NCBI GenBank assembly: GCA_031291905.1
Contig: JARLIC010000029.1
Coordinates: forward strand, 1-62,851
DNA from: Minisyncoccota bacterium
GTDB taxonomy: Bacteria; Patescibacteriota; Minisyncoccia; UBA6257; 2-01-FULL-56-20
Length of the DNA: 62,851 nt
Direction of reading: 5' to 3'
How positions within the stretch are numbered: position 1 is the first letter of the stretch; each line of letters opens with the position of its first letter. Both the position numbers and the translations under genes were made by a program. Positions 1 through 62,851 of the stretch are shown here, piece after piece. The notes beneath the pieces were generated by a model. That model saw only the letters and a list, made by a program, of their open reading frames with translations, searched no databases and was not told the origin of the DNA.

Positions 1-1
1 C

Positions 2-1168
2 CAGCCGGCGGAGAACGTGTCGCTGCTCATGCAATATCCTCCCGCGTTCACGTTCGCGACGAGCAGCATGGCGGTCGCCACCGGGACGAACGACCGATGG
101 GACGTCGGTACGCTTGCACCGGGGCAGGGAGGTACGTTCACCTTTACAGGAACGATCGTGGGTTCCGTGCGGGCGCAATATCCGATCACGGGATCGGTGC
201 TTACCGATATTTCGGGCGAGGAGTACGCCATCAATTCCCAGCCCGTTAACTTCGTGCTGGTCGCGGCGCCGCTCGCACTTTCGATAAGCGCCAACGGTTC
301 GTCGACCTACGTTTCGAAGGCGGGGGACAGCATCAATTACGTATTGACCTATACGAATAATTCTAACGTGACGCTCTCGAGCGTGAACATCGCGGCGAGC
401 CTCGTTGGTGCGATGTACGACTTCACAACGCTCCGTACGAACGGCGCGTTTAATTCGAAGACCGGCACGGTCACGTGGTATGCCGCAAATGCGCCGGCGC
501 TCACGTCGGTCGCGCCCGGCCAGTCGGGATCGGTGACGTTCTCGATAAAGACGAAGGGTTCGTTCCCCATCAAGCAGCTGAGCGACAAGGATTACACGCT
601 CGGCGTGAGGGGCACCATCCAATCGCCGACCGTGCTGCCGAACACGTCGGGTACGAGCACCGTTTCCGTGACGACCGCGGAAAGTAAGATGGCGGGCGAC
701 ATCGAGTTGGCCTCGAAGGGATATTGGCAGTCCGGCCCTTATCCGCCGGCGGTGAACCAGCCGACGATGTATACCGTCGATTGGACGATCACGAACTATT
801 CGACCGACGTGAAGGATATCGCCGTATCCGCGTATCTCCAATCGGGGACCTCCTTCATCGGCACGGCAACGAGCACGGTCTCCTCGACGCCACTCTATGA
901 TCCCGGCACGGGGCTCATCACATGGATCATACCTTCCATTGCCGCCGGGACCGGCGTTGCCGATGCGCCCGTCAGCGCCTCGTTCACCGTGAGCAACACC
1001 CCCGCCGTGAACCAGGTGGGGAGTGATATCACCCTGCTCGGCCCGACAAGCCTCACTTCCACCGATGCGTTCGCCGGCGGTCTCCTCCTTTCGAACGCAA
1101 AGGAGATAACGACCGCGTTGCCGGACGACAAATCGCTTGGCAGCGGGATACGTCAAGTGGTACAGTAA
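2..1168 (+). CDS. surface repeat protein, C-terminal part (DUF11-like conserved repeat domain); 5' end lies outside the window
   Basis: Frame is open from the window edge. Repeated units carry signatures such as INYVLTYTNNSNVTLSSV and YTVDWTITNYSTDVKDI, typical of DUF11 beta-sandwich repeats. Stop TAA at 1166-1168. Confidence 0.6.
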   Translation, partial: QPAENVSLLMQYPPAFTFATSSMAVATGTNDRWDVGTLAPGQGGTFTFTGTIVGSVRAQYPITGSVLTDISGEEYAINSQPVNFVLVAAPLALSISANGSSTYVSKAGDSINYVLTYTNNSNVTLSSVNIAASLVGAMYDFTTLRTNGAFNSKTGTVTWYAANAPALTSVAPGQSGSVTFSIKTKGSFPIKQLSDKDYTLGVRGTIQSPTVLPNTSGTSTVSVTTAESKMAGDIELASKGYWQSGPYPPAVNQPTMYTVDWTITNYSTDVKDIAVSAYLQSGTSFIGTATSTVSSTPLYDPGTGLITWIIPSIAAGTGVADAPVSASFTVSNTPAVNQVGSDITLLGPTSLTSTDAFAGGLLLSNAKEITTALPDDKSLGSGIRQVVQ

Positions 1169-1176
1169 ATTCCAAT

Positions 1177-1209
1177 TTCCAGATAGCTAAATCCCAAGCA
1201 AGAACCAAA
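1177..1209 (+). repeat. copy of the recurrent ~32 nt motif (ttccAGATAGCTAAATCCCAAGCAAGAACCAAA)
   Basis: Near-identical strings occur at 31117-31144 (+), 31179-31206 (-), 33209-33240 (-) and 52779-52814 (-). This copy lies just upstream of glyQS. Confidence 0.5.
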
Positions 1210-1221
1210 TAACAAATTTCA

Positions 1222-2664
1222 ATGACCAAACCGCTGCCGTCCGAAAAAAAAGATATGACGAACAATTTGATGGAAAAGATCGTGTCGCTTTCGAAGCGCC
1301 GCGGATTCGTGTTCCCAGGTTCGGAGATCTACGGCGGCCTGGCGAACTCGTACGAGTACGGCCCGGTCGGCGTCGAGCTCAAGCGCAACATCCAGGATGA
1401 ATGGTGGCGCACATTCGTGCGCGAGCGGAGCGATATGGTGGGCCTGGATTCCTCTATAATATTGCACCCGAAGACATGGGAGGCGTCGGGACACGTGGCC
1501 GGGCTTGTGGACGCGATGGTGGAGTGCAAGAAGTGCCATACGCGCACACGCGCCGACCATCTAATCGAGAACCACTTTGAGGCGAAGAACGAGAGCATGA
1601 GCGTCGAAGGGAAACCCGAAACGGAGCTCGATGCGATCATCAACGAGAACAAGATCAAGTGTCCGGTATGCGGCGCGTTCGATTGGACCGCAGTGCGCAA
1701 GTTCAACCTGCTCTTCGAGACGCATGTCGGCATCGTGCCGGAGGCGCAGTCGAAGGTGTATCTCCGCGGCGAGACGGCTCAGGGCATATTCGTGAGTTTC
1801 AAGAACATCATCGATTCCACCCGTGTCCGCCTGCCGTTCGGCGTCGGCCAGCTCGGCAAGAGCTTCCGCAACGAGATCACAAAAGGCAACTTCATATTCC
1901 GCACGCTCGAATTCGAGCAGGCGGAGATCGAATATTTCTTCGATCCGGAGACGAGCGATTGGAAGGAATTGTATGACGGATGGAAGGAAGCAATGGAAAA
2001 GTTCGTGACGGAAAATCTTGGCGTCGAAAAGGATCACTTGCGCTGGCGCGAGCACGGCGACAAGGAGCGCAGCTTCTACAGCAAAAAAACGGAGGATCTT
2101 GAATACAACTTTCCGTTCGGTTTCAAGGAGCTCTGGGGATTGGCATATCGCACCGATTACGACTTGAACCAGCATATGAAGTTTTCGGGCGTCGACCTTT
2201 CCTATACCGATCCGGCGACCGGCAAGAAGTTCGTGCCGCACGTGATCGAGCCGGCGGTCGGCGTGAATCGTCTGATGGCGATGGTGATGCTCGACGCATA
2301 CACCGAGGACGGCGACCGCGTGTACCTCAAGCTCAAACCCCGTCTCGCGCCGTACAAGGCCGCGGTGTTCCCGTTGCTCGCGAACAAGCCGCAGCTCGTG
2401 GAGATCGCGCGGAAGATATACGACGACCTCCTCAAGGATTTCACCGTGGCTTGGGATGACCGCGGCAACATCGGCAAGCGGTACTATGCGCAGGATGAGA
2501 TCGGCACCCCGTTTTGCATCACCGTCGATTTCGATACTATTGAAGGGGGCGAGGACGGCACGCACAAGGGAACGGTGACCGTGCGCGACCGCGATACGGG
2601 CACGCAGGAGCGGGTGGCAATCGAAAAGCTTCAGGAATTCCTTCATGGCAAAATTTATCGTTAA
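1222..2664 (+). CDS. glyQS: glycine--tRNA ligase (class II, single-chain GlyQS type)
   Basis: N-terminus MEKIVSLSKRRGFVFPGSEIYGGLANSYEYGP and class II motifs along its full length. The start could instead be the internal ATG at 1255 or 1270. Confidence 0.93.
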   Translation: MTKPLPSEKKDMTNNLMEKIVSLSKRRGFVFPGSEIYGGLANSYEYGPVGVELKRNIQDEWWRTFVRERSDMVGLDSSIILHPKTWEASGHVAGLVDAMVECKKCHTRTRADHLIENHFEAKNESMSVEGKPETELDAIINENKIKCPVCGAFDWTAVRKFNLLFETHVGIVPEAQSKVYLRGETAQGIFVSFKNIIDSTRVRLPFGVGQLGKSFRNEITKGNFIFRTLEFEQAEIEYFFDPETSDWKELYDGWKEAMEKFVTENLGVEKDHLRWREHGDKERSFYSKKTEDLEYNFPFGFKELWGLAYRTDYDLNQHMKFSGVDLSYTDPATGKKFVPHVIEPAVGVNRLMAMVMLDAYTEDGDRVYLKLKPRLAPYKAAVFPLLANKPQLVEIARKIYDDLLKDFTVAWDDRGNIGKRYYAQDEIGTPFCITVDFDTIEGGEDGTHKGTVTVRDRDTGTQERVAIEKLQEFLHGKIYR

Positions 2665-3943
2665 GGGCGGCAAGCCGCTGTTCGGCGAGGTCGCGATCGC
2701 GGGCGCGAAGAACGCCGCGTCGAAGATGTTCGTGGCGTCGCTTCTGACCGACGAGCAGTGCATCTTCAAGAGTGTGCCGGCGATCGGCGAACTCGAGATC
2801 GTCGTGGAATTGCTGAGGACCATAGGCAGCCAGGTCGATATCGCGGGACCGACGGTGAGCGCGACCGCGAAGGAGATCGTGAACAATCGCGTGACGCAGC
2901 TTTCGCGCAAGAACCGCATTCCGATCCTCGCCCTCGGCCCCTTGCTCGCGCGCACGGGGGAGGCGGAAGTGCCGGTGCTCGGCGGCGACAAGATCGGTCC
3001 GCGCCCGGTGGATATCCACCTCGACGGACTCGCGAAGCTCGGCGCCCGCATTGAAGTGACCGAAAAAAGTTTTCATGCCTGGGCACCCGAGGGAGGTCTT
3101 CGAGGTGCGGAGATAGAGCTGCGCTTTCCGAGCGTCGGCGCCACGGAGAACATCATTCTTGCGGCCGTGCTCGCCCATGGAAGGACCGTCATCCGGAACG
3201 CCGCGCTCGAACCGGAGATCGTCGACCTCATCAAACTGCTCCAAAACATGGGCGCCATCATCGAACTCCATCCGCCGCGCACGATCATCATTGAAGGCGT
3301 GCCGAAACTTCACGGTACGACGCACCGCGTGATGCCCGATCGCAACGAGGCGGTATCGTTCGCCTGTCTTGCGATCGCGACGAACGGCCGCATCAAGCTC
3401 CGCGGCGCCGTCCAGGAGCATCTCATCACGTTCCTGAACACCGTGCGGCGGCTCGGCGGCGAGTACCAGGTGGACGAGGATGGCATCGCGTTCTGGCGCG
3501 CGCGCGAACTTTCGCCGGTCGAGATCGACACCGACGTACATCCGGGTTACATGACCGACTGGCAGCAGCCCCTCGGCGTATTGCTCACGCAGGCGAACGG
3601 CGTCTCGACGATCCACGAGACGATCTACGAAGACCGGTTCGCCTATACGAACGACCTGAACTCGATGGGAGCGGACATCACGGTATCGACGCAATGCCCA
3701 CCGGGCGCCCCGTGCCGCTTTGCGGGCCGGGGGTTGAACCATTTTGCGGTGATAAAAGGGGCAACGCCGCTTGCAAGCACAAATCTCGTTGTGCGCGATC
3801 TGCGTTCGGGCATCGTCGACATTCTTGCCGCACTCGTCGCGACCGGTGTTTCCGAGATCGACGGCGCGGACGAGATAGACAGGGGATACGAACATATCGA
3901 CGCAAGGCTGAGGCAGTTGGGTGCGGAGATAACCCGCGCCTGA
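2645..3943 (+). CDS. murA: UDP-N-acetylglucosamine 1-carboxyvinyltransferase
   Basis: MAKFIVKGGKPLFGEVAIAGAKNAASK start, 432 aa, EPSP-synthase/MurA fold signatures. It overlaps the glyQS end by 20 nt. Confidence 0.93.
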   Translation: MAKFIVKGGKPLFGEVAIAGAKNAASKMFVASLLTDEQCIFKSVPAIGELEIVVELLRTIGSQVDIAGPTVSATAKEIVNNRVTQLSRKNRIPILALGPLLARTGEAEVPVLGGDKIGPRPVDIHLDGLAKLGARIEVTEKSFHAWAPEGGLRGAEIELRFPSVGATENIILAAVLAHGRTVIRNAALEPEIVDLIKLLQNMGAIIELHPPRTIIIEGVPKLHGTTHRVMPDRNEAVSFACLAIATNGRIKLRGAVQEHLITFLNTVRRLGGEYQVDEDGIAFWRARELSPVEIDTDVHPGYMTDWQQPLGVLLTQANGVSTIHETIYEDRFAYTNDLNSMGADITVSTQCPPGAPCRFAGRGLNHFAVIKGATPLASTNLVVRDLRSGIVDILAALVATGVSEIDGADEIDRGYEHIDARLRQLGAEITRA

Positions 3944-4061
3944 TCCATATTTCGAACATTCTCTCGAGGACGGCGTCGAAACCTGCTGGTTTCGCGCCTT
4001 AGCACTCGGCGCCTACGCGCCTCCGTGATACCTCTCGAGAACGCTCGAAATATGGATCAGG
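3939..4061 (-). ncRNA. family A hairpin-apex element, copy 1 (conserved three-way-junction core on a long inverted repeat)
   Basis: Core 3970-4030 matches copies 2-4 when read on the minus strand. Arms 3939-3969 and 4031-4061 pair, with the outer 17 bp perfect. The left arm begins in the last murA codon plus the TGA stop. Confidence 0.55.
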
Positions 4062-4168
4062 CCACAATACTTTCCTTGCGCAACAATTGAGGACCTTCAG
4101 CGTAGCGACCCGGTCCGAAATGAGGAGATTTTTGCTTGCCTTCCCCGAAAGGATGTTCTGGAGGAGAA

Positions 4169-4197
4169 TTGCGCAAAGCCCCGTTTTCGCTTACAAT
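4169..4197 (+). promoter_or_regulatory. sigma70-like promoter of mreB (TTGCGC-17 nt-TACAAT), with the ATG 6 nt after the -10 box
   Basis: -35 at 4169-4174 and -10 at 4192-4197; the mreB ATG is at 4204, with no Shine-Dalgarno sequence between. Confidence 0.4.
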
Positions 4198-4203
4198 ATC
4201 GTT

Positions 4204-5211
4204 ATGTTTGGCAAGAAAATAGGCATCGATCTGGGCACGGCAAACACCGTTGTTTTTGTACCGGGCAGGGGATTCATCATCAACGAGCCGACCATTGTGG
4301 CGCTCACAAGGCCCGATAACACGGTACTTGCGGTGGGTTTGGAGGCCAAGGAGATGATCGGCCGAACCCCGGACGAGATCGTCCCATACCGCCCACTCAA
4401 AGACGGCGTGATCGCCGATTATTACATCACAAAGGCGATGCTCACGTACTTCATCTCGAAGGCGTCGGGCTGGTTCAATATAATCAAACCGGACGTCGTC
4501 ATTTCCGTTCCCGCGGGCATCACGCAAACCGAACGCCGCGCCGTGATGAATGCCGCGCGCGAAGCGGGCGCCGGCAACGCATTCATCGTGCGCGAGCCGA
4601 TCCTCGCCGCGCTTGGTGCGGGCATCCCGATCAACGCGCGCAGCGGCAACATGATCATCAACATCGGCGGCGGCACGAGCGAACAGGCGGTGATCGCGCT
4701 CGGCAACATCGTTTCCTGGAACAGCCTGCGCATCGCCGGCAACAAGTTCGACCAAGCGATCATGGATTACATCAAAAAGAAATATGCGCTTGCGATCGGT
4801 GAACAGACGGCGGAGACGGTGAAGATAGAGATCGGTTCGGCGATGCCCACCAAAGAAAAATTGGAATACCAGGTGCGTGGGCGCGACCTGGTGACCGGCC
4901 TGCCGAAGGACATCGTGGTGAATTCGAATGAGATGGCCGAAGCGCTCAATCCTTTGCTCGTCGAGATCGCGACTTCGGTGCAGAACGTCTTTAACGTGAC
5001 GCCGCCCGAGCTCGTGGCGGACATCATGGAAAAAGGCATCATCCTTTCCGGCGGCAGCGTTCAGCTCCATCACCTTCCCGAGTTCTTTGAGCGCTTCCTC
5101 GGGGTACAGGCCTATGTCGCCGAAGATCCGCTCTTTTGTGTGGCGAAAGGGACCGGTTTGATCCTGAACCACCTCGATACCTACAAGAGGACACTTTTGA
5201 ACAAACGCTGA
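4204..5211 (+). CDS. mreB: rod shape-determining actin homologue MreB
   Basis: MFGKKIGIDLGTANTVVFVPGRGFIINEPTIVAL is the canonical MreB N-terminus. The ORF-track start at 4087 is an upstream extension. Confidence 0.9.
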   Translation: MFGKKIGIDLGTANTVVFVPGRGFIINEPTIVALTRPDNTVLAVGLEAKEMIGRTPDEIVPYRPLKDGVIADYYITKAMLTYFISKASGWFNIIKPDVVISVPAGITQTERRAVMNAAREAGAGNAFIVREPILAALGAGIPINARSGNMIINIGGGTSEQAVIALGNIVSWNSLRIAGNKFDQAIMDYIKKKYALAIGEQTAETVKIEIGSAMPTKEKLEYQVRGRDLVTGLPKDIVVNSNEMAEALNPLLVEIATSVQNVFNVTPPELVADIMEKGIILSGGSVQLHHLPEFFERFLGVQAYVAEDPLFCVAKGTGLILNHLDTYKRTLLNKR

Positions 5212-5221
5212 TTGCGTACGT

Positions 5222-6088
5222 ATGATAATCGGCCACGAAGGCACCATCGGCGATCTCAAGGACCTCATTGCGCGAGGGCGGCTCGGCCACGGCTATATCT
5301 TCTTCGGCCCTTCGATGGTGGGGAAGCGGGCGGTCGCGCTTGGACTCGGCCATTTTCTTGAAAAGGAAACGTTCGAGGTCGGGCCCGAGACCGAAGCGCT
5401 TCAGGACCTGAAGGTCATCGATATCGCATTCATGCGATCGCTCGACGCGGACGCGAGCGGGGGTTCGATCGGCATTGATGCGGTGCGCGAGATCAAGAAC
5501 TTCCTTTGGCAGAAACCAAATTCGAGCGTGCGCCGTACGCTTATCATCGACAACGCGGACCTTCTGACGACCGAGGCGCAGAACGCGCTCCTCAAGATCA
5601 CCGAGGAGCCTCCCGCATCGTCGCTTCTCGTATTAGTGACGTCGGACACCGAGAGTATCCTGCCGACGATCGTGTCCCGCCTTCCGAAGATATACTTCGG
5701 CGCGGTGCCGAAGAAGGCGATCGAGGATTGGCTGGCCGCGGATGGCGGGATCGCGAAGGCGAAAGCGGCGGCGTTCGCCGCACGCGCGCTCGGCAAGCCG
5801 GGGCTTGCATGGCGGCTTTCGCACGACGATGCATTCCGCAAAGACCTCGAGCTTGCCGAAAAGTTCCTGAAGTCCGCTCCGGCCGCACGCCGCGATCTCG
5901 TCAAAAAGATCATCGAGCCCGATGATTTCAGTTTGCGGAACTTCCTCGATGCGGTCATAATGACCCTTGCGTGGCAGGAGCCCTCGGTCGCAAAGGCGGC
6001 GTTCTGGCACAAGACCCTCCGGCTCTACGAGGGCGTGACCGGCTTCTCGCTCAACCCGCGCCTCCAGCTCGAAGCGTTAATGAAATGA
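5222..6088 (+). CDS. holB: DNA polymerase III delta-prime subunit-like AAA+ clamp-loader protein
   Basis: GHGYIFFGPSMVGKRAVALGL Walker A-like region, IIDNADLLTTEAQNALLKITEEPP box, SRLPKIYF sensor region. Confidence 0.8.
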   Translation: MIIGHEGTIGDLKDLIARGRLGHGYIFFGPSMVGKRAVALGLGHFLEKETFEVGPETEALQDLKVIDIAFMRSLDADASGGSIGIDAVREIKNFLWQKPNSSVRRTLIIDNADLLTTEAQNALLKITEEPPASSLLVLVTSDTESILPTIVSRLPKIYFGAVPKKAIEDWLAADGGIAKAKAAAFAARALGKPGLAWRLSHDDAFRKDLELAEKFLKSAPAARRDLVKKIIEPDDFSLRNFLDAVIMTLAWQEPSVAKAAFWHKTLRLYEGVTGFSLNPRLQLEALMK

Positions 6089-6102
6089 AATAACTTTTAA
6101 AA

Positions 6103-6663
6103 ATGACCATCGCCGAACAGATAACCAAAGACCTCGAGACCGCCCTTTCCGCCACCACCGCGAAGCTGAAGACCGATTTCGGGCAGATCCGCGGCAACAA
6201 GCCGTCGCCCGATATGCTGCAGGACCTCAAAGTGAACCTCTACGATCAGTCGCTCAGCATCCGCGAGCTCGGTGCGCTCAGCATCCTTCCGCCGCGGACC
6301 ATCCAGATCACCATATGGGACCCGGGCGCGATGGGCGCGGTCATGAAGGCGATCGACGACGCGCACCTCGGGCTCTCCACCAACAGCGACGGCAACAACA
6401 TCCGCGCGACCCTTTCGCCGCTCGGTGACGAACGCCGCGACGAGATGACGAAGTTCGTGAAGAAGATGTCGGAAGCGGCGCGCATCCAGGTGCGGGCGCG
6501 GCGCGAGGACGCTATGAAGCGCCTCAAGGACTCAAAGGAGCGTGGAGAGGTCACCGAGGACGACGTGTTCAAGGGACGCGAGAAGATCCAGAAGGTGACG
6601 GACAAAGCGAACGGCGACGTGGAGGCGATGCTGAAGAGCAAAACGGAGGAGCTTGGGGAATGA
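6103..6663 (+). CDS. frr: ribosome recycling factor
   Basis: 186 aa. Contains FGQIRGNKPSPDMLQDLKVNLYDQSLSIRELGALS and a C-terminal EDDVFKGREKIQKVTDK helix, typical of RRF. Confidence 0.95.
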   Translation: MTIAEQITKDLETALSATTAKLKTDFGQIRGNKPSPDMLQDLKVNLYDQSLSIRELGALSILPPRTIQITIWDPGAMGAVMKAIDDAHLGLSTNSDGNNIRATLSPLGDERRDEMTKFVKKMSEAARIQVRARREDAMKRLKDSKERGEVTEDDVFKGREKIQKVTDKANGDVEAMLKSKTEELGE

Positions 6664-6727
6664 CGACGCGAGCTTGCTCTTTTATTTATTTTATGTTTTA
6701 ATGTAGCCAGCGGTACGGAGGGGGATT

Positions 6728-7291
6728 ATGCCCGATATAAAGGAAGTTGCGATCGGCACGGTGGTGCACGGGCACCAGGAGGTCCTCCTTGGGAAGAACG
6801 ATCGGGCGCGGAGCTGGGTAAAATACCAGAGCCCGCTTCGGTACTCGTTCTATGGAGGAAAGATCAGGCGCGATATCGGCGAAAGGGCGCTCGATGCCTT
6901 CATGCGGGAGCTTTGGGAGGAGAGCGGACTTGTCGCCGACCGGGATTCGATCGAGAAGGTGGCGATGATCCTTATGACCAAGCACCTTCCGAACGGAGGA
7001 AGACGATTCCTTCGTATGCATGTGTTCCTTGCGCATAAGGCGAGCGGCCTCCTTCACCGGACGCCCGAAATGGAAGGGTGGCGGTGGTGCAACCAACGTG
7101 CGCTTCCGCACTACGCGATGCTTGCCGCCGATCCGGAGTGGATGCCCCAGATCTTCGGGGGTAAAAAGGTCATCGCACAGGTCGAGGTGGATATGTATCA
7201 GCGCCATCTCATAAAACCGGTCATCCTTCAGGAAGTAGGACGGTTTCCCGAAGATCGTCCAAAATTCAATGAATGCCCGTCTCTCGTCTGA
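6728..7291 (+). CDS. NUDIX hydrolase
   Basis: Nudix box GGKIRRDIGERALDAFMRELWEESGL (GX5EX7REUXEEXGU pattern). Confidence 0.8.
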   Translation: MPDIKEVAIGTVVHGHQEVLLGKNDRARSWVKYQSPLRYSFYGGKIRRDIGERALDAFMRELWEESGLVADRDSIEKVAMILMTKHLPNGGRRFLRMHVFLAHKASGLLHRTPEMEGWRWCNQRALPHYAMLAADPEWMPQIFGGKKVIAQVEVDMYQRHLIKPVILQEVGRFPEDRPKFNECPSLV

Positions 7292-7343
7292 GGCGGGCAT
7301 ATTTTTATTCCTGGTCCGGTCCTGTTATACTAAGGGGGCTTTT

Positions 7344-8399
7344 ATGTTGATCGCCATCATCGTCATTGTCGGATTGTCGCTCCTGATCCTCGGCCACGAG
7401 GCCGGCCACTTTTTTGCGGCCAAGATGTTCGGCCTCAAGGTGGACGAGTTCGGCTTCGGCTTTCCGCCGCGCATCGCGGCAAAGAAGATCGGAGACACCG
7501 AGTACAGCCTGAACTGGCTGCCGTTCGGAGGATTCGTGCGTATTTCCGGCGAGCGTGGCGAGTTCGCGGTGATCGACGGCGAAGAAGGTGCTCCGGTCTC
7601 GCCGGTCGCCGACCCGAAGCGCCTTTTCTATTCCCAACCCGCATGGAAAAAATCTATCATCGTACTTGCGGGAGTGATCACCAATTTCATACTCGGATGG
7701 CTGTTCATCTCGATCGTCCTTATGGTCGGTGTGCCGCAGACACTCGTGATCGCGGGCACCCAGCCCGGTTCGCCCGCGGCGGCGGCGGGTATACAGTCGG
7801 GCGATATTGTGCGCGGGTATACCGATTCGCAAAGCTTCATCGATTTCATCAATGGCAACAAAGGGACTCCGGTCACCGTTTCGGTCGTGCGCAACAACAA
7901 GGACCTCAGCTTCACCGTGACGCCGCGTACCGTAACCGCGCCGAACGAGGGCGCGATCGGTGTGGAACTCCAACAGGGAGGTGCGGCGCGCGAGAACGTG
8001 TTCGTCGCCCTGCGTGACGGGTTTGTCGATGCCGCGATCGTCTCATGGCTCACCATCAAGGCATTCGGCGATCTTGTGCGGCAGATATTCGTGCATGCAT
8101 CGATCCCGGCCGACGTGGTCGGTCCCGTGGGCATCTTCAGCCTCGCCGAGGAGACGGGGCACATCGGACTCACCTATCTGCTCCAGTTCATCGGCATCAT
8201 TTCGCTCAATCTCATGGTGGTGAACCTCATCCCGTTCCCTGCGCTCGACGGCGGGAGATTTGTGATGGTACTTATCGAGAAGGTCAAAAAGACGCCACTC
8301 TCATTCAATGTGGAAGCATGGGTCAACGGGATAGGATTCGGTCTGCTCCTCTTGCTGATGCTGCTTTTGACCATACGGGACGTGCACGGGTTGCTGTAA
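7344..8399 (+). CDS. rseP: RIP site-2 zinc metalloprotease (M50, RseP-like, with PDZ domain)
   Basis: HEAGHFFAAKMFGLKVDEFGFGFPPRI HExxH motif, a central PDZ-like segment, and a C-terminal LNLIPFPALDGG motif. The ATG at 7344 is preceded by AAGGGGG. Confidence 0.85.
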   Translation: MLIAIIVIVGLSLLILGHEAGHFFAAKMFGLKVDEFGFGFPPRIAAKKIGDTEYSLNWLPFGGFVRISGERGEFAVIDGEEGAPVSPVADPKRLFYSQPAWKKSIIVLAGVITNFILGWLFISIVLMVGVPQTLVIAGTQPGSPAAAAGIQSGDIVRGYTDSQSFIDFINGNKGTPVTVSVVRNNKDLSFTVTPRTVTAPNEGAIGVELQQGGAARENVFVALRDGFVDAAIVSWLTIKAFGDLVRQIFVHASIPADVVGPVGIFSLAEETGHIGLTYLLQFIGIISLNLMVVNLIPFPALDGGRFVMVLIEKVKKTPLSFNVEAWVNGIGFGLLLLLMLLLTIRDVHGLL

Positions 8400-8428
8400 C
8401 GGCGTCCGCCGCGGAGTATAATAGAGGC

Positions 8429-9592
8429 ATGATCCACCGGGGAATCGCATCGTTCGGGCTCGATTACGGGCAATGTCCGCCCTGGCTTTTTGAGCGCATG
8501 GTGAAGCTCGGCCGCGAGATGGTCTATGTGCTCATCGCCGAGTACGGCCCGGACGAGTTCATCAAGCGCATCGCGGACCCGGCGTGGTTCCAGTCGCTCG
8601 GCACCGTGCTTGCGTTCGATTGGAACGCCTCCGGCCTCACCACCATCCTTACCGCGGCCCTGAAGGAGGCCATCCGCGGACACGAGCGCGAATACGGCAT
8701 CGCGATCTGCGGCGGCAAAGGGAAGACCTCGCGCAAGACACCCGACGAGATCCTGTCGTGGGGCGACCGCATGATGATCTCGGCGCCTTTGGCGAACAAT
8801 CTTGTCTACAATTCGAAGATGAGCGCGAAGGTGGACAGCGCACTCGTGCAGGACGGGTTCGACCTCTATCACCACGCATTCTTCTTCTCGCGCAACGGCG
8901 CGTGGGCGGTCGTCCAGCAGGGGATGAACAAGGAAAAGCGGTCCGCGCGGCGCTATCATTGGTATTCAAAGAACATCAACGACCTTGTTGCCGAACCGCA
9001 CTCGGGCATCTCGTCGCCCGTCATGATAAATCGCGTGCTCGATCTCACTGCGGCAAAGAGCGACAAGACACGCGAGATCTCGACCGAGCTCGTGCAGAAC
9101 GGCTACGCACCGCTCATGAAGGACATCACTTTGTTGCGTAAATATTCCTCGCGGCTTTCCCAAATGGCAAAGATCCGGATCGGCAGCGACGGCAGGACGA
9201 GCCAACAGCTCACCCTGCTCAATCTCGAGTCGCGCGAGTTCAAATACCATCCCGTCCTCCATGAGGATTTTTCGAAGAGCAAATATCTCGAGAAGATACT
9301 CGCAAAAGTCGCCGACCGCAAACCCGGCAGTTACGAGTCGCTCGTATCCATCGAGGGCGTCGGCGCAAAGACCATGCGTGCGCTCGCGCTTGTGGGCGAG
9401 GTGATCTACGGTGCGGCGCCGTCCTACGAGGACCCGGCGCGCTACAGCTTCGCCCACGGCGGCAAGGATGCCACGCCGTACCCCGTCGATCGCAAGACCT
9501 ACGACGAGACGATCGTGATGCTCGCGAACGCGGTGCGGAAGACACACCTGCCGGCCGTGGACAAGCAGAAAGCGATCGCGCGGCTCGGGTAG
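8429..9592 (+). CDS. DUF763-family protein
   Basis: MIHRGIASFGLDYGQCPPWLFERMVKLGREMVYVLI resembles the DUF763 N-terminus as I remember it. The ORF-track start at 8045 overlaps rseP and is rejected. Confidence 0.6.
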   Translation: MIHRGIASFGLDYGQCPPWLFERMVKLGREMVYVLIAEYGPDEFIKRIADPAWFQSLGTVLAFDWNASGLTTILTAALKEAIRGHEREYGIAICGGKGKTSRKTPDEILSWGDRMMISAPLANNLVYNSKMSAKVDSALVQDGFDLYHHAFFFSRNGAWAVVQQGMNKEKRSARRYHWYSKNINDLVAEPHSGISSPVMINRVLDLTAAKSDKTREISTELVQNGYAPLMKDITLLRKYSSRLSQMAKIRIGSDGRTSQQLTLLNLESREFKYHPVLHEDFSKSKYLEKILAKVADRKPGSYESLVSIEGVGAKTMRALALVGEVIYGAAPSYEDPARYSFAHGGKDATPYPVDRKTYDETIVMLANAVRKTHLPAVDKQKAIARLG

Positions 9593-9610
9593 TATGATAT
9601 ACTTATAGCA

Positions 9611-9904
9611 ATGGATACTTTGATACACGCGGACATCTTCTTTTTTGTGACGACGGTGGTCGTGGTGGTGGTCGGGATCGCGTTCACGGTAGTGCTCATC
9701 TATCTGGCAAAGGTGCTGAGCGACATAAAGACGGTGACCCAGCAGGTGAAGGAGGAGACGATATTGTTCCGCGAGGATATAAAGGAACTGCGGAGCGACG
9801 TCAAAAAGGAGGGATTCCGGGCGGAACGCATTTTCATGTTCGTCAGGAATATGTTCAAACGAACGGGCACAAGGTCGAAGAAAAAGGATGCTTCAAACAA
9901 ATAA
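9611..9904 (+). CDS. small membrane protein (one N-terminal TM helix, charged tail)
   Basis: FFFVTTVVVVVVGIAFTVVLIYLA hydrophobic helix followed by a K/E-rich tail; tightly packed between neighbours. Confidence 0.5.
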   Translation: MDTLIHADIFFFVTTVVVVVVGIAFTVVLIYLAKVLSDIKTVTQQVKEETILFREDIKELRSDVKKEGFRAERIFMFVRNMFKRTGTRSKKKDASNK

Positions 9905-9928
9905 AAACTTAATTTCAATATCACTATC

Positions 9929-10345
9929 ATGGCGACAAAAAAGAAAATGGGTAACAATGCAAAGGCGTGGGGCATTGGCGGCGCGGTGACCGCGGCGGCT
10001 ATCGCGGCAGCGGCGGGAGCGTATCTGATGTCGGACAAAAAGACGAAGGCAAAGGCAAAGAAGTGGGTCGTCGCGGCGCGCAAGGAGGTTGCAAAGAACG
10101 CGAAGATCGCAACGAAGCTCGGCGAGAAGGAGTACGGCCGCATCGTTGAGCAGGCGGTCAAGCACTACGGCTCAATGGAGAAGCTTACGGCCGCGGACAT
10201 CCTCGCCGCGGGAAAGGAACTGAAGGGCGAGTGGAGGAAGATCCAGGCCGAAGCGAAGAAGATAGCCAAGAAGGTCCCGATGAAGAAGGTTGCGGTAAAG
10301 AAGAAGCCCGTAATGAAAAAGAAGGCGGTAAAGGCAAGGAAATAG
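9929..10345 (+). CDS. hypothetical Lys/Ala-rich protein with one N-terminal hydrophobic segment
   Basis: GIGGAVTAAAIAAAAGAYLM segment followed by a K-rich low-complexity tail. Stop TAG at 10343-10345. Confidence 0.5.
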   Translation: MATKKKMGNNAKAWGIGGAVTAAAIAAAAGAYLMSDKKTKAKAKKWVVAARKEVAKNAKIATKLGEKEYGRIVEQAVKHYGSMEKLTAADILAAGKELKGEWRKIQAEAKKIAKKVPMKKVAVKKKPVMKKKAVKARK

Positions 10346-10346
10346 T

Positions 10347-10475
10347 TTGAATACAACAAAAAGGCATCTTCCTTGAGGGGTATCACGGAGCCGCGAAGGC
10401 GGCGAGTGCTAAGGCGCGAAACCAGCAGGTTTCGACGCCGTCCCCGAAAGGATGGTGCCTTTTTGTTGTATTCAA
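10347..10475 (+). ncRNA. family A hairpin-apex element, copy 2
   Basis: 20 bp perfect arms (10347-10366 and 10456-10475), continued by an imperfect stem. Core 10377-10445. It exactly fills the gap between two convergent stop codons. Confidence 0.55.
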
Positions 10476-11723
10476 TTATTCGTATCGCAACGCTTCTATC
10501 GGACTCTTCCGTGCCGCCTGTTGTGCCGGATAGATGCCGAACGCGATGCCGGTGATGCTCGAAACGGCGACGGCGAGCAGGATCGCCGACATGGGAAACT
10601 CGAACGTCCATACCACCGCAAATACTTTGGTGATAACAAGCCATGCCGCGCCCACCACGAGTCCGCCGACGAGAATGCCGATCACGCCCCCGATGACCGT
10701 AAGCATCACGGATTCCACCAGGAATTGCTGGAGGATGTCGTTATTGGTGGCGCCCACGGATTTGCGAAGCCCGATCTCCTTGGTGCGCTCGATCACCGAC
10801 ACCAGCATGATGTTCATGATGCCGATGCCGCCGACAATGAGCGAGATTGAGGCGATCGCGGCAAGGAAGAGCGTCAGGATGTTCGTGATGTTGCCAAGGA
10901 GCGAAAGCACGTCCTGCTGGGTCTCGATGGTGAAATCGTCCTTGTTGGAATCGGTGATGCTATGGTCCTGTTCAAGGATCGTCTGCACGCGCGCCTTGGC
11001 AAAATCGATGGTGTAAGTATCGTTCGCCTGCACCATGACGTCGGTGAAATAATCGGTGCCCAACATCTGCTTCTGTCCGACGGTGATCGGCACGAGCACG
11101 ATATTATCCTGGTCGATGCCGAACGCGCCGGTGCCTTTCGACTCGAGCACGCCCACCACGCGGAAATGGACGTTCTTCACCTGGATATACTGTCCGACCG
11201 GATCGGAGCCGGCACCAAAGAGCGTGTCGGCGAGCGAGGAGCCGATGACCGCCACATGATTGTACGACTGCACATCGGCGTCGCTGAAGGGATAGCCTTT
11301 CGCCACCACGAAGTTGCGCACCGTGAAGAAGTTGGCCGGCACGCCGTCGAAGGTGATCGTCTCGCTGTTGTCGCCGAAGGACGCCGCGCCCTGTCCGCGC
11401 GATTCCTCGGTGACCGCCGCGACCGAGGGATCGCGGCCCAGCGCGTCCACGTCGCGCTGCTTCAGGCTTGTGATGATGATGCCCTGCGCCGCGGCGGGGG
11501 ATGAGAACTTCCCGTTGTTCGAGCCGCCCGGGATCACGATGATCAGGTTCGAGCCGAGCCCCTGTACCTGGCCCAGGATGTAGTCCTGCGCCGAGGCGCC
11601 GATGGACATGAGGATGATGACCGACGAAATGCCGATCACGATGCCGAGCATCGTCAGAAGCGAGCGCATTTTGCCGTGCTTGAGCGTCGCCCGGGATGAT
11701 TTTACGAGATCGTTGACGCGCAT
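10476..11723 (-). CDS. ABC transporter permease, MacB/FtsX family
   Basis: MacB_PCD-type periplasmic domain between TM1 and the FtsX-type C-terminal helices. N-terminus LKHGKMRSLLTMLGIVIGISSVI. Confidence 0.9.
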   Translation of the reverse strand: MRVNDLVKSSRATLKHGKMRSLLTMLGIVIGISSVIILMSIGASAQDYILGQVQGLGSNLIIVIPGGSNNGKFSSPAAAQGIIITSLKQRDVDALGRDPSVAAVTEESRGQGAASFGDNSETITFDGVPANFFTVRNFVVAKGYPFSDADVQSYNHVAVIGSSLADTLFGAGSDPVGQYIQVKNVHFRVVGVLESKGTGAFGIDQDNIVLVPITVGQKQMLGTDYFTDVMVQANDTYTIDFAKARVQTILEQDHSITDSNKDDFTIETQQDVLSLLGNITNILTLFLAAIASISLIVGGIGIMNIMLVSVIERTKEIGLRKSVGATNNDILQQFLVESVMLTVIGGVIGILVGGLVVGAAWLVITKVFAVVWTFEFPMSAILLAVAVSSITGIAFGIYPAQQAARKSPIEALRYE

Positions 11724-11727
11724 TTTA

Positions 11728-12434
<707 letters not shown>

Positions 12435-12438
<4 letters not shown>

Positions 12439-13997
12439 TGCGTTTTCAGTCCGACGTTGATGACCTGCTCGCCTTCGGTCACGCCGTTCGCGATCTCCAC
12501 GTTGCCGTCCTGGTCACGAATGCCGAGCGTCACGGGGATCTGCGTTTCGGCGCCGTTCTGCAATACGTCGACATAGGTACCGCTCGCGTTCTGTACGATG
12601 GCGAACTGGGGGAGTATGAGCGCATTCGCATCGGTCTGCGTCTTGATATCGAGGTTCGCGGTAAGGCCACTCTTGATGCGCGAATCCGGCTTTACGAACG
12701 ATATTTTCACCAGATAATCCACGACGCCGCTCTGGATCGTCGCCGCAGGATCGATATAGAAGACCTTACCAGGGAACGTCTCGCCCTGGAAGGCGTCGAA
12801 GGTCATATCGACCGCGTTCCCGATGGCGATCTTTCCGATGTCCGTCTCAGGGACATAGGTGTCGACCTCGAAATTGTCCGCCGTGATGATCGACGTGACG
12901 GTCTGTCCCGCCACCGCCACCTGCCCGACCTTCGCGTTCTGCACGGTGACCACGCCGTTGATGGGGGACGCGAGCGTCGCGTTCGCAATGTTCACCCGGA
13001 TGCTTTGTGCGTTCGCCTGCATCTGTTCCACCTGCGCCTGCTGCGCCGCGATGGCCTCGGCGGTCGATCCCGCAAGCGTCACGTTGAGCTGCGCCTGCGC
13101 CTGCGCGACCGCGGCGTTCTCGGATGCGATGCTCTGCTCGATGGAGGTGATTGCGCTCGTTACCCCGTTTATCTCCGTGATCGCGTTCGTGATATCGGTC
13201 TTGTACGCGGTCAGCGCAACCGTGGAAAGGTTGCTCGTGCTTACAATCGCGTTCGCATCGGTGTTGAGCATGGCGCCGATGACCGAGATGTGGGCGGATG
13301 CCTTTTGTAGGGCACCATAGAGCGTAGAGGTGGAAAGCGACGGGGAAAGCGCGGCGATCTCCGATTGCCATGCGCCGAGTTCGACACCCACCTTGACGCG
13401 TTCGGCGTTCGCGTCGTTGACGAGCTGGGAATTGTTCACCTGGAAGGCGAGCGTGGGATTGTTCGTATCGGGATTGTTATAAACCGTGCCGATCTGATTG
13501 CGAACCGCATCGGTCGCCTTGGCATACGCGTCGGTCACGGCGTTCGGAATGCCCGTGTAGCTGTTGGCGAGCGTCTGGTTCGCCGTCGCAAGTGCGGCCT
13601 GCGATACCTGGATATTCTGAGGCGTCGGACCCGCCTGGAGATTTTGGAGTGTTGCCTGGGCGGCATCGACCGCCGCCTGTGCCTGCGCGAGCTGGGCCTG
13701 CAGGCTCCGGGTGTCGAGCTGTACGAGAGTGCCGCCCGCGTTCACGGAATCCCCGGCCTCTTTGTAGACCGCCGCGATGGTCCCTCCGGCCTGGAAGGAA
13801 AGGTCGAGGCTCTTGATCGGAGTGGTGTTGCCCGTCACGCTCACCACTTCGGTGATCGTACCGCGCGTCACGGAAACGAACTGGTATTTGCTTCCGCCCC
13901 GATGGCCGAGATAATAAAAAACGCCGACGAGGGCGATGACGATCGCCACGGTCCAGATGATCTTCTTTCTGCTCCACGCGGTGAGTATTTTTTTCAT
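12435..13997 (-). CDS. efflux periplasmic adaptor (HlyD/MacA family)
   Basis: N-terminal TM helix, a long coiled-coil (QAQLAQAQAAVDAAQATLQNLQ), and a C-terminal beta-barrel. The ATG at 13997 is preferred over the ORF-track start at 14066. Confidence 0.85.
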
Positions 13998-14040
13998 AGG
14001 TTTGATCCACTGTATTATACCATGCCCCTTGGTGATATAT

Positions 14041-14064
14041 AAAAGCTCCCCGCGGTCGGGGAGC
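14041..14064 (-). terminator. intrinsic terminator after the 14086-14457 gene
   Basis: GCUCCCC-GACCGC-GGGGAGC followed by UUUU on the minus strand. Confidence 0.5.
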
Positions 14065-14085
14065 ATGTGCGATTCGGTACGCGTT

Positions 14086-14457
14086 TCAGTTTACGAGCAT
14101 CAGTCCGAGGACGATTGCGGTTCCCCAGCAGATGAGACATTTCCGGCCGTGCCGGTTATGGAACGGCGACCGGTAAGGATTCCATTTGACCGCGCGGACG
14201 CCGAACCACATGGCACCGCAAAGGCAAAGGTAGTGGAGGAAGAGAAGTACGGTGAAGTGCCGTCCGATGAGCGGCACCAGCCCGAATTCCACGGCAAGAA
14301 GGGTCACGATTGTGAGCGCGAGCGCCGAGCCATGGCTCGCAATGTGGGTTTTGCTCATTTTCATCCTCCCGAAAAGCCACGAGAGGAACAGATTGGCCAA
14401 CAGCATGGCCGACAGTATGTTGACGACGAGCCGCACCTGATCAACGTCCATTTTCAT
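14086..14457 (-). CDS. hypothetical integral membrane protein (about 4 TM helices)
   Basis: The ATG at 14457 is preceded by GAGGAGG. The longer ORF-track version overlaps the divergent gene and is rejected. Confidence 0.5.
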   Translation of the reverse strand: MKMDVDQVRLVVNILSAMLLANLFLSWLFGRMKMSKTHIASHGSALALTIVTLLAVEFGLVPLIGRHFTVLLFLHYLCLCGAMWFGVRAVKWNPYRSPFHNRHGRKCLICWGTAIVLGLMLVN

Positions 14458-14560
14458 GAAAACCTCCTCAAAACTCAAACAACTGCCCCAATGATACGCT
14501 ATGGTATCGGATAATTCAATAAAGGTATAATAATGGATAGACGCCCTTAAGACCATTCGA

Positions 14561-15271
14561 ATGCATCGCACCAACCAGATCATTCTTATAACAGTGCTTC
14601 TTCTCGTGATGGCGTTTGTCGTCACGCAGTTCTTTTCGTCGGGTTCTACCACGATAAGTCCGGTAGCGACATCGTCCGTGGTCGTTGTGAATGATGCATC
14701 CACAAGTCCCACGCTCAATCTTACCGGAGTAGCGGCGACGCAGGTCGTTCAATACGAACCCTCACAACCCGCAAGTTCGACACCGGCGGTGCAAGGCTCC
14801 TGCTGGACGAACTCGATCGCGGCGCCGTTCCGCGGCGACGCATGGCGCTGCACGGTAGGGAACAATATAGTGGACCCCTGCTTCCAGATCCCGGGAACAC
14901 AGACCCTTTTATGCGGCGCGAATCCGGCGAATTCCGCCGCAACCTCGACATTCGTGCTGCAGCTCACTCAGGATCTCCCGAAGTCGGCCCCTGTGCATGG
15001 GCTTCAGCCTGCCGATCAGGTGTGGCTCATCGAACTTCGGGGCGGTACGCTCTGTTCTCCGTTCACCGGCACCTTGCCGTTCACGGAAACGGGGGATGTG
15101 GCGAGCTTTGGTTGCGCTCCGGGTCCGCTCGGGAAGGATGTCGACGTCTTCAATATAAACAGCTCAGGCACCGTATGGATCGCGGATATCGGCACGCTGA
15201 CCTCTTCGACCTCAAGCTTGCCGACCATAACGGCATCTTCGTCGGTGCCGATAACGACGGTGTGGAGATAA
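14561..15271 (+). CDS. hypothetical secreted or membrane-anchored Cys-containing protein
   Basis: Signal-anchor IILITVLLLVMAFVVTQFF followed by a Ser/Thr-rich linker. No family recognised. Confidence 0.5.
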   Translation: MHRTNQIILITVLLLVMAFVVTQFFSSGSTTISPVATSSVVVVNDASTSPTLNLTGVAATQVVQYEPSQPASSTPAVQGSCWTNSIAAPFRGDAWRCTVGNNIVDPCFQIPGTQTLLCGANPANSAATSTFVLQLTQDLPKSAPVHGLQPADQVWLIELRGGTLCSPFTGTLPFTETGDVASFGCAPGPLGKDVDVFNINSSGTVWIADIGTLTSSTSSLPTITASSSVPITTVWR

Positions 15272-15279
15272 AGGTTCTT

Positions 15280-16053
15280 TTATAAATATCCCACCTTCGT
15301 AAGCCAGGCCGCATTCTCCCATTCCCATAATCGCTTGGCGCCGAGAAATCCCTGAAAATCGTTCTGCCAATCGGGGAACTCCTTGAGTTCGATGTCGCCA
15401 AAAAGCTCGCCCCACTCGTGCGTGCAGGTGCGCATGGCGGCATTTTTCCAGTCGGTCTTTATCTTCTCGTTACCGCCTTTTATGCGCCGTGTCGCGCCGC
15501 AATTCACGCAGCGTTGGATCTGATCGATACGTAAGATCCACCGTGTTGAAAGTTCCGGAAATTCCTGCTTGAGCGCGTCCATATAGGCCGATGTCTGAAG
15601 GCTGTAATCGCGGTAGACCGCCGCCGACGTCTTGATGTCGAGCACGCCGAGCTTCCCGCCGATCCGCGCGATCGCGTCGATGGTGCCCGCATAGCGATGA
15701 TCGTAGTTCACGATGCGCCGCTCCACGAGCTCCGGCGAGGTCTCGATCCGGTTCGCCATCATGAATGCCGCGAACGACTTTACTGCGGGCGCGATCGCCG
15801 CCGGGACCTGGGGATGATTGTCGAGCAGAAGCCCTTCCACCGCCTCGTGGATCATTGTGCCCTCCTTGGCGGACCGCTCGGTGGCATCGTGCGCCGCGCG
15901 GTAGCTCTTCGCTTCGCCGTAATAATAATAGAGCGCCGGTTTTGCTTTGATCGAAACGATCTTCGTGACGCGCGGGTACCACACGTCGCCGATCACATAA
16001 CCCGACTGCTCCTTAAAATCGTCGACATTCTTATACTCGTCAAATAAGGACAT
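15280..16053 (-). CDS. PD-(D/E)XK nuclease (RecB/Cas4/YqaJ-like) with C-terminal Cys-rich segment
   Basis: GTIDAIARIGGKLGVLDIKTS (D...D-x-K) and LQTSAY (QxxxY) motifs, with a C-terminal CVNC...C segment. The start could instead be the TTG at 16074. Confidence 0.7.
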   Translation of the reverse strand: MSLFDEYKNVDDFKEQSGYVIGDVWYPRVTKIVSIKAKPALYYYYGEAKSYRAAHDATERSAKEGTMIHEAVEGLLLDNHPQVPAAIAPAVKSFAAFMMANRIETSPELVERRIVNYDHRYAGTIDAIARIGGKLGVLDIKTSAAVYRDYSLQTSAYMDALKQEFPELSTRWILRIDQIQRCVNCGATRRIKGGNEKIKTDWKNAAMRTCTHEWGELFGDIELKEFPDWQNDFQGFLGAKRLWEWENAAWLTKVGYL

Positions 16054-16086
16054 GGGTGCAATAATACCACACAAATGGGACCGGGT

Positions 16087-17472
16087 TCATTTTATGAGCG
16101 ATGCGGTTGCGTTCACCACGTCACCCGCGCCCATCATGACGATGACGGGGGAGCGGTCCTTCTTGGCGAAAGGCGACGAGAGGTAGAAATCTTTGACCGC
16201 TGCCGGGAGGTCCTTTGCGCGTTCCACGTAGACCACATATCGGTCCGGATCGCGCCGCCGGATGGCCTCGGTGAGACTCTCCGAACTTTGCGAACCCGCC
16301 TCGTCGCGTCCGCGGACCCTGTAGATCGGCAGAAGCATGGTGATGTCCGCGTCGTCGAACGCGCCGGTGAATTCCTTGAAGAGCAGTTCGAGTCGCTTGG
16401 TCTGATGCGGTTGGAACACGCAAATGAGAGGCTGCTTGGGGAATTGCTCCTTTATTGCGCGGAGGGTCGCTTTGATCTCGGTGGGATGATGCGCGTAATC
16501 GTCATAAACGGGCGCCTTGCCTCCGCCGAGCTTCATCGTGCCGCGATATTCCATCCTCCGCCATGCGCCGCGGTACGAACCGATCGCCGCCAGTGTATTC
16601 TTCTCGCCGAATCCGAGGAGCGTTCCAAGTTGATAGACCGACTCGGCGTTCGAGAGATTGTGCGTGCCGAATATTTTCATTACCTTTTCAATCTTCGCCG
16701 TAGAGGGGTCTTTGGCCGAGTACCATATGACACGAAGCTTCTTTCTTTTCGCGAGGGCCGCAATACGCGTCTTCAGTGATCGGAGATTTTTGTCGTCGCG
16801 GTTCAGGATGAGCGCGCCGCCCGCAACGGTGTTCGCGAGAAAATGCATGAACGCATTCTTCGCATCCGTGATGTTCTTATAGATGTCGAGATGTTCGCGG
16901 TCGATGTTCGTGACCATTGCGATGGAAGGGGAGTAGTGATAGAACGCACGACCGTACTCGTCGGCCTCGATCACGAGCCAGTCGCTTTTGCCGATGCGGA
17001 AATTCTGTCCGCCGAACTCTTTGAGGTTGTTGCCGATGACGACGGTCGGGTCGAGGCCGTTGCGGATCAGGAGGAGTGCCGCGAGCGCGGTCGTGGTGCT
17101 CTTGCCGTGCGAACCCGCAATGGCGATCGTCCGGTACTGCCGCGTGATCGAGCCGAGCGCCTCGGGGTAGCTGAGCACCTTGATGCCCCGGCGTGCCGCT
17201 TCCTTTATTTCGGGGTTATCGCCCGGAATCGCCTGGCTTTTGATGATAATAGAGGTATCCGGGGGTACATTGGCCCTTTTATGCCCAATTTTGACGTTTA
17301 TAGCGTCTTTTTTGAGCCCATCGGTAATTACATGTCTGGCGGCGTCCGAGCCCGAAACAGCCCAATTTTGGCTTAAAAAATAGCGCGCGAGGGCGCTTAC
17401 GCCGATGCCGCCAATACCGACAAAATGCACTATTTTCCGAGAAGCCTGCGCGGACGATTTTTTGGTGATCAT
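16087..17472 (-). CDS. murC: UDP-N-acetylmuramate--L-alanine ligase
   Basis: KIVHFVGIGGIGVSALARYF N-terminus, GSHGKSTT P-loop, Mur ligase middle and C-terminal domains. Confidence 0.95.
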   Translation of the reverse strand: MITKKSSAQASRKIVHFVGIGGIGVSALARYFLSQNWAVSGSDAARHVITDGLKKDAINVKIGHKRANVPPDTSIIIKSQAIPGDNPEIKEAARRGIKVLSYPEALGSITRQYRTIAIAGSHGKSTTTALAALLLIRNGLDPTVVIGNNLKEFGGQNFRIGKSDWLVIEADEYGRAFYHYSPSIAMVTNIDREHLDIYKNITDAKNAFMHFLANTVAGGALILNRDDKNLRSLKTRIAALAKRKKLRVIWYSAKDPSTAKIEKVMKIFGTHNLSNAESVYQLGTLLGFGEKNTLAAIGSYRGAWRRMEYRGTMKLGGGKAPVYDDYAHHPTEIKATLRAIKEQFPKQPLICVFQPHQTKRLELLFKEFTGAFDDADITMLLPIYRVRGRDEAGSQSSESLTEAIRRRDPDRYVVYVERAKDLPAAVKDFYLSSPFAKKDRSPVIVMMGAGDVVNATASLIK

Positions 17473-17475
17473 CCG

Positions 17476-18114
17476 TCAATTATAGACCGTTCCCAGATAT
17501 GATAAAGGGTTCACGTCGTGTCCTTCGGGATACGGCCCGCAGCCATGCGCGGGCGTCACGGTGAAACCCGCGCTTTTGAAGAGGGAAAAGTGAAGATGCG
17601 TGCCGGTCTCAAGGCCGGAGGCGCCGATCGTGCCGAGCTCCGCACCCTTTGCGACCGTGGCGCCGGGCGAGACCGCGATCGTGCCCATATGGGCGAACAT
17701 CAGTACGAGCTGATCGGTATCGTCGCGCACCACGACGAATTTGCCGAAGCCTTCGCCCGGACAATAATCATCCTGGTTGCCGGTCGCCACCACCACGCCA
17801 TTCACAACGGGCGAATAGATGGGCGCGCCATAACGGGCGGCGATATCGACCCCGTTATGCCAGTGATTGATATACAGATAGGCGAAGGGGGTAGTGCCGT
17901 AGCCCTGGGTGATATAGCTCCAACCCTTGCCGCCCTTGGCAAAGAAGCTGAAATCGACCGCGGTAAGACCGCCGCCGGAAGGGATCCCGGCATCGATATT
18001 GGGATGGAGGTCCGGGAGGCCGAACTCGATGGCGTGACCGACAAACGTCGCGCCGGCAAAGAGCAGCACGACGAAACAGAAAATAAGAAAAATTATTCCA
18101 TAGAAGCGAAGCAT
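17476..18114 (-). CDS. M23 family peptidoglycan metalloendopeptidase
   Basis: HNGVDIAARYGAPIYSP and THLHFSLF zinc-ligand motifs, plus an N-terminal signal anchor. Confidence 0.9.
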   Translation of the reverse strand: MLRFYGIIFLIFCFVVLLFAGATFVGHAIEFGLPDLHPNIDAGIPSGGGLTAVDFSFFAKGGKGWSYITQGYGTTPFAYLYINHWHNGVDIAARYGAPIYSPVVNGVVVATGNQDDYCPGEGFGKFVVVRDDTDQLVLMFAHMGTIAVSPGATVAKGAELGTIGASGLETGTHLHFSLFKSAGFTVTPAHGCGPYPEGHDVNPLSYLGTVYN

Positions 18115-18271
18115 AGGAAGATATTATCCCATAGGGAAAATCGCGAGGGAAGTGCCTGCTTTTCAAAACCCTATCTGTCGCACAAGATGTATTTTACGAC
18201 AGATATACTGCTTTTGGCGGTTAATATCTCCTTCTTCCTTCTTTCCTGAATCCTTCTTCCCTTACCCCTTC

Positions 18272-18730
18272 TTACTTAATGAATCCCTTTAAAGATCCCG
18301 AAAGCCATACCGCCGCGCTGCCGAGCGCCGAGAACAACCACCCGAAGAAATTCATCACCGCATTGGTGAACGACTCGATGTGCACTCCTGTGTATCCGTA
18401 GAACCAGGAATCGAACTGGCTGACATACGGTCTGGTATCCACCGTGACCGTCACGGCGGTCGAGCCGGTGCCGCCGCCGACCGATATGACGCCGCCACTG
18501 GACTGCAGGCCATTGAAGAAGCCGGTGAAGGGCGAGATTAAGTTCTGGAACGAGCTGCCGAAATCGTAGTTTTGTATGGACGATGATGAGGAAGATGAAG
18601 ATGCGGACGGGGTCACCGGTCCCACCGCATAGGCATGTACCTTCAGAGGAGAAAAAAGGAATATGGCGAGCGCGAGCGCCGTTGTACCCGATGCCGCCGT
18701 CGCAAGGAACACGGGATATCTTTTGTCCAT
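18272..18730 (-). CDS. hypothetical secreted protein with Ser-rich linker and C-terminal hydrophobic helix
   Basis: Signal peptide ending VHAYA, a poly-Ser run, and a C-terminal helix FFGWLFSALGSAAVWL. Confidence 0.5.
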   Translation of the reverse strand: MDKRYPVFLATAASGTTALALAIFLFSPLKVHAYAVGPVTPSASSSSSSSSIQNYDFGSSFQNLISPFTGFFNGLQSSGGVISVGGGTGSTAVTVTVDTRPYVSQFDSWFYGYTGVHIESFTNAVMNFFGWLFSALGSAAVWLSGSLKGFIK

Positions 18731-18747
18731 TGCCTTATATTATTATT

Positions 18748-20238
18748 CTAAAACAATCTGCGGCCTCCTTCAAGCTTCTCGATCGCACGGGAAACTCTCG
18801 CGATCGATTCGTCCTTGCCGAGCACTTCCATTATTTCCATAGGGTCGGGGGATGCGGCCTGGCCGGAAAGCGAGACCCGGAGCGGCCAAAGCACCACTCC
18901 CCTTCCTTTCTCGTTCGTAAGAGGGGTGAGCGCCTCAAGGAGGGGCTCCTTTTCGAACTTGTTCGCTGCATGCGCCTCAAGGACGGCAAGCGCGCCGCGC
19001 AACGCATCCATTGTGTCGTTCACCGAAGTCTCTTTCCAGCATAAAAGTTTCGCCTCGTATTCCGGCATCGCAAAAAATAATCTGCTTCCCTCGACCACGT
19101 CCGCGAGTGTTTTTGCGCGCCCGAGCTGGAGCGCGACCGCCTTCGCAAGCATGCCATAGTTCGCATCGGTGGCGGACGGAATCGCAATGCCCGCCTTCTC
19201 GTAGAACGGCACGGCAAGCGTGACAAGTTCGACGATCGGCGTCGTCTTCATGTGCTCGCGGTTCACAAAGTCGAGCTTCTCCTCGTTGAAGATCGCGCCG
19301 GCCTGCTGCACACGCGACATCTCGAAATGCTCGAGCGCATACTCGCGCGTGAACACCTCGTGGTCGTCCTTGGGATGCCAGCCGAGGAGGCCGATGAAAT
19401 TCACGATACCGTCGGGCAGATAGCCGCGTTCGCGGTAGCTTGAGAGCGCGACGTCGGCGAAGCGCTTGGACATCTTGCTGCGGTCGGGGTTGAGGATGAG
19501 CGGCAGGTGCGCGTACTGCGGTGTCGGGAATCCGAGCGCGCGCTGCATGAGGATCTGCTTCGGCGTGTTCGAAAGATGGTCCTCGCCGCGGATCACGTGC
19601 GTGATCTCCATGAGCGCATCGTCCACGACGACCGCAAAGTTATAGAGCGGCGTGTCGAGATCCTTCGCGATCACCTGATCGCCGAAAAGCGCGGTATCGA
19701 ACGAGGTCTTGCCGTGGATGAGATCCTTGAACTCAACCTTCACTTCGGGAACCTTGAAACGGATCACTTCGGGGTTGCGTCCGGCCGGGGGCTCGACAAG
19801 GTTGCGGCAGTGGCCGTTGTAGCGCGGCGGAAGGCCGGCGGCGAGGAGCGCCTGGCGTTGGGCCTCAAGGTCCTCTTTGGTGCAATAGCAGTAATATGCC
19901 TCCCCTTTCTCGAGGAGTTGCTGGATGTACTTACGATAGATCGCCGTGCGCTCGCTCTGGCGGTAGGGGCCGAATTCGCCTCTGTCCGGCCCGCCGTTGG
20001 CGTCCGGTCCTTCGTCCCACGTGAGGCCGAGCCATTCGAGGCCCTGGAGCAATTCCGTCTCGTACTCTTTTTTTGAACGTTCGACATCGGTATCCTCGAT
20101 GCGCAACACGAACGTACCGCCCTGCTGGCGGGCAAAAAGCCAGTTGAAGAGCGCCGTACGGGCGGTGCCTATGTGCATCTGCCCCGTCGGGCTCGGCGCG
20201 ATGCGTACGCGCACCTTTTCCTTCGATGTTTCGGCCAT
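18748..20238 (-). CDS. gltX: glutamate--tRNA ligase
   Basis: VRVRIAPSPTGQMHIGTARTALFNWL (HIGH) and KMSKR (KMSKS) motifs. The ATG at 20238 is preferred over the ORF-track start at 20346. Confidence 0.95.
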   Translation of the reverse strand: MAETSKEKVRVRIAPSPTGQMHIGTARTALFNWLFARQQGGTFVLRIEDTDVERSKKEYETELLQGLEWLGLTWDEGPDANGGPDRGEFGPYRQSERTAIYRKYIQQLLEKGEAYYCYCTKEDLEAQRQALLAAGLPPRYNGHCRNLVEPPAGRNPEVIRFKVPEVKVEFKDLIHGKTSFDTALFGDQVIAKDLDTPLYNFAVVVDDALMEITHVIRGEDHLSNTPKQILMQRALGFPTPQYAHLPLILNPDRSKMSKRFADVALSSYRERGYLPDGIVNFIGLLGWHPKDDHEVFTREYALEHFEMSRVQQAGAIFNEEKLDFVNREHMKTTPIVELVTLAVPFYEKAGIAIPSATDANYGMLAKAVALQLGRAKTLADVVEGSRLFFAMPEYEAKLLCWKETSVNDTMDALRGALAVLEAHAANKFEKEPLLEALTPLTNEKGRGVVLWPLRVSLSGQAASPDPMEIMEVLGKDESIARVSRAIEKLEGGRRLF

Positions 20239-20263
20239 AAACCCTATTTTACCACAAAAGCGA

Positions 20264-20305
20264 GGATAACGAAACACTCGAAGCGATTCGAGTATTTCGT
20301 TATCC
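20264..20305 (-). terminator. long palindromic hairpin overlapping the murG stop codon
   Basis: 19 nt arms (GGATAACGAAA[C/T]ACTCGAA) around a GCGA loop. The arm contains the last murG codon and TAA. Confidence 0.5.
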
Positions 20306-21448
20306 CGTCGCTGCGACCACGTCGATGATATCCCCCGCGATCGCATCCGCCGCGCCGGGCAAAAAGAACGCGCCCGATGCCGCGCTCATCTTCGCGCGCG
20401 CGTCGTCGTTCGAAAGGATCTGCTTCAATTGCCCGAAGAATATTCCCGGCAGGAGATTCCCCTCCTCTATCACCACGCCCGCGCCGGTCTTCGCGAATTC
20501 GTAAGCGTCCACAAGCTGGTGCCCGTTCGCCGATTCCGCGAGCGGAATGAGGATGGCGGGCAGGGCGAACGCCGCAAGCTCGAACACGGAACTTCCCGAC
20601 CGCGTGACGACGAGATCGGCGGCGGACATCACGACCGGCATGTTGTTATCGAAATAGCCCACGGCCTGGTAGCGATTATCGGACCCCGCATCAATGAGCG
20701 CCGCGTGGGAAAGCTGCTGCACCTCGGCGATGTTCGCGATGCCGGTCTGGTGCAGGACCTGCGTGAGCGGGACCAGCTGCCCGAGATTCTCCAGGATGAA
20801 CTCGTTGATCCTTGTCGATCCCTGCGACCCGCCGAGGATGAGGGTGAGCGGCTTTGCGGGATCGAAGCCGAGATTCTCCTTGGCGAGCTCCTTGGTGATG
20901 CGGCCCGAAAGCAGGTCCGCGCGCAAAGGCGCCCCCGTCACTTTCGTGATCGCAGGATTGAAGTATTGCGCCGCGCGGGCGAAGCTCACGAAGATCTTCC
21001 GTGCGAAGTATGCCGAGAGGAGGTTATTGAGTCCCGGCTGGGCGTCGGACTCGTGGATCGCGACGGGGATGCGGTAGAACCACGCGGCGATCACGACCGG
21101 CAGCGAGCCGGTGCCGCCCTTCGAGAACACGATGTCCGGCATGATCCAATAGAGGTTCCAAAGGGCCTGTACGAATCCGATGAAGAACTTCGGGATGTCG
21201 ATGATGTTCATCACCGAAAGATAGCGGCGCAGCTTCCCCGCGATGATCGGCCGCATGGTCATCCCCCGCTGGGCAAGGAGCGTTGCGTAGGCGTCCTTCG
21301 GCCCCATGTAGATGTATTCGTACGGCGCGTTCAGCGCGGCGAGCTTGGCCTTGAGCGCATCCGCGACCGCGATCAGCGGGTACACGTGCCCGCCGCTGCC
21401 GCCCCCGGTGAACACGATGAGGAATTTTTCGGACCTGTCCTGTGCCAT
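20300..21448 (-). CDS. murG: undecaprenyldiphospho-muramoylpentapeptide beta-N-acetylglucosaminyltransferase
   Basis: FTGGGSGGHVYPLIAVADAL G-loop and GT28 N- and C-terminal domains. ATG at 21448. Confidence 0.9.
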   Translation of the reverse strand: MAQDRSEKFLIVFTGGGSGGHVYPLIAVADALKAKLAALNAPYEYIYMGPKDAYATLLAQRGMTMRPIIAGKLRRYLSVMNIIDIPKFFIGFVQALWNLYWIMPDIVFSKGGTGSLPVVIAAWFYRIPVAIHESDAQPGLNNLLSAYFARKIFVSFARAAQYFNPAITKVTGAPLRADLLSGRITKELAKENLGFDPAKPLTLILGGSQGSTRINEFILENLGQLVPLTQVLHQTGIANIAEVQQLSHAALIDAGSDNRYQAVGYFDNNMPVVMSAADLVVTRSGSSVFELAAFALPAILIPLAESANGHQLVDAYEFAKTGAGVVIEEGNLLPGIFFGQLKQILSNDDARAKMSAASGAFFLPGAADAIAGDIIDVVAATG

Positions 21449-21476
21449 ATGTATAAATGATACCACGCAACGCGGC

Positions 21477-22598
21477 CTATGCGTATTTCGAAATATTGAG
21501 CGTGATGCCGGCCATGGTGATGAAGATCGCGAGCGCCGTGCCTCCGTAGCTCACGAACGGCAGCGGCACGCCCGTGAGCGGGATGATGCCGGAGATGGAC
21601 GCCATGTTCACGAACGCCTGAAGCGCGATCACGGTGCCGAATCCGATCAGAAGCAGACGCCCGAACTGGTCGCCGATCTTCCGTGCGAGCCAGAACAGGC
21701 GGAACGTGAGCAGGGCGAACAGGATGACGAGGAACGACGCGCCGATGAATCCCATCTCCTCGGCGATCACGGCGAAGATGGAATCGTCGATGGGTGCGGG
21801 AAGATAGCTCGCTTTGGTCGCCGACTGCCCGTAGCCGACCCCCGTCACCCCGCCGGAACCGATCGCGATGAGCGCCTGGTCGACCTGGTAGTTCATGCCC
21901 TGCGTATTTGCGCTCTTGTTCAGGTAACCTTCGATGCGCGCAAGGCGGTAAGGCGTGGCGACGATCACGGCGCCCACGAGCACGATCGCCACGCCGATGA
22001 TCCCGAAGATGTACTTGAGCGGCGCGCCGCTCACGAAATAGACGACGAGGCCGGAGATGAGCAGGATCGCGACGGTGCTTGTGGCCGGCTGCATGATGAG
22101 AAGCGCACCGATCAATCCGGACACGATGGCGAAGGGCAGCAGCCCGGATTGGAAGTCCGTACTGCGTTTGAACTTGGTGTTGGCGAGCCACGCGGCGAGA
22201 TACATGATGTAAGTGAGCTTCATAAGCTCGGCGGGCTGGAAGCTCAGCGGACCGAGCCGGAGCCAGCGGTTGGTGCTGTTCACGAGCGAACCAAGCGGAG
22301 TGAATACGAGCACCAGGAATCCGAGGCTGACGAGCAGAAGCACGAACGCGAACTTGCGCCAATTCTGATAGTTCACTTTGTATACGACCAGGAATCCGAC
22401 GATGCCGACGGCTAATCCGTACACGAGCTGATGCACTATGTAGTAGTAACTGTTGTTGAACTGGATCTTCCCGAGGTCGGACGACGCCGAGGCGAGCATG
22501 GCGAGTCCGAACACAAGAAGGACCGCGAATATCGCCATAAGAAAATAGTCCGGGTTGCCCTCGCGTGTTCTTCGCGATACCGACGGAGCCCGCGTCAT
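21477..22598 (-). CDS. ftsW: SEDS family peptidoglycan polymerase (FtsW/RodA)
   Basis: About 10 TM helices and a C-terminal GIIPLTGVPLPFVSYGGTA motif. The ATG at 22598 forms an ATGA overlap with the upstream gene. Confidence 0.9.
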   Translation of the reverse strand: MTRAPSVSRRTREGNPDYFLMAIFAVLLVFGLAMLASASSDLGKIQFNNSYYYIVHQLVYGLAVGIVGFLVVYKVNYQNWRKFAFVLLLVSLGFLVLVFTPLGSLVNSTNRWLRLGPLSFQPAELMKLTYIMYLAAWLANTKFKRSTDFQSGLLPFAIVSGLIGALLIMQPATSTVAILLISGLVVYFVSGAPLKYIFGIIGVAIVLVGAVIVATPYRLARIEGYLNKSANTQGMNYQVDQALIAIGSGGVTGVGYGQSATKASYLPAPIDDSIFAVIAEEMGFIGASFLVILFALLTFRLFWLARKIGDQFGRLLLIGFGTVIALQAFVNMASISGIIPLTGVPLPFVSYGGTALAIFITMAGITLNISKYA

Positions 22599-24106
22599 GC
22601 CGCTTTGTGCCTTAATGCCTTGCCCGGAAGCTTCTCCTGGAACTCGCCGCCGATCTCCGCGGCGACGCCGTTCACCACCGTGAACCGAACTTCGTCGCCC
22701 TTGAAGCACACCAGATCGGCATAATTCCCTTCCTTGACGACTCCCCTCCTCTTGAGATCGAACATCTTTGCGGGTTCGCGCGTGATCTTCGCGATCGCGT
22801 CACCGAAGGGCATCAGGTTCTCGTGTTCGACGAGCGAAAGGAATTTGGTGAATGTCGATGTGGTGCGCTCCGACTTCAACTGCTTGCGCTTCGCATCGCG
22901 GCCGAAGCTCGGCGCATTCGAAGCAACAAAGCTCCGCGGACTCGCGAGCGCTTTGAGCGCGAGCACACTGTTGATGTTCTTGTAGAGCACCGAACCCTTC
23001 ATACCCATGGTCGCCATGAGCTTCAACAGCGCGTCGCGGCCGTCGCGCAATCCGTACATCTGCTTGATGTCGCGGAGCGACCGGCCCACCAGGAAATCGT
23101 TGCCCGGCGCGGTGGCGATGACGAAATCGTCCTCTGCGAGCGGCGACATGTCCTTTTTGATCCGCGCGAGGAGCCACGCATCCTTCGTGTTGGCGAGCAT
23201 CACGCCGACACCGCCGTTCTGCGCCCACAGCGGCAGGAAGGTGTAGATCGGAACGAGCGAACTCGCGGAGGGATAGACGTCGAAGCGGAGGTCCACGTCG
23301 GCGGGCAGGCCGTTCACGAGCGCAAGCGCGTCTTCGTAATTCTTTTCCGCGCCCACGATCGGCATGAAGTGGCTGATGAGCGTTTTCACCTTCCGCTCCT
23401 TCGCGATGCGTATCGTCTCCTCCACCGCAGGCACGATCTCCATGGTGTTGTCGCGGAGGTGTGTCGCATACACGCCGCGGAAGCGCGCGACGATGTCGGT
23501 CAAAAAGCTGAGCTCGAGATAGGGCGTGTTCCGCGCGTGCACATAGGAAAGCCCGGTCGACATGCCGAACGCGCCCTCCTTTAACGACTCTTCGAGGGTC
23601 CGCGCAAAGACGTTGATCTCGTTCTTAGTGATGTCGCGCAGGGGCTCGCCCACGAGCGCGCGACGGATCGTCGAGTGCCCCGCAAGCGTGCCGAAGTTCA
23701 CCGCGAGCGGCTTCTTGTCGAGCACGCGCAGGAACTCGTCCACGGTGTGCCAATTCACGTTGACGCGCCCCGGGTCACCCCATTTCTGGATGGATTCGAG
23801 TGTGCCATAGGCGATCGGTGCGAGCGACGAGCCGCACACTCCGCCCATGATCGTGGTCACTCCCTGCTTCAGGAAATCCTCCTGGCTCGGGTAATCGAAA
23901 AGCGTGAGGTAATGGTCCGAATCGGTGTTCACGTCGATGAAGCCGGGGCTCAGGTAGGCGCCCTGGCCATCGAGCACCGTATCCGCTTTTTTATTCGGGA
24001 ACTTGCCGATCGCCGAGATGGTATCGTTGTTCACGAACACATCCATCGGACCGGCGAACTCCTTGTCGCCGCCCACGATCTGCACATTCCTGATGAGCAA
24101 TGTCAT
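22595..24106 (-). CDS. amidohydrolase-superfamily protein (D-aminoacylase-like) lacking the N-terminal HxH motif
   Basis: LIRNVQIVGG...LSPGFIDVNTDSDH aligns to the PGFID-HxH strand, but the two His are replaced by N and D. Confidence 0.75.
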   Translation of the reverse strand: MTLLIRNVQIVGGDKEFAGPMDVFVNNDTISAIGKFPNKKADTVLDGQGAYLSPGFIDVNTDSDHYLTLFDYPSQEDFLKQGVTTIMGGVCGSSLAPIAYGTLESIQKWGDPGRVNVNWHTVDEFLRVLDKKPLAVNFGTLAGHSTIRRALVGEPLRDITKNEINVFARTLEESLKEGAFGMSTGLSYVHARNTPYLELSFLTDIVARFRGVYATHLRDNTMEIVPAVEETIRIAKERKVKTLISHFMPIVGAEKNYEDALALVNGLPADVDLRFDVYPSASSLVPIYTFLPLWAQNGGVGVMLANTKDAWLLARIKKDMSPLAEDDFVIATAPGNDFLVGRSLRDIKQMYGLRDGRDALLKLMATMGMKGSVLYKNINSVLALKALASPRSFVASNAPSFGRDAKRKQLKSERTTSTFTKFLSLVEHENLMPFGDAIAKITREPAKMFDLKRRGVVKEGNYADLVCFKGDEVRFTVVNGVAAEIGGEFQEKLPGKALRHKAA

Positions 24107-24155
24107 ATCTCCATTATACCACGCGTACGGTATGCACCTATCGCCGCCGCTTCAC

Positions 24156-25043
24156 TCATTGCTTCCCGGTCGCCACTTTGAGTACGTTGCCGTCGCGCCA
24201 TATGCGGACGGTCCCGTTCCGGTCGGTGCGGAATACCGCTGCGCCGGTCGATGCCGCGATGCGCGCAAGCGTTTCCGGCGCGGGGTGGCCGAATGTGTTC
24301 TTCGCGCCCACTTCCACCACCGCGACCTTCGGATCGACCGCTTTCAAGAATCCGTCGTCCGTGGAGAACTTCGATCCATGATGCGCAACCTTGAGGATGT
24401 CCGCCCGCAGATCGACACCGGCCGCCACGAGTGCGTCCTGGACGTCGAATCCCGTATCGGCCGTCAGAAGTGCCGTGAACTGCGGCGTTTCGATACGCTC
24501 GACGAGGCCGGTGTCGTTCAATTCGCCGCTTTCGGCAAAGTTCGCGTCCGGAGAAAGTATATCTATCTTATTGGTGCCGATGAGGATCTTGTCGCCTTTG
24601 CCGAGTGTGATGAGCGGGATATGGTCCTCTTTGATCTTTGCGAGGAGGGCCGGCCACGTTTTGACGCCGGGATCGTCACTGCGGCCGTTATAGATGAACG
24701 CGCCAATGCGGTAATGATCGAGAATGGATGCAAATCCCCCGTAATGGTCGCTCTGCGGATGCGTGATGACCGCAAGGTCGATGTACCGGTCATTCGCACC
24801 GAGGACATTCTCCAAGCTTGCGAGCACGCTGCCGTCGGGTCCCGCATCGGTCATCACCTTCGTGCCATCCTGAAAGATGACCAGTTCGGAATCGCCCTGG
24901 CCGACATCGAGAAAGTTCGCGCTCGGCACCGGACCCGCATAGGTCGGCGGAACGAACACGATCCGATACCAGAAAAGGATATCGGCGACCGCAAGTGCGA
25001 ATACGAGCATGGCGCTTGTCCTATCGAAACGCGGCCTGTTCAT
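24156..25043 (-). CDS. comEC: ComEC C-terminal metallo-beta-lactamase domain protein (separate ORF)
   Basis: FLDVGQGDSELV and ITHPQSDHYGG (HxHxDH-like) motifs and an N-terminal TM helix. The ATG at 25043 overlaps the stop of the upstream ORF (ATGA). Confidence 0.85.
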   Translation of the reverse strand: MNRPRFDRTSAMLVFALAVADILFWYRIVFVPPTYAGPVPSANFLDVGQGDSELVIFQDGTKVMTDAGPDGSVLASLENVLGANDRYIDLAVITHPQSDHYGGFASILDHYRIGAFIYNGRSDDPGVKTWPALLAKIKEDHIPLITLGKGDKILIGTNKIDILSPDANFAESGELNDTGLVERIETPQFTALLTADTGFDVQDALVAAGVDLRADILKVAHHGSKFSTDDGFLKAVDPKVAVVEVGAKNTFGHPAPETLARIAASTGAAVFRTDRNGTVRIWRDGNVLKVATGKQ

Positions 25044-26230
25044 GATGGGCGTGCCGCCGGCACCCGACGGAATGCGAACCAGGCAAGCGCGGAATAATAT
25101 GCGGCAAGCAGGAACGGGGATGAGAACACGGCGGGGATCGTCCACGCGGCGCGCGCGAACGTGTCCATGATGAACAATTGATACGAGAGCAGGATGTTCA
25201 GAACGGGAGCGAATATCGTCGCCGCGCCGGCGAACAGATTCCCGGCCACGGCAAGTGCGATGCCCATCCCGATCACCGCGCCGAACGGCGGCGCAACGAG
25301 GAAATTGGAGATGAAGGATATTGCCGGAAAATCGCCGTACGTCACACATACCACCGGCATGATCGCGAGATTCACCGCCGCGGTCACCGTGAGATGGGAC
25401 CTCCACGACAAAAAACCGTCCTTGTTCCCGCCAACGGCGGCGGCCGGGAGCAGCGTTCCGAGTGCCGGCGCGAGCGCATAGATGCCGACGAGGCTCATGA
25501 ACGAGAGTATGAATCCCCCGCTTCCGAGGATCGCCGGATCGAAGACCGCCATGAGCAACGCGGTGTACATGAGCGCAATGCGGGCATTGAACTTCCTTCC
25601 GGACATTTCCGCGAGCATCGCGAGGCCGGCCATCACGCCCGCGCGGAGCGCCGAGACCGGCGCGTTCGCCAAGGCAACGAAGAGCGCAACCGCGGTCATT
25701 GCGAGCAGTGCGGCAACGCGGCGCGGACAGAATCTTTTGCACGCCTCGAACACCGCCCCAACCAGGAGATATATCTTGTAACCGTACATACCGATAAGAT
25801 ACGACGTTCCCGAACGCGACATTGCCGCCTTTACGTCGGGTGCGAGAACGGTCGTCGAGCCGCTTACGATCCCCGCAAGAAGCGATGCCTGACGATACGG
25901 CAACGCGCCCTCAAAGACCGCGGCGGCGCGGGTAAATACCGGATTCACCGCCGCAGCCGTCGGGAACGCGGCCGATTCGGCCTTTGCCGGTACGCGCAGA
26001 TGATAATAGAAGACCGATAATGGGAATGTGAAAAGTGCGGCCGCAACAAGAATAAAAAACCTCTTCGATCGCATCCCGGGAACATAAACGATCGTGCCGG
26101 CCGCGAGCATGCAAAGGCAAAGGAATGCGATATCGATGTGCCAGCCGTATGTCGCGGCGAAGGTGCCAAAAAGAAAGACCGCGGCAAGGCCGAATGCGAC
26201 ATCGCCCGGCCGTATCGTATGTTCCTCCAT
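25040..26230 (-). CDS. comEC: ComEC/Rec2 competence membrane channel domain protein (separate ORF)
   Basis: Polytopic membrane protein whose layout matches the ComEC competence domain; it lies directly upstream of the MBL-domain ORF. Confidence 0.8.
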   Translation of the reverse strand: MEEHTIRPGDVAFGLAAVFLFGTFAATYGWHIDIAFLCLCMLAAGTIVYVPGMRSKRFFILVAAALFTFPLSVFYYHLRVPAKAESAAFPTAAAVNPVFTRAAAVFEGALPYRQASLLAGIVSGSTTVLAPDVKAAMSRSGTSYLIGMYGYKIYLLVGAVFEACKRFCPRRVAALLAMTAVALFVALANAPVSALRAGVMAGLAMLAEMSGRKFNARIALMYTALLMAVFDPAILGSGGFILSFMSLVGIYALAPALGTLLPAAAVGGNKDGFLSWRSHLTVTAAVNLAIMPVVCVTYGDFPAISFISNFLVAPPFGAVIGMGIALAVAGNLFAGAATIFAPVLNILLSYQLFIMDTFARAAWTIPAVFSSPFLLAAYYSALAWFAFRRVPAARPS

Positions 26231-26276
26231 CCTGCGAGGATAGCAGACAACCGATAAAGAAAAGATAAAGACTCGG

Positions 26277-27002
26277 CTATTCCCGCACCGGCGCGCCGTG
26301 CTCGGTCCTCCATTCTTCTATCTTCTTATGATTCCCCGAAAGGAGCACTCCGGGAACCTTCCATTTCTTGCTTTTTGCGGGCGCGAAGATCTCCGGGCGC
26401 GTATAGGTCGGGAACGATCCGTTGATCTCCTCGAGCGATTCCTCCTTCCCCAAAAATCCCGGCAACTGCCGGCTCACCGCCTCCATGAGCACGAGCGCAG
26501 GCAGTTCGCCGCCGGAAAGCACGTAATCCCCTATCGACATTTCCTCGTCCGCGATGTACTCCGCCACGCGCTCATCCACGCCCTCGTAGCGTCCGCAGAT
26601 CAGGATCAGTTCGTCGTACTTGGCGAGACGCCGTGCCGCGGCCGCATCCAGTTTTTTTCCGCGCGGCGAAAAAAGGATCGTCCGCGTTCTTACCTTCTTC
26701 GTTCTGCGCTGCGCAATCCTTTTTATGGCCGCCGTGGTCGCCCAGATCGGCTGCACCTTCAGGACCATGCCCGGACCGCCGCCGAACGGCCGGTCGTCGA
26801 CCTTCGCGTGCCGGTCGTCCGTGTAATCACGGATGTTGTGGACCATCACCGAAAGAAGCCCGTCCTTTTGTGCGCGTTTGAAGAGCGATTCGCCCAGATA
26901 CGAATCGAAGATATCCGGAAATATCGTAAGGATATGAAAACGCACGGGGCGGCGTTTAGTGATGGCGCGACGCGCGGTCCTTTTCGTAGTCTTCATCATC
27001 AT
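26277..27002 (-). CDS. trmD: tRNA (guanine37-N1)-methyltransferase
   Basis: FHILTIFPDIF...DDRPFGGGPGMVLK...GRYEGVDERV motifs. Start is uncertain (ATGs at 26996-27002, GTG at 26945, or the ORF-track start at 27041). Confidence 0.88.
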   Translation of the reverse strand: MMMKTTKRTARRAITKRRPVRFHILTIFPDIFDSYLGESLFKRAQKDGLLSVMVHNIRDYTDDRHAKVDDRPFGGGPGMVLKVQPIWATTAAIKRIAQRRTKKVRTRTILFSPRGKKLDAAAARRLAKYDELILICGRYEGVDERVAEYIADEEMSIGDYVLSGGELPALVLMEAVSRQLPGFLGKEESLEEINGSFPTYTRPEIFAPAKSKKWKVPGVLLSGNHKKIEEWRTEHGAPVRE

Positions 27003-28950
27003 CGTTATTGTTTTGGGCCGGCGCAAGGGTCGAAGCCGCATCTCCCGCCGTAAGATCGGCGTTGAGCGATGCGCGGATCGCCGCGCGCAATTCGTCGATG
27101 CTTACCTCGGCATGCGGTCCGTGTTTCATTTTCTGTGTCTTCTCTTTCGGCTTGGTGAGCTCGGTCAAGGACATTCCCTGCTCCGAAGGCTGAGGCGCAG
27201 TGTCTTCCTGCGCAACAGGCCTCATCAACGGCCGGAACGTCGGCTGGCGCGCCGGTGCGGGTGCAACGGGTGCCGGCATCGGTTTCGGTGTGGGTGTGGG
27301 CGTGACGGTCGTCGCGTTCGCGTTTGCCGCGGGCGACGCGCCCACCGATTTCGGTGAGGTCCAATTCGAGCGGATCGGTTTCAATTCTCCCGAATCGATC
27401 TTCTTCATGCAGTCGCGGCAATACACCGGACGGCCCGGGGTCGGCTCGAAAGGTAGCGAGGTAAGATTGCCGCACGACGAGCATACTGCCTGATAGCGGA
27501 CGCCCCCCGTGGTCGCGATCGGCCCGCTCTTGGGCGTTTGTACCACACCGGCCCGTACGGGCGCGCCTGCCATGGATGCCGTTGCTCCTCCCGTTGCGGT
27601 CGAGAACGCCCCTCGTCCTGCAGCGTCCATATTGCCGCTCCAATGATTGATCTCCTCCTCGATCACTTCGCGCGGACGTGCGTAGTATTTCTGCGACATC
27701 CTTATGATATCTTCCTTCGCGGTTGTGGAGGTCTTCACCCTGAACGTCGGCAGCGTCGCCGCCGAGAACGGCCGCGCGGTCACGCCGTCGACCATCAGTT
27801 TGATATAGATATGGTAGTTCGGAAGGTTGACCATGTCCGCAATGACGAACTCCGGCGTGAACTCGTTCTCGAGGAACTCCGCATCGGCGGCGCCCACGCG
27901 GAATACGATCATCGTGCCGACGTTGCCGAAGATGGCGTCGCGCACTTTCGTCGAGGTGTCGGTGACGAGCTGGCCGATATACTGGTGCGCGAGCGTGAGG
28001 TTCAGCCGGTATTTGCGCGCCTCGGAAAGGATGCCCGCAAAGGAATCCGTGGCGAAGTTCTGGAACTCGTCGACATAAAGATAGAAATCGACGCGGTCCT
28101 CTTCCGGGATGCGCACGCGCTCCATGGAGGCGAGCTGGATCTTGGTGATGAGCATGGCGCCGAGGAGCGCCGAGTTGTCCTCGCCGATGCGCCCCTTCGA
28201 CACGTTCACAAGGAATATCTTCCCCTCGTTCATGATGTCGAACACGTCGATCGTGCTCTTCGACTGCCCGACGATGTTGCGCACGAGCGAACTCGAGAGG
28301 AACTGCCCCACTTTGTTCTGGATCGGGGCGATCGCCTCGTTGCGGAAACGTTCCTGCCAGCTCTCGAATTCGTTGAGCCAGAAGGCCTTCACGATCGGGT
28401 CCTTCACGTTAGCGATGATCTGCTGGCGGTACGTCTTGTCGCTCAAAAGGCGCGGGATGCCGAGAAGGGTCGAGCCCGGCGTATCGAGGAGCGCCAGGAT
28501 GCAGTTGTTCAAAATATATTCCATACGGGCCGACCACACGCCGGACCATATCTTCGTGAAGATCGCCATGAGGCCGGAAGCCACGAGATGCTTGTACTTC
28601 GGATCGGGCAGCTCGAGGATGTTGAAACCGATGTGGTAATCGGTATCGGCAGGATTGAAATAGATGACGTCCTTCATGCGCTCCTCGGGGATCCGGTCGA
28701 GGATGCTCTCCACAAGCTCGCCGTGCGGATCGACGACGCAGACACCCTCGCCGTTCGCGATATCCTGCACGATCATGTTGTTGAGCATGGAGCTCTTTCC
28801 GGTACCGGTCTTACCGACCACGTAGGTATGCTGGCGCCGGTCGCTTCTCTTGATACCGAAAAGGCGGCTCGAATTCCTGAAATTCGTCCGTGCGAAATAA
28901 TTGACGTTGTTCTCGAGTTCCGGTTGTGTGAGGGGCATGACTACCGTCAT
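26956..28950 (-). CDS. VirD4/TraD-like (FtsK/HerA superfamily) P-loop ATPase with C-terminal CxxC...CxxC zinc ribbon
   Basis: Walker A VVGKTGTGKSS, Walker B FYLYVDEFQNF, and a TraD/VirD4-like all-alpha insert. C-terminus reads CSSCGNLTSLPFEPTPGRPVYCRDC, followed by a Pro/Ala-rich tail. Confidence 0.8.
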   Translation of the reverse strand: MTVVMPLTQPELENNVNYFARTNFRNSSRLFGIKRSDRRQHTYVVGKTGTGKSSMLNNMIVQDIANGEGVCVVDPHGELVESILDRIPEERMKDVIYFNPADTDYHIGFNILELPDPKYKHLVASGLMAIFTKIWSGVWSARMEYILNNCILALLDTPGSTLLGIPRLLSDKTYRQQIIANVKDPIVKAFWLNEFESWQERFRNEAIAPIQNKVGQFLSSSLVRNIVGQSKSTIDVFDIMNEGKIFLVNVSKGRIGEDNSALLGAMLITKIQLASMERVRIPEEDRVDFYLYVDEFQNFATDSFAGILSEARKYRLNLTLAHQYIGQLVTDTSTKVRDAIFGNVGTMIVFRVGAADAEFLENEFTPEFVIADMVNLPNYHIYIKLMVDGVTARPFSAATLPTFRVKTSTTAKEDIIRMSQKYYARPREVIEEEINHWSGNMDAAGRGAFSTATGGATASMAGAPVRAGVVQTPKSGPIATTGGVRYQAVCSSCGNLTSLPFEPTPGRPVYCRDCMKKIDSGELKPIRSNWTSPKSVGASPAANANATTVTPTPTPKPMPAPVAPAPARQPTFRPLMRPVAQEDTAPQPSEQGMSLTELTKPKEKTQKMKHGPHAEVSIDELRAAIRASLNADLTAGDAASTLAPAQNNNDDDEDYEKDRASRHH

Positions 28951-28954
28951 TATA

Positions 28955-29170
28955 TCACGCCCTCCCGCTCTCGTCATTCTGCAGCATCTTATCGCGGATC
29001 TGCTTCTTGAGATCCTCTTCGCTTATGCCTTCAAGGCGCCGCAGGACCCTCTCGAGCCGTTGCACGCGATTGTGGAGATGCATGACCATGAAGATCAGGT
29101 ATACCAGGACCGCCGCGAGAATGCCGATCCCCCACCACGGTATGAACATATCATCATTATACCATATCAT
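28955..29170 (-). CDS. small single-TM protein
   Basis: WWGIGILAAVLVYLIFMVM helix followed by a charged tail; translationally packed in the cluster. Confidence 0.45.
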   Translation of the reverse strand: MIWYNDDMFIPWWGIGILAAVLVYLIFMVMHLHNRVQRLERVLRRLEGISEEDLKKQIRDKMLQNDESGRA

Positions 29171-29225
29171 AAAGAAGGGAAGAAGGGTTCAGGGAAAAAG
29201 CATAAAGGAAGAAAAAAAGCGCTTT

Positions 29226-29738
29226 CTACTCGATCACCCCGATCTCCCGCAGGAATGCCTCGTAATCGCGCATGGTCCGTTCCGCGTCCTGCGGCGTGAC
29301 CATGAATCCCGGCGTATGCACAAGGTCGTTCCTCATGCGGTGCGCGCGCCAAATCCTCGGCATGCTCTCGATGTCGTCGGACTCGAGGTTCGAAAGGCGG
29401 TCGGCAAGATGCTCGCCCTCGATCTGCATATTCTTGAGCGCGGCATCCACGAGCGAATCCGCCTCGATGATCGCCACGCGGGCGGCCTCCGGCGTCCCGA
29501 GCGCGAACTTCGCCGCCGTGGCGTGCCACCGCTCCCTCATCACGATATCGTGCATCGTTTCCTTGTGGACCGCGGGACCGGTCTTTTCCTTCGGCCTATA
29601 GTCCGGATGGAAACGCGATGCTTTACGGAACACATACACGAAGCCGACCACGAGTACGATGTCGACGATGATGAAGATCGCCGCGACGATATCGTAGACG
29701 AGCCATGCAGTACCGAAGAACGAGGAAGTGGGTGTCAT
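29226..29738 (-). CDS. hypothetical membrane-anchored protein
   Basis: N-terminal TM helix (AWLVYDIVAAIFIIVDIVLVVGFVYVF) plus a soluble helical domain. No family recognised. Confidence 0.55.
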   Translation of the reverse strand: MTPTSSFFGTAWLVYDIVAAIFIIVDIVLVVGFVYVFRKASRFHPDYRPKEKTGPAVHKETMHDIVMRERWHATAAKFALGTPEAARVAIIEADSLVDAALKNMQIEGEHLADRLSNLESDDIESMPRIWRAHRMRNDLVHTPGFMVTPQDAERTMRDYEAFLREIGVIE

Positions 29739-29743
29739 TGGTG

Positions 29744-31090
29744 TTATCGATATTTTTCAACCTCTTCTTCCCCGCCGTAGATCGGCAATCCCGCAGGCGG
29801 TCCGGCCTTCTTGCTTTCCACGCGCTTCACATGCGGTGCGGTGAGCACGAGCCATGTTGGCGGATGAAAGAGCGTTGCGAGCGAGCGCGAGCTCAGCATA
29901 ATGGTCTGTGAACTCACCGGGTTGAGCCACCTCGAAAGGATCTGCATGCCCATATCCGTCTTGGGAGGAGTCGCGCGTTCGCGGAAGTTCATCAGCATGC
30001 GCTCCTTGCGGAGGAGGGTGCGCTTCTCAGGAAAGATGTGCGGCCATACCCACATCTTGGTGCCCGTGCCCGTCTCATAGTTCGGCACGAACGAATTCAT
30101 GTTCGTGGACGAATACTGGTTGAACGCGCCGAGGATCCCCTGGCGTGCAAGCGGGTTGAAGAAAAGCTCCTTGGGGGAAGCATAGATGAAGCGGATGATG
30201 GTTTCGAACCCGGGCTTTGCGAGATTCTCCTCGATCGCCTTCAGGGTGTCCGTCTCGCCCGGCGTCCTTGCAAGCACTTTTTCGCCCTCCGTTTTCGCAT
30301 CGGTCTTCACGGTCTCGAATGTCGGTAGGATGTGCGGGAAGTCCATATGGATCTTCGCGCCAGGCGCCTTCCCCCCAATGGTCTTTTTTGTGCTCAATTC
30401 CTCGACGACTTTCTCGCCGTGCTTCTTCCAGGCGTCGGCCAATGGGGAGATCACTATCTGGATGGCCAGGGTCTCCTCCCGTTTCGCCTTTCCGAGCACC
30501 TCGAGGAAAAGCGAGATCGGGTCGTACTGTTTTTCCTCCTCGGGAGCTTCGAAATCGAGATAGCTCTTGATTGGATAGGCTCCCGGCTTGTTGAGGAGCA
30601 GTTCGATGCCCCAAAGGTCGTAGCCGCTCTCGTAAAGCTCCGTGACGTTCTCGGGGAGATCCTTCACGTAATCCTCCACCTCGGCGACCTCCACGTCGGG
30701 ATAGTATGCGAAGAACGCGGCCTCGATGAGGGTCTGCTGTTTGCGGTAGGCGCGGATATAGAAATGGATCTCGCCGCCGAGGCTGACGAGTTCGAGCGAA
30801 TACGTGAGCGTCACTTCCCCGCTGACCCATTTTTCTTTGGGGTCGCCCGGGACGTTGCGGAGCGAATGGATGGCGGCAAGCACTTGTTCCATCGCCATCG
30901 GACTCTTGCGCACTTCGCGCGGCAAGCGCAGTTCAAGCAGGACGAAATCGATATCGCGCTTGAACATCTCCTGGCGCCAAAAAAGCCACGTGTCGGTGAA
31001 CAGCGGGAAAAAGATCATGAAAATCCAGAACCACCACGTGTAATAAAGGACGGTGCCCGCGTCTTGAAGAATGGATAGGACTATCGCCAT
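29744..31090 (-). CDS. hypothetical membrane protein (2 N-terminal TM helices and a large soluble domain)
   Basis: The ATG at 31090 lies 8 nt after a TATAAT box (31099-31104); the ORF-track start at 31099 is a TTG. No family recognised. Confidence 0.6.
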   Translation of the reverse strand: MAIVLSILQDAGTVLYYTWWFWIFMIFFPLFTDTWLFWRQEMFKRDIDFVLLELRLPREVRKSPMAMEQVLAAIHSLRNVPGDPKEKWVSGEVTLTYSLELVSLGGEIHFYIRAYRKQQTLIEAAFFAYYPDVEVAEVEDYVKDLPENVTELYESGYDLWGIELLLNKPGAYPIKSYLDFEAPEEEKQYDPISLFLEVLGKAKREETLAIQIVISPLADAWKKHGEKVVEELSTKKTIGGKAPGAKIHMDFPHILPTFETVKTDAKTEGEKVLARTPGETDTLKAIEENLAKPGFETIIRFIYASPKELFFNPLARQGILGAFNQYSSTNMNSFVPNYETGTGTKMWVWPHIFPEKRTLLRKERMLMNFRERATPPKTDMGMQILSRWLNPVSSQTIMLSSRSLATLFHPPTWLVLTAPHVKRVESKKAGPPAGLPIYGGEEEVEKYR

Positions 31091-31116
31091 ATTCTGCAAT
31101 TATAAACCTTCAAATC

Positions 31117-31206
31117 CCAAATAGCTAAATACCAAATAAGGACCAATATCCAAGTTGAAAATTTCAAAATCGGAAGTCGGTCCTTATTTGGTATTTAGCT
31201 ATTTGG
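31117..31206. repeat. 28 bp perfect inverted repeat made of two copies of the ~32 nt motif, with a 34 nt loop
   Basis: CCAAATAGCTAAATACCAAATAAGGACC at 31117-31144 and its reverse complement at 31179-31206. Confidence 0.65.
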
Positions 31207-31227
31207 AGCCCGTAACTTACGCGAGGC

Positions 31228-32274
31228 TTAGGACTCGCGGACGCGGTACTTGCCGTCCGACATGCGCTCGAAGAAGCTGCGGTTCTGGAGGTTGATGAGG
31301 ATTGTATTCGGTTTGAAGAAGCGCTGCTTGTTCACCGCATCCATGACCTCGGCGGTGTTCATCGAACCCTTGGTCTTGAGGATCTTCGCGATCACCTCGC
31401 GCGCGGTGCCCGGCTCGTAGCCGTGCTCCTGGAGGCCGTAAAGTCCGCGGCCGACCAGGACGAAACGCTCGTCTTTGATGAGCTCGTTGTGCACCGTCGG
31501 CGCAAGCGCCTTCTCGTCGTCGAATTTCGCCTTATTGATATGTTTCGCGATGTCCTCGAAGTGGAGCGGTTCGCCGTGCTTCTTGAGCACGAGATAGATC
31601 TTGTCGCGCACCGTGGCGGGGCTGATTTCCGGCCACTCGCGAAGTCCGACGTCGCCGTACGGATTCTGGTGGATGTGCTTCGAAACGCCGAGGTAATTAT
31701 CGGCGACGGGGCGCTCGAACGACTTCGTCCGCAGGAAGCTTGCGAGCTGGACCTCGTACGATTCGGCGAGCACTTTCTCCTTGCGGCCCTTCAGGAACGC
31801 GACCCAGCCCTCGACGAACGTCCGTGCGCCCTTGAGGTCTTTGTCGGTGACATAGTAAAAAGGATGGAATGCGTCGTCCTCGCGATAGAGATGGAACACG
31901 CCGGAGGCGTCGGCGAGGAAATCGATCTGATTCTCCTTGGCGCCCGGGGCGATCGTTGCCGCAAAGCGGACCACTTCGGCCTTCTTTGTAATGCCGCCCT
32001 TGCCGGCGATGTATTTCTTCACTTTCTCAATGGCCGCCTCGAGCTCGGAACTCTTACCGATGTTCCGTTTGATGATCACAATGGCGCCATTCTCGATCTG
32101 ACGCACACGCTCGCGCGTCACATGCAGCTTCTCACCGATCGCGGCGAGGGTCTGCCCCGTTCCCCCGTTCAGTCCGAAGCGGGCCGAAATAACCTCCTTT
32201 TGGCGGGGATTGAGACCGGCGATGGCGGTATTGATGAGTTTGTTGATGGATGTCATAGTGGCTATTATAGACAA
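31228..32274 (-). CDS. sigma-70 region-4-like HTH plus C-terminal HARE-HTH domain protein (no sigma region 2)
   Basis: N-terminus LNPRQKEVISARFGL..TLAAIGEKLHVTRERVRQIENGAI. C-terminal part reads VRDKIYLVLKKHGEPLHFEDIAKHI...TVHNELIKDERFVLVGRGLYGL. Confidence 0.6.
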   Translation of the reverse strand: MSIIATMTSINKLINTAIAGLNPRQKEVISARFGLNGGTGQTLAAIGEKLHVTRERVRQIENGAIVIIKRNIGKSSELEAAIEKVKKYIAGKGGITKKAEVVRFAATIAPGAKENQIDFLADASGVFHLYREDDAFHPFYYVTDKDLKGARTFVEGWVAFLKGRKEKVLAESYEVQLASFLRTKSFERPVADNYLGVSKHIHQNPYGDVGLREWPEISPATVRDKIYLVLKKHGEPLHFEDIAKHINKAKFDDEKALAPTVHNELIKDERFVLVGRGLYGLQEHGYEPGTAREVIAKILKTKGSMNTAEVMDAVNKQRFFKPNTILINLQNRSFFERMSDGKYRVRES

Positions 32275-32299
32275 GTGTCAGTAATAAGTCAAGCGATAC

Positions 32300-33208
32300 T
32301 TAGGAGGCTTTTGTTTTGTCTTGCTGGGGACTGATAAGCACAAGCGCGGGACTCGCGATGAAGATGGAGGAATAGATGCCCGTGACGACACCGACGAGCA
32401 GTACGAGCACGAAATACCGCAGATCGGCGGGACCCATGAAGTAGAGTGCGAGGAGCACAAGGATGAGCGTGAGCGAAGTATTGACCGAGCGCGCGATGGT
32501 CTGGTTCACGCTGTCGTTCACGATCGTATCGAACGGCGTCTTGCCGCGATGGTTCATGATATTCTCGCGGATGCGGTCGAATACCACGATCGTATCGTGG
32601 ACGGAAAAACCCATCACGACGAGCAGCGCGACGATTGAGTTGCTGTCGATCTCCACGTTGCTGACATGACCAAGGATGGCAAGGAGTCCGGCCGGAATGG
32701 CGACGTCATGGAACAATGTGAGAAGCGTGATCCATCCGTACTTCCACGAGCTGATCGGGCGCGACGCCTTGCGGAACGCGAACGCGATGTACAGCGAGAT
32801 GCCGATCAGCACGAGGATGATCGCGATGATCGCGGAGCGGAGCAGGCTCGCACCCACCGACGGGCTTATCGACTGGAAGCTGAGCTCCTGGAGCGACGGC
32901 CACGTTCCCTTGAGGGCGGTGAGGTCCGCCTGGTGCGCATCCTCGGTGACCGTACCGAACCGCACGAGGAAGGTATGATTGGTCGCGTCGTAGTTCGTCT
33001 GCGCATCCGGGATGTGCAACGCGTTCACGAACTCGCTCTGCACGTCCGCGGTGGAAAGGCTCTGGGCCGGCACCGAGAACTCCCACAGCGTCCCCCCTTT
33101 GAACTCGGCACTCTCTTTGAAGTGGAACGTGGCAATCGAAACAAGCGCGATGCCGACAAGGATCGTCGAGAACGTGAACCAGATTTTTTTATGACCTACG
33201 ATGTTCAT
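32300..33208 (-). CDS. secF: protein translocase subunit SecF
   Basis: 302 aa, 6 TM helices, SecD/SecF C-terminal motifs (DTIVVFDRIRE). Confidence 0.95.
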   Translation of the reverse strand: MNIVGHKKIWFTFSTILVGIALVSIATFHFKESAEFKGGTLWEFSVPAQSLSTADVQSEFVNALHIPDAQTNYDATNHTFLVRFGTVTEDAHQADLTALKGTWPSLQELSFQSISPSVGASLLRSAIIAIILVLIGISLYIAFAFRKASRPISSWKYGWITLLTLFHDVAIPAGLLAILGHVSNVEIDSNSIVALLVVMGFSVHDTIVVFDRIRENIMNHRGKTPFDTIVNDSVNQTIARSVNTSLTLILVLLALYFMGPADLRYFVLVLLVGVVTGIYSSIFIASPALVLISPQQDKTKAS

Positions 33209-33240
33209 TGGATCTTGTTTGGGATTTAGCTATTTGGAGT
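33209..33240 (-). repeat. copy of the recurrent ~32 nt motif (ACTCCAAATAGCTAAATCCCAAACAAGATCCA)
   Basis: Spans the last secD codons plus the TAG stop and ends at the secF ATG. Confidence 0.5.
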
Positions 33241-34486
33241 TCGGTGCTTGCGCCGCCGCCGGTTTATCTTTTATGAACAGCCTCAGGAACAACCGGGTCG
33301 TCGTGATGGCGCTGAAAAGGCTCACCACCACACCGATAAGGAGCGTGAGCGCGAATCCGCGCACAAAGCTCGAGGTGAAGTAATAAAGGATGATCGCGGT
33401 GATGATTGTGGACATGTTCGAGTCGCGGATGGACGGCCATGCGCGGCGGAACCCTTCCTCCACCGCCGAAGCGTGCGGGAGGCCCCGTTTCAGCTCCTCT
33501 TTGATGCGCTCAAAGATGAGCACGTTGGCATCCACGGCCATGCCGATGGTAAGGATGAAGCCGGCGAGACCCGCGAGCGAGAGCGTGATCGGGATCACCT
33601 TGAAGACGCCGAGGGTAAGTGCGACATAGATGACAAGCGCGAGTGCCGCGAAAAGTCCGAAAAGGCGGTAATAGAAGATCATGAAAAGCATCACGAGCAA
33701 CGTGCCGATCAATCCCGCGAACGCCACTTCCTTCAACGAGTTGGTGCCGAGCGTGGGGCTGATCGTCTGCTGGCTTACGAGCGTGATCGGCGCAGGCAGT
33801 GCGCCGGCGTTGAAGCGCTGGGCGAGCTGCTGGGCCGAAGCGATCGTGAAGCCGCCGCTGATCACCGCCTTGCCGTCGGGAATTTCCTCCTGCACCGTGG
33901 GCGCCTCGATCAACTGGTTGTCGAGGAAGATTGCAAGCGGCTTGCCGACGTTCGCCTTCGTCATCTCATCGAAGATCTGCGAACCATCCTTATTGAAGGT
34001 GACCGTGACCTGCGGCGCGTTCGTCGTCTGATCGAAGGTCATCTGCGCGCCGGTGATGTACTGGCCCGTAAGATTCGTATAAATGTACTGTGATGTCGAG
34101 CCGTTGGTCTCAACCTCGCGGAAGTCCAAAAGCGGCGTCTGGCCGATCTGATTGATCGCGTCGTTCACGTTGTTCACGCCGGCGAGCTCGACGATGAGCT
34201 GTGCCTGATTGCCCGATTGTGCGGTATATATCTGCGGCTCGCTCACGCCGAAGAGGTTGACGCGTTTGTCGATGACGTCGCGGAGACCGGCGATCACCGA
34301 ACTCTGGTCGGTGGAAGAAACATTCGAAAGGTCGACCTGGTACACGAGATGGCTTCCGCCCACGAGATCAAGCCCGAGCTTCCACGGCATCCACTTTGTA
34401 CCGATCCCCTTCGGATAGACAAAAATACCCGCCATGACGGCGACGATTACGATCAGTGATAAGAATAGGCCCGGATGGCGCCTCAT
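33230..34486 (-). CDS. secD: protein translocase subunit SecD
   Basis: 418 aa, periplasmic P1 domain, C-terminal TM bundle with DANVLIFERIKEE. Confidence 0.95.
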   Translation of the reverse strand: MRRHPGLFLSLIVIVAVMAGIFVYPKGIGTKWMPWKLGLDLVGGSHLVYQVDLSNVSSTDQSSVIAGLRDVIDKRVNLFGVSEPQIYTAQSGNQAQLIVELAGVNNVNDAINQIGQTPLLDFREVETNGSTSQYIYTNLTGQYITGAQMTFDQTTNAPQVTVTFNKDGSQIFDEMTKANVGKPLAIFLDNQLIEAPTVQEEIPDGKAVISGGFTIASAQQLAQRFNAGALPAPITLVSQQTISPTLGTNSLKEVAFAGLIGTLLVMLFMIFYYRLFGLFAALALVIYVALTLGVFKVIPITLSLAGLAGFILTIGMAVDANVLIFERIKEELKRGLPHASAVEEGFRRAWPSIRDSNMSTIITAIILYYFTSSFVRGFALTLLIGVVVSLFSAITTTRLFLRLFIKDKPAAAQAPNSK

Positions 34487-34494
34487 AGGAAAAT

Positions 34495-34523
34495 ATGATA
34501 CCAGAGTACAAAAGAAAGTTCAA
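34495..34523 (-). promoter_or_regulatory. sigma70-like promoter of secD (TTGAAC-17-TATCAT), with the ATG 8 nt after the -10 box
   Basis: -35 at 34518-34523, -10 at 34495-34500, secD ATG at 34486. Confidence 0.4.
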
Positions 34524-34539
34524 GGTGCCGGCATTCCAC

Positions 34540-34566
34540 AAAAAAAGGCGCACATTCAAGTGCGCC
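34540..34566 (-). terminator. intrinsic terminator after the 34580-35089 gene
   Basis: GGCGCAC-UUGAAU-GUGCGCC followed by U7 on the minus strand. Confidence 0.65.
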
Positions 34567-34579
34567 ATATGTCCGTTTC

Positions 34580-35089
34580 CTACGCGGTGCCGATTTCCGT
34601 GCCCGCAACCGGGAACGTGTATCGCTTCGGGAAAAGACGCAGTACGATGCGTTCCTTCAGCGAAGGGTCCGGCTTCCCATAGCGAGCCAGGTCATGGATC
34701 GCCACGGAGTGCACGCCGACGATTTCAAGAAATTCCTTGGAGCCATAGGGTTCCATCAGGATAAAACTGGCGCTTTCCGTCCGCGGCAGCTCATCGACGC
34801 CCGTCATGTAATTCTTCCAAAAGACGTGCCTTTCCACAAAGCGGAGACCGAATTCCCCATGCAGTGAACAAAGCGCAACGTTCTTCGGCTCGCCGTACGG
34901 ATCGTCGATTGCGAGCCTGCCGAGATCGACCGGAATCCCTTCGTCAAAAATCTGGGTTGATGGGATTTCGCCCATGAAGACCCACTGCGACGACTGGCAT
35001 ATCTCGGTACGAAATTCGTCCATCGGATAACCTCCTTGTTTGAACAAGGCCCGGACAGCGTTCAGGCCGTAGAACGTCGGATTGCCCAT
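34580..35089 (-). CDS. hypothetical cytoplasmic protein
   Basis: The ATG at 35089 is preceded by AAGGAGG. It has its own promoter and terminator. No family recognised. Confidence 0.5.
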   Translation of the reverse strand: MGNPTFYGLNAVRALFKQGGYPMDEFRTEICQSSQWVFMGEIPSTQIFDEGIPVDLGRLAIDDPYGEPKNVALCSLHGEFGLRFVERHVFWKNYMTGVDELPRTESASFILMEPYGSKEFLEIVGVHSVAIHDLARYGKPDPSLKERIVLRLFPKRYTFPVAGTEIGTA

Positions 35090-35145
35090 AGAAGCCTCCT
35101 TGCCCCATGAAATTGAATGGTGGCGGTTCAATATTACTAATTGCT

Positions 35146-35174
35146 GTTATACCAATACCGATGAAATCGGTCAA
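35146..35174 (-). promoter_or_regulatory. sigma70-like promoter (TTGACC-17-TATAAC) for the 34580-35089 gene
   Basis: -35 at 35169-35174 and -10 at 35146-35151 on the minus strand. Confidence 0.4.
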
Positions 35175-35181
35175 GAACGGG

Positions 35182-35298
35182 GTGGACCTGGGGGGAATCG
35201 CCCGCGAGTCCCCTGCTCGCCGTCGCTCGCAGGGGCTCTGGGCACCGGCTCACAAGATTTTCCTGCTGGAAAATCTTGCTCCGTCGTCCGATTCCCTC
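35182..35298 (-). ncRNA. family B element carrying a 19 nt direct copy of the tRNA-Ala 3' end
   Basis: 35182-35200 is identical to 35351-35369 (the tRNA-Ala 3' end). 35286-35298 is an inverted partial copy of the T arm. The interior has the GGAG-hairpin(CCAGCAGG loop)-TGAG module shared with family A. Confidence 0.45.
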
Positions 35299-35308
35299 AA
35301 TTCATAAG

Positions 35309-35348
35309 CTGATAAAAAAGACGCAGATATCTGCGTCTTTTTTATCAG
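35309..35348 (-). terminator. perfect 18 bp palindromic terminator after tRNA-Ala
   Basis: CTGATAAAAAAGACGCAG-ATAT-CTGCGTCTTTTTTATCAG. Confidence 0.7.
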
Positions 35349-35351
35349 TCG

Positions 35352-35422
35352 TGGACCTGGGGGGAATCGGACCCCCATCTATCGGATGCAAACCGATTGC
35401 TCTGCCACTAAGCTACAGGCCC
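35352..35422 (-). tRNA. tRNA-Ala (anticodon TGC)
   Basis: Hand-folded cloverleaf with acceptor GGGCCTG/CAGGTCC including the G3:U70 Ala identity pair. Anticodon loop is TTTGCAT. T loop is TCCGATT (C at position 55). No CCA is encoded. Confidence 0.88.
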
Positions 35423-35431
35423 GAAGCGAGG

Positions 35432-35464
35432 AGAAAATGAATAAATCCCATTTATTCATTTTCT
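35432..35464 (-). terminator. hairpin terminator after the M50 protease gene
   Basis: AGAAAATGAATAAAT-GGG-ATTTATTCATTTTCT on the minus strand. Confidence 0.5.
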
Positions 35465-35566
35465 ACGAGTAAGGGCATGTGCGCACCGCACCAGGCCCGT
35501 TACCGCACCAGCTTATCAGGAAAAATAATTTTCGTAAACACCCGGATGCTCCCCCGCTGCCGCGGT

Positions 35567-36256
35567 CTATACCCCGAAGATATGCCCGGTGAACACAGCA
35601 AAGAGCGCGTTGATCACCGGAAAGATGACCGAATATCCGAAGAACACGAAGATCAGGACGAGGATCAATCCCCAGCGCTCGAGGAAATACATTATGCGAT
35701 ACGAGGTTTGCGTCGGCGGAAGGACCAGAAAAAGCACTTTAGAACCGTCGAGCGGCGGGATCGGCACGAGGTTGAATATGCCGAGCACGATATTGATATA
35801 GACAATGATGAGAAAAAGGAAGAAGAAGCGTTCGGGCGCGGTGGCAAGCGTGGGAATGCCGCCCGACGCGACCGCATTCCACAAGCCGTTCTTCACGGCG
35901 GAGGATATCGGGAGAAGGACGCTCAGTATCCCGAAAAGGAGCGCGATAAGCAGGTTGGTGACCGGACCGGCAAACGCCACCTTCACGCTGTCCGTCCTCG
36001 GGTTCCTGAGATTGTTCGGATTATACGGGACCGGCTTGGCGCCCGCAAAGAAGAATCCCGTGGTAAAGAACAGAAGGAGCGGCATGATGACCGAAAGGAA
36101 CGGATCGAGGTGCTTCAACGGGTTGAGCGTGAGCCTCCCTGCCCTTTCCGCGGTGTCGTCGCCGAGATGCAGCGCCTCAAAACCGTGCGCCACCTCGTGG
36201 AGGATCGCGGAGTAAATAAGCACGATGAACTCGAATAATGCGATTGCAATTTCCAT
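35567..36256 (-). CDS. site-2 protease family (M50) membrane metalloprotease
   Basis: HEVAHGFEALHLGD HExxH motif, NPLKHLDP motif, LVPIPPLDGSKV motif, polytopic. Confidence 0.85.
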   Translation of the reverse strand: MEIAIALFEFIVLIYSAILHEVAHGFEALHLGDDTAERAGRLTLNPLKHLDPFLSVIMPLLLFFTTGFFFAGAKPVPYNPNNLRNPRTDSVKVAFAGPVTNLLIALLFGILSVLLPISSAVKNGLWNAVASGGIPTLATAPERFFFLFLIIVYINIVLGIFNLVPIPPLDGSKVLFLVLPPTQTSYRIMYFLERWGLILVLIFVFFGYSVIFPVINALFAVFTGHIFGV

Positions 36257-36295
36257 GGGAATAATTATACCATTGAGGCAAGCGGATCGCCTACC

Positions 36296-36370
36296 GCCCT
36301 CGTAGTGAAACGGATATCACGCGTGGCTTCGAACCACGAGCTTGGGGTTCAACTCCTCACGAGGGCACCA
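36296..36370 (+). tRNA. tRNA-Arg (anticodon TCG), CCA encoded
   Basis: Acceptor GCCCTCG/CGAGGGC, anticodon stem CGTGG/CCACG with loop CTTCGAA, T loop TTCAACT, 3' ACCA. Confidence 0.88.
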
Positions 36371-36371
36371 C

Positions 36372-36407
36372 AAACATAAAACACTCCATTCGGAGTGTTT
36401 TATGTTT
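36372..36407 (+). terminator. hairpin terminator after tRNA-Arg
   Basis: AAACATAAAACACTCC-ATTC-GGAGTGTTTTATGTTT. Confidence 0.65.
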
Positions 36408-36418
36408 ACTTGTTCATA

Positions 36419-36478
36419 GTGAGGAGTTGAACGGCGGAGTAATATTTTTCACCAGAGCCGCGGGCAACTCCTCACGAG
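36419..36478 (+). ncRNA. family B-like degenerate element carrying copies of the tRNA-Arg 3' end
   Basis: GTGAGGAGTTGAAC (an inverted copy) and CAACTCCTCACGAG (a direct copy of 36350-36363) flank GGC-GGA-G...GA-GCC. Confidence 0.35.
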
Positions 36479-36552
36479 ACTTTTCACTCTGCGGGGGCTG
36501 AAGGAGTCGGACCTTCGACAAGCGTTTTGGAGACGCTTATTATACCGTTTAA

Positions 36553-36846
36553 CTAAACCCCCTTGTATCTCAAAAATGCTTTCGCAATTGCCATAAGTCT
36601 TCGCGCAACATCACAACTGTGGTAGCGAATCCTTATACAACCCTGATAATTTGGCCGGATTCTTTTCCCACTGTTTGCCTTTTGGTATGGTTTTATAAAT
36701 TGCTCCTTATTAATATCGGTTACTTTTGACCAAAAATCAAGTTGTTTTTTCGGGGAATGATACGAATGTAAGTGTATGCAAGGGCGAAATTTACGCTCAT
36801 CCAACACGAAGCACTTTCGAATAAGAATATGCCATGAAAAGATCAT
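36553..36846 (-). CDS. hypothetical ORF in a low-GC island (possible endonuclease remnant, very uncertain)
   Basis: It is the only ORF in a visibly AT-rich ~350 nt stretch. A weak resemblance to the second half of LAGLIDADG-type proteins (..LDFWSKVTDINKEQFIKPY..GCIRIRYHS) rests on memory only. Confidence 0.3.
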   Translation of the reverse strand: MIFSWHILIRKCFVLDERKFRPCIHLHSYHSPKKQLDFWSKVTDINKEQFIKPYQKANSGKRIRPNYQGCIRIRYHSCDVARRLMAIAKAFLRYKGV

Positions 36847-36871
36847 GGCATATCGAATATTAAAAGATTAT

Positions 36872-36904
36872 AAAATGCGCCTACCCGAGGGCAAGCGCAT
36901 TTTT
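36872..36904 (-). terminator. hairpin terminator overlapping the rpmG stop codon
   Basis: AAAATGCGC...GCGCATTTT arms; the upper arm overlaps the TAA stop by 2 nt. Confidence 0.5.
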
Positions 36905-37082
36905 ATTTACCGGTGATCCTTGCCTCTTTGTGAGTCGTTTCGAGACGGCACCAGTTGCAGAACTTCTTGAGCTCGATCTTCCGTTCCACCACCTTCTTGT
37001 TCTTGTTCGTATAATAATTACGCCGTTTACAAACGGAACAGCGCAACGTTATAAGCCTGTCGGCATGCTTGATCTTTGCCAT
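36903..37082 (-). CDS. rpmG: 50S ribosomal protein L33
   Basis: MAKIKHADRLITLRCSVCKRRNYYTNKNKK..ELKKFCNWCRLETTHKE, with four Zn-ligand Cys. ATG at 37082. Confidence 0.9.
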   Translation of the reverse strand: MAKIKHADRLITLRCSVCKRRNYYTNKNKKVVERKIELKKFCNWCRLETTHKEARITGK

Positions 37083-37131
37083 GGGGATTATATTACTATG
37101 ATTGCTCCAAAAAGGCAAATCGCCCTTTTTG

Positions 37132-37204
37132 AGCCGATGGTCGGAATTGAACCGACGACCTACTCCTTACCATGGAGTTGCTCTACCAGCTGAGCTACAT
37201 CGGC
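37132..37204 (-). tRNA. tRNA-Thr (anticodon GGT)
   Basis: Acceptor GCCGATG/CATCGGC, anticodon stem ACTCC/GGAGT with loop ATGGTAA, T arm GTCGG-TTCAATT-CCGAC. Confidence 0.88.
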
Positions 37205-37252
37205 AACCGATAAAAGATTACCTTAATTGGCAAATTTATTCAACACCTCCCA

Positions 37253-37876
37253 CTACTTGAACTTCATCGAATCCAGGACCCCGTTGAAGTCGGAAATATG
37301 TGCCGCCGACGCAGCGTCATTTGCCGGATATGAAAGATAGATCTTCCAAAGTTCGCTGCCACGGAGGCAGTAGATCGAAGTATCCTGCGAAGTGGCCCCG
37401 GGGGTGTAATCGGCCCGGAAGACCTCTTTTTTACACGTGGTACCATCCACTACGACACCGGAGGCCGTTATGTTGGTTGCATGCATAAGTTCCGTAGTGA
37501 TGATGTCCGCCACCGGCCCTCCCGACGTGGTGGTCACCACCGTGATCTGCGCTCCGCCCGCCGGAATGACCCCCTTATCCCTATACTGGCCGTTGAAATT
37601 CGTGATCACGAGGGGCCGTGCCGAGAAGATGCTCCACGGGCCAGGATAGGTGAACGAGAAGGAAGCGCCGGCATAGCTCTTTGGAGTAGAGGTGGAAAGC
37701 ACCACCGAGACCGTGGACGAACCCGTACCGGACGCAGCGGTATTTGTCGAAACAGCCATATCGGGCTCGGTCGGGGCCTTTGCGGTTTTTTTGCCGAATC
37801 CCATATCCCCCACTATGACGATGAGGATCACTGCCACCACTATCGCGACGGCCGCATAAATGTGTTTCTTTTTCAT
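37253..37876 (-). CDS. hypothetical membrane-anchored extracytoplasmic protein
   Basis: Signal anchor AAVAIVVAVILIVIV, a Ser/Thr-rich linker, and a beta-rich domain. Confidence 0.5.
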   Translation of the reverse strand: MKKKHIYAAVAIVVAVILIVIVGDMGFGKKTAKAPTEPDMAVSTNTAASGTGSSTVSVVLSTSTPKSYAGASFSFTYPGPWSIFSARPLVITNFNGQYRDKGVIPAGGAQITVVTTTSGGPVADIITTELMHATNITASGVVVDGTTCKKEVFRADYTPGATSQDTSIYCLRGSELWKIYLSYPANDAASAAHISDFNGVLDSMKFK

Positions 37877-37905
37877 GTTTGTATTGTCTTATTATGATAA
37901 CTCAC

Positions 37906-38517
37906 CTATCGATATTTTCCAATCAGCTGTATCCAATTTCTCCTTCCGGAGTGGGTGACGATTTCATATACGATTTCCAACCCCTCATCGAGAAGAAATT
38001 TCCTCATTTCTTCCGCGGTAAAATAACTGAAGAATCTTTCGTAATCGTAACCATAGTCATTTTCTTTCACAAGCTCTTCTTCCCCCTCTCCGTCCCTGCG
38101 CTCCTTTACCGCGATGTAAAAATATCCGCCGGTGTTAAGTTTTCCTTTCAATGAATGGATGATCCCGCCCACATCTTTTTTGGGAATGTGCAACAGCACC
38201 GCTTGGGCAAAAATAGCATCAAACTTTTCCGTGAGACCGGAAAGGTCATAAAGATCAAAGGATAAAAAATTTCCGTTAGGCACCCGGCGCTTTGCGATCT
38301 CCAACATTCCTTCGGAAAAATCGATACCGGTCACCTTCATGCCTTTTCCCTGAAGAATCTCCGACTTGACCCCGCTTCCGCAGCCGACATCCAGTACGGT
38401 TGCTCCCGGATCAAGCAAGGAGGTGAATTTAGCGACTCCCTCGACCCACCAATCGTCATTTGTGTGATCGTTGTTCCAGTCCCGGGCAATGCGATCATAA
38501 GTTGATTTGAGGTCCAT
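37906..38517 (-). CDS. class I SAM-dependent methyltransferase
   Basis: Motif I VLDVGCGSGVKS and post-I D-F acidic residue pattern. Confidence 0.85.
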   Translation of the reverse strand: MDLKSTYDRIARDWNNDHTNDDWWVEGVAKFTSLLDPGATVLDVGCGSGVKSEILQGKGMKVTGIDFSEGMLEIAKRRVPNGNFLSFDLYDLSGLTEKFDAIFAQAVLLHIPKKDVGGIIHSLKGKLNTGGYFYIAVKERRDGEGEEELVKENDYGYDYERFFSYFTAEEMRKFLLDEGLEIVYEIVTHSGRRNWIQLIGKYR

Positions 38518-38543
38518 TTGAAATCAAATTCTTTTTAGTCTTG

Positions 38544-38616
38544 AGCCACCTCCCGGACTCGGACCGGGGACCTTCGCTTTACAAAAGCGTTGCTCTACCA
38601 ACTGAGCTAAGGTGGC
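38544..38616 (-). tRNA. tRNA-Thr (anticodon TGT)
   Basis: Acceptor GCCACCT/AGGTGGC, anticodon loop TTTGTAA, T arm CCCGG-TCCGAGT-CCGGG (C at position 55). Confidence 0.88.
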
Positions 38617-38691
38617 ATTAACTGCTTACTTAATATATCCAAATAGCGAGAAAATTGCCAATTTATTTCTAAAGAATTGTAAGATCTCTGG

Positions 38692-38822
38692 GTTAATAAT
38701 ACAGCCCGCCTCCCCGTCTTGAGGGGGATCTCGGAGCCGCGCAGGCGGCGAGAGCTAAGGTGCGCGCCCAGTAGGGCGCGACACCGTCCCCGAAAGACGG
38801 GGAGGCGGGCTGTATTATTAAC
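38692..38822 (+). ncRNA. family A hairpin-apex element, copy 3
   Basis: 29 bp perfect arms (38692-38720 and 38794-38822) and core 38721-38793. An imperfect stem extension reaches roughly 38660-38855. Confidence 0.6.
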
Positions 38823-38901
38823 GAGTTCTTTACTATAATTTAGAAGAAATTAATGTTCTGCATCCTCGCTGGTCGAGGGATAACACGCGAACACCCTATC
38901 C

Positions 38902-41900
38902 ATGCCAAATCCAGCCCCCCGTTTCACCCATCTCCACGTACACTCCCACTATTCCCTTCTCGACGGACTCACCAAGATAGACCAGCTGGTCGGCCGCGCC
39001 AAAGAGCTCGGCCTTGATTCCATCGCCCTCACCGATCACGGCGTGCTTTATGGCGCAGTCGAATTCTATAAAGCGGCGAAAAAGGCGGGCATCAAACCGG
39101 TCCTTGGCGTCGAAGCATACATCGCCCCGCGCGACCGCTTCTCGCGCGAGAGCAACGAGCGCTACGCGCACCTCGTGCTTCTCTGCGAGAACGAGACCGG
39201 ATGGAAGAATCTCATCAAGCTCGTCTCAAAAGCGAACCTTGAGGGATTCTACTACAAGCCCCGCATGGACAAGGACCTTTTGCGCGAGCACCACGAGGGT
39301 CTGATCGCACTCTCGGCATGCCTCGGCGGCGAGGTCGCGCGCGCGCTCACCAACAACAACTTCGAGGAGGCAAAGAAGGTGGCACTCGAATATCAGGACA
39401 TATTCGGCGCCGGCAATTATTTCCTTGAGATCCAGAAGCACCCGAACATCCCCGAATCGGAAAAGATCGAGCCGTTGCTCGTCAAGCTTTCCCACGAGAC
39501 CGGCATCCCGCTCGTGACCACCCAGGACAGCCACTACACCCACTCCGACGACGCGGAATACCACGATGTGCTCCTTGCGGTGCAGACGGGCAACCAGCTC
39601 ACCGACGACGACCGGATGAGCATGAAGTCCGACGATTTTTCAATACTCTCGCCACAGGACATGCTCGCAAAGTTCTCCCATCTTGAAGGCGGCGCCGAGG
39701 CGGTGGCGCGCACGGCGGAGATCGCGGACCGATGCAACGTCACGCTCGAATTGGGCGCGGCGCTCCTCCCCGATTTCCCGAAGCCCGACGGCAAAACGGC
39801 GAACGCCTATATGCGCGAACTCGTCGAGGAGCGTTTGCCGAACAAATTCCCTCCGGCGGTGATGAGCGACCCCGCCAAAGCAAAAGAGGTGCGCACCCGT
39901 CTTGAGTACGAGATCGGCGTCATCGAGAAGACCGGCTTCGCGGACTACTTCCTCATTGTGCAGGACCTCATACAATGGGCAAAACTGCACGGCATCGCCG
40001 TGGGACCGGGCCGCGGTTCGGCGGCGGGCAGCCTGGTCTCCTATATCCTCGACATCACCGATATCGACCCCCTGCGCTACGACCTCATCTTCGAGCGCTT
40101 CCTCAATCCGGAGCGCATCCAGATGCCGGATATCGATATCGACTTCTCCGACGCGCGGCGCGGCGAGGTGCTTGCGTATGCGCGGGAAAAATACGGCGAG
40201 GACCACGTGGCGCGCATCATCACCTTCGGGACAATGGCGGCCCGTGCCGCCATCCGCGACGCCGGCCGTGCCATGGGATTCTCCTACGCGTTCTGCGACC
40301 AGATCGCAAAACTGATCCCTCTCAATCCGACGCAGGGAATGAAGGAAGGCTGGCTCGACGAGTGCCTCAAGAAAGTGCAGGAGCTCAAGGCGCTTTACGA
40401 CACGAACCCCGAGGCGAAACGGCTGATCGACACCGCGCGGCACCTTGAGGGCGTGGCGCGGCACGCCTCCGTGCACGCATGCGGTACCGTGATCGCGAAG
40501 GAGCCGCTCATGGAGCGCGTTCCCCTGCAGTTCGCGCCGCAGGAAAAGGACACGATCATCACCCAGTTCGAAGGGCATGCCGTCGAGGACATAGGACTGC
40601 TTAAGATCGACTTCCTCGGACTCAAGAACCTCACCATCATCGAAGAAGCCGTCCGGCTCATCCGCGAATTGCATGGCGTCACGATCGACGTCTCGCGCCT
40701 CCCGCTCGATGACGCGAAGACCTACGAACTGCTCCAGCGCGGCGACACCACCGGCGTGTTCCAGTTCGAATCGTCCGGCATGCGCCGCTACATGAAGGAC
40801 ATCAAACCGACCGAGCTCGAGGACCTCATCGCCCTGGTGGCACTGTTCCGCCCCGGTCCGATGGAACTTATCCCCTCCTTCATCAAGCGCAAGCACGGCC
40901 AGGAACGGATCGTCTATCTCCACCCCAAGCTCGAACCGATCCTCAAGAATACCTACGGCATCGGCGTCTACCAGGAACAGATGATGCGCATTGCGCGCGA
41001 CCTTGCGGGCTATTCGCTCGCGGAGGCCGACACGCTGCGCAAGGCCATCGGCAAGAAGATCAAGTCTCTGCTCGACGAACAGAAGGTCAAGCTCACCGAG
41101 GGCATGATCAAGAACGGCATCCCGACAAAGATCGCGAAGGAGATCTGGGAACTGTTCCCGCCGTTCGCGCGTTACGGTTTCAACAAATCGCACGCGGCAT
41201 GTTACGCAATGATCGGCTACCAGACCGCGTATCTCAAAGCGAACTATCCGGAAGAGTTCACCGCCGCACTCCTCAATTCCGAGATGCACGACATCGAACG
41301 CATCTCGTTCCTGATCCAGGAGGCGAAGGCGGCGGGCGTCGAGATCCTCGCGCCGGACATCAACATGAGCTTCGTGAATTTCACTCCGGAGAACGAGAAG
41401 ATCCGCTTCGGCCTCCTGGCAATCAAAAATGTAGGCAGCGAGATCACTCGCGCAATAATAGAGGAGCGCGCCCGCGGAGGTCCGTTCAAGACGTTCGAGG
41501 AGTTCCTCACGCGCATTCAGCACAAGGACCTCAACAAGAAATCGCTCGAGAGCCTCGTGAAGAGCGGCGCATTCGATTCGCTCGGCATCGAGCGCAAGAC
41601 CGCGCTCGAGAACATGGACGATATCCTGAAGTTCGCGAATGCGATGAAGCGGAGCAGTATGGACCAGGCGAATTCGCTGTTCGGCATCTCGGCGCCCACG
41701 CTCACGCTCAAATTGAAGCCGGCCGAGCCTGCGAGCCGCGGCGAGAAGCTCGTATGGGAGAAGGAGCTCATCGGATTCTTCATTTCCGACCATCCTATGA
41801 ACGGCCATAAAGAGACGCTCGAGAAGTACAAGGCAAAACCGATCGCCGAAGTGCTGGCGTCGAACGACGAGAAGACGATCATGCGCACCGCGGGCCTCGT

Positions 41901-42123
41901 CTCGAAGATGAAGAAGATCATGACCAAGAACGGCCAGCCGATGATCTTCGCGACCATCGAGGACAAATCCGGACAGGCCATCGAAGTGGTCGTGTTCAAC
42001 AGCGTGCTCGAAAAGACCTCGTCCGCATGGGTCGAGAATGCCTGCGTCATCGTGGACGGCCGGATATCGCACCGTGACGGCCAGGCGAAAATGCTCTGCG
42101 AGAACGCAAAACGCCTCGATTGA
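38902..42123 (+). CDS. dnaE: DNA polymerase III alpha subunit
   Basis: 1073 aa. PHP domain (FTHLHVHSHYSLLDG), palm and fingers (GPGRGSAAGSLVSY, PDIDIDF), HhH, and an OB fold at the C-terminus. Confidence 0.97.
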   Translation: MPNPAPRFTHLHVHSHYSLLDGLTKIDQLVGRAKELGLDSIALTDHGVLYGAVEFYKAAKKAGIKPVLGVEAYIAPRDRFSRESNERYAHLVLLCENETGWKNLIKLVSKANLEGFYYKPRMDKDLLREHHEGLIALSACLGGEVARALTNNNFEEAKKVALEYQDIFGAGNYFLEIQKHPNIPESEKIEPLLVKLSHETGIPLVTTQDSHYTHSDDAEYHDVLLAVQTGNQLTDDDRMSMKSDDFSILSPQDMLAKFSHLEGGAEAVARTAEIADRCNVTLELGAALLPDFPKPDGKTANAYMRELVEERLPNKFPPAVMSDPAKAKEVRTRLEYEIGVIEKTGFADYFLIVQDLIQWAKLHGIAVGPGRGSAAGSLVSYILDITDIDPLRYDLIFERFLNPERIQMPDIDIDFSDARRGEVLAYAREKYGEDHVARIITFGTMAARAAIRDAGRAMGFSYAFCDQIAKLIPLNPTQGMKEGWLDECLKKVQELKALYDTNPEAKRLIDTARHLEGVARHASVHACGTVIAKEPLMERVPLQFAPQEKDTIITQFEGHAVEDIGLLKIDFLGLKNLTIIEEAVRLIRELHGVTIDVSRLPLDDAKTYELLQRGDTTGVFQFESSGMRRYMKDIKPTELEDLIALVALFRPGPMELIPSFIKRKHGQERIVYLHPKLEPILKNTYGIGVYQEQMMRIARDLAGYSLAEADTLRKAIGKKIKSLLDEQKVKLTEGMIKNGIPTKIAKEIWELFPPFARYGFNKSHAACYAMIGYQTAYLKANYPEEFTAALLNSEMHDIERISFLIQEAKAAGVEILAPDINMSFVNFTPENEKIRFGLLAIKNVGSEITRAIIEERARGGPFKTFEEFLTRIQHKDLNKKSLESLVKSGAFDSLGIERKTALENMDDILKFANAMKRSSMDQANSLFGISAPTLTLKLKPAEPASRGEKLVWEKELIGFFISDHPMNGHKETLEKYKAKPIAEVLASNDEKTIMRTAGLVSKMKKIMTKNGQPMIFATIEDKSGQAIEVVVFNSVLEKTSSAWVENACVIVDGRISHRDGQAKMLCENAKRLD

Positions 42124-42138
42124 GGCGTTTTCTTTTCC

Positions 42139-43608
42139 CTATTTCTTCTTCCCTTCTTCCCTTCCTCCCTTCCTCATCAGCGGAAAGAACACCGTCTCGC
42201 GCACCGGCCTGTCGACAAGGATCGCGAACACGCGTTCCGACATGCCGAACCCGGTCGTCGGCGGCAGGCCGTATGAAAGCGCATTAAGGAAATCCTCGTC
42301 GAGCGGCATCGCCTCCTTGTCGCCCTTCTTCTTCAATGCCATCTGCTCTTCGAACCGTTTGCGCTGCTCTTCGGGATCATTGAGCTCCGAGTAGCCGTTG
42401 CCGAGTTCCGTGCCGCACGCCACAATCTGGAACCGCTCCGCGATCTCCGGGTCCTTCTCGGATGCCTTTGCAAGCGGAGAGACGAGGATGGGCGTACCGA
42501 CGAGGAAGCAGGGCTGTATCAGATTCGGCCGGACGCTCTTCTTATAGATAAGGTCGATGAGCCTCCCCTTCTGGAGGGTCTTTTCGGGCTTGAGGCCGAG
42601 CGATTTCGCTTTTTCAAAAAGCTCGTCGCGCGTGGCGCGGAGCGGGTCCATGCCGTTCGCCTCCTTGAATGCGGTGACATAATCGACCTCCGGCCATTCG
42701 CCGCTCCAATCGATCTCGTAGCCGTGTGACACGGTGGTCAGCGTGCCCATCGTGTGCTCGATCACGAAGCGGAACATCTTCTGCAGCATGTGCATCAGGT
42801 CGCGGTAATCGTGATACGCCCAGTAGCATTCCATGAACGAAAAATCCTGAAGATGGTCGCGGTCGATCCCCTCGTTCCTGAACACGCGGCCGATCTCGAA
42901 CACGCGGTCGAAGCCGCCGACGACAAGTTTTTTAAGCTGAAGCTCAAGTGCGATACGAAGATAGAAATCGGTGTCGAGCGCGTTGTGGTGCGTCTTGAAC
43001 GGCTCGGCCTCGGCGCCTCCCGCTTCGGGTTCGAGCACGCTCGTCTCCACCTCCAAAAATCCCTCATTCTCCAAAAATTCACGGACACTCGCCCAGAAGA
43101 GGCTCTTCCGCACGAACATCTCGCGCACGTCCGGATGCGCCAAAAGGTCCACATACCGCTCGCGCAGGCGCAATTCCACGTCCTGAATACCGTCCCACTT
43201 GTCGGGCAGGGGCAGCATCGTCTTTCCTGCGAACTGCAGGCCCTTCGCCTCCAGGCTGCGTTCGCCGCGTTTGGTGACGAAGAGCGTCCCGGTCACCGAG
43301 ATGAAATCGCCGACGTCGAGCACGGTCCGCCAGAACTCAAGGTCCGCAAGGACCTCATCCTTGAGCACCGCCTGGATCTTTCCCGTTTCGTCCTCTATGT
43401 CCGCGAAGATGATCTTGCCCATATCGCGGAGACTGCGGATGCGGCCCGCAAGCGAGACCATTTTGTGTTCCGCAACAAGCTTGTCGAAATCGTCGAGCGC
43501 ATCCAAAACGTCGCCCGTGCGCGTGATGCGCGCGGGGTACGGATCGATGCCGCGCGCACGGAGCGCGTCGAGCTTCTTCTTTCGTTCGCCGATGATATCG
43601 TCCAGCAT
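42139..43608 (-). CDS. lysS: lysine--tRNA ligase (class II)
   Basis: 489 aa with an N-terminal OB anticodon-binding domain and class II motifs 1-3 (FRNEGID, GGFGMSERV-like). Confidence 0.96.
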   Translation of the reverse strand: MLDDIIGERKKKLDALRARGIDPYPARITRTGDVLDALDDFDKLVAEHKMVSLAGRIRSLRDMGKIIFADIEDETGKIQAVLKDEVLADLEFWRTVLDVGDFISVTGTLFVTKRGERSLEAKGLQFAGKTMLPLPDKWDGIQDVELRLRERYVDLLAHPDVREMFVRKSLFWASVREFLENEGFLEVETSVLEPEAGGAEAEPFKTHHNALDTDFYLRIALELQLKKLVVGGFDRVFEIGRVFRNEGIDRDHLQDFSFMECYWAYHDYRDLMHMLQKMFRFVIEHTMGTLTTVSHGYEIDWSGEWPEVDYVTAFKEANGMDPLRATRDELFEKAKSLGLKPEKTLQKGRLIDLIYKKSVRPNLIQPCFLVGTPILVSPLAKASEKDPEIAERFQIVACGTELGNGYSELNDPEEQRKRFEEQMALKKKGDKEAMPLDEDFLNALSYGLPPTTGFGMSERVFAILVDRPVRETVFFPLMRKGGREEGKKK

Positions 43609-43654
43609 ATTCCTATTCTACCATCAACCGTGGCGTAACCAAAGCCTCCTCCGG

Positions 43655-44113
43655 TTATTCAACTTTGAGTATCTCGTACTTCACCGCACCCACGGGCGTC
43701 GTCACTTCCACCATGTCGCCCTCCTTGTGCTTCATGAATGCCTTGCCGAGCGGCGAGTCGTCTGAGATCTTTCCGTCCTCCGGTTTTGCCTCGTACATGC
43801 CTACGATCGTGTAGATCGATGTCTTCGCCCCCTTTTTGATGGTCACCGTGGACCCCACCTGCACCACCGCGTGCGTGCCGGTCTTTTCGATCGTCACCGC
43901 GTTCTTGAGAAGGTCCTCGAGCTCGAAGATTCGTCCCTCGACGTTCCCCTGCTCCTCGCGCGCTTCCGCGTATTCGGAATTCTCCGAAAGATCGCCGTAT
44001 TCCTTTGCCTGCCTGAGACGCTGAGCGACCTCGTTGCGCTTTTCATTCTTCAGATATTCCAGCTCTTTCTTGAATTCCTCGAGCCGCTCTTTGGTAAGAT
44101 ATTCTTTTCCCAT
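43655..44113 (-). CDS. greA: transcription elongation factor GreA
   Basis: 152 aa. N-terminal coiled coil with the DLSENSEYAEA acidic tip and a C-terminal FKBP-like domain. Confidence 0.95.
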   Translation of the reverse strand: MGKEYLTKERLEEFKKELEYLKNEKRNEVAQRLRQAKEYGDLSENSEYAEAREEQGNVEGRIFELEDLLKNAVTIEKTGTHAVVQVGSTVTIKKGAKTSIYTIVGMYEAKPEDGKISDDSPLGKAFMKHKEGDMVEVTTPVGAVKYEILKVE

Positions 44114-44152
44114 GATATTATTTGAGTATTATTGCGATAATTGGTTACGACA

Positions 44153-44177
44153 CAGCCGCTCTTAGTGGAAGCGGCTG
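44153..44177 (-). terminator. hairpin after the glycosyltransferase gene (no clear U tract)
   Basis: CAGCCGCU-loop-AGCGGCUG on the minus strand. Confidence 0.3.
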
Positions 44178-44197
44178 GGAATGATTGCGAGTAAATA

Positions 44198-44956
44198 TTA
44201 TCGTATTTGTGGCGCTCTGTCCAGTGCCGGAATGGGGTATTTACGGCGCCATAACCACCAGCGAATTTTACAGGCTTCCCCCAGGAATTGCAATCCAGCC
44301 GAGAAATGCACGTGTGAGCGCGCATCGTTCACCCAATGCACGGGTATCTCCTTGATCGTATAGCCCATTTTATGGGCCAACGCGAGGATCTCGACGTCGA
44401 ATCCCCACCCCGACACTCTCGAAATGGAGAATATGCGCTCCGCGGCCTCGTCCGTGAAGGCCTTAAATCCGCACTGGGTATCCCACAGCCCCGGCAGCAG
44501 GAAAAGCTGGATCAGGAGGTTCAGCGCCTTGCCGATGACCTGTCTTGAAAGCGGTTCCGGCGGGTCGAGCTTCGCGCCCCGTACGGCACGCGAACCGATC
44601 ACCACGCCGCACCCTTCTTTGAAGAGCGGCATCATCTTATCGAACTGGTCAATCGAGGTCGAATTGTCCGCGTCGGTGAAGAGGCGCACCTTCCCCGTCG
44701 CCGCAAGCATTCCCGCACGCACCGTCGCCCCTTTGCCGCCGTTGGCTTTGACGTCGATCAGCTTCAGGTTCTTCACCAACTTCTCCATGTTCTCGACGAC
44801 CGTTGCCGTGGCATCGGTCGAGCCGTCATTCACCACAAGTATCTCGTAGGAATATTCGACCGTGCTCAGATATTTATCCATGGCGAGCAGGGTCGCCGGG
44901 ATGCGTTCGGCCTCGTTGTACGCCGGAACGATTATTGAAAGATAGGGCTGGGCCAT
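44198..44956 (-). CDS. family 2 glycosyltransferase (polyprenol-phosphate hexosyltransferase-like)
   Basis: LSIIVPAYNEAERI, VNDGSTD and DAD motifs typical of GT2. Confidence 0.85.
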   Translation of the reverse strand: MAQPYLSIIVPAYNEAERIPATLLAMDKYLSTVEYSYEILVVNDGSTDATATVVENMEKLVKNLKLIDVKANGGKGATVRAGMLAATGKVRLFTDADNSTSIDQFDKMMPLFKEGCGVVIGSRAVRGAKLDPPEPLSRQVIGKALNLLIQLFLLPGLWDTQCGFKAFTDEAAERIFSISRVSGWGFDVEILALAHKMGYTIKEIPVHWVNDARSHVHFSAGLQFLGEACKIRWWLWRRKYPIPALDRAPQIR

Positions 44957-44963
44957 AGGAGCA

Positions 44964-45737
44964 TTATACCACGGTCAGTATCCGGGGTCCTTTTGCCGTG
45001 ATCGCGATCGTATGTTCGAAATGCGCCGCCCACGAACGGTCGACGGTACCGTAACCCTCGTCCTTCAATTGAACGATGTCGCCGCTGCCGATCGCGACCA
45101 TCGGTTCGATGGCGATCACCATGCCCTCTTTCAGCAACATCCCCGTATGCCGATCGCCGAAATTGAACACGCTCGGGTCTTCATGCATGTTCTCCCCGAT
45201 GCCGTGCCCGGTAAGCCCCTCCGCCACGGAAAATCCGTTCTTGAGCACGATATTCTCGATCGCGTAGCCGATGTCGCCGAGACGCTTGCCCGGTTTGGCC
45301 TCTTTGATGCCGAGCGCGAGTGACTCCTCCGTGACCAGAATCAGCCTCTGGACCTCCTTCGGGACCTTTCCCATGCCGCCGACCGGCACGGTGATGGCCG
45401 AATCGAGATAAAGTCCCTGATGGCGCAACCCGAGGTCAAGCTTGAGGATATCGCCCTCGCGCAACACATATCCGGACGGCTGACCGTGCACCACCACGTC
45501 GTTCACCGACGCACAGAGTGTGAACGGGTACGCCTTCCGGGCGCCCGCGGGACGATAATGAAGGAATGCGGGCTTGTCGCCGCCCGCCTCGATCTTCATG
45601 CGCGCGATGCGGTCGAGCTCGAGCGTGGTGACGCCCGGCTTCGTCTCGCGGCGGAGCAACGCAAGCACGGCGGCCAGCCGGCGCCCTCCTTCCGCCATTA
45701 TTTCGATCTGTTCCGGCGTCTTAATGAGACCTGTCAT
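44964..45737 (-). CDS. map: type I methionine aminopeptidase
   Basis: Pita-bread fold metal ligands are visible (D..D..H..E..E context: GDILKLDLG, HGIGENMHE, IEPMV, FEHT). Confidence 0.95.
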   Translation of the reverse strand: MTGLIKTPEQIEIMAEGGRRLAAVLALLRRETKPGVTTLELDRIARMKIEAGGDKPAFLHYRPAGARKAYPFTLCASVNDVVVHGQPSGYVLREGDILKLDLGLRHQGLYLDSAITVPVGGMGKVPKEVQRLILVTEESLALGIKEAKPGKRLGDIGYAIENIVLKNGFSVAEGLTGHGIGENMHEDPSVFNFGDRHTGMLLKEGMVIAIEPMVAIGSGDIVQLKDEGYGTVDRSWAAHFEHTIAITAKGPRILTVV

Positions 45738-46335
45738 GTTTATCTTTATAACGTTTCACCACGGCGCCGATCCGCGCGGCGACCTCTGCCTCGCTGCCCA
45801 TGCCGGATATATTCCGAAATTCGTACCGCTCTCTGAAGAACTCCACTACGCGCGCGATCTGCTCTTTATAATACCGCCTCCGATTCATGAGCGCACGGCG
45901 GCTGTCATCGTCGCGCTTCGTGAGTTGCCCGTTCACGTATTCACGCCGCTTCTCGGCACGGCGAATGGTCTCACGCATCGGGATCCGGATATAGATGACG
46001 AGAGGGTCGGTACGCTTGTTCTCCGCAAGCAGCCTTGCGACAAGGTGCGCCTCGTTGACCATCTTCGGGGTGCCGTTGAAGACGATCCCCTGCGTCGCGG
46101 GCACGGAAACGACCGCGTCTTTGAATATCTTCCGCACCACCACCGTCGGCGTCAGTTTGCCGATCGCCGTGGTATGCGCGTAATCGTACTGCGCAAGCGC
46201 CGCGGGCTTCTTCACCTCCCTCCCCATGTCGAGATCGTACATGCGATACCGCCGCGCAAGCTTGTCCGCCTGCGTGCCCTTGCCCGCTGCGGGATCACCG
46301 AGAATGATGAGGTTGAACGGCGGCTTTTTTGTCAT
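45721..46335 (-). CDS. adenylate kinase-family nucleoside monophosphate kinase paralogue
   Basis: P-loop LGDPAAGKGTQ and an overall short-LID adk-like layout. Diverged from the neighbouring adk. Confidence 0.7.
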   Translation of the reverse strand: MTKKPPFNLIILGDPAAGKGTQADKLARRYRMYDLDMGREVKKPAALAQYDYAHTTAIGKLTPTVVVRKIFKDAVVSVPATQGIVFNGTPKMVNEAHLVARLLAENKRTDPLVIYIRIPMRETIRRAEKRREYVNGQLTKRDDDSRRALMNRRRYYKEQIARVVEFFRERYEFRNISGMGSEAEVAARIGAVVKRYKDKHDRSH

Positions 46336-46910
46336 ATTCCGAGCGCGTCGTCGATGCTTTTTTCGACCTCGTCCATCGAGGGCCGTCCGTCGATCATGAG
46401 GTAACGCGTCTCCTTCTTGAGCACCTCCATCACCGGCATGATCACTTCATCGAAGAACTGGAGTCGTTTATCTATCGCCTCGGGCGTATCGTCCACGCGC
46501 CCTTCGGTCTTTGCGCGCAGGAGTAGGCGTTTCACTGACTCCTCGCGCGGAAGATCGATATGGATCGTGACCATTCCTTTCCGCGGTTTGGATTTCAAAA
46601 AACCGAGGATATATTCCGCCTGTCCCATCCTGCGCGGCACGCCGTCGAAGATGATGCCCTTGCCCTCCGGAATGGCGGGCAAACGGTCCTCGAGTATCCT
46701 TATCAGCATCTCGTCGCTCAGGAACTGGCCCCCGTTGATGATGCCCGCGACCTCGTGGCCGAGCGGCGTATCCTGCGCCGCGATCGCGCGCAATTCGGCC
46801 CCCGTATCCCACGAGAAAAATCCCAACTTTGCCGCCAACCGCTTTCCTTGCGTACCCTTACCCGATCCCTGCGGGCCCGTCATGAAGATAGTGTCGAAGT
46901 TCGGTTCCAT
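46332..46910 (-). CDS. adk: adenylate kinase
   Basis: MTGPQGSGKGTQ P-loop, GFFSWDTGAELR, FDGVPRR, short LID. Confidence 0.9.
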   Translation of the reverse strand: MEPNFDTIFMTGPQGSGKGTQGKRLAAKLGFFSWDTGAELRAIAAQDTPLGHEVAGIINGGQFLSDEMLIRILEDRLPAIPEGKGIIFDGVPRRMGQAEYILGFLKSKPRKGMVTIHIDLPREESVKRLLLRAKTEGRVDDTPEAIDKRLQFFDEVIMPVMEVLKKETRYLMIDGRPSMDEVEKSIDDALGI

Positions 46911-46988
46911 AGAAGATTTAATATGCTCCTATTCTAACAAAAAAAATCCGGTTTGATAAGAGCTTATTAAAAACTCATTAAATCCTGT

Positions 46989-47016
46989 TTGACCTTGATA
47001 GTAGTCAAGCTATCAT
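46989..47016 (+). promoter_or_regulatory. sigma70-like promoter on the strand opposite to the operon (TTGACC-16-TATCAT)
   Basis: -35 at 46989-46994 and -10 at 47011-47016; an ATG follows 6 nt later at 47023. Confidence 0.35.
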
Positions 47017-47022
47017 CAGAAC

Positions 47023-47124
47023 ATGCTCGCGAGTATCCAATCCCGGCTCGGCGTAAACGCAGCCATAAGGCTACAAGGCTGACGGCGGGCATAAAAACTC
47101 ACCCAATGGGGTGGGTTTTTCTTT
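47023..47124 (+). ncRNA. candidate ~100 nt transcript (sRNA or leaderless 19-codon micro-ORF, 47023-47082)
   Basis: Bounded by the promoter above and a terminator whose stem has a G-U pair only on the plus strand. The micro-ORF encodes MLASIQSRLGVNAAIRLQG. Confidence 0.3.
47094..47124 (+). terminator. intrinsic terminator (CUCACCC-AAUG-GGGUGGG-U5)
   Basis: Hairpin plus T run at 47116-47120. On the minus strand the same stem would have a C-A mismatch. Confidence 0.5.
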
Positions 47125-47240
47125 ACCCTTAAAGATACTAAAAAAGTGCATATGTTTCTCGCCAATTCGTCTTACTATCAGCTTGATTATCCCGGTATTA
47201 TCCGCGACAAACAGAAGGATGGTATAAAGAAGAAGATAGG

Positions 47241-47373
47241 TATCGAATAACAAAATGGCTCGGGTTTTTTGAAAGGTGTGTCGGAGGCACGAAGGTGCCG
47301 AGACCCAAGGCGCGAAACCAGCAGGTTTCGATGCCGTCCTTTCAAAAAACCCGAGCCATTTTGTTATTCGATA
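47241..47373 (+). ncRNA. family A hairpin-apex element, copy 4
   Basis: 36 bp perfect arms (47241-47276 and 47338-47373) and core 47277-47337. The right arm covers the secY stop and its last codons. Confidence 0.6.
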
Positions 47374-48635
47374 CCTTCGTACTCGCGAACCGTCAGCTGC
47401 GAATCAACCTGCCTCATCGTCTCAAGCGCGACGGCCACCACGATCAGAAGAGCGGTACCGCTGATGCTGACCACCGTAACGCCGGTAATCGCCTGCACGA
47501 GGGTCGGAAGGATCGCGATAAGCCCGAGAAAGATCGCGCCGAAGAACGTGATACGGTTCATGACCCCTTTGAAGAATATCTCGGTGCTCTCGCCCGGACG
47601 AATGCCCGGCACGAATCCCCCGCTCTGTTGAAGGTTCTTTGCGACCTCCTCCGGATTGAATGTGATCGCGGTATAGAAATAGGTGAAGGCAAACACGAGC
47701 AGAAAGTAGAAGATGCCGTAGTAGAGCTGGTTCGCGACGAATCCCGTAGCGAAGTTATTGATAATCGTGCCCCATTTGACCGAGAAGAGCACGACGATCT
47801 GCGCGATGAACTGCGGAACAAGCATGACCGAGATCGCGAAGATGAGTGGAATCATACCCGCCTGGTTCACTTTGAGCGGAAGATAGCTCTGTGAGCCGCC
47901 GTATATCTTGTTGCCGCGCACGCGTCGCGCATACGCCACCGGGATCTTGCGTTCGCCCTCGTTCAGATAAACGATGCCCGCAATGAGCAGGACGGCCACG
48001 ACGATGAATCCGGCGTATGCGGTGAGCAGTTGTGGCGTGTAGGATGCGACCGCGATACCGAACGTCGAAGGTAACTTGCTGATGATGCCCGCCAGAATGA
48101 TGAGCGAAATACCGTTGCCTACCTTCTCCTCGCTGATAAGCTCACCGAGCCACAGCGCAAGCATGGAGCCGCATGTGATCACAATGACGTTGCGGATGAG
48201 GCTGAACGCATCGGGCTGGGCGATCACGCCCTGCGATATGAGCAGCTTCAGAAAACCGTACGACTCGACGAACGCGAACGGCACCGTGAGCAGGCGCGAA
48301 TACTGGTTGAACTTTGCCTGACCGCGCGCACCTTCCTCGTAGTACATCTCTTTCATCTTCGGGAATATGATCGTCATGAGCTGCATGACGATGGTGGCAG
48401 TGATATACGGACCGACGCCGAGCATCACGACCGAAAGCGTGGAAAGGCCTCCTCCCGAGAAGAAGTTGAAGAACCCGAACAGTTGGTTGGAATTGAAGTA
48501 GTTCTGGAGCCGCACCGCATCGACGCCCGGGATCGGGATCGCCGCAAGCACGCGATAGGCCACCAAAAGCCCGAGGACAATAAGAATCTTATTGCGAAGC
48601 TCCTTTACTTTGAATATTTGCAAAAACCTTTCCAT
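47364..48635 (-). CDS. secY: preprotein translocase subunit SecY
   Basis: 423 aa, 10 TM helices, conserved GVGPYITATIVMQL and plug or hinge regions. Confidence 0.97.
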   Translation of the reverse strand: MERFLQIFKVKELRNKILIVLGLLVAYRVLAAIPIPGVDAVRLQNYFNSNQLFGFFNFFSGGGLSTLSVVMLGVGPYITATIVMQLMTIIFPKMKEMYYEEGARGQAKFNQYSRLLTVPFAFVESYGFLKLLISQGVIAQPDAFSLIRNVIVITCGSMLALWLGELISEEKVGNGISLIILAGIISKLPSTFGIAVASYTPQLLTAYAGFIVVAVLLIAGIVYLNEGERKIPVAYARRVRGNKIYGGSQSYLPLKVNQAGMIPLIFAISVMLVPQFIAQIVVLFSVKWGTIINNFATGFVANQLYYGIFYFLLVFAFTYFYTAITFNPEEVAKNLQQSGGFVPGIRPGESTEIFFKGVMNRITFFGAIFLGLIAILPTLVQAITGVTVVSISGTALLIVVAVALETMRQVDSQLTVREYEGIE

Positions 48636-48653
48636 GATTTTTCTGCTTTGATG

Positions 48654-48714
48654 GTTTTATAGTATCACTTTTGGGGCGATAAATCTTCTCGACCCAAAAG
48701 TGATACTATAAAAC
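48654..48714 (-). terminator. 22 bp perfect palindrome overlapping the rplO stop codon, in the rplO-secY spacer
   Basis: Arms at 48654-48675 and 48693-48714 with a 17 nt loop. The right arm contains the last rplO codons and TAG. Confidence 0.5.
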
Positions 48715-49146
48715 ACTCCCGCCCGCCTTTTCGATCTTCGCCTTTGCGCCCGCGGAAACCTGGAATCCCTTCACGGCGACCGGGAATGCGATCTCGCCCG
48801 TGCCCAGGATCTTCACGATGCCCTTATAATCCTTTCTGATGAGCTTTGCCGACTGCAGAAGCGCGCGGTCGACGGCCAACGGCGTGCCGGCCTTCGCCTG
48901 CGGTGCGAACTTCTTCGAGATCGTGCCGAGATTGAACACTTCGGGATTCTCATCCTTCTGTTTGTTGCGGAAACCGCGCAACTTCGGAAGCTTCAGAATG
49001 ATGTCGCGCTCCGCCGGACGGATCCTGTGTCCGGAACGTGAACGCTGACCTTTCTGGCCGCGTCCGGAGTAACTGCCGCGCTTGCCGCTGCGCCCGATGC
49101 GCTGGGTCTTGCGGGTCCTCAGGGTTGTAAGTTCGTGGAGTTTCAT
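48706..49146 (-). CDS. rplO: 50S ribosomal protein L15
   Basis: MKLHEL..RKTQRIGRSGKRGSYSGRGQKGQRSRSG, typical L15 N-terminus. Confidence 0.95.
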   Translation of the reverse strand: MKLHELTTLRTRKTQRIGRSGKRGSYSGRGQKGQRSRSGHRIRPAERDIILKLPKLRGFRNKQKDENPEVFNLGTISKKFAPQAKAGTPLAVDRALLQSAKLIRKDYKGIVKILGTGEIAFPVAVKGFQVSAGAKAKIEKAGGSVL

Positions 49147-49191
49147 GTTTTTTTCTTTATTCTTCTTTCCTTCTTCCCGTTAATTCTTCCT

Positions 49192-49722
49192 CTATGCTTT
49201 GAGCTTCTTCAGTGCCTCGATGGTCGCCTTCGCGTTGGTCAGCTTGTTTGGCGTGCGGCCGAGCACTTTCGCGGTGGCATCTTTGATGCCCGCGAACGCA
49301 AGCACGAAACGCACCGCACCGCCCGCGCGGAGACCGTGCCCCTTGCTCGCCGGTTTAATGAGTACCTGCGCGGCGCTGTATTTCGCATCGACCTGATGCG
49401 CGATCGTGCGGCCGTCCTTCAGACTCACCGTGATAACGTTCTTCTTTGCATCGGCCTTCGCCTTCGCGACCGCCTGCTGCACATCGAGACCCTTTGCGAC
49501 GCCGATGCCGACCCTGCCCTTCTCGTCGCCGATCACGATCGTGACACGGAAACGGAAACGCTTGCCTCCTGCGACCACGCGCGTGACGCGGCGGTTGTCG
49601 AGCACGCGCTCCTTGAACTCGTCATGGGAGACCTGCGGCTGGCGCGTATTCCTCCTGTAGGTATTGGATGAAGTGATCGGTGGCATGATGTTATATCTTA
49701 AGACCTCCTTTTTTTGCTCCAT
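49192..49722 (-). CDS. rpsE: 30S ribosomal protein S5
   Basis: RVTRVVAGGKRFRFRVTIVIGD core. Start is uncertain (ATG at 49722 or 49686; the ORF-track TTG is at 49728). Confidence 0.92.
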   Translation of the reverse strand: MEQKKEVLRYNIMPPITSSNTYRRNTRQPQVSHDEFKERVLDNRRVTRVVAGGKRFRFRVTIVIGDEKGRVGIGVAKGLDVQQAVAKAKADAKKNVITVSLKDGRTIAHQVDAKYSAAQVLIKPASKGHGLRAGGAVRFVLAFAGIKDATAKVLGRTPNKLTNAKATIEALKKLKA

Positions 49723-50092
49723 CGACAAAACTCTTCACCCGTCCGTGGAACTTGTAGGACCGGCGGTCGAGCACCGCGGAGGCGATTCCCTTCTCTGTCG
49801 CCTTCTTTCCGATCGTCTCTCCCACCATGAAGGAATCCTGGGTCTTTGTGGTCGTTTTTTTCGCAGCGACCTTCTTCCCTTCCTCCTTCTTCCCCTTCTT
49901 GCCTTCCTTTGCGGGGGCGCTCGACGCCGAGATCAGCGTGTGCCCTTTGGTGTCATCGATGAGCTGTGCGTAAAAATACCGGTTGCTCCGGCTCACGGCA
50001 AGGCGCGGCCGTTCCGCGGTGCCGATGATGGTCGCGCGCACGCGGGCCGTGCGACGCATCCTTCTTTTGTTCAATTTCTTTGCTGCTTTCAT
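49691..50092 (-). CDS. rplR: 50S ribosomal protein L18
   Basis: RPRLAVSRSNRYFYAQLIDD motif, plus an internal K/E-rich insertion. Confidence 0.93.
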   Translation of the reverse strand: MKAAKKLNKRRMRRTARVRATIIGTAERPRLAVSRSNRYFYAQLIDDTKGHTLISASSAPAKEGKKGKKEEGKKVAAKKTTTKTQDSFMVGETIGKKATEKGIASAVLDRRSYKFHGRVKSFVDGAKKGGLKI

Positions 50093-50112
50093 GATAGTAG
50101 ATATAGTAGCGG

Positions 50113-50655
50113 TTACGAGCCGGTAGCACCAGCTTTCTTGCCGACCTTCCTGCGGATGACCTCGCCGCGGTAATGGATGCCTTTGCCTTTGTAGGGTTCC
50201 GGCTTCTTGAACGCGCGGATCTCCGCGGCCACCTGGCCCACTTCCTCCTTGTTGATACCCGAGATCTTTATCGTGTTCTTCTCCACCGCCACGGTGACGT
50301 GGTCCGGGATCGCCATGCGCACCGGGAGCGCATACCCCAGGAAGAGCACAAGCTCCTTCCCCTCGAGGACCGCGCGGTAACCGACGCCTTCGATCTCGAG
50401 GATCTTCTCGAATCCCTTCGTGACGCCCTCGATCGCGTTGCGCGCGAGCGCCCAGATAGTCCCGTGGATTGCGGTATCGTCCACTTTGCTTCCGGCCTTC
50501 ACCCAGAGGTTGTTGCCCTCCACCTCGATCGCGACCTCCGAAGGGAACGGCAGGGTGATCTCACCCTTGGGCCCCTTCACCCGAAGCATGCCCTCGTCAA
50601 TGGTGACTGAGGCGCCTTCTTCGATAGCGACCGGCTTTTTGATCAATCGGCTCAT
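50113..50655 (-). CDS. rplF: 50S ribosomal protein L6
   Basis: MSRLIKKPVAIEEGASV..., two L6 repeats, C-terminal PEPYKGKGIHY. Confidence 0.95.
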   Translation of the reverse strand: MSRLIKKPVAIEEGASVTIDEGMLRVKGPKGEITLPFPSEVAIEVEGNNLWVKAGSKVDDTAIHGTIWALARNAIEGVTKGFEKILEIEGVGYRAVLEGKELVLFLGYALPVRMAIPDHVTVAVEKNTIKISGINKEEVGQVAAEIRAFKKPEPYKGKGIHYRGEVIRRKVGKKAGATGS

Positions 50656-50671
50656 AATAGTGTTCGTAGTG

Positions 50672-51052
50672 TTACCAGAGTTCAAAGAGGTATTCGCCTC
50701 CAACCTTGTTTTTTCTCGCCTCTTTCCCGGTCATGATACCCTGTGACGTCGAAAGCATGGAGATGCCATGGCCCGAGCGTACGGTGTTCAGACTCCGGTA
50801 ATCGATATAGGTATGCCTGCTCGGCTTGCTCTTGATGGAAAAATCGTTCACCACCGGCACCTTTCCCCCGTGCATCACCCGCACCGCGATGATGTTCTTC
50901 TTGCCCACCGTCTCCTTTTCGACAGCCTTCACGTAGCCGTTCTCCGCGAGCTTTTTGAGGATCGCAAAATCCATCTTCGAATACGGGAAGGTGATCTTGT
51001 CCTTTTTCGCGCGGACCGCGTTCTTCAGTTCGGAAAGGATGTTGTAATGCAT
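50672..51052 (-). CDS. rpsH: 30S ribosomal protein S8
   Basis: 126 aa, L.N...A....V..P.S pattern, C-terminal GGEYLFELW. Confidence 0.95.
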   Translation of the reverse strand: MHYNILSELKNAVRAKKDKITFPYSKMDFAILKKLAENGYVKAVEKETVGKKNIIAVRVMHGGKVPVVNDFSIKSKPSRHTYIDYRSLNTVRSGHGISMLSTSQGIMTGKEARKNKVGGEYLFELW

Positions 51053-51059
51053 TATCGTG

Positions 51060-51245
51060 TTACCATGATGCTTTTTTCACGCCCGGGATCTGCTGATTGG
51101 TGGCCATCTCGCGGAAACAGATACGGCAAAGGCCGAAGTCCCTCATGAACCCGCGCTTGCGTCCGCAGCGGAAACAGCGGCGCACGATGCGGCTCGAGAA
51201 CTTGGGGCGCTTTTTCGATCGCGCGATGACGGATTCTTTTGCCAT
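51060..51245 (-). CDS. rpsN: 30S ribosomal protein S14 type Z (zinc-binding)
   Basis: 61 aa with [20 protein letters not shown]. Confidence 0.95.
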
Positions 51246-51246
51246 A

Positions 51247-51807
51247 TTATTTGGTCTTTCTTGGTTTCGTCCTTGCCTTTCCCTTCTTGCCGTCCTCTTT
51301 CTTCAAGGGGACGCCGAGCGCGGTGAATGCCTCGAACGACTTGTCGTGGTTCCGTATCTTCGGGACCATACTTGCGCCGAGCGAAAACGAGATCGGCGAC
51401 TGCTCCGGCTTGATCTCCGGGAACACGAGTTGGTCGCGCACGCCGATGTTCAGCGTACCGCCCTGGTCGATCACCGACCGCTCAAGTCCGCTGAAGTCGC
51501 GTACGCGGGGCAACACTATTGTAATCAATCTCTCGAAAAAATCAACCATTTTGCGGCCGCGAAGCGTCACGCGGAGCCCGACGATCTGCCCTTCGCGGAT
51601 CTTGAACCCGGCGATGGACTCCTTGGCGCGGCGGATCTGCGGCTGCTGACCGGTGACGGCGGCAATGTCGCGCATCACCTGCGGAAGGACCTTCTCTTCG
51701 AAGTTCGGCTGCTGGCTCAGGCGTCCGACGCCCGCGTCAATGACGGCCTTCTCGAGAAGTGCGCGGATGGCTGCTTTGTTCGTATTTGTTTTGGTTGCGG
51801 TTGCCAT
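51247..51807 (-). CDS. rplE: 50S ribosomal protein L5
   Basis: [19 protein letters not shown] and FPEI motifs. The ATG at 51807 lies just after the rplX stop. Confidence 0.93.
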
Positions 51808-51814
51808 GACTATA

Positions 51815-52120
51815 TTAAATGGTGGATTTGCATTTCTTGCAGTAACGGACCTTCCTCTTCCCCTCGATGCGGCCACCGACGCGCGTGGGCGCCTTGCAGC
51901 TGGGGCAGATGAGCATGACCTTCGAGGCCGGCATCGGACGGGAGACCTCGATGAGCTGTCCCTTTTCGCCCTGCTTCCGCGGACGCGAATGCTTTTTGAA
52001 GAGATTCAACCCGTCGACGGCGATCTTTCCCGTCGCAGTGAAGACCTCCAACACCGCGCCGGTCTTGCCGCGATCCTTTCCCGAAAGCACTTTTACATTG
52101 TCGCCCTTCTTGATATTCAT
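51815..52120 (-). CDS. rplX: 50S ribosomal protein L24
   Basis: MNIKKGDNVKVLSGKDRGKTG KOW motif. Confidence 0.95.
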   Translation of the reverse strand: MNIKKGDNVKVLSGKDRGKTGAVLEVFTATGKIAVDGLNLFKKHSRPRKQGEKGQLIEVSRPMPASKVMLICPSCKAPTRVGGRIEGKRKVRYCKKCKSTI

Positions 52121-52125
52121 GGAAG

Positions 52126-52494
52126 TTATACTATTTCCTCCGCCATCGTCATAAGTTTCTCGAATCCCTTCTCTTTAAGCTCGCGCGGGAGCGGGCCGAA
52201 GATACGCGTCGCCACCGGCTCCTTTTTTGCGTCGACAAGGATCACCGCATTCTCGTCAAAACGGACATAGGAACCGTCCTTGCGGCGCAACGCGTTCTTG
52301 GAGCGGATGACCATCACCTTCACGACATCCTTCTTCTTGACCGCTTTGCGCGGTTCCGCGGACTGCACGGAAGCGACCACGATATCGCCGACCCCGGCAT
52401 AGCGCCGACCGCTGCCTCCGAGCACGCGGAAACAACGCACGACCTTCGCGCCGCTGTTGTCCGCAACTTTCAATACTGAACGTTCCTGGATCAT
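52126..52494 (-). CDS. rplN: 50S ribosomal protein L14
   Basis: MIQERSVLKVADNSGAK... Confidence 0.97.
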   Translation of the reverse strand: MIQERSVLKVADNSGAKVVRCFRVLGGSGRRYAGVGDIVVASVQSAEPRKAVKKKDVVKVMVIRSKNALRRKDGSYVRFDENAVILVDAKKEPVATRIFGPLPRELKEKGFEKLMTMAEEIV

Positions 52495-52512
52495 GATAAA
52501 AGAATAAGGATG

Positions 52513-52767
52513 TTAGGAGACTTTGCCGATTATTTTCCAACGCTTCTCCCGTGACATCGGGCGCGCCTCTTCGATGGTCACCTTGTCGCCGGTCTTGTAC
52601 TCGTTGTTCTCGTCGTGCGCTTTGAACTTCGTGGTGACGTGGTAGTACTTCAAATACTTCGGATGCTTCTTGAGGCGCTGTACCGCAACCACGCGCGTCT
52701 TCGTCATCTTGTCGGAGACGACCGTTCCTACGATCTTCCTTTTTTTGTTTTCCTGGGATTTTTCCAT
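52513..52767 (-). CDS. rpsQ: 30S ribosomal protein S17
   Basis: GTVVSDKMTKTRVVAV..HPKY.K.....KFKAHDE pattern. Confidence 0.95.
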   Translation of the reverse strand: MEKSQENKKRKIVGTVVSDKMTKTRVVAVQRLKKHPKYLKYYHVTTKFKAHDENNEYKTGDKVTIEEARPMSREKRWKIIGKVS

Positions 52768-52778
52768 GGTGATTGAGT

Positions 52779-52814
52779 CTTGGTCCTTTTTCGGGATTTA
52801 GCTGCTATTGGGAA
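52779..52814 (-). repeat. copy of the recurrent ~32 nt motif (TTCCCAATAGCAGCTAAATCCCGAAAAAGGACCAAG)
   Basis: Spans the last rpmC codons plus TAG and the rpmC-rpsQ spacer. Confidence 0.45.
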
Positions 52815-53011
52815 CTTGTCATTTGCTCCTTGATAAAGGTCTTCGCCCGCGCAATACGCTTGCGCACCTCGCGAAGCTCGGCGACATTCTTCACCTTACC
52901 CGCCGCAAGGTCAAAACGCAACGCACGAAGCCGCTCCGTACTCTCGCCCGCGATGCGCTCGAGCTCCATCGGGGACTTATGCTTCATCTCTTGTATATCT
53001 TTCTTCTTCAT
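52805..53011 (-). CDS. rpmC: 50S ribosomal protein L29
   Basis: 68 aa with ELRALRFDLAAGKVKN-like helix pair. Confidence 0.92.
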   Translation of the reverse strand: MKKKDIQEMKHKSPMELERIAGESTERLRALRFDLAAGKVKNVAELREVRKRIARAKTFIKEQMTSSQ

Positions 53012-53016
53012 TTGAA

Positions 53017-53427
53017 TTATTTGACGATGATCCTTGTTTTCACCGGCAATTTGAACGATGCATGACGCAAGGCCTCTTTTGCCTTCACGGCGTCAACGCC
53101 GTCGATCTCGAAAAGCACGCGGCCCGGCTTCACCGGGAACACATAGTGGTCCACCGAACCCTTTCCGCCTCCGAGCGTCTTCTCGGGAGCCTGCAAGGTT
53201 ATCGGCTTGTCGGGGAAGATACGGATCCAAAGGCGTCCTTCCCTCTTCAGGAAGTTCGTGATCGTCTTGCGCGCCGCTTCGATCTGGCGGGAGTTCACCC
53301 ACGCCGACTCGGTCGACTTCAGGCCGAACTGGCCATAGCTCAGCTCAAGCCCGCGCGTTTCAACGGTGCGCGAACGCGAACGTCCTTTCTGCCACTTGCG
53401 ATGTTTTACTTTTTTGGGGAGAAGCAT
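53017..53427 (-). CDS. rplP: 50S ribosomal protein L16
   Basis: MLLPKKVKHRKWQKGR... Confidence 0.97.
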   Translation of the reverse strand: MLLPKKVKHRKWQKGRSRSRTVETRGLELSYGQFGLKSTESAWVNSRQIEAARKTITNFLKREGRLWIRIFPDKPITLQAPEKTLGGGKGSVDHYVFPVKPGRVLFEIDGVDAVKAKEALRHASFKLPVKTRIIVK

Positions 53428-53439
53428 ATCGGTGGAATA

Positions 53440-54165
53440 TTATTCGCGCGGACGGCGATTATTTACGGCATTGCGCGGTTCGTTCTCGCGCGGCTTGTCG
53501 TCGCCCTCCTTCTTTTCGAAGATCTCTCCCTTGTAGATCCACACCCGGATGCCAATTGTACCATAGGTCGTGAACGCTGTCGAGGTTCCGTAATCGATGT
53601 CCGCGCGAAGCGTCGCGAGCGGAAGGGATCCGTTCGAAAGATGCTCGCGGCGGGCGATCTCGTTGCCATCCAACCGGCCGGCGAGCGCGACCTTGGCGCC
53701 CTTCACGTCGCGGTTCTGCATGATCTGGTCGAGATACTTCTTCATAGTGCGGCGGAAGCGGATGCGTTTTTCGAGGTCCCACGCGATCTGCTGGGCGACA
53801 TACTTTGAGGACACTTCCGTGCGCTTAAGCTCTTCCACGTTGAGGCTGAGCGCGATCTTGCTCTCGGTCTTGCGAACCTTCTTAAGCGCAGCAACGATGT
53901 CCTTATTGAGATCCTCCATGCCCTTTCCGCCGCGACCGATGATGAGCCCCGGACGCGCCGCGCGGATGAAGACGCGGAGATTGCCCTGCGTGCGCTCGAT
54001 CTCGATGGCCGCAACGCCGGCAAGCGCGATCTTCTTGTTGATCGTGTTGCGGATCGCCTCGTCCTCTTCGAGGAACTGCGGATAGCCGCCCTTAATGAAC
54101 CAGCGCACCGGCCAGCCCTTCGATATCCCCAACCTATATGAATTTGGATTGATCTTTTGTCCCAT
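53440..54165 (-). CDS. rpsC: 30S ribosomal protein S3
   Basis: MGQKINPNSYRLGI..., KH domain, charged C-terminal tail. Confidence 0.97.
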   Translation of the reverse strand: MGQKINPNSYRLGISKGWPVRWFIKGGYPQFLEEDEAIRNTINKKIALAGVAAIEIERTQGNLRVFIRAARPGLIIGRGGKGMEDLNKDIVAALKKVRKTESKIALSLNVEELKRTEVSSKYVAQQIAWDLEKRIRFRRTMKKYLDQIMQNRDVKGAKVALAGRLDGNEIARREHLSNGSLPLATLRADIDYGTSTAFTTYGTIGIRVWIYKGEIFEKKEGDDKPRENEPRNAVNNRRPRE

Positions 54166-54173
54166 GGTATTCG

Positions 54174-54704
54174 TTATTCGCCCATTCCGGCTTTACGGCT
54201 GAATGTGCGCTTCCAGAAGTTGTTCTTGCCGTCCTTCTTGTTCGGCTCGCCGCCTTCCTGCTCCGGCTTTACAGAACGTTTCTTCGCGGTGCGCGTCTTC
54301 GGATCTTCCGTCGGCGCCGGTTTCTTCTTTTTCGGAGGCACGATGGTGAAGCGGGACTTCAATTTCTCGTTCACGCCGAGCACGAGCGTCACGTGGCTCA
54401 TCTTCTTCTGTATCGGCGATGCGCTTCCGCGGGCGCGGGGCAGCATGCGCTTCAGCATCGGTCCGCCGTCAACGCGAACGTTTACGACATACAGATGATG
54501 AAGTTCCGCCAGCCCGTTATTTTTAGCATTTGCGACCGCCGAACGCAAGAGTTTGAGGAGCGGCTTCGAAGGACGGCGCGTCTGCATGAGAAGCTGCGCC
54601 TCCGCCTCGTTCGCCGGAAGTCCTTTGATGAGGTCTCCAACGCTCCGCACTTTGCGCGGCGCCATCCTGAGGTAACTGAGTTTTGCGGTATATTCCTTTT
54701 CCAT
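54174..54704 (-). CDS. rplV: 50S ribosomal protein L22 (with long basic C-terminal extension)
   Basis: LRMAPRKVRSVGDLIKG core, followed by about 60 extra K/P/E-rich residues. Confidence 0.93.
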   Translation of the reverse strand: MEKEYTAKLSYLRMAPRKVRSVGDLIKGLPANEAEAQLLMQTRRPSKPLLKLLRSAVANAKNNGLAELHHLYVVNVRVDGGPMLKRMLPRARGSASPIQKKMSHVTLVLGVNEKLKSRFTIVPPKKKKPAPTEDPKTRTAKKRSVKPEQEGGEPNKKDGKNNFWKRTFSRKAGMGE

Positions 54705-54728
54705 GGGATTTGGCTGGTTTGGAGCTTG

Positions 54729-55070
54729 TTATTTCTTCTTCGCCGGTGCGGCCTTTGCGGCCTGCGCCTGGCTCTTTTGGGCATCCGCGGTCTTTATCTC
54801 GAGCTCCTTCTGCATCTTGCCTCCGTGGCGCACGAACTTCTTCGTCGGCGAAAACTCGCCAAGGCGATGGCCGACCATCTCCTCCGTCACGCGCACCTCG
54901 ATGAACGCCTTCCCGTTGTGCACGCCGAAGATATGTCCCACCATTTCCGGTGCGATCTCCGATGCGCGCGACCAGGTCTTCACCACAACGCCGCTCCCGG
55001 TCTGGAGCACCGATATCTTCTTCAATAATTTCGGATCGACGTACGGTCCTTTTTTGAGTGAACGTGACAT
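54729..55070 (-). CDS. rpsS: 30S ribosomal protein S19 (with Ala/Lys-rich C-terminal extension)
   Basis: [18 protein letters not shown]...GHRLGEF core. Confidence 0.96.
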
Positions 55071-55075
55071 GGTGG

Positions 55076-55924
55076 TTATTTATTGTTGGCGTTTCGCTTG
55101 CTGACCCGGCGCTTCACGATGAACTTGTTCGATTTCTTCTTCTTGTTGCGCGTCTTGTGTCCGCCGGTCACCTTACCCCACATCGTCTTCGGCTTGCGGG
55201 TGCCGCGCGGCTGGGCGCCTTCACCTCCGCCGTACGGGTGGTCAACCGGGTTCATTGCACTGCCGCGCACCGTCGGGCGGATACCCAACCAGCGCGAGCG
55301 TCCCGCCTTTCCGAAATTCACGAGGCTCCACTCGGCGTTCGAGACCTGTCCGAGCGATGCAAGGCACGTCCACTGCACGCGGCGCACCTCACCGGAGTTC
55401 AGCTTGAGATCGGTGTAACCGTCCGCGTTCGCGAGCACTTCCGCATACAATCCCGCGGAGCGCGCGAGCTGGCCGCCGCGTCCCGGCTTCATCTCGATAT
55501 TATGGACCTGCGTACCGACGGAAACGTTCTTGAGCTGCATGCGATTGCCGGGCCTCAACGGCGCGGACTCGGCGGTGATGATCTCGTCGCCAACCGAAAG
55601 TTTTTCCGGAGCCAAAATGTAAGAAAGCGTACCGTCACCGTACTGCACCTTGGCGATGAATGCCGTGCGATACGGATCGTATTCCAACGATTGCACGACC
55701 GCTTTTTCGTTCATGCGGTTCTGTTTGAAATCGATGATGCGGTAAAGCTTCTTATTCCCGCCGCCCTGATGACGCGTAGTGATGCGGCCCTGCGAGTTCC
55801 TGCCGGCGTGGGAGGTAAGGCGCTTCAAAAGCGGCTTATGAGGCTTGACGCCCTTGGTAAGCGAGCTGTAGTCCGAAGAGGTCATATTGCGCCGCGAAGC
55901 GCTTGTGGGCTTGAAGGATTTCAT
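55076..55924 (-). CDS. rplB: 50S ribosomal protein L2
   Basis: 282 aa with [16 protein letters not shown] and [13 protein letters not shown] motifs. Confidence 0.97.
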
Positions 55925-55928
55925 GGAA

Positions 55929-56207
55929 TTAGTTCACGTCTATTTTCTGGCCGTCCTTAATGGTGACGATCGCTTTGCGATATCCTTCCTGAACACCTTT
56001 CCGGTTGCCGCCGAAGCGTTTGTGCTTCTCGGGGCGGTTCACCATGTTCACCGCGATCACATCCACTTTATAGAGCGCATGGATCGCCTTCTTCACTTCC
56101 GGCTTTGCCGCATCACGGTGCACCAGGAACACGTACTGGTTTGCCAGTGCGCCGGCGGTCGCCTTCTCCGTGATCCACGGTTTTTTGATGATCGAGGTGT
56201 TTACCAT
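55929..56207 (-). CDS. rplW: 50S ribosomal protein L23
   Basis: 92 aa with ITEKA......YVFLV....K.EVK.A.. pattern. Confidence 0.93.
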   Translation of the reverse strand: MVNTSIIKKPWITEKATAGALANQYVFLVHRDAAKPEVKKAIHALYKVDVIAVNMVNRPEKHKRFGGNRKGVQEGYRKAIVTIKDGQKIDVN

Positions 56208-56212
56208 GTCGG

Positions 56213-56857
56213 TTATATCTTATAGTGCTTTTCGATCGACGCGACCACCTCTTTATCGATAAAAAGGTTCTTGTAGTTCAACACATCGTAAATATTCAAA
56301 GAATCCGCCGAAAGGACCTTCGTCTTTTCAAGATTCGATGCCGCACGGAAGAGGTTCTTGTTCGCGGTATCCGAAACGAGCAGCACATCGTAGCGCTTGC
56401 CGCCCTTCCGGAGCGTAATGGAGTTCGAAAGTGCCGTCGCGAGCTCTTTGGTCTTCGGCTTCTCGATCACGAGCGTATCGAATATCTTCACTTCGCCGTC
56501 CTTCACCTTCCGCGAAAGGGCCGCGAAAAGCGCGACGCGCTTCATCTTCTTGTTCACTTTCTGCGAATAGTCCTTGTCGTTGCGGGGACCATGGGATTTG
56601 CCACCACCGACCCAGATCGGAGAACGAGTCGAACCGTGCCGCGCGCGGCCGGTACCCTTCTGACGCCACGGTTTTTTGCCGCCGCCACGAACTTCGCTGC
56701 GATCCATAACGTGGGCCCACGGATCGCGAGCATTCGCCAATTGTGCATCGAGCACCTGCTTTACGATCGTCGGATTCCATTTCGTACCGAAAACACCCGC
56801 CGGCAGATCGATCGATCCCACCACCTCGTTCTTTAAATTGTAGACGTCGGTCTTCAT
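56213..56857 (-). CDS. rplD: 50S ribosomal protein L4
   Basis: RGGGKKPWRQKGTGRARHGSTRSPIWVGGG motif. Confidence 0.96.
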   Translation of the reverse strand: MKTDVYNLKNEVVGSIDLPAGVFGTKWNPTIVKQVLDAQLANARDPWAHVMDRSEVRGGGKKPWRQKGTGRARHGSTRSPIWVGGGKSHGPRNDKDYSQKVNKKMKRVALFAALSRKVKDGEVKIFDTLVIEKPKTKELATALSNSITLRKGGKRYDVLLVSDTANKNLFRAASNLEKTKVLSADSLNIYDVLNYKNLFIDKEVVASIEKHYKI

Positions 56858-56861
56858 ATCG

Positions 56862-57425
56862 TTATTTCACGTTTGCGATCTCGATCAGGCCGCCGCGGCC
56901 GCCCGGAACCGCTCCCTTCAGGAATATCAAATTGTTCTCTTTGTCGATGGCCGCCACCACAAGGTTCTTGATGGTGATGCGCTCGACACCCATGTGGCCC
57001 GCCATGCGACGGCCCGGAACGACGCGCTGGAATGCGGTCGAGCCGATGGAGCCCGGAGCGCGATGACGATTCTTCTGGCCGTGGGTCTTCGGACCTCCGG
57101 CGAAATTATGGCGTTTTACGACACCCTGGAATCCGCGACCCTTCATGATGCCGCTCACGCGGACCTTGTCCCCCTCTTTAAATGAGTCGACCGAGATCTC
57201 GTTGTCGACCGCCATGGTCGACATATCGATCGGCTGCGACTTGCGATTGGGGAATTCGCGCTTCTTCTTACCCAAAGATACCTGGACGGCCTCGTAGCCA
57301 TCGCGTTCGGAGGTACGCACAATAGAGACCTTGTTAGGCTCTGCGTGGATAACCGTAACCGGAACGACTTTGCCGTCTTTCCAGATCTGGGTCATTTTCA
57401 GTTTTTTGCCGAGTATAAAGGACAT
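56862..57425 (-). CDS. rplC: 50S ribosomal protein L3 (short form, 187 aa)
   Basis: GKKLKMTQIW...GIMKGRGFQGVVKRHNFAGGPKTHG motif. Confidence 0.96.
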   Translation of the reverse strand: MSFILGKKLKMTQIWKDGKVVPVTVIHAEPNKVSIVRTSERDGYEAVQVSLGKKKREFPNRKSQPIDMSTMAVDNEISVDSFKEGDKVRVSGIMKGRGFQGVVKRHNFAGGPKTHGQKNRHRAPGSIGSTAFQRVVPGRRMAGHMGVERITIKNLVVAAIDKENNLIFLKGAVPGGRGGLIEIANVK

Positions 57426-57486
57426 TGCTTTGAATTAATGTCTTGGGCTTGGACAGGGGCCGCCGCCGGCCATGGTCCTCAAGCTC

Positions 57487-57512
57487 AAAAAAAATCGGGG
57501 AATATTCCCGGA
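57487..57512 (-). terminator. intrinsic terminator (attenuator) inside the rplC leader
   Basis: CCGGGAA-UA-UUCCCCG followed by U8 (57487-57494), 61 nt upstream of the rplC ATG. Confidence 0.6.
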
Positions 57513-57675
57513 TGTTTTATAAACCACTATCGAAGCCGCCTCTTAAGGAGACAGCGATTTTCGCCCCAAAGAGAGGCGGGCATCCTCGCCCTCGAGAAGG
57601 GCAGGTGCCAAGGAGAAACGATTCCCGTTTTCCCACAAAAAATAGTGATTCGCATAAACGTCCGAGGAAACCTTG
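57487..57675 (-). promoter_or_regulatory. ~190 nt structured leader RNA of the rplC operon (candidate r-protein autoregulatory attenuator)
   Basis: Lies between a consensus promoter and the attenuator. The 5' ~28 nt can pair with the 3' ~27 nt, including the 5' half of the terminator stem. Confidence 0.5.
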
Positions 57676-57681
57676 ATAGAG

Positions 57682-57709
57682 ATTATAGCAAAAGGGGTTC
57701 CAATGTCAA
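57682..57709 (-). promoter_or_regulatory. consensus sigma70-type promoter (TTGACA-16-TATAAT)
   Basis: -35 at 57704-57709 and -10 at 57682-57687 on the minus strand; both hexamers match the consensus perfectly. Confidence 0.65.
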
Positions 57710-57751
57710 ATCCCTGGCGGATTCGGGCCGTCCTCTCCCCCGGCGATCCCT

Positions 57752-57780
57752 AAAAAAAGGCCGCACGGAATCGCGCGGCC
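57752..57780 (-). terminator. intrinsic terminator after the 57796-58290 gene
   Basis: GGCCGCGCGAUUCCGUGCGGCC followed by U7. Confidence 0.65.
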
Positions 57781-57795
57781 GATGCTTTCGATCGT

Positions 57796-58290
57796 TCACC
57801 CTACAAGCCGAACGGACGATTTGGGAGATATCGCCCTCCATTTTTCCCCGCCCACGGGCAGTTTTCCGGAGAGTTCGCCGGCGAACGAAGGCTGCTTGGA
57901 AGATGGCGCCGAGAACGCAACGACGATTTTATGGGCATACTCGCTGCCGTCGTCATCCCGCGCGGTCACTCCCGAAATGGAAAGGTTGTAGTGCGCGGTG
58001 GCGGTCGCCATTTTCCGGTAACGGATGCCCCCGCGTTCCGTCTTCCACAAAATATATATCGTGCTGACCCCGCGTACCCTGGAGATCGCCTTGACCGCCG
58101 CAACATCCCTACGACAACTTGGATGCTCCGGAAAATGAAGCTCTCCGTCGATCCGTGCCGTACGATCGAGATGCCTCAGCCGTTCCTTCACGTCCTGGAG
58201 CCCTATTTCCAAACTCGTTCCGTGCGCCGTCATGACCCATCCTCCTTGCGATATTCCTACGGAATAATTATACAACATCGTCGCCTTCAT
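57796..58290 (-). CDS. hypothetical protein (divergent from the large secreted protein gene)
   Basis: It is the only ORF with its own terminator in this gap. Start is uncertain (58290, 58278 or 58344). No family recognised. Confidence 0.4.
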   Translation of the reverse strand: MKATMLYNYSVGISQGGWVMTAHGTSLEIGLQDVKERLRHLDRTARIDGELHFPEHPSCRRDVAAVKAISRVRGVSTIYILWKTERGGIRYRKMATATAHYNLSISGVTARDDDGSEYAHKIVVAFSAPSSKQPSFAGELSGKLPVGGEKWRAISPKSSVRLVG

Positions 58291-58336
58291 CTTTCCTTGA
58301 GGTTTTCTTTCGGGAGCGCGTGCTAGCATATCGCCC

Positions 58337-61300
58337 ATGACCACACAAAAAATATTGCGTTATGCTTTCTGTTTCTCCCTGATTCTCTTCGGTGTTTTTG
58401 CCGCATATCCGGCCCATGCTTCGATCATCATCGCCCAGCAGACGGACGGCTCGCTGAGCGGGAGCACAGTACTGCGGTGTAATACTTGCGCGAACATCAC
58501 GGCAGGATCGCAGCCGTTCATCGCGTCCATTTCCGGCGCGCTCGGTTCGATCGCGGTGTTCACGTCAGGCTTCGGCACGATGAGCCGGAATGCCGACACA
58601 AACGATTGCTACATGACGGTCTCCGATCAGGATACCGGTGCGCTACTCGCGCGATCGGACAATGGGTTCAATGGATCCCGTTGCGGCGGCGACCTCGTGT
58701 TCACATTCAAAGATTCCCGCCCGTTCCTACACGAGGGAAACCATTACCGATGGGATTTCATCTTCGGCGGATTGAATTGGACCAGTATCGCGTTTGCGGG
58801 AAGCGCCGACGATACCGCGGGCGGATCGTTCAGTGTGCCGCCGCTCGTAAATGCCGAGTTTAAAGTATTTGCCGCGCTCGAACCTCCGGAGTCCCTCGTT
58901 CAATTCCTCGCGGACGGAGCAACAACACTCGCCCATGGTGGAATCTCCGGTTCCTCCGCGGTGACGCTCGGTGCCACTCTTTCTTCTTTACTCCCTGACC
59001 TTCTTCATCTGCAGATAGAGCTGAAACCTTCCTATGTGGCGTTTACGGGAGAGCCCAATATGGAAAGCCAACTTGTTTCGTCCGGATCGACGACGCAGAT
59101 CGGTTCCGCGGGCCTCCCGAATGGAGGCTATCACTGGCAGGCACGCGCCGCCGATGCCGACGGAAATACTTCCCTGTGGCAGGCGAGTGACGATTCCGCT
59201 GGCGGCCCCGACTTCGTTGTTTACGATCCGGCGCAAGGGATCATCCTCCAGGACATGACCACGATATACGGCAGAAGTGCGCAGCCGGTCGCATGTATGG
59301 AGTACGAAACGATGCTTTCCTGCGCGCTCTTCCCCTTTCCGGTCGATTATAGGGTCGGCACGCCGTTCACCATCTCAAAGATCATTTTTAACTGGAGCAA
59401 TGGCGGTTATAACAACTGCGACGATGTCGGACATTATGGCGCGGTCATCACTGCGTCCGCAGCCACGGACGACGCCTCCTTGATCCTTGCAACGTCTACG
59501 AACACCGCGTACCTCGGGTGTGCCGGCCCTACCGGACAAGGCGGCGCGGCCGAGCTGGACTTCAACGGAGAGACCATACCCGCAAACTTCCACTTCTCGC
59601 TTGCCGCGTTCGATAAAGCATTACAGGGAGGATCTGCGGTTTCCGTTTCCCGCGTCACCATTTATGGCACACCTTCCGCGCCCGCCGAGACCCAGCGGGA
59701 ACCGGTAGTGATCGTGCCGGGAATGCTCGGATCGCGGCTCGACAAGGTCTCGGACGGACAAGAAGTGTGGCCCGACGCGAATGCCATGCTCCTTTCCGGA
59801 TCGGATTCCTATCTGGACGATCTTTCTCTTTCCCGCTCCGGCGCGCAGATCTCCGGAATGGAGATGACCCCCTCGGACATCATCCGCACCGTCACCACTT
59901 CCATTCCTTTTTCCGGCCAGGATTTCTACGGCCCACTCCTCGATTCCCTTGTATCTATGGGATACCGGGAAGGGACCGACCTGTTCGTCGCTCCTTACGA
60001 CTGGCGCCTCGACATCGCAAGTTCCGCCGCATCCATCGATCCCGTCATACGGAACGCGATCGCACATTCTCCGGACGGCAAGATCGACATTGTCGCACAC
60101 AGCATGGGCGGCCTTGTGATCAGGGACTATCTGTCGCACACAGCCGACACTTCATTCGTGAACAAGCTTGTCCTTGCGGGCATACCCCAGCTCGGCGCGC
60201 CGCAGATGTTCAAGGCGCTCGAATATGGCGACGACTTGGGCTTCCATGTCGGTCCGTTCGAACTGCTGGATCCCGCCGAAGTGAAATCGATATCCCAGAA
60301 CATGCCGGCGGCATACGAACTCCTTCCTTCGCGCCGCTACGATACCGTGCAAGGAGGCTATGTGACCGACAACAGGAACGGAGACCATACCGTGCTGGAC
60401 TTCGGCCATATCAACGAGTTCCTTCTCTCTTCCTCCACCGATCCCCGTAACCCCATGCTCCTTGCCCAAGCCGATCTTTTCCATGTCACGCAGGACGGTG
60501 CGGCAACGAACGCGCCGGAGGTCTACAACATCGTCGGGTGCCAGAATCCATCGACGGCGTACGGGTTCGTGCTTGGTGACGGCGGCGATGCCGACATCGT
60601 TCGCGGCGCCGGCGACGGGACCGTACCGGTCTTCTCCGCAATGAATCTTGCGAACGATTACCGGAATTATTTCTCCTTATATTCCGAAAACGGCGTCGAC
60701 CACGCGGGCCTTGTCCGCGACCGTCGGCCGATCGCGCTTATCGACGCGATCCTCGGCAACGCCACTTCAACGCTCGACCTCAACCCTCTCGGCATATCCA
60801 CCTCGACACAGGACTGCCTTCAGGGACGATCCCAATTTCACGGGGCGACGACGATCGAAATAAGCGCTTACGGCGCTATCGCCCTCAATGTATACGATTC
60901 GGAAGGTCGCCACAGCGGCCCCTCCGACGCGAGTGAAGACGGTACATCAGACCTCCAGATACCGGGAAGCGATTATCAGACCATCGGCGAGAACAGCTTT
61001 ATACTCCTTCCCGCTTCCGACACCTATCGTATTGTCGGCGTCGCAAAGCACCCGAGCTTTTTCACTATGAAGATAAAATCCTACGGCGATACGGCGGACA
61101 TTCTCGGCACGACAAGTTATGTGCAGGTACCGCTCGCCTCATCGTCGACCATTGCAACGCTCACGGTATCAAGTTCGACCCTTTCGCCCGCCATTTCGCT
61201 GACCGAAGGTGATGAAGGCAATGCGACGTCCACCATTCCGCCGACCGCGGTCCTTTCCCCCACGGACGGCGCCGACGTGACGCCTCCCGTCATCACCATG

Positions 61301-61654
61301 CCGGAAATCGCGCCTGTCGTATCTTTCGGCACGCCGATAACCTTCGCTTTTTCCGCAACCGACGATCTTTCCGGCATTGCATCGATCGCCGCAACCCTGG
61401 ATGGAACGACTATCGAAAATGGTACAATCTTGAAAGATATTCCCGCAGGGACGCATACGTTCCGGCTCGAGGCCGTCGACAGCGCGGGGAATCCGCGCAT
61501 CGGAGCGATCGTGTTCCAAGTGACACCAATGACGCCCGCGACGACCACGGGCACGGGCACGGGCGGTAGTTCCGTCATTCAGGTTCCCGTTCCACCGGCA
61601 AGCTCCTCTTCCGCGACCACGACGCCCCGCTGCAAAAAGAAAACATCTCCCTAA
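58337..61654 (+). CDS. large secreted multidomain protein with central alpha/beta-hydrolase (LCAT/PGAP1-like lipase) domain and Ig-like domains
   Basis: Signal peptide ...FAAYPAHA, VVIVPGMLGSRL and IDIVAHSMGGLVIRDY (GXSXG nucleophile elbow), and C-terminal Ig-like repeats (FAFSATDDLSGIASI, HTFRLEAVDSAGN). Confidence 0.75.
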   Translation: MTTQKILRYAFCFSLILFGVFAAYPAHASIIIAQQTDGSLSGSTVLRCNTCANITAGSQPFIASISGALGSIAVFTSGFGTMSRNADTNDCYMTVSDQDTGALLARSDNGFNGSRCGGDLVFTFKDSRPFLHEGNHYRWDFIFGGLNWTSIAFAGSADDTAGGSFSVPPLVNAEFKVFAALEPPESLVQFLADGATTLAHGGISGSSAVTLGATLSSLLPDLLHLQIELKPSYVAFTGEPNMESQLVSSGSTTQIGSAGLPNGGYHWQARAADADGNTSLWQASDDSAGGPDFVVYDPAQGIILQDMTTIYGRSAQPVACMEYETMLSCALFPFPVDYRVGTPFTISKIIFNWSNGGYNNCDDVGHYGAVITASAATDDASLILATSTNTAYLGCAGPTGQGGAAELDFNGETIPANFHFSLAAFDKALQGGSAVSVSRVTIYGTPSAPAETQREPVVIVPGMLGSRLDKVSDGQEVWPDANAMLLSGSDSYLDDLSLSRSGAQISGMEMTPSDIIRTVTTSIPFSGQDFYGPLLDSLVSMGYREGTDLFVAPYDWRLDIASSAASIDPVIRNAIAHSPDGKIDIVAHSMGGLVIRDYLSHTADTSFVNKLVLAGIPQLGAPQMFKALEYGDDLGFHVGPFELLDPAEVKSISQNMPAAYELLPSRRYDTVQGGYVTDNRNGDHTVLDFGHINEFLLSSSTDPRNPMLLAQADLFHVTQDGAATNAPEVYNIVGCQNPSTAYGFVLGDGGDADIVRGAGDGTVPVFSAMNLANDYRNYFSLYSENGVDHAGLVRDRRPIALIDAILGNATSTLDLNPLGISTSTQDCLQGRSQFHGATTIEISAYGAIALNVYDSEGRHSGPSDASEDGTSDLQIPGSDYQTIGENSFILLPASDTYRIVGVAKHPSFFTMKIKSYGDTADILGTTSYVQVPLASSSTIATLTVSSSTLSPAISLTEGDEGNATSTIPPTAVLSPTDGADVTPPVITMPEIAPVVSFGTPITFAFSATDDLSGIASIAATLDGTTIENGTILKDIPAGTHTFRLEAVDSAGNPRIGAIVFQVTPMTPATTTGTGTGGSSVIQVPVPPASSSSATTTPRCKKKTSP

Positions 61655-61657
61655 TCC

Positions 61658-62014
61658 ATGCCCATGCGATCCTCACGAAAAAAGTACTGTCTTATAAGCG
61701 CCGCAATCGGAGCATTCGGCGCCATGGCGGCGATCGTTTTGGACGTCCCTGATTTTATCGGAATGCTCACGGGAACCGTTCCGCTTTTGCGGAACACCGT
61801 ATTTCTTGAACTCGTTATCCTTTATCTTGCTTTTGCGGCAGTATATCTCGTCGTTCCTGCCTCGTCACGGAGCGCCATCCTCCGTTCCCACCGCGAGCTT
61901 CTTGTTTATTTCCCGCTCTCGGCCGTTTCGTTCCTTGCCGGCTCCATCGCGGGAGCATTGATATGCTTTTTATGTTTCATTGCCGGATTCGGAGCGATAA
62001 GCCCGTTCATGTGA
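61658..62014 (+). CDS. hypothetical membrane protein (3-4 TM helices)
   Basis: Hydrophobic throughout. It begins 4 nt after the stop of the large protein gene and is followed by a terminator. Confidence 0.45.
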   Translation: MPMRSSRKKYCLISAAIGAFGAMAAIVLDVPDFIGMLTGTVPLLRNTVFLELVILYLAFAAVYLVVPASSRSAILRSHRELLVYFPLSAVSFLAGSIAGALICFLCFIAGFGAISPFM

Positions 62015-62041
62015 GGCCGTAACGATCCGCGTCGATCGCAC

Positions 62042-62073
62042 AAAAAATCCCCGTTCAAAACGGGGATTTTTTT
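62042..62073. terminator. bidirectional intrinsic terminator between convergent genes
   Basis: AAAAAATCCCCG-TTCAAAA-CGGGGATTTTTT. Confidence 0.65.
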
Positions 62074-62096
62074 AATGGCAATGATTTACGCAATCG

Positions 62097-62399
62097 CTAA
62101 AGCGACGTCCCCAACTTCTGGCGGATACGCGTTCCGGAGATCTTCCTTACGAAATAGAGCTTCGAGCGGTGCACATTCCTCGGGCTCGAAACGACCTCCA
62201 CTTTTATGATAGCGGGAGAATGGACCGGGTACACCTTTTCCACGCCCACGCCGGCGACGATGGTGCGCACCGTGAACGTCCCTCCTGCCTCCGCGCCGTG
62301 CTTTCGCGCTATCACAAGACCGGTGAACGGGGTCTTGCCCTCGTACACCTTGACCTTCGCTCCCGGCTTTATCTTTTTGAGCACCTCTTCCGCGATCAT
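62097..62399 (-). CDS. rplS: 50S ribosomal protein L19
   Basis: FTGLVIARKHGAEAGGTFTVR...VEKVYPVHSPAI pattern. Confidence 0.93.
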   Translation of the reverse strand: MIAEEVLKKIKPGAKVKVYEGKTPFTGLVIARKHGAEAGGTFTVRTIVAGVGVEKVYPVHSPAIIKVEVVSSPRNVHRSKLYFVRKISGTRIRQKLGTSL

Positions 62400-62442
62400 G
62401 GTAATAGAAAAATAATTTGATGTTTGATGCTTCCGGACGATG

Positions 62443-62820
62443 CTACACCACCAGCGCCTTTATCCTCTGCACAAGGTCGTCGATGGAAACCTTCACCTTC
62501 ACGAAGTATTCCTTCGCCCCGAGCTCGCGCGCTTTCTCGATGTCGGAATCCTGAGCAAGGTTGCTCACGATCACGACCGGGATCGCCGCAAGCTTCGGTG
62601 TGAGCGAGATGGTCTTTAACACCTCGAACCCCGTGACTTTCGGCATGATGAGATCGAGTATGATGAGGCTCGGCGTTTCGGTCTTGAGAAGCTGGATAGC
62701 CTCCTCGCCATCGAACACCTGCGAAACGACAAAGCCGTCCTTCTCCAGGCGCGCCTTCATCAGAAACGACAGGAACCTGTCGTCCTCAACAATCATGATC
62801 CTTTTTGCATCTTCCGGCAT
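62443..62820 (-). CDS. single-domain response regulator (CheY-like receiver)
   Basis: IMIVEDD, LIILDLIMP (phospho-acceptor Asp) and a conserved K near the C-terminus. No output domain. Confidence 0.85.
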   Translation of the reverse strand: MPEDAKRIMIVEDDRFLSFLMKARLEKDGFVVSQVFDGEEAIQLLKTETPSLIILDLIMPKVTGFEVLKTISLTPKLAAIPVVIVSNLAQDSDIEKARELGAKEYFVKVKVSIDDLVQRIKALVV

Positions 62821-62851
62821 ACTCTTTATGATAGCACAGTTGTGACACTGA

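Follow-up and report, generated by a model that had tools for sequence, protein, structure and literature searches.

The tRNA-Ala gene of a 62,851-nucleotide stretch of DNA (the whole of which is referred to here as the window) is followed by a member of an apparently undescribed, multi-copy family of folded elements of about 150 nt, which, in tiny CPR bacteria, follow tRNA and tmRNA genes. Each element is clamped between one antisense and one sense copy of the 3' part of its own tRNA, an arrangement that suggests either a new tRNA-targeted insertion module or a tRNA-linked RNA. Our preferred reading, to which we assign a probability of roughly 0.45, is a site-specific insertion module that is non-autonomous and that, as a folded single strand, would mimic the tRNA target.

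A search for the core next to other tRNA genes, which a sequence-only reading of the locus had proposed, recovered 10 full copies and one deletion derivative from CPR (Paceibacteria-like) genomes and metagenomes. All 11 lie just 3' of a tRNA-Ala, -Arg, -Glu, -Gly or tmRNA gene and on the same strand, and the same architecture was found in independent assemblies (JGI, NCBI MAGs, and Logan). The genes flanking the other copies are housekeeping genes. At one locus (L061), serial copies of the tRNA 3' end, differing in length, follow tRNA-Arg(CCT). In the source metagenomes, the depth over the core was about 10 times that of unique flank; around 18 contigs per run lay on the core, and their loose ends bore several differing tRNA-type tails. 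Rfam (15) gave no match at the gathering threshold, and the window scanned at E<=5 yielded nothing relevant; the element scanned at E<=10 returned only noise of 9–12 bits. Two core patterns and the 19-mer, run against 2.9 million viral contigs, recovered only chance coding matches and tmRNA or tRNA genes, among which the covariance model identified no family member. Full-text searches of the literature found no description of the element.

The tRNA-Ala and tRNA-Arg loci of the window

On the minus strand, ARAGORN, Rfam and a repeat search reproduced, at the same coordinates, the order of tRNA-Ala, terminator, element and repeat that had been read from the letters (Table 1). The tRNA-Ala(TGC) shows the G3:U70 pair and does not encode CCA; its T-loop (UCCGAUU, with C55) is unusual, and C55-type tRNA-Ala is also present in three relatives (L066, L081, and L084). 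The 19-nt copy of its 3' end is exact and occurs only twice in the window, with two matches in 0 of 100 shuffled sequences. The larger tandem duplication against which the sequence-only reading had cautioned is absent, the flanks of the two 19-mers being divergent. The hairpin behind the gene (P0) is indeed a perfect palindrome of 20 + 20 nt; its GACGCAG/CTGCGTC stem is followed by TTTTTT, and by this sequence it looks like a bidirectional intrinsic terminator. The arm, previously described as an inverted partial copy of the T arm, is complementary to tRNA nt 53–63 at 11 of 11 positions. Both the GGA/GA internal loop and the CC-AGCA-GG hairpin loop were recovered as claimed, in common with family A, which has four copies in the window. 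The hairpin stem CAAGATTTTCC/GGAAAATCTTG is likewise present, but it is part of a variable covarying helix (P2b), and its sequence is not conserved. The second hairpin corresponds to P3, and additionally bears a conserved tandem-GA motif and a GACG loop. The predicted fold of the element has a free energy of -62.6 kcal/mol (z = -4.6).

Past the element, the promoter-like sequence was not flagged by a consensus scan; its second hexamer ends in C. The motif TTGACCG(A/T)TTT also occurs about 10–30 nt downstream of the tRNA in L008 and L066, and this promoter region is the native flank of tRNA-Ala in relatives that lack the element. The mRNA contigs assembled from metatranscriptomes extend to position 35117. 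The spacer agrees with the reverse complement of tRNA nt 63–76 at 5 of 14 positions in the window (by eye), which is chance level, and residual palindromy in the spacer was dropped.

Table 1. Features of the window, with family A for comparison.
Feature	Positions	Strand	Basis or remark
tRNA-Ala(TGC)	35351/2-35422	-	ARAGORN and Rfam, 67 bits
Direct-repeat copy 1, tRNA nt 56-74, CGATTCCCCCCAGGTCCAC	35351..35369	-	exact repeat search
P0 hairpin	35309..35348	-	A-tract, GC stem, T-tract; starts 2 nt past tRNA nt 74
Unpaired spacer, hairpin to arm	35299..35308	-	read from sequence
5' arm GAGGGAATCGGAC	35286..35298	-	reverse complement of tRNA-Ala nt 53-65, 11 contiguous matches and one more
Three-way-junction core, conserved	35201..35285	-	RNAalifold, pair counts
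3' tail, direct-repeat copy 2, sense copy of tRNA-Ala nt 56-74	35182..35200	-	
Promoter-like TTGACC-17 nt-TATAAC of downstream 169-aa gene	35146..35174	-	read from sequence
tRNA-Arg(TCG), T-loop TTCAACT	36296..36370	+	ARAGORN, Rfam
P0 terminator hairpin of tRNA-Arg unit	36372..36407	+	flagged by consensus scan
Deletion derivative of the element	36420..36478	+	covariance-model match; alignment to full L066 orthologue
Family A	3938-4062, 10347-10475, 38692-38822, 47238-47376		

A second, decayed copy follows tRNA-Arg(TCG). It reads arm TGAGGAGTTGAAC, GGCGGA, 16 nt, GAGCC, GCGGG and tail CAACTCCTCACGAG; the arm is complementary to tRNA-Arg nt 53–65 at 13 of 13 positions, and the tail equals nt 56–69. 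A 53-nt deletion removed the 3' strands of P2b and P2a together with P3. The copy at this gene occurs in L066, L084 and L085, is missing from L081 and has undergone an internal deletion in the window; it was inherited across a clade and then decayed inside the window. Between the window and L066 orthologues, the arm with GGCGGA (18 of 18 positions) and CCGCGGG with the tail (19 of 19) are identical, and the hairpin and spacer in between are only about 45% identical. Purifying selection in place, as here, is seen more typically with RNAs useful to the host than with inert insertions. In L066, the tRNA changed at nt 67–68 and the tail kept the old sequence, leaving two mismatches; since the tail was not updated with its tRNA, the identity there is historical and not maintained.

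The proposal of a miniature integrated element fits in so far as L066, L081 and L084 carry the same tRNA-Ala without the unit of about 169 bp. In these three genomes, the tRNA-Ala 3' end is identical, the M50 protease is 82–86% identical and the element is missing; L066 also keeps the same downstream TTGACCGATTT promoter as the window. The tRNA-Ala site is therefore empty in close relatives, and a distant relative (L060, 57%) has the element at the same tRNA. Assembled contigs of four source metagenomes contained neither a joint skipping the 169 bp nor a circle junction. No Pfam match to an integrase, reverse transcriptase or transposase domain was found among about 50 ORFs of the window or the ORFs flanking the copies, and Nop, IS110, TnpB and Cas domains were likewise without a match among the scanned window and flanking ORFs. 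The repeats enclose only some 150 bp of conserved non-coding structure.

Common architecture and match to the local tRNA

All copies follow one plan: the terminator hairpin with its spacer comes first, then a 13-nt arm that is antisense to nt 53–65 of the cognate tRNA, then the core, GCGGG, and a sense tail that runs from nt 56 to nt 73 or 74. The unit adds about 150 bp and a 19-bp duplication. The hairpin is found behind the tRNA in every copy, and constitutes the only conserved feature of the left end (A-tract/T-tract hairpin); in 7 of 11 copies, the stretch of hairpin and spacer between nt 74 and the arm measures 50–54 nt, and about 9–12 nt of spacer are unpaired in most copies (folds, by eye). 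The tail always starts at nt 56, right after the invariant GCGGG, and matches the tRNA without a mismatch through nt 73–75 (18–20 nt) in six copies and through nt 71 in one. The direct repeat, exact over 19 nt in the window, comprises 16–20 nt in other copies, and the distance between the repeat starts is 166–170 bp in six of nine measured copies. Three copies carry a second hairpin past the tail.

RNAalifold and pair counts revealed a three-way junction. In the consensus, P1 takes its 5' strand from the inner arm, complementary to tRNA nt 57–62 (in some copies as far as nt 65), and its 3' strand from tail nt 57–62, while C56 closes P3 and nt 66–74 are single-stranded. P2a leads through a 3x2 GGA/GA internal loop into P2b, a variable 12-bp hairpin with an AGCA loop. 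P3 rises from a GCCC/GGGC base through a variable 7-bp stem and a tandem G.A motif to its CG-GACG-CG tip. Across the alignment, 96.8% of cells were paired, a level reached in 0 of 500 shuffles and far from the 37–47% of slid controls, and 22 of 38 pairs showed changes on both sides (9 sequences). A further copy from the source metagenomes has a P3 with only 3 mismatches in 59 positions, but another tail and another P2b. The non-Watson-Crick cells comprised 8 G.U against 2 A.C, and the sense strand was 6.4 kcal/mol more stable than the antisense strand (9 of 9 copies). A conserved G.U pair lies beside the GGA/GA loop, the tandem G.A is an RNA-type motif, and in 6 of 10 copies the 3' strand of the loop is CUGA or GUGA (by eye). 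A K-turn combines tandem sheared G.A pairs, a 3-nt bulge and a canonical stem; here, a G.A/A.G arrangement is possible and P2a C-G pairs flank it, but the bulge is a single G.

The paired segments follow the local gene. In the window, the arm reads GGAC opposite the rare C55 of tRNA-Ala, whereas other copies read GAAC; in the tRNA-Arg copies, the arm GAGTTGAAC and the tail CAACTCC both match the TTCAACT loop. As judged by these matches, arm and tail derive from the local tRNA in every copy, so that, of the options raised by the sequence-only reading, stems built from local target sequence fit best. A CGATTC core site borne by the element itself was discarded, as the tRNA-Arg copies bear CAACTC; the change of arm and tail with the T-loop at tRNA-Arg marks CGATTC as target-derived. 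One core is found with cognate tails at Ala, Arg, Glu, Gly and tmRNA genes, and the alignment shows, by eye, no clustering of the variable helices according to tRNA identity, which is awkward for a fixed attP. With tails cognate for at least five RNAs on ungrouped cores, a fixed attP fails and a target-copying step is required. A nine-bp target duplication, considered from the L009 copy, was dropped, because the tRNA-Glu gene of L009 has a 38-nt internal deletion; intact tRNA-Glu versions (L056 and L058) have the usual 19-nt repeat.

Candidate explanations

Under the preferred reading, the module would enter at the segment between the T-loop and the tRNA gene's 3' end, leaving the gene intact and supplied with a terminator, and would come to lie between 19-bp direct repeats. 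Its active form would be a folded single strand (ssDNA or RNA) of tRNA sense, in which the arm/tail helix offers a double-stranded replica of the target segment on the conserved junction, and the insertion enzyme would act in trans. In support of this notion, the P1 arm pairs with the sense tRNA copy and covaries with the tRNA, including at tRNA-Arg. The 19-bp repeat could be a target duplication, and we infer that insertion either creates or uses it, that arm and tail are fitted to every newly occupied tRNA and, by analogy with folded recombination sites, that the folded strand is probably the substrate. Several observations weigh against this reading: excised and empty-site forms were missing from the assembled contigs of the source metagenomes, the two ends bear no terminal inverted repeats (by eye), tails cognate for at least five RNAs call for a target-copying step, the tRNA-Arg orthologues are conserved in place, and the L066 tail did not follow its tRNA. 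A bolder form of this proposal, which we consider speculative and rather unlikely in full, is that an enzyme-free structured nucleic acid inserts behind tRNA/tmRNA genes, acquiring antisense (nt 53–65) and sense (nt 56–74) copies of the target, so that recognition would proceed by base-pairing or duplex mimicry, with self-reprogramming and a trans-acting protein, and family A may share the machinery.

Mobile DNA classically lands in tRNA and tmRNA genes, and recognition has, to our knowledge, always been credited to the protein integrases of large elements. The element described here is a protein-less structured unit of about 150 nt with the same site preference and a built-in target replica, serving several tRNAs on one scaffold. 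If mobile, it would provide reprogrammable recognition of a DNA site, of mechanistic and possibly technical interest, and would account for part of the unexplained intergenic structure in minimal CPR genomes; were target-templated insertion true, it would constitute a new class of nucleic-acid-guided insertion in CPR bacteria. If it acts as RNA, it would represent a new class of tRNA-linked RNA that, in our models, swaps strands with its own tRNA. Under either reading, it is a well-supported motif, with 22 covarying pairs in 9 sequences, that was not found in Rfam.

The main rival, which we regard as possible but on balance improbable, is a co-transcribed trailer RNA produced by read-through from the tRNA promoter and acting as a switch or partner of its own tRNA. 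In the modeled states, the arm would pair either with the tail (P1, three-way junction) or with tRNA nt 53–65; in the second state, the tail would replace the tRNA 3' strand, giving a 'giant tRNA' with a T-loop insert of about 170 nt. Possible roles include the quality control of tRNA, 3'-end processing, the repair or substitution of tRNA cleaved in its T-loop, and display of the junction on a tRNA scaffold. In agreement with this, the minimum-free-energy fold of tRNA plus element is the 'giant tRNA' (-129 kcal/mol, z = -9.3), in which the tail closes the acceptor and T stems and the arm pairs with tRNA nt 53–63, and the arm:tRNA duplex is 3.3–6.5 kcal/mol more stable than arm:tail in all nine measured copies. 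The tRNA orientation kept in 11 of 11 copies, the G.U pairs favoring the sense strand, the RNA-type motifs (tandem G.A, conserved G.U by the GGA/GA loop), the second hairpin past the tail in three copies, and the tRNA-Arg orthologues conserved in place while hairpin and spacer diverged all point the same way. However, a canonical terminator separates tRNA and element, with no promoter seen in the 9–12-nt spacer, and the element is patchy and dispensable, being absent at most orthologous tRNA loci and deleted at the window tRNA-Arg. The L066 tail mismatches its own tRNA at two positions, and function alone leaves the cognate arm and tail at new tRNAs unexplained. Four metatranscriptomes of the same study recovered neighboring mRNA and neither the element nor tRNA-Ala itself; missing tRNA-Ala as well, they are uninformative on element expression. 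Peat metatranscriptomes searched with the L058 copy were likewise empty.

A guide RNA for an RNA-guided enzyme encoded elsewhere appears a good deal less probable. The core would then be a protein-binding scaffold, with the arm pairing to one DNA strand and the tail to the other, either of the tRNA 3' end or of the attP of integrating elements, for homing, target immunity or defence. Such a role would suit a scaffold with a variable, target-matching 3' tail of about 19 nt and an arm of opposite sense, and, as in box C/D and K-turn modules, the GGA/GA motif contains tandem G.A, its 3' strand being CUGA or GUGA in 6 of 10 copies; TIGR-Tas and IS110 bridge RNA provide known examples of dual-strand tandem-spacer guides with box C/D-like motifs. 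Yet the arm shares a 10-nt overlap with the tail, over which the two pair, whereas TIGR and bridge guides address adjacent sites, and the bulge has 1 nt against 3 nt in a K-turn. The scanned window and flanking ORFs gave no match to Nop, IS110, TnpB or Cas, and the guide would match an essential gene of its own cell.

We consider it very unlikely that the repeat is an attL/attR scar of a larger integrase island or prophage after internal deletion, the 'remnant after island loss' entertained in the sequence-only reading. The classical signature of a tyrosine-integrase island is reportedly a direct repeat that extends, within a tRNA or tmRNA gene, from its T-loop to its 3' end, and the serial 3'-end copies at L061 would fit. 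The 166–170-bp period in 6 of 9 copies and the single covarying core common to all, with no cargo or integrase fragment in any copy, speak against this reading; independent deletions would not converge on one architecture, and no related sequence was found among the 2.9 million viral contigs. A chance repeat, local tandem duplication or assembly artefact, for which only the general frequency of short repeats could be adduced, is practically negligible given the 0 of 100 shuffles with two matches, the unrelated flanks of the 19-mers, and the recurrence across JGI, NCBI MAG and Logan assemblies.

Other candidates were rejected. Hammerhead, twister and group I fit neither in size nor in junction sequences, and Rfam scans revealed no self-cleaving ribozyme or intron family; for a box C/D guide, the motif order is wrong. 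IS608, with its 19-nt linker, and IS91, which targets GTTC, exemplify elements considered for their subterminal hairpins, but the duplication is neither produced by IS200/IS605 or IS91 nor accounted for by them, and the hairpins lack conservation.

Comparison with known systems

Our comparison with islands and prophages of tyrosine integrases that target tRNA or tmRNA genes revealed the same choice of the 3' part of the gene, the same repeat from T-loop to 3' end and an intact gene, with sites occupied in some relatives and empty in others. Unlike these islands, the element is about 150 bp long, lacks integrase and cargo, and possesses an antisense arm and a covarying three-way junction; its tails are cognate for many tRNAs on one core, and the repeat usually ends at nt 73/74.

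A shared layout is seen with the CTX-phage attP(+) and integron attC sites, which are folded single-strand sites whose recombinase is supplied in trans. With T denoting the target segment, the order here is T, body, inverted T, a spacer of about 85–90 nt, and T; the stem reproduces the target duplex, and structure rather than sequence is conserved. CTX attP and attC present a full two-arm site, whereas the stem of the element covers only nt 56–65, and its target is a tRNA gene, not dif or attI. Its 'spacer' is, in addition, a highly conserved branched structure.

Like MITEs, Correia, ERIC, REP/BIME and IS1397, of which the last inserts into hairpin loops, the element is small, multi-copy, intergenic, patchy and non-coding, and often lies by terminators. 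It differs in having no terminal inverted repeats, with the A-tract hairpin at the left and ...GCGGG at the right (by eye); the flanking inverted sequences are local and specific to each copy, and the element is strictly tied to tRNA 3' ends with a 19-bp duplication.

TIGR systems occur in CPR, and dual-strand tandem-spacer guides are found in TIGR tigRNA and IS110 bridge RNA (PMC12045711). The element resembles both in having segments that match opposite strands of one site with a box C/D-like G.A nearby; its segments, however, overlap by 10 nt and pair together, its units are single and tRNA-linked rather than arrays or IS parts, and no IS110 or Nop-domain (Tas) match adjoined it among the scanned ORFs.

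Family A differs by arms that are unique inverted repeats of 32–39 nt, exactly 61 nt apart, by its lack of a tRNA link and by its mixed orientation to genes. Third direct copies of its arms were absent from the window, and the covariance model of the tRNA-linked family did not detect it. The two families nevertheless share the C-GGA-G / Y-GA-G internal loop, the C-AGCA-G hairpin loop, the topology of the three-way junction and a closing helix made from copy-specific local sequence. The tRNA-linked family offers a concrete handle on its sister family A.

The unit behind tRNA-Ala and its fold

The DNA in the window belongs to the core chromosome of a CPR bacterium with high GC (0.58) from a bioreactor metagenome; its nearest genomes carry the labels Parcubacteria, Paceibacteria or Minisyncoccia. 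At the site, the gene order is SecF, SecD, a 169-aa protein, the element, tRNA-Ala, an M50 protease, tRNA-Arg, tRNA-Trp, two tRNA-Thr and DnaE, with a ribosomal-protein operon, SecY, Adk, GreA, MurC, MurG, FtsW, GluRS and TrmD farther away. Scanning the ~50 window ORFs gave no match to integrase, transposase, reverse-transcriptase, TnpB, Cas or Nop domains, in agreement with the earlier remark that an integrase is absent, and no IS110, TnpB, Cas or Nop gene was found beside the element among the flanking and window ORFs. At ~32-38 kb, cumulative GC skew reaches its maximum and genes turn from the minus strand on the left to the plus strand on the right, a switch at which the skew sign suggests a terminus and gene orientation an origin; GC content falls to 0.49 in the tRNA cluster. 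A TrwB/TraG-like coupling protein lies amid housekeeping genes, an arrangement kept in relatives (L062, L063), which carry a ComEC-type competence gene just past TrmD; this may have a bearing on how these bacteria take up DNA.

Features located in the window
Feature	Position	Strand	Remark
tRNA-Ala(TGC)	35351/2-35422	-	ARAGORN and Rfam
19-mer CGATTCCCCCCAGGTCCAC, tRNA copy	35351-35369		tRNA nt 56-74
19-mer CGATTCCCCCCAGGTCCAC, second copy	35182-35200		exact
Perfect palindrome	35309-35348		20+20 nt, between the two 19-mers
Spacer			10 nt, between palindrome and arm
Arm GAGGGAATCGGAC	35286-35298		complement of tRNA nt 53-63
tRNA-Ala upstream stretch	35423-35566	-	~70 nt extra between promoter and tRNA
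Perfect hairpin	35432-35464		15+15 nt, within the extra ~70 nt
Second unit, after tRNA-Arg(TCG)	36296-36478	+	perfect arm and tail, internal deletion
Family A copy	3938-4062	-	
Family A copy	10347-10475	+	
Family A copy	38692-38822	+	
Family A copy	47238-47376	+	
Near-perfect intergenic palindrome	31117-31206		45-nt arms, 84% complementarity
Near-perfect intergenic palindrome	48654-48714		29-nt arms, 93% complementarity
Type IV coupling protein, zinc-finger domain	26956-28977	-	TrwB/TraG-like

ARAGORN, Rfam, a repeat search and folding placed tRNA-Ala, its palindromic terminator, the folded element and the exact 19-nt repeat of the tRNA 3' end where the sequence-only reading had put them, and the arm is indeed an inverted partial tRNA copy. 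None of 100 dinucleotide shuffles held two matches to the 19-mer, and the segment between the repeats folds at -62.6 kcal/mol (z = -4.6). Since the flanks of the two copies bear no relation to each other, a larger tandem duplication of the tRNA region, which that reading had named as the outcome that would count against it, is excluded. Upstream, the tRNA-Ala promoter (TTGATAAGCTG...) is conserved in the window and in loci L066, L081 and L084, and relative to these three the window has the extra stretch listed in the table.

Across copies, the unit follows tRNA nt 73/74 in the order P0 (the terminator hairpin), spacer, arm, core, an invariant GCGGG and tail. P0 consists of an A-tract, a GC-rich stem and a T-tract, starts 0-4 nt past nt 74 and runs into an unpaired spacer of ~9-12 nt in most copies; in 7 of 11 copies, 50-54 nt separate nt 74 from the arm despite differing stem sequences. 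The arm reads as the reverse complement of nt 53 to 62-65 in the cognate tRNA, and the tail is a sense tRNA copy starting at C56, straight after GCGGG. Six tails match their tRNA without mismatch to nt 73-75 (18-20 nt) and one to nt 71, and the L066 tail spans nt 56-75 with two mismatches. The repeats lie 166-170 bp apart, start to start, in six of nine copies.

The RNAalifold consensus is a three-way junction in which arm and tail pair as P1; P2a (CGGC/GCCG) leads into a 3x2 loop with GGA opposite GA; P2b is a variable 12-bp hairpin with loop AGCA; and a two-base GU joint connects to P3, built from a GCCC/GGGC base, 7 bp of variable stem, tandem G.A and the tip CG-GACG-CG. Among nine copies, 96.8% of pair cells hold standard pairs, compared with 37-47% when partners were slid by 1-3 columns, and both sides have changed at 22 of 38 pairs, values reached in 0 of 500 shuffles. 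The tRNA-sense strand folds more stably than its complement by 6.4 kcal/mol and does better in all nine copies. Together with an excess of G.U over A.C cells (8 vs 2), this makes the sense strand the one that folds, be it as RNA or single-stranded DNA.

Copies at other tRNA genes and their turnover

In the source-metagenome contigs covering the region, the core recurs beside other neighbours and the flanks do not. A BLAST search with the element against the comparison loci (CPR genomes and metagenomes) gave an 83%-identical copy in L009, a pattern built from shared blocks matched eight metagenome loci, and the covariance model R1, run across ~1.1 Mb of CPR and viral sequence, recovered the pattern-found copies and further ones reached via neighbouring proteins. 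Altogether, 10 distinct full copies and one derivative were found, all directly downstream of a tRNA and on its strand. The hosts are tRNA-Ala (window, L060), tRNA-Arg(TCG) (L066, L084 (= L085) and the window derivative), tRNA-Glu (L058 (= L056, L009), L055), tRNA-Gly(CCC) (L059, L061a), a tRNA-Gly 3' fragment (L061b) and a tmRNA gene (L054), bearing out the suggestion that the core might recur beside other tRNA genes. By eye, copies from different species do not cluster by tRNA identity in their variable helices. The element matched no family in Rfam 15, and no member was found in 2.9 million viral contigs.

Population and expression evidence comes from assembled contigs throughout; in these, the conserved core of the source metagenomes reaches ~10x the depth of unique flank, with ~18 contigs per run on the core and loose ends carrying several tRNA-type tails. 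One such copy has P3 in common with the element (3/59 mismatches) and differs in P2b and tail. The tmRNA gene (L054 2263-2748, tag ANNFVAAPRALAYA) carries a full copy whose tail ends ...CUCCACCA with a complete CCA, which the gene itself lacks; among the other tails, only that of L060 has a complete CCA. In L009, a GTDB representative MAG (SPRUCE 130), 38 nt are missing within tRNA-Glu(TTC), from anticodon stem to T-arm (2210-2290 (-), compared with L058 2401-2473), and ARAGORN calls no tRNA there; the 38 nt are present in two same-species metagenome contigs, and the gap is an error in the assembly or else a genuine deletion.

The arm and tail derive from the tRNA and not from the element, in line with the option, among those raised earlier, of stems built from local target sequence. 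tRNA-Arg(TCG), with T-loop TTCAACT, has elements with arm (C/T)GAGGAGTTGAAC and tail CAACTCC..., and GAGAATC arms go with U62 tRNAs. U or pseudouridine is nearly universal at tRNA position 55, and more distant relatives' tRNA-Ala has the normal T-loop UUCGAUU; C55 (T-loop UCCGAUU) occurs in tRNA-Ala(TGC) of the window (35352-35422 (-)), L066 (2830-2901), L081 (10748-10819) and L084 (1617-1688), and is therefore a lineage trait. GGAC is found in the window arm only, GAAC in the others; because this variable base lies in the junction, unpaired inside the element, the arm base opposite C55 tracks the tRNA itself.

Two serial units after tRNA-Arg(CCT) (L061 11045-11480) follow the same arm-and-tail logic with interiors unrelated to the family core, so the logic may belong to the insertion process and not to this core. 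In each, antisense CAGGAATCGAA precedes a sense repeat of the tRNA 3' end, 23 nt long in one and 33 nt in the other, where it runs 15 nt past the tRNA into the flank; one of the two units contains a full-length antisense copy interrupted by a 25-nt hairpin, as in L061b.

Among relatives, the tRNA-Ala site is empty in the three closest (M50 82-86%; SecD 92% in L066), where the tRNA 3' end is identical, and filled in the distant L060 (M50 57%), which has the same synteny. In L066, 32 nt separate tRNA-Ala from the TTGACCGATTT promoter that the window has after the tail. At tRNA-Arg, L066, L084 and L085 have the full-length copy, and L081 and L006-L012 have none. In the window copy, a 53-nt deletion between two GAG repeats has removed P3 and half of P2. 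Compared with L066, its hairpin and spacer are ~45% identical and about half of the positions differ in the surviving P2b 5' strand, and the arm with GGCGGA (18/18) and CCGCGGG with the tail (19/19) are unchanged, a pattern that, in sequence, is that of a structure under purifying selection. The L066 tail still reads G67 G68 where its tRNA now has A67 A68, indicating that a tail is not always updated with the tRNA.

Modules shared with family A

The GGA/GA and AGCA loops that had been said to link the element to family A are present in all four window copies: each core has a C-GGA-G / Y-GA-G loop, a C-AGCA-G hairpin loop and the three-way topology. The proposed link is supported by these common modules and by the design common to both families, in which a helix of local sequence closes a conserved core. 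Family A cores are flanked by copy-specific inverted repeats of 32-39 nt lying exactly 61 nt apart, with no third copy of these arms in the window and no Rfam match. The secY-adk gap holds one copy, which runs antisense to the operon. In the relatives L006 and L008 the tRNA-Thr/dnaE spacer is far shorter and has no such element or long hairpin. The two near-perfect palindromes in the table contain no inserted core and could be 'empty' counterparts of family A sites; long hairpins resembling bidirectional terminators seem to be a habit of this genome.

Possible readings: insertion module or tRNA-associated RNA

We consider a non-autonomous, site-specific insertion module the likeliest reading, at slightly less than even odds (about 0.45). 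It is favoured by the folded-strand layout, by sites that close relatives have empty, by the presence of multiple copies, one of them decayed, and by the restriction to tRNA/tmRNA 3' ends. The active form would be the folded sense strand, with the enzyme presumably encoded elsewhere. Integration of a folded single strand whose hairpin stem mimics the target is familiar from CTX phage at dif and integron attC, and the layout (target T, body, inverted T, a structured ~85-nt segment, T, native flank) is the one such integrants leave. As to how arm and tail come to match each tRNA, a fixed attP would leave chimeric, dead tRNAs at new targets. A staggered cut with a 19-bp duplication would account for the tail and for its constant limits (nt 56 to 74), leaving the arm unexplained. 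Copying that reads both target strands with a 3-nt offset (53 vs 56) would fit the sequences; no enzymology is known for it.

The main rival is an RNA transcribed along with its own tRNA, which it would sense, process, repair or exploit. The minimum-energy fold of tRNA plus element is a cloverleaf in which the tail closes the acceptor and T stems (-129 kcal/mol, z = -9.3), the arm is paired with nt 53-63 of the tRNA itself, and the former T-loop carries the hairpin, P2 and P3 as branches; in every copy measured, arm:tRNA pairing is stronger than arm:tail by 3.3-6.5 kcal/mol. Strict co-orientation with the tRNA, G.U pairs on the sense strand and in-place conservation of the tRNA-Arg copies point the same way. 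However, the element stands behind a canonical terminator and is dispensable, and function alone yields no new cognate copies. Metatranscriptomes contained neighbouring mRNA up to 35117 and recovered neither the element nor tRNA-Ala, and are hence uninformative. The insertion-module and RNA readings are not exclusive: a mobile unit with a useful RNA, or one harmless since it bears a terminator, would combine both feature sets.

Other identities fared worse. The remnant of a lost island entertained in the sequence-only reading is contradicted by the uniform repeat period in 6/9 measured copies, one conserved core in all and cargo in none; and a usual MITE is rejected, as terminal inverted repeats are absent.

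A full-text literature search found no description of the element. Closest in concept among the search results are the tandem-spacer guide RNAs of TIGR-Tas and IS110, whose two spacers pair to opposite strands of the DNA next to box C/D-like motifs; TIGR systems are present in CPR (PMC12045711). Unlike the spacers of those guides, the element's two target-derived segments overlap and base-pair to one another.

Follow-up and report, generated by a model that had tools for sequence, protein, structure and literature searches.

A complete and perfect hairpin (26-bp arms and a 79-nt core) separates the tRNA-Thr gene (- strand) from dnaE (+ strand) in this Minisyncoccota genome, and its core is one of exactly four copies of a sequence family, termed family A, in the window, the 62,851-nt stretch of DNA analyzed in this study. 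The core comprises positions 1-79 of our covariance model. The given strand is the one on which the core was first read, namely the - strand for copy 1 and the + strand for copies 2-4. The neighboring genes and their strands were settled with Pfam. All four intergenic loci of the preliminary description were present, and their hairpins are as follows:

3938..4062, - strand: copy 1 hairpin, core 3961-4039 (covariance model and fold)
10345..10477, + strand: copy 2 hairpin, core 10372-10450 (covariance model and fold)
38692..38822, + strand: copy 3 hairpin, complete and perfect
47238..47376, + strand: copy 4 hairpin, core 47268-47346 (covariance model and fold)

Copy 1 lies directly downstream of aroA (+ strand, ending at 3943), to which it is antisense; it does not lie between convergent genes, its right neighbor being mreB on the + strand. 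Copy 2, the arms of which include AAAAAGGCA...TGCCTTTTT, exactly fills the gap between a gene at 9929-10345 (+ strand) and a convergent MacB/FtsX-type permease gene at 10476-11723 (- strand). The given strand of copy 3 is directed at dnaE. Copy 4 is located downstream of secY (- strand, ending at 47364) and is antisense to it; the four final codons of secY fall in the proximal arm, and the distal arm repeats them in inverted form.

The features of copy 3 and its surroundings are listed below; the parts within the core were assigned from the alignment and the model.

38718..38796, + strand: core, 104.5 bits (alignment, covariance model, and pair counts)
38718-20/38794-96, + strand: P0
38721-22/38792-93, + strand: GA/GA
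38723-26/38788-91, + strand: P1
38727-29, + strand: J1/2
38730-32/38752-54, + strand: P2a
38733-35 opposite 38750-51, + strand: internal loop, GGA opposite GA
38736-40/38745-49, + strand: P2b, with loop GCAG at 38741-44
38755-58, + strand: J2/3, CTAA
38759-62/38782-85, + strand: P3a
38763-69/38774-80, + strand: P3b, with loop AGTA at 38770-73
38781, + strand: bulged A
38786-87, + strand: J3/1, GT
38660..38855, + strand: imperfect outer inverted repeat (MFE fold and cross-genome flank alignment)
38632..38661, - strand: promoter-like site TTGGCA-18-TATATT (10/12 consensus match only)
38834..38839, + strand: TATAAT box (sequence and cross-genome flanks)

The imperfect extension of the stem to approximately 38660-38855, noted previously, was recovered by the MFE fold, and conservation of its flanks (..AAAGAATTGTAAGA.. 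and ..TTCTTTACTATAAT..) extends to related genomes. The position of the TATAAT box 3' of copy 3 is conserved in seven related genomes (as TATAAT, TATCAT, or TATACT), and this box is likely the -10 element of dnaE, in which case the copy 3 hairpin lies upstream of the dnaE transcription start. The promoter that had been proposed for copy 3 itself, TTGCCA(38655-38660)-19-TAAGAT(38680-38685), was not recovered by a promoter scan. The TTGGCA-18-TATATT site, a better match than that proposal, overlaps its + strand hexamer and faces tRNA-Thr.

Census and fold of the family A core

Degenerate patterns for the two core halves matched the window four times, for which dinucleotide shuffles expect 0.40 and 0.00 matches, and a scan of the window with the covariance model, filters off, returned the same four loci at 96-108 bits (next best, 16.9 bits). 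The model, built from the window copies, then revealed approximately 90 copies with 60 distinct sequences (27 + 55 + 8 matches) at 52-108 bits, with noise at or below 21 bits. The search of related metagenomes that had been proposed found homologues well clear of noise; these came from Minisyncoccia/Paceibacteria MAGs and from peat or soil metagenomes, at 0-4 copies per ~20-60 kb, and the guess that the element is restricted to CPR/Patescibacteria was borne out. A blastn search of phage and plasmid collections with the core produced zero matches, and the sole core-pattern match among viral contigs (L004) scored 14.7 bits by the model, which is noise.

The core resembled no known ribozyme, riboswitch, or housekeeping RNA, as the preliminary description had stated. 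Rfam 15 at the gathering threshold identified only 5 tRNAs in the whole window, and a permissive scan (E up to 10) with copy 2 and the commonest variant yielded only noise, the best scores being 20.9 bits for rncO (cut-off 43) and at most 19 bits for miRNA-precursor models (cut-offs of at least 142). The literature on CPR non-coding RNAs and repeats, branched terminators, very small mobile repeats, intervening sequences (IVS), and IS elements in REPs contained analogues only and no description of family A. The analysis confirmed that family A is a real, undescribed, and strongly conserved Y-shaped nucleic-acid module of ultra-small Patescibacteria.

The full elements of the four window copies folded as a long stem with a three-way-junction cap, with an MFE of -79 to -103 kcal/mol and z-scores of -11 to -14. 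Among the 60 distinct homologues, double-sided compensatory changes were found in 14 of the 17 pairs predicted without a supplied structure. In the model alignment, 96.3% of the cells were paired versus approximately 40% in slid controls, and 0 of 500 shuffles reached the observed score. The differences between copies listed earlier for P2b, P2a, P3b, and P3a were correct on alignment, and the compensatory changes claimed from four copies persisted as covariation in the larger set. Judged from these alignments, covariation is strong and present in every helix of family A. The helices vary by compensatory substitution, whereas sequence conservation is seen at the unpaired nucleotides, in the junction and in the GGA/GA internal loop; this internal loop was kept in 58 of 59 copies. 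The tandem GA/GA loop, also described earlier, was present in copy 3 but in only 17 of the 60 copies, most of which have Watson-Crick pairs there, and by this alignment it is a subfamily trait.

Two known motifs were considered for the P2 region. In a kink-turn, the C and NC stems are separated by a 3-nt bulge and, after it, sheared G-A pairs in tandem; GGA opposite GA permits tandem G-A pairs, but the bulge is only 1 nt. A hammerhead-like reading of the GA-flanked P2 was rejected because P2a intervenes and no hammerhead model matches.

The core helices contained 653 Watson-Crick, 8 G-U, and 6 A-C pairs. Because G-U and A-C pairs occurred at 8:6 in the core and 15:6 in the arms, and the helices were 94-98% Watson-Crick, the earlier argument that G-T pairs are tolerated on the given strand only is weak. 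Such nearly pure Watson-Crick helices would be no less compatible with constraint on DNA or on both strands than with constraint on RNA. The given strand was the better folder in 58 of the 60 cores, and purines occupied 73% of its unpaired positions.

Gene boundaries, polarity, and exchange of the hairpin tip

The hairpins that carry the core are laid out as an A-rich tract, a GC-rich stem of ~9 bp, the tip, the stem, and a T-rich tract. At 10-21 nt from the core, the 5' arm was 39-46% A and the 3' arm 38-45% T, and A4 (5') combined with T4 (3') was found in 17 contexts and its mirror image in 6. A T4 or A4 run was present in 22-29 of 59 hairpins, and many had no clean U-run. Plain terminators of the same layout occur in the window at 42108-42131 and 36372-36407. 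These data suggest that the carrier hairpins have the sequence features of intrinsic terminators in a statistical sense only, many single copies lacking a clean run, and that their overall plan is that of a bidirectional intrinsic terminator in which the core takes the place of the loop.

Hairpins marked the ends of protein genes, tRNAs, and 23S rRNA, and others preceded 23S, 5S, and dnaE; the boundary genes included the rRNA operon, secY, fusA, and dnaE, and at many loci the stop codon fell in the last 0-15 nt of the hairpin. The region upstream of the hairpins had no conserved promoter-like motif, the 15 nt on their 5' side being merely A-rich. The 23S and 5S copies were located 20-70 nt outside the 23S ends and before 5S, outside the rRNA model matches. 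The mirrored copies across 23S were also considered as a long-range processing stem; the 11-nt motifs GCAAGTCAGCA and TGCTGACTTGC do pair, but by inspection the arms of the two flanking hairpins are not mutually complementary, which favors local hairpins. A terminator acting in the sense direction before 23S and 5S would seem harmful unless read through or processed.

The given strand was directed towards the abutting gene at approximately 27 loci versus away from it at 3, all three being well-supported copies. Protein 3' ends accounted for 16 towards and 3 away, and tRNA 3' ends for 7 towards and 0 away; the copies at the 23S 3' end, 23S 5' end, 5S 5' end, and dnaE 5' end were all directed towards the gene. 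These comparisons showed the cap to be oriented, with its purine-rich strand directed at the abutting gene and P3 nearest to it, so that most host transcripts would carry the complement of that strand. Orientation set by replication was ruled out, copies 1 and 2 being opposite within one GC-skew domain and adjacent rRNA-operon copies alternating. In approximately 24 of ~30 informative loci, the hairpin followed a gene, tRNA, or 23S with the given strand antisense to it, which does not support the proposed discrete RNA transcribed from the given strand by its own promoter. The hairpins of copies 1 and 2, moreover, touch or overlap the neighboring stop codons, which leaves no room for a promoter.

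Each window core stands on a locus-specific arm pair of 23-30 bp, and in most copies the arms run 11-41 bp (median 22 bp) past the model P0 helix. The arms are unrelated between copies, as had been described. At the orthologous dnaE site, the identity was 0.73 for the core, ~0.7-0.8 for the flank, and 0.47 for the arms, the last being equal to that of shuffled sequence; within each genome, the arms remained 90-100% mutually complementary despite their divergence to randomness between species. In secY, synonymous differences in the last codons were mirrored in the distal arm of the copy-4-type hairpin. Exact-match comparisons, a stringent test, revealed zero matches of the four inner arms to viral contigs and no recurrence of any arm in the remainder of the 1.09 Mb of compared sequence; they gave no support to the arms being acquired, spacer-like sequences. 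Logan contigs of the same strain stop exactly at the arm/core boundary of copy 4.

Comparison of orthologous hairpins revealed different tips. Among eight genomes, the dnaE site held family A in five, a diverged Y in L136, a remnant in L135, and nothing in L140; the copies in L137, L141, L142, and L143 were orthologous to copy 3 and in the same orientation, and those in L137, L141, and L143 formed a locus-specific subtype. The greA terminator was plain in L135 and carried family A in L136, L143, and L117. The tip of the 23S leader hairpin was family A in L082, L079, and L035 and module B in L016, and that of a hairpin downstream of a tRNA was family A, module B, or a plain loop. These comparisons support the previous idea of an element that targets hairpin loops. 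They showed, at the level of aligned loci, that the tip behaves as a cassette, one and the same hairpin carrying family A, a second family (B), an enlarged A-like Y, or only a plain loop, and that the hairpin, with its base and flanks orthologous between species, is an older host feature than the tip. P3 was identical in copies 1, 2, and 4 of the window genome and differed in the orthologue of copy 4 (L009:1093-1171), which suggests recent spread or conversion. Of 67 contexts, 2 had direct repeats of at least 3 nt at the edges of the hairpin (mean of the permutation control, 1.2), and none had them at the edges of the core. The annotated neighborhoods (~190 kb) yielded no candidate binding protein or mobilizing enzyme; they contained only a DGR, an rve integrase, and a serine recombinase, each without a link to family A copies. 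No Y1 (RAYT) transposase was found among ~150 Pfam-called genes in the L135-L143 loci, which cover a fraction of each genome.

Interpretation and known systems

The preliminary interpretation was right in part: a new, conserved, and covarying element is present, whereas the discrete RNA with its own promoter and the strand argument from G-T pairs did not hold. Our preferred explanation, which we advance tentatively at somewhat less than even confidence, is that family A is a ~79-nt Y-shaped, oriented cap in the loop of terminator or insulator hairpins and that it is inherited, lost, and replaced as a cassette; family A is not a stand-alone small RNA gene. The carrier hairpin would terminate or insulate transcription, or give a stable RNA end, in both directions. 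The cap would be an add-on, its invariant purine loop and junction being read by a trans-acting factor, and such recognition would make the hairpin direction-specific: the stable purine-loop Y would be present in RNA made towards the gene, and its weaker complement in RNA made away from it. The cap may spread or be replaced through DNA-level copying into hairpin tips, and arm pairing may be kept by self-templated (fold-back or quasi-palindrome) correction and not by slow compensatory selection.

A selfish, non-autonomous mobile element without a host role, inserting into the apical loops of palindromes as safe sites with a symmetric target, is an unlikely but serious alternative; its fold would be conserved only for a trans-acting enzyme that recognizes the folded single strand (DNA or RNA) at mobilization. 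Multiple dispersed copies, patchy presence at orthologous hairpins, alternative tip families per site, and a sharp repeat boundary at which assembly contigs break (exactly at the arm/core junction) all fit such an element, as does the P3 shared by copies 1, 2, and 4 but not by the L009 orthologue, and L135 and L142 resemble an empty and a filled site, with an asymmetric remnant. Insertions of IS elements into REP hairpins (PMC1525189) and of IIC introns at terminator stem-loops (PMC1702495) provide precedents. However, family A lacks target-site duplications and has no terminal repeats other than the P0/P1 helix, the annotated neighborhoods associate no transposase, RAYT, or reverse transcriptase with the copies, and the core is absent from the phage and plasmid collections. 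An inert insertion would be expected to decay, so the retention of locus and orientation across species with randomized arms and the conservation of unpaired nucleotides count against this reading; the dnaE-upstream subtype (L137, L141, and L143) indicates vertical descent, and a gene-directed polarity of ~27:3 is unexpected for a symmetric target unless the mechanism itself is polar.

Two further alternatives concern the level at which the Y acts. We consider it quite improbable that family A is a DNA-level element, that is, a Y fold in ssDNA or an extruded cruciform at which a structure-specific protein (a nucleoid protein, a recombinase, or a factor of replication or repair) would act, with apparently compensatory changes arising from templated quasi-palindrome correction. 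The pair counts, G-U and A-C being about equally rare in helices almost entirely Watson-Crick, imply that both strands can fold; self-templated DNA synthesis is the easiest explanation for perfect-palindrome arms that turn over rapidly yet stay complementary, and copy 3 and its orthologues apparently occupy the space between two divergent promoters, on the upstream side of the dnaE -10 box, where little transcription is expected. Against a DNA-level site, orientation is independent of the GC-skew domain (copies 1 and 2, alternating rRNA-operon copies), the strand-asymmetric purine loops and gene-directed polarity require an extra assumption, attC R-boxes (0/67) and the GTAG tag (only 2/67) are essentially missing, and most copies lie exactly at expected RNA 3' ends. 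Least probable, in our estimation, is an independent structured RNA gene on the given strand, started by its own promoter at the first stem base and acting as a ribozyme or protein-binding sRNA, possibly released by RNase III. The strong covariation, the conserved purine-rich loops of the given strand, and its thermodynamic advantage in nearly all cores are compatible with such a gene; long perfect stems are plausible RNase III substrates, and the given strand is the sense strand in the 23S and 5S leaders. Yet the hairpins adjoin or overlap stop codons on one or both sides with no promoter room, no promoter-like motif is conserved upstream, the copy 3 promoter was not recovered and a better one faces the opposite way, ribozyme families gave no match even at E up to 10, and an orientation tied to the neighboring gene is needless for an autonomous gene.

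More speculatively, and at a probability we consider low, family A and its sister tips (B and the enlarged Y) might represent a new kind of genetic element: an oriented cap that colonizes the loops of gene-boundary hairpins and constructs or renews its arms by fold-back copying of the gene-proximal flank, the capped hairpins being used by the host as directional insulators. Hypervariable, self-correcting palindromes would then surround a conserved Y-shaped recognition core, and RNA entering and RNA leaving a gene would bear different caps.

Patescibacteria constitute a large share of bacterial diversity, and to our knowledge almost nothing has been established about transcription punctuation in their very compact genomes. 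The orientation rule of family A is predicted by no current model of terminators or repeat elements. Should the cap confer direction on terminator hairpins, or bring in a factor for processing or termination, gene boundaries would be under an additional, lineage-specific layer of control. Should it instead be a mobile cassette that targets loops, it would represent a new form of DNA parasitism, with the one neutral position of an essential hairpin as its niche. The arms, hypervariable but perfectly paired, offer a natural system for studying templated palindrome correction. In practice, short-read assemblies of these genomes break predictably at the repeat.

Among known systems, bidirectional intrinsic terminators share with the carriers an A-tract, a GC-rich stem, and a T-tract, as well as positions at or over stop codons, between convergent genes, and after tRNAs. 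They differ in having a loop of 3-8 nt where family A carriers have a conserved, oriented 79-nt three-way junction; the carrier arms are much longer (total helix, ~30-45 bp), many carriers have no clean U-run, and some are located upstream of 23S, 5S, and dnaE. The IVS in 23S rRNA helices 25/45 are structured extras that replace a pre-existing hairpin tip; they are sporadic, with different families at one tip, and have been described as selfish, their long stems being cut by RNase III (PMC4990558). Family A is likewise a structured, sporadic sequence at a pre-existing hairpin tip with alternative families per tip. However, IVS lie inside mature rRNA helices and are excised, whereas family A is intergenic, including rRNA leaders and trailers, was inside a mature rRNA helix at none of the loci examined, and is only 79 nt long with gene-directed polarity.

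REP, BIME, and REPIN sequences are short extragenic palindromes, repeated at the 3' ends of genes and in the gaps of convergent gene pairs; roles in termination and mRNA stability have been proposed for them, and they are spread by a domesticated enzyme (PMC3333891, PMC2817692, PMC3116915). Family A carriers are also repeated extragenic palindromes in these positions, but REPs conserve the entire palindrome together with a GTAG or CGTC tag, whereas family A has locus-specific arms and a conserved tip, a GTAG tag near the hairpin base in only 2 of 67 contexts, and a lower copy density. MITEs (including Correia and RPE-type elements) are similarly small, non-coding, multi-copy, and intergenic and form a long hairpin when transcribed. 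Their conserved terminal inverted repeats and target-site duplications contrast with the variable arms and conserved 79-nt center of family A, in which even orthologous arms are as different as shuffled sequence and target-site duplications are lacking; the earlier remark that the architecture is opposite to that of a classical MITE was accurate. Integron attC sites carry R''/R' boxes (RYYYAAC ... GTTRRRY), both of which were present in 0 of 67 hairpins, and unlike attC cassette arrays, family A copies are dispersed among housekeeping genes. IS1397/ISKpn1 and IS110-family elements insert into REPs (PMC1525189), and group IIC introns target terminator stem-loops, inserting after the hairpin (PMC1702495). 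As with these elements, the target of family A would be a pre-existing palindrome or terminator; they are autonomous, exceed 1 kb, and carry their own enzyme, whereas family A is 79 nt long and non-coding, and where the introns are placed after the hairpin, family A replaces its loop.

The family A core and its relatives

The four loci of family A claimed in the preliminary description were all present in the window and read as described. A gap-free alignment of the four 79-nt cores placed them as follows:

3961-4039, minus strand: core of copy 1
10372-10450, plus strand: core of copy 2
38718-38796, plus strand: core of copy 3
47268-47346, plus strand: core of copy 4

Both halves of the core, P2 and P3, were also searched for by degenerate pattern; either pattern matched exactly four times in the 62.8-kb window, versus 0.40 and 0.00 matches in dinucleotide-preserving shuffles. 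A covariance model derived from this alignment and run on the window with filters off returned just the four copies at 96-108 bits; the runner-up scored 16.9 bits. All four complete elements were predicted to fold into a long stem with a three-way-junction cap (MFE -79 to -103 kcal/mol; z-scores -11 to -14 versus shuffles), and the imperfect outer stem extension proposed for copy 3 (about 38660-38855) was recovered in the fold. A minus-strand ORF (4057-5268, 403 aa, no Pfam match) was rejected as the neighbour of copy 1, being a spurious product of high GC content; the true right neighbour is mreB (4087-5211, plus strand, Pfam E = 1.6e-124), and copy 1 is thus located downstream of aroA. Mechanical ORF lists are unreliable in this genome (58% GC).

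We scanned one genome per GTDB species with a degenerate pattern that fixed only unpaired invariant positions, and 81 loci were obtained. The covariance model split them cleanly into 27 matches at 62-108 bits and a remainder at 21 bits or less. All of the true matches came from small-genome Patescibacteria MAGs, labelled Minisyncoccia, Paceibacterota, Parcubacteria or, for chromosomes of roughly 0.8-0.9 Mb, uncultured bacterium. A tighter pattern retrieved 49 loci with 55 covariance-model matches from JGI metagenomes, and eight further copies lay in neighbourhoods fetched through DnaE homologues, that is, without selection for the motif; homologues at 72-93% identity had source names of Minisyncoccia, Paceibacterota or Patescibacteria.

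When the first 27 copies were aligned to the model, paired cells amounted to 96.3% versus about 40% in slid controls, double-sided changes occurred in 16 of 26 pairs, and none of 500 shuffles reached the observed covariation score. Since this alignment is itself model-fitted, the test was repeated on 60 distinct sequences by using MAFFT and RNAalifold with no structure supplied. The results revealed helices P2a, P2b, P3a and P3b again, with compensatory double changes in 14 of the 17 predicted pairs. The proposal of a new conserved structured element with compensatory helices was therefore upheld in larger homologue sets. Rfam 15, the check called for at the outset, yielded no match at gathering or permissive threshold; annotated phage and plasmid collections also yielded none, and no description of family A was found in the published literature searched.

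The internal loop GGA opposite GA was kept in 58 of 59 copies. The P2 loop read GAAG (48 copies), GCAG (6) or GTAG (4), the P3 loop AGCA (43) or AGTA (13), and the junction strand J2/3 CCAA (40) or CTAA (10). The tandem G-A loop described at the base of P1 exists in some copies, but in just 17 of 60; most have Watson-Crick pairs there. Two divergent relatives from other genomes (L134:8934-9048 and L136:9706-9932, a tip upstream of dnaE) retained the internal loop, the junction, P1, the Y shape and CGGAG/CGAG, with P2 lengthened by an extra sub-hairpin and with different terminal loops, which argues that the terminal loops are dispensable. The L136 tip fell under the detection threshold of the model, and family A is hence wider than counted.

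The preliminary description had used G-T pairs to argue for the strand on which it wrote the core, hereafter the given strand. This argument proved weak, since a larger sample gave G-U to A-C mismatch ratios of 8:6 for the core and 15:6 for the arms, with helices that were 94-98% Watson-Crick. The given strand has independent support from folding energy and purine-rich unpaired positions: 58 of 60 cores folded better on it, by 3.1 kcal/mol on average, and purines made up 73% of the positions that it leaves unpaired.

Carrier hairpins and their orientation

The window genome is generally characterised by long palindromes at gene boundaries. The following long, near-perfect intergenic palindromes in the window lack the core:

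48654-48714, core-less palindrome
35309-35348, core-less palindrome
20264-20305, core-less palindrome
36372-36407, core-less palindrome
35432-35464, core-less palindrome
31117-31206, core-less palindrome
62042-62072, core-less palindrome

Their arms measured 14-45 nt and their loops 0-4 nt. Several follow tRNA genes at a distance of 2 nt, and one occupies the rplO-secY gap inside the ribosomal-protein operon. Ordinary terminators (A-tract, GC stem, loop, T-tract) were also present in the window, such as 42108-42131 directly after dnaE.

Across 59 unique family A contexts, approximately 9 bp beside the core were GC-rich; in the stretch 10-21 nt away from the core, A made up 39-46% of the 5' arm and T 38-45% of the 3' arm. 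Bidirectional intrinsic terminators are laid out in this way, the core here taking the place of the loop, as in the arms of copy 4 (AAAATGGCTCGGG...CCCGAGCCATTTT) and copy 2 (AAAAAGGCA...TGCCTTTTT). Statistically, the carriers have the sequence features of intrinsic terminators, and they are thus putative terminators. The stop codons of the genes for EF-G, SecY, PNPase, S1, L9, L7/L12, GreA, AroA, ATP synthase gamma, RNase J, the DnaE C-terminus and a PilB-like ATPase were located at or under hairpins, and tRNA-linked hairpins lay 15-25 nt beyond tRNA 3' ends.

For polarity, abutting genes were clustered into orthologous groups and wrong-frame ORFs were removed by Pfam; four convergent pairs were uninformative. 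Among independent loci at the 3' ends of protein genes, 16 had the given strand running towards the neighbouring gene, and so antisense to it, and 3 had it running away; one of these 3 (L104) is probably a chimeric contig joined via the repeat. All seven independent tRNA-downstream loci had the given strand towards the tRNA, and upstream of dnaE the module was sense-oriented in every genome carrying it. The rule that the given strand points towards the gene with P3 proximal was obeyed by about 27 loci, with 3 exceptions.

The rRNA operon of OY970358 (loci L082 and L017) read, in its first half, tRNA, hairpin with antisense A, about 900 nt, hairpin with sense A, GCAAGTCAGCA and 23S, and in its second half 23S, TGCTGACTTGC, hairpin with antisense A, hairpin with sense A and 5S. 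The 11-nt motifs GCAAGTCAGCA (L082:4286-4300) and TGCTGACTTGC (L017:665-680) are mutually complementary and probably form the 23S processing stem, as in the classical case. Module-capped hairpins bracket this stem on both sides in mirror orientation. The 23S rRNA gene itself contains a group I intron (Rfam RF00028, 65.7 bits; L082:6327-6540).

Replication direction was rejected as the cause of polarity: copies 1 and 2 share a GC-skew domain in opposite orientations, and neighbouring copies alternate inside the rRNA operon. GC skew in the window changes sign at about 33000-37000: it is about +0.01 to +0.05 before the switch and about -0.06 to -0.08 after it. The switch lies next to a five-tRNA cluster and a GC dip (0.52), and may mark a replication terminus or origin.

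Arms, tips and their exchange

At the dnaE site, the distal flank (..AAGWTCTGTAAA..), the proximal flank (..GCTGTATT..), the TATAAT box and the leader AATGTTCTGCATCCTCGC... were alignable between genomes. Cores had a mean identity of 0.73 versus 0.61 +/- 0.03 when shuffled, and arms 0.47 versus 0.46 +/- 0.08, the random level; within each genome the arms were 90-100% mutually complementary. Downstream of secY, the proximal arm comprises the last four secY codons (G I E stop), and synonymous secY differences between the window and L009 were mirrored in the distal arm; SecY of L135 has the same C-terminus and the hairpin is missing. These findings revealed that the gene-proximal arm is native sequence and the distal arm its inverted copy, and that pairing renewal far outpaces the build-up of wobble intermediates. 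We infer that pairing may be renewed through DNA-level self-templated (fold-back or quasi-palindrome) correction; the alternative is compensatory selection on a hairpin that has to fold on both strands.

The dnaE sites of L135 (AGCGGATACATGC-CTCCGCT-GTATTCC) and L142 (AGCGGAGATATGCGT-[core]-ACGCATATCTCCGCT-GTATTCC) read as a near empty/filled pair, the L135 remnant holding 13 nt of the 5' arm and just 6-7 nt of the 3' arm. A leader motif (TTAATGTTCTGCATCCTCGCTGGTCGAGGGATAACACGCGAACACC, window 38850-38895, with a small hairpin CCTCGC..GCGAGG) also occurs just upstream of dnaE in L136, L137, L138, L141 and L143, but in neither L135 nor L142. A conserved TATAAT-like box precedes the motif, which may regulate dnaE in cis.

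Tips varied on shared stems. The 23S leader hairpin was common to four genomes, its outer stem orthologous with paired changes; three carried family A and the fourth, L016, an unrelated 58-nt module B, although its 23S groups with the A-bearing genomes. Module B (TTTTTGACGG...CCGTCAAAAA around a small hairpin) occurred twice, the copies inverted relative to each other:

L016:1963-2021, module B
L016:3010-3050, module B

They differ by a compensatory change (CAGG/CCTG versus CACG/CGTG), and both lie at tips where the related L082 has family A. The tRNA-downstream hairpin of the same operon ends in an A variant in L082; L016 has B there, and L079 a plain loop of 17 nt. At the greA terminator, L135 has a plain hairpin whose loop is 2 nt long, and L136, L143 and L117 carry A. 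The secY terminator carries A at six loci, the window among them; L143 has a long plain hairpin there and L135 has none. The dnaE site holds A in the window, L137, L141, L142 and L143, with a diverged enlarged Y in L136, a mini-palindrome in L135 and nothing in L140.

Possible roles and known systems

The account that we tentatively prefer, at slightly short of an even chance, is that family A is not an autonomous sRNA gene but an oriented Y-shaped cap carried by bidirectional terminator/insulator hairpins. The cap would be passed down, lost or swapped as a cassette, and would be recognised by a trans-acting factor via the invariant purine internal loop and the junction. Long orthologous retention is seen in the secY, fusA, tRNA-Ile, 23S-leader and dnaE copies, which are common to species whose DnaE is 80-84% identical to that of the window or whose secY genes share about 76% nucleotide identity, and the dnaE copies of L137, L141 and L143 form one locus-specific subtype, which argues for vertical descent. 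A purely selfish insertion that targets hairpin loops is possible and, on balance, unlikely. A sign of spread or conversion is the identical P3 of window copies 1, 2 and 4, which differs from that of copy 4's orthologue and recurs in the L142 dnaE copy. No target-site duplications, attC boxes or REP tags were found at family A copies, and no linked transposase in about 190 kb of annotated neighbourhoods; copy density was 0-3 per about 20 kb at unselected loci versus 4 per 63 kb in the window. Syntenic neighbourhoods contain a DGR-like pair (RVT_1 fragments and bAvd), large serine recombinases in small islands beside rpmG and, directly following dnaE, an rve integrase; none adjoins a family A copy:

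L141:21054-22489, mobile or diversifying gene
L136:3979-5613, mobile or diversifying gene
L142:7146-8831, mobile or diversifying gene
L137:13218-14111, mobile or diversifying gene

The stand-alone sRNA or ribozyme of the preliminary description seems very improbable. It would draw on the better fold of the given strand. Where that strand is antisense to the host gene, abundant mRNA or tRNA 3' transcripts would carry the reverse complement, and the given strand would come from polymerases moving towards the gene. The TTGCCA-19-TAAGAT promoter suggested for copy 3 did not appear in the promoter-scan output; a better site in the same hexamer region (38661-38632, minus strand, 10/12) is directed at tRNA-Thr. 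Beyond the hairpin lies

38834-38839, TATAAT box downstream of the copy 3 hairpin, position conserved in seven relatives

and its location suggests that the copy 3 hairpin may lie outside the dnaE transcript altogether. A protein site at the DNA level (ssDNA or cruciform), with apparent covariation from templated correction, we consider quite improbable; the rapid renewal of arm pairing suits it. These readings partly overlap, and a mobile cap adopted by the host would fit most of the data.

Assembly gives a further sign of spread or conversion. Logan contigs L001-L003, which carry the window's exact SecY and represent the same strain, stop exactly at the last hairpin-arm base, where the core begins, as expected of a multi-copy repeat. 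Family A fragments assemblies of these genomes and may cause chimeric joins, one of which L104 resembles.

Family A belongs to the broad kind of repeated structured elements at gene boundaries. Like 23S intervening sequences (PMC4990558), it replaces a hairpin tip, but those lie inside rRNA and family A does not. REP, BIME and REPIN elements (PMC3333891, PMC2817692, PMC3116915) are similar in location and proposed roles, whereas the family A palindrome is unconserved and has no tag. REP-targeting IS elements and group IIC introns (PMC1525189, PMC1702495) likewise use palindromes as targets, but family A has no terminal repeats, target-site duplications or coding capacity. We regard it as rather unlikely that family A stands apart as a category of its own, as a cap that colonises loops, generates its own arms and gives gene boundaries a directional mark.

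Follow-up and report, generated by a model that had tools for sequence, protein, structure and literature searches.

How bacteria keep the synthesis of their ribosomal proteins in balance has been worked out chiefly in E. coli and a few other model bacteria, where individual ribosomal proteins bind the leaders of their own mRNAs. To our knowledge, almost nothing is known about this balance in the Candidate Phyla Radiation (CPR), whose members have small genomes and unusual ribosomes and include no cultured models. The stretch of DNA analysed here (62,851 nucleotides, in the following called the window) was derived from a bioreactor metagenome, and its host is an uncultured bacterium of the Paceibacteria (CPR). 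It raises the question of how an operon that begins with rplC, the gene of ribosomal protein L3, is regulated. A reading made from the sequence alone had proposed that a promoter on the minus strand is followed by a leader RNA in which a terminator competes with an antiterminator pairing upstream of rplC.

Promoter, leader RNA and rplC operon of the window

Coordinates of the element, its promoter and the operon refer to the minus strand throughout. The sigma-70-type promoter is located at 57709–57682 and consists of TTGACA (57709–57704), a 16-nt spacer and TATAAT (57687–57682). It achieved a score of 12 out of 12, in line with the perfect promoter described by the sequence-only reading, and it additionally carries a TG extension at 57690–57689, which gives a TG-extended −10 element at 57690–57682. 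Besides this site no promoter-like sequence was detected between positions 56800 and 58400. The core of the leader RNA begins at the predicted transcription start (about 57675), reaches to the last U of the tract at 57487 and comprises 189 nt; the family covariance model R2 (see below) assigned it 88.4 bits. The ATG of rplC (57425) lies 61 nt past the last U of the terminator tract. Both the estimated leader length of about 190 nt and the proposed 61-nt gap were thus reproduced.

The rplC gene (56862–57425, 187 amino acids) is the first gene of the operon, followed downstream by rplD, rplW, rplB and the remaining genes. The identities of L3, L4, L23 and L2 were confirmed using Pfam. A homologue of S10 (rpsJ) was not found anywhere in the window, so the earlier statement that the operon lacks S10 is correct. 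In relatives rpsJ is a separate gene located 79 to about 2,500 nt upstream. The ribosomal protein genes of the window are not preceded by Shine-Dalgarno sequences.

Transcription was followed in five metatranscriptome runs of the same study, for which the data consisted of assembled contigs and not of read ends. The leader is transcribed. It was covered by RNA contigs in four of the five runs at a depth of 5.5–10.7, and these contigs span 57429–57664, 57469–57650, 57497–57653 and 57497–57664, respectively. At the 5' side, the limits of these contigs match the predicted transcription start. Two contigs stop at 57497, at the terminator, and two continue for 18 and 58 nt; such ends hint at partial termination at the leader terminator. 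Pieces of the ribosomal protein genes were scattered, with a depth of 2.3–7.0, and rplC was covered in one run only.

Folding of the 189-nt leader yielded a minimum free energy (MFE) of −73 kcal/mol with a z-score of −4.2, and none of 200 shuffled sequences folded as well. The MFE fold is a long closing helix, P1, which encloses four hairpins. In P1, nucleotides 7–35 of the RNA (57669–57641) pair with nucleotides 145–171 (57531–57505). The 5' strand, the putative antiterminator, holds the AUG of a leader open reading frame (ORF) and is backed by the MFE fold, by covariation (A9, helices 1–3) and by partner-swap tests. The 3' part of the 3' strand (57513–57506) doubles as the 5' half of an intrinsic terminator at 57513–57487, which is built from a hairpin (57513–57494) and a U8 tract (57494–57487). 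With this segment shared between them, P1 and the terminator are mutually exclusive. This exclusivity had been claimed from the sequence, and the closing helix indeed emerged as the MFE structure.

The terminator itself had been described as strong. It is real and has the layout of an intrinsic terminator, a G+C-rich hairpin with a U8 tract immediately behind it. The hairpin (AUC-C-GGGA / AUAU / UCCC-C-GAU), however, consists of 7 bp with a C-C mismatch and is worth about −7 kcal/mol, so that "strong" was an overstatement; the terminator of the window copy is weaker than those of its relatives.

Within P1, hairpin P2 (GGGAAAACG / CGUUUCUCC) occupies 57634–57611. Its stem sequence is conserved, and its helices 4 and 5 are 88–96% paired. 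Both P2 and the leader ORF had been overlooked in the first reading. Hairpin P3 (57609–57579) corresponds to the internal hairpin GGCACCUGCCC...GGGCGAGGAUGCC of that reading, and in its helix 6 both sides have changed in all six pairs. A further pairing proposed there, CCGCCUCU...AGAGGCGG, can form, but the MFE fold prefers two separate hairpins at 57578–57562 and 57555–57535 (together 57578–57535), which are copy-specific and missing from most homologues. Covariation is uninformative for this segment because it is specific to the window copy. Two more hairpins follow the leader core. One lies past the terminator (57488–57443) and is found at the same place in relatives with a variable sequence. 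The other is a small hairpin at the start of rplC (57442–57421), in which GACAUU (57442–57437) pairs with AAUGUC (57426–57421), so that the stem takes in the rplC start codon. Its loop motif, AUUCAAAGC, was also seen at 16 of 32 related genome loci, where the stems that carry it covary.

Extent of the leader family and covariation of its two folds

A search with the L3 protein among species-representative genomes yielded 80 Paceibacteria/Parcubacteria loci, about 30 of which have the leader sequence before rplC. With two relatives as seed, a covariance model detected a single copy at each locus and a single one in the window. Independently of gene context, a DNA pattern derived from the conserved 5' end was run over metagenome contigs and gave 62 loci. 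At 36 of these, L3 starts 109–281 nt after the start of the 5' motif, and two more (L111 and L132) are real copies on truncated contigs. The other 24 were discarded as chance matches having no promoter, P2, P3 or terminator. The refined model R2 finally recovered 71 copies (61 distinct), one per locus, from Paceibacteria genomes and metagenomes; more distant loci contained no copy detectable by this model.

Every one of the 69 copies with usable context (33 from genomes, 36 from metagenomes) lies directly before rplC and on the same strand, the distance from the start of the 5' motif to the rplC start codon being 109–281 nt in all of them. A TG-extended sigma-70 promoter was present in 60 of 60 distinct copies, with an exact TTGACA in 53. 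The terminator stem ends at most 15 nt before the rplC ATG in 12 of the 59 distinct copies for which this distance could be measured. Since these 12 copies leave no room for a separate promoter, rplC must be transcribed through the element. At least five U residues within the 8 nt after the terminator stem were counted in 40 of 60 distinct copies. In 20 of the 60 the hairpin is followed by an interrupted U tract (AAUUAAUUUUU), and these copies may terminate inefficiently. Judged by these sequence comparisons, the element is a conserved and so far undescribed leader family of the Paceibacteria, which comprises the promoter and the 5' leader of an operon led by rplC.

Searches against known RNA families fit the label "undescribed" that had been given to the leader. 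A cmscan of the whole window against Rfam 15 returned five tRNAs only. When the leader was searched, both at the gathering scores and at E ≤ 10, only chance-level small RNA matches driven by the terminator were obtained, and 15 related loci produced no Rfam matches. The leader did not match the covariance models of 6S RNA, SRP RNA, tmRNA or RNase P, nor any ribosomal protein leader or riboswitch of Rfam. A 6S or SRP RNA, suggested by the long closing helix, was ruled out by the model search and by the strict cis position of the element. A literature search turned up no paper that describes a leader of rplC in CPR bacteria; the closest published counterparts are the S10 leaders of E. coli and Firmicutes and an L4 candidate preceding rplC in Archaeoglobi (PMC7247131). 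Mimicry of rRNA was examined by blastn-short against the E. coli rrnH operon, the only rRNA compared, and gave chance 9–15-mers only. A boxA/Nus element was dropped for this leader family; a likeness to boxA was seen only in an unrelated "group 2" leader.

Alignment by MAFFT and RNAalifold mis-registered the 3' strand and recovered P2 only. This approach was replaced by the covariance models R1 and R2 and by partner-swap tests. In the model alignment of P1, P2 and P3 from 61 distinct sequences, 88.8% of the cells were paired and 26 of 35 pairs had changed on both sides. The covariation amounted to 0.338, compared to 0.168 ± 0.006 for shuffled alignments, of which 0 out of 500 reached 0.338; it did not exceed 0.085 when the partners were slid by 1–3 columns. 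Alignment-free partner-swap tests were added since the model alignment had been fitted to the structure. P1 strands combined with their own partners gave a mean of −24.3 kcal/mol versus −20.8 kcal/mol with swapped partners (0 of 10,000 permutations). The corresponding values for the terminator halves were −12.2 and −9.5 kcal/mol (0 of 10,000 permutations). A column-wise count of terminator pairs on the model alignment is invalid because the 3' half was aligned by sequence alone, and loop-anchored constructs were therefore used. In these, 82.6% of the cells were paired, with a covariation of 0.599 versus 0.190 (0 of 500).

Coupled changes are also apparent by eye: a 5' GGAAG occurs with CUUCC, GGAG with CUCC and GGACG with CGUCC. 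In one homologue (L032) the 5' strand of P1 and both halves of the terminator have all changed together. An alternative pairing of the 3' half of P3 with the 5' half of the terminator was rejected as not conserved across subfamilies. Two conserved and mutually exclusive folds, P1 and the terminator, are thus supported by compensatory change in 61 distinct homologues. Together with the position before rplC in 69 of 69 copies, these changes support the earlier view that the element acts in cis on the rplC operon, as a leader in which terminator and antiterminator compete.

Conservation of the leader ORF

Of 61 distinct copies, 60 have the AUG in the 5' strand of P1, embedded in a near-invariant UUUAUGC. 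In this region U, G and C stay unchanged even where the opposite bases vary or no longer pair (helix 2). In most copies the encoded peptide has the form M-[PQRH]-I-x-T ... [GE]-[KR]-R-x-[SP]-F-x-L ... P-x-stop and a length of 14–32 residues; in relatives the segment [GE]-[KR]-R-x-[SP]-F-x-L is encoded by the P2 region. Grouped by the spacing between the AUG and P2, 47 sequences form nine length classes (24, 27, 30, 36, 39, 45, 48, 66 and 69 nt), all of them multiples of three. True exceptions are the window copy, L014 and L036. By our own arithmetic, in which 12 length classes count as independent, such phasing would arise by chance with a probability of roughly 0.004. Compensated +1/−1 indels distinguish L084 from L105 and L001 from L010; they scramble the middle of the peptide, and the frame is restored before P2.

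The end of the ORF is placed with similar regularity. In 52 of 61 distinct copies the first in-frame stop codon is found within or next to the P3 loop. Altogether 57 stop triplets occur at P3 loops, and 52 of these share the frame of the AUG, compared to an expectation of about one third. Seven distinct copies contain an early stop. The length of the ORF is 12–42 codons in frame 0, versus 1–76 in the other two frames. No NCBIfam match was obtained for the leader peptides, and a run of regulatory codons matching the controlled pathway was not seen in them.

The comparison of copies thus reveals a leader ORF that is conserved as a reading frame, in its start, frame and stop. Part of the peptide conservation may nevertheless reflect RNA constraint because the ORF overlaps nucleotides of P1, P2 and P3. 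The leader cannot be regarded as simply non-coding, given this short ORF in the family and a 42-codon ORF in the window. As the genes of the host have no Shine-Dalgarno sequences, the potential of the leader AUG for initiation cannot be judged from sequence. For the same reason, namely that the ribosomal protein genes of the window go without one, the assignment of GGAG/GGAAG before the leader AUG, or of the 3' half of the terminator, as a Shine-Dalgarno sequence was dropped.

The ORF of the window copy (57527–57655) is atypical. It runs over 42 codons from an ATG at 57655–57653 to a UAG at 57529–57527, which lies inside the 3' strand of P1. Relative to the family it is shifted by +1, caused by a one-nucleotide difference in a U6 run, and the P3 loop of this copy has no stop codon. 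The leader sequence of the window was identical in four independent DNA assemblies (60–95x depth) and in the RNA contigs. Consequently, the frameshift is not an assembly error. In this variant a ribosome terminating at the UAG would mask the 3' strand of the antiterminator directly.

A proposed ribosome-mediated attenuator and its alternatives

The architecture, conservation and position of the rplC leader, as read from the sequences, support an attenuator and mark it as a lineage-specific regulator. The conserved ORF makes the ribosome the leading candidate for the effector and points to ribosome-mediated attenuation, instead of or besides protein binding of the L4 type. With moderate confidence, we regard the leader as a ribosome-mediated transcription attenuator that operates through its leader ORF. 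In the MFE folds of 65 distinct leaders the terminator appeared in 8 when the RNA was free, versus 60 when the AUG ± 15 nt was blocked in silico, a footprint which spans essentially the whole 5' strand of P1. Forcing the terminator to form cost a median of 4.1 kcal/mol relative to the MFE. Because P1 is more stable in the free RNA, an untouched leader should let RNA polymerase reach rplC. A ribosome loading on the ORF start or translating it would hold the 5' strand of P1; the terminator would then form and transcription would stop before rplC. In an untranslated leader P1 would form and the operon would be transcribed. The same outcome is predicted when initiation is blocked by a ribosome queued behind another one stalled at the end of the ORF. 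With its conserved C-terminus and a stop codon placed in a hairpin loop, the ORF may also contribute to the signal through stalling or through the kinetics of termination. In this way the output of ribosomal protein mRNA would be tied to spare translational capacity. Translation of the ORF, regulated termination and the direction of the response are what we infer from these features. The window copy, with neither the family frame nor the stop in the P3 loop, the interrupted U tracts of 20 of 60 copies and the lack of an evident run of regulatory codons speak against this mechanism.

Short leader ORFs of this kind are familiar from other operons. The stop codon of trpL lies in a hairpin loop, as does that of the leader ORF in most copies of the rplC leader. 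The classical leader-peptide attenuators trp, his and pheST (modelled in PMC1183508) share with the rplC leader a short ORF and mutually exclusive terminator and antiterminator folds, between which the position of the ribosome is predicted to choose. They differ in controlling amino acid biosynthesis or a tRNA synthetase and not ribosomal protein genes. Unlike them, the rplC leader contains no run of cognate regulatory codons, has its start codon within the antiterminator strand and belongs to a host that appears to initiate without Shine-Dalgarno sequences. Upstream ORFs that sense stalled ribosomes before resistance genes, as in bmrCD (PMC4191407), msrD (PMC10314930) and mef/mel (PMC4335068), are likewise coupled to a terminator/antiterminator switch, and the conserved C-terminal part of the rplC leader peptide hints at a comparable stalling. 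In contrast to these systems, the genes downstream of the rplC leader encode core ribosomal proteins with no known link to antibiotics, and the untranslated leader is predicted to default to read-through.

The leader could alternatively be an attenuator that responds to a ribosomal protein, a reading that we consider the foremost alternative, plausible but less likely, and that has its model in E. coli. There the S10 leader mediates NusA-dependent transcription attenuation by L4 together with translational control. Transferred to the rplC leader, an excess of L4 (or of L3 or another protein of the operon) would bind, for instance at the P2 stem or at the invariant 5' CAAGGUUUCCUCGG, and favour the terminator, with the ORF features being secondary. 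As in E. coli, a structured leader of about 170–190 nt heads an operon of L3, L4, L23, L2 and further genes, the first gene is closely preceded by an intrinsic terminator, and there is perhaps a second, translational module at the start codon. The element stands at the head of the rplC-rplD operon and keeps its terminator/antiterminator logic, and sequence conservation in the P2 stem and in the 14 nt at the 5' end exceeds the needs of pairing. Moreover, the second conserved hairpin between the terminator and rplC, at or near the start codon (which in the window forms part of its stem), has an invariant AUUCAAAG loop and resembles a translational operator. The rplC leader nevertheless differs from that of S10 in preceding rplC and not rpsJ, in having an explicit long antiterminator helix and in carrying a conserved ORF which is absent from the E. 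coli leader. The earlier remark that it does not resemble the S10 leader held, as neither a sequence or structure match nor an Rfam ribosomal protein leader match was found.

Precedents for regulation by L4 are the S10 leader of E. coli and an L4 candidate located before rplC in Archaeoglobi (PMC7247131), a study in which both S10 and L4 leaders are mentioned. This candidate, reported with other lineage-specific ribosomal protein leaders by Eckert and Weinberg (2020; PMC7247131), resembles the rplC leader as a lineage-restricted structured element before rplC, rplD, rplW and rplB that was found by comparative genomics. It belongs to another domain of life and has another structure, the candidates of that study have no described leader ORF, and the rplC leader for its part has no match to the covariance models of Rfam 15. 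A protein-responsive attenuator leaves the conservation of the frame, the compensated frameshifts and the in-frame stop in the P3 loop unexplained. It also finds no backing in a similarity of the leader to rRNA, E. coli rRNA being the only one compared, or in a match to an Rfam ribosomal protein leader.

The conserved start, frame, stop and C-terminal motif ([GE][KR]R.[SP]F.L..P.-stop) could also indicate a small functional peptide of 14–32 amino acids which is co-transcribed ahead of rplC and whose translation or stability is merely tuned by the folds. This is improbable: among close relatives the central codons are translated in differing frames, the ORF ends early in seven distinct copies, the window copy is frameshifted and no NCBIfam match exists, and the exclusive terminator and antiterminator would go unexplained. 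Just as doubtful is a constitutive structured 5' untranslated region that serves the stability or processing of the mRNA, with the hairpin and U tract acting as a weak, unregulated pause site or terminator. The weak terminator of the window (−7 kcal/mol), the interrupted U tract of 20 of 60 copies and the RNA contigs that read through would suit such a region. It does not account for two exclusive pairings that are both kept by compensatory change, including the triple change in L032, for the near-isoenergetic states or for a conserved ORF overlapping the switch strand.

A riboswitch for a small molecule or an ion, seated on the three-way junction of P1, P2 and P3, appears very improbable. A multi-helix junction followed by a terminator as expression platform is its typical layout, but an Rfam riboswitch match is lacking, the conservation resides in the stems and the 5' end and not in junction nucleotides, extra hairpins are freely inserted in the junction, and the ORF signals would not be expected. 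The most improbable of the alternatives is an independent small RNA gene (6S-like or of another type) that happens to adjoin rplC: it was raised by the sequence-only reading and would profit from the element's own consensus promoter and terminator and from leader contigs that assembled more consistently than rplC, but it is contradicted by the strict cis position on the same strand in 69 of 69 copies, by the lack of another rplC promoter in the window, by terminator stems at most 15 nt from the ATG in 12 distinct copies, in which rplC must be read through the element, and by the lack of any match to 6S, SRP or other Rfam families.

All leaders of ribosomal protein operons known to us act by binding of a ribosomal protein and not through leader peptides, which is a further point against the ribosome-mediated mechanism. 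The rplC operon, the main ribosomal protein operon of its host, may be the first of its kind under a leader-peptide attenuator, which we put forward tentatively. Its mini-ORF would sense free or working ribosomes in the Shine-Dalgarno-poor Paceibacteria, possibly by means of an arrest-type C-terminal peptide whose stop codon is placed in a hairpin loop, and would control transcription of the operon directly; the feedback would then act on global translational capacity and not on one free ribosomal protein. The conserved terminator/antiterminator leader with its mini-ORF before rplC represents a concrete and testable regulatory element of the CPR, a compact switch which is amenable to coupled in vitro systems. 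Even with a ribosomal protein as ligand it would constitute a new family of ribosomal protein leaders with strong covariation support, suitable for Rfam. If the ribosome is the effector, the rplC leader would stand for a new logic in the control of ribosomal proteins, in which translation itself is sensed.

Genes and start regions around the leader

Upstream of the rplC leader lies a 182-aa ORF (57796-58344, minus strand) without a Pfam domain. RNA contigs from this ORF (58007-58236, depth up to 28.5) were deeper than any others in the region, and the ORF is followed by a strong terminator of its own (57780-57759, minus strand). Divergent from it, a 1,105-aa protein with a signal-like N-terminus is encoded on the plus strand (58337-61654). 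This protein contains an LCAT-like alpha/beta-hydrolase (lipase) domain and shows a weak, below-cutoff match to a bacterial Ig-like domain. Five clustered tRNA genes are located at 35352-38616 on both strands.

Start regions were examined for the 20 genes that make up the r-protein/secY cluster (42139-57425, minus strand). In nearly all of them the stretch 4-12 nt upstream of the start codon lacks a Shine-Dalgarno sequence of the GGAG type; the regions before the genes are A/U-rich instead.

The gene rpsJ (S10/NusE) is uncoupled from rplC in this lineage. Among L001-L080, the Paceibacteria/Parcubacteria rplC loci, rpsJ was located 79 to about 2,500 nt upstream of rplC, and the two are often separated by other genes or by a terminator belonging to rpsJ. 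In the window, rpsJ was not found in the 5.4 kb upstream of rplC.

A different leader in more distant Paceibacteria

In more distant Paceibacteria another conserved leader occupies the same position upstream of rplC. It was detected in 26 of the 47 loci outside the leader family, including L030, L034, L035, L038, L040-L042, L045 and L046, and matched no Rfam family. Its elements follow in the order promoter, (U/G)CUCUUUAAUGG, ...CAUAAGGAUAGCC... and terminator. The 5' motif resembles boxA, with 8-9 of 11 positions matching the consensus GYTCTTTAANA (PMC5725501). An AUG within this motif opens ORFs of 4-22 codons (MD[VAI]...).

Structures in the leader and before rplC

Within the window leader, pairing of CCGCCUCU (5') with AGAGGCGG (3') could give a long-range helix of 8 bp (57535-57578, minus strand), which would replace the two local hairpins of the minimum free energy structure. 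Covariation cannot test this pairing because the segment is specific to the window.

One subfamily of the leader possesses an additional conserved domain between the hairpin and rplC, of the form ACUGGAUUCCGC...GGCGGACGAUCAAGAAAAUG and most commonly 65 nt long. It is carried by L001-L007, L010, L013, L014, L016, L017, L019 and many metagenome loci. In this subfamily AAUUAAUUUUU follows the hairpin in place of a clean U tract.

A hairpin with the conserved 8-nt loop AUUCAAAG was located at 57421-57442 (minus strand) in the window. In L001-L007, L010 and L019 the loop lies about 30-45 nt upstream of rplC. The motif was not found in E. coli rRNA. The stems under the loop covary (GUGG/CCAC, GCUC/GAGC, GGGG/CCCC, ACUC/GAGU), and in the window and its closest relatives the rplC start codon itself is inside the stem (GACAU/AUGUC). 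A possible role for this hairpin is that of a translational operator or of an element for initiation.
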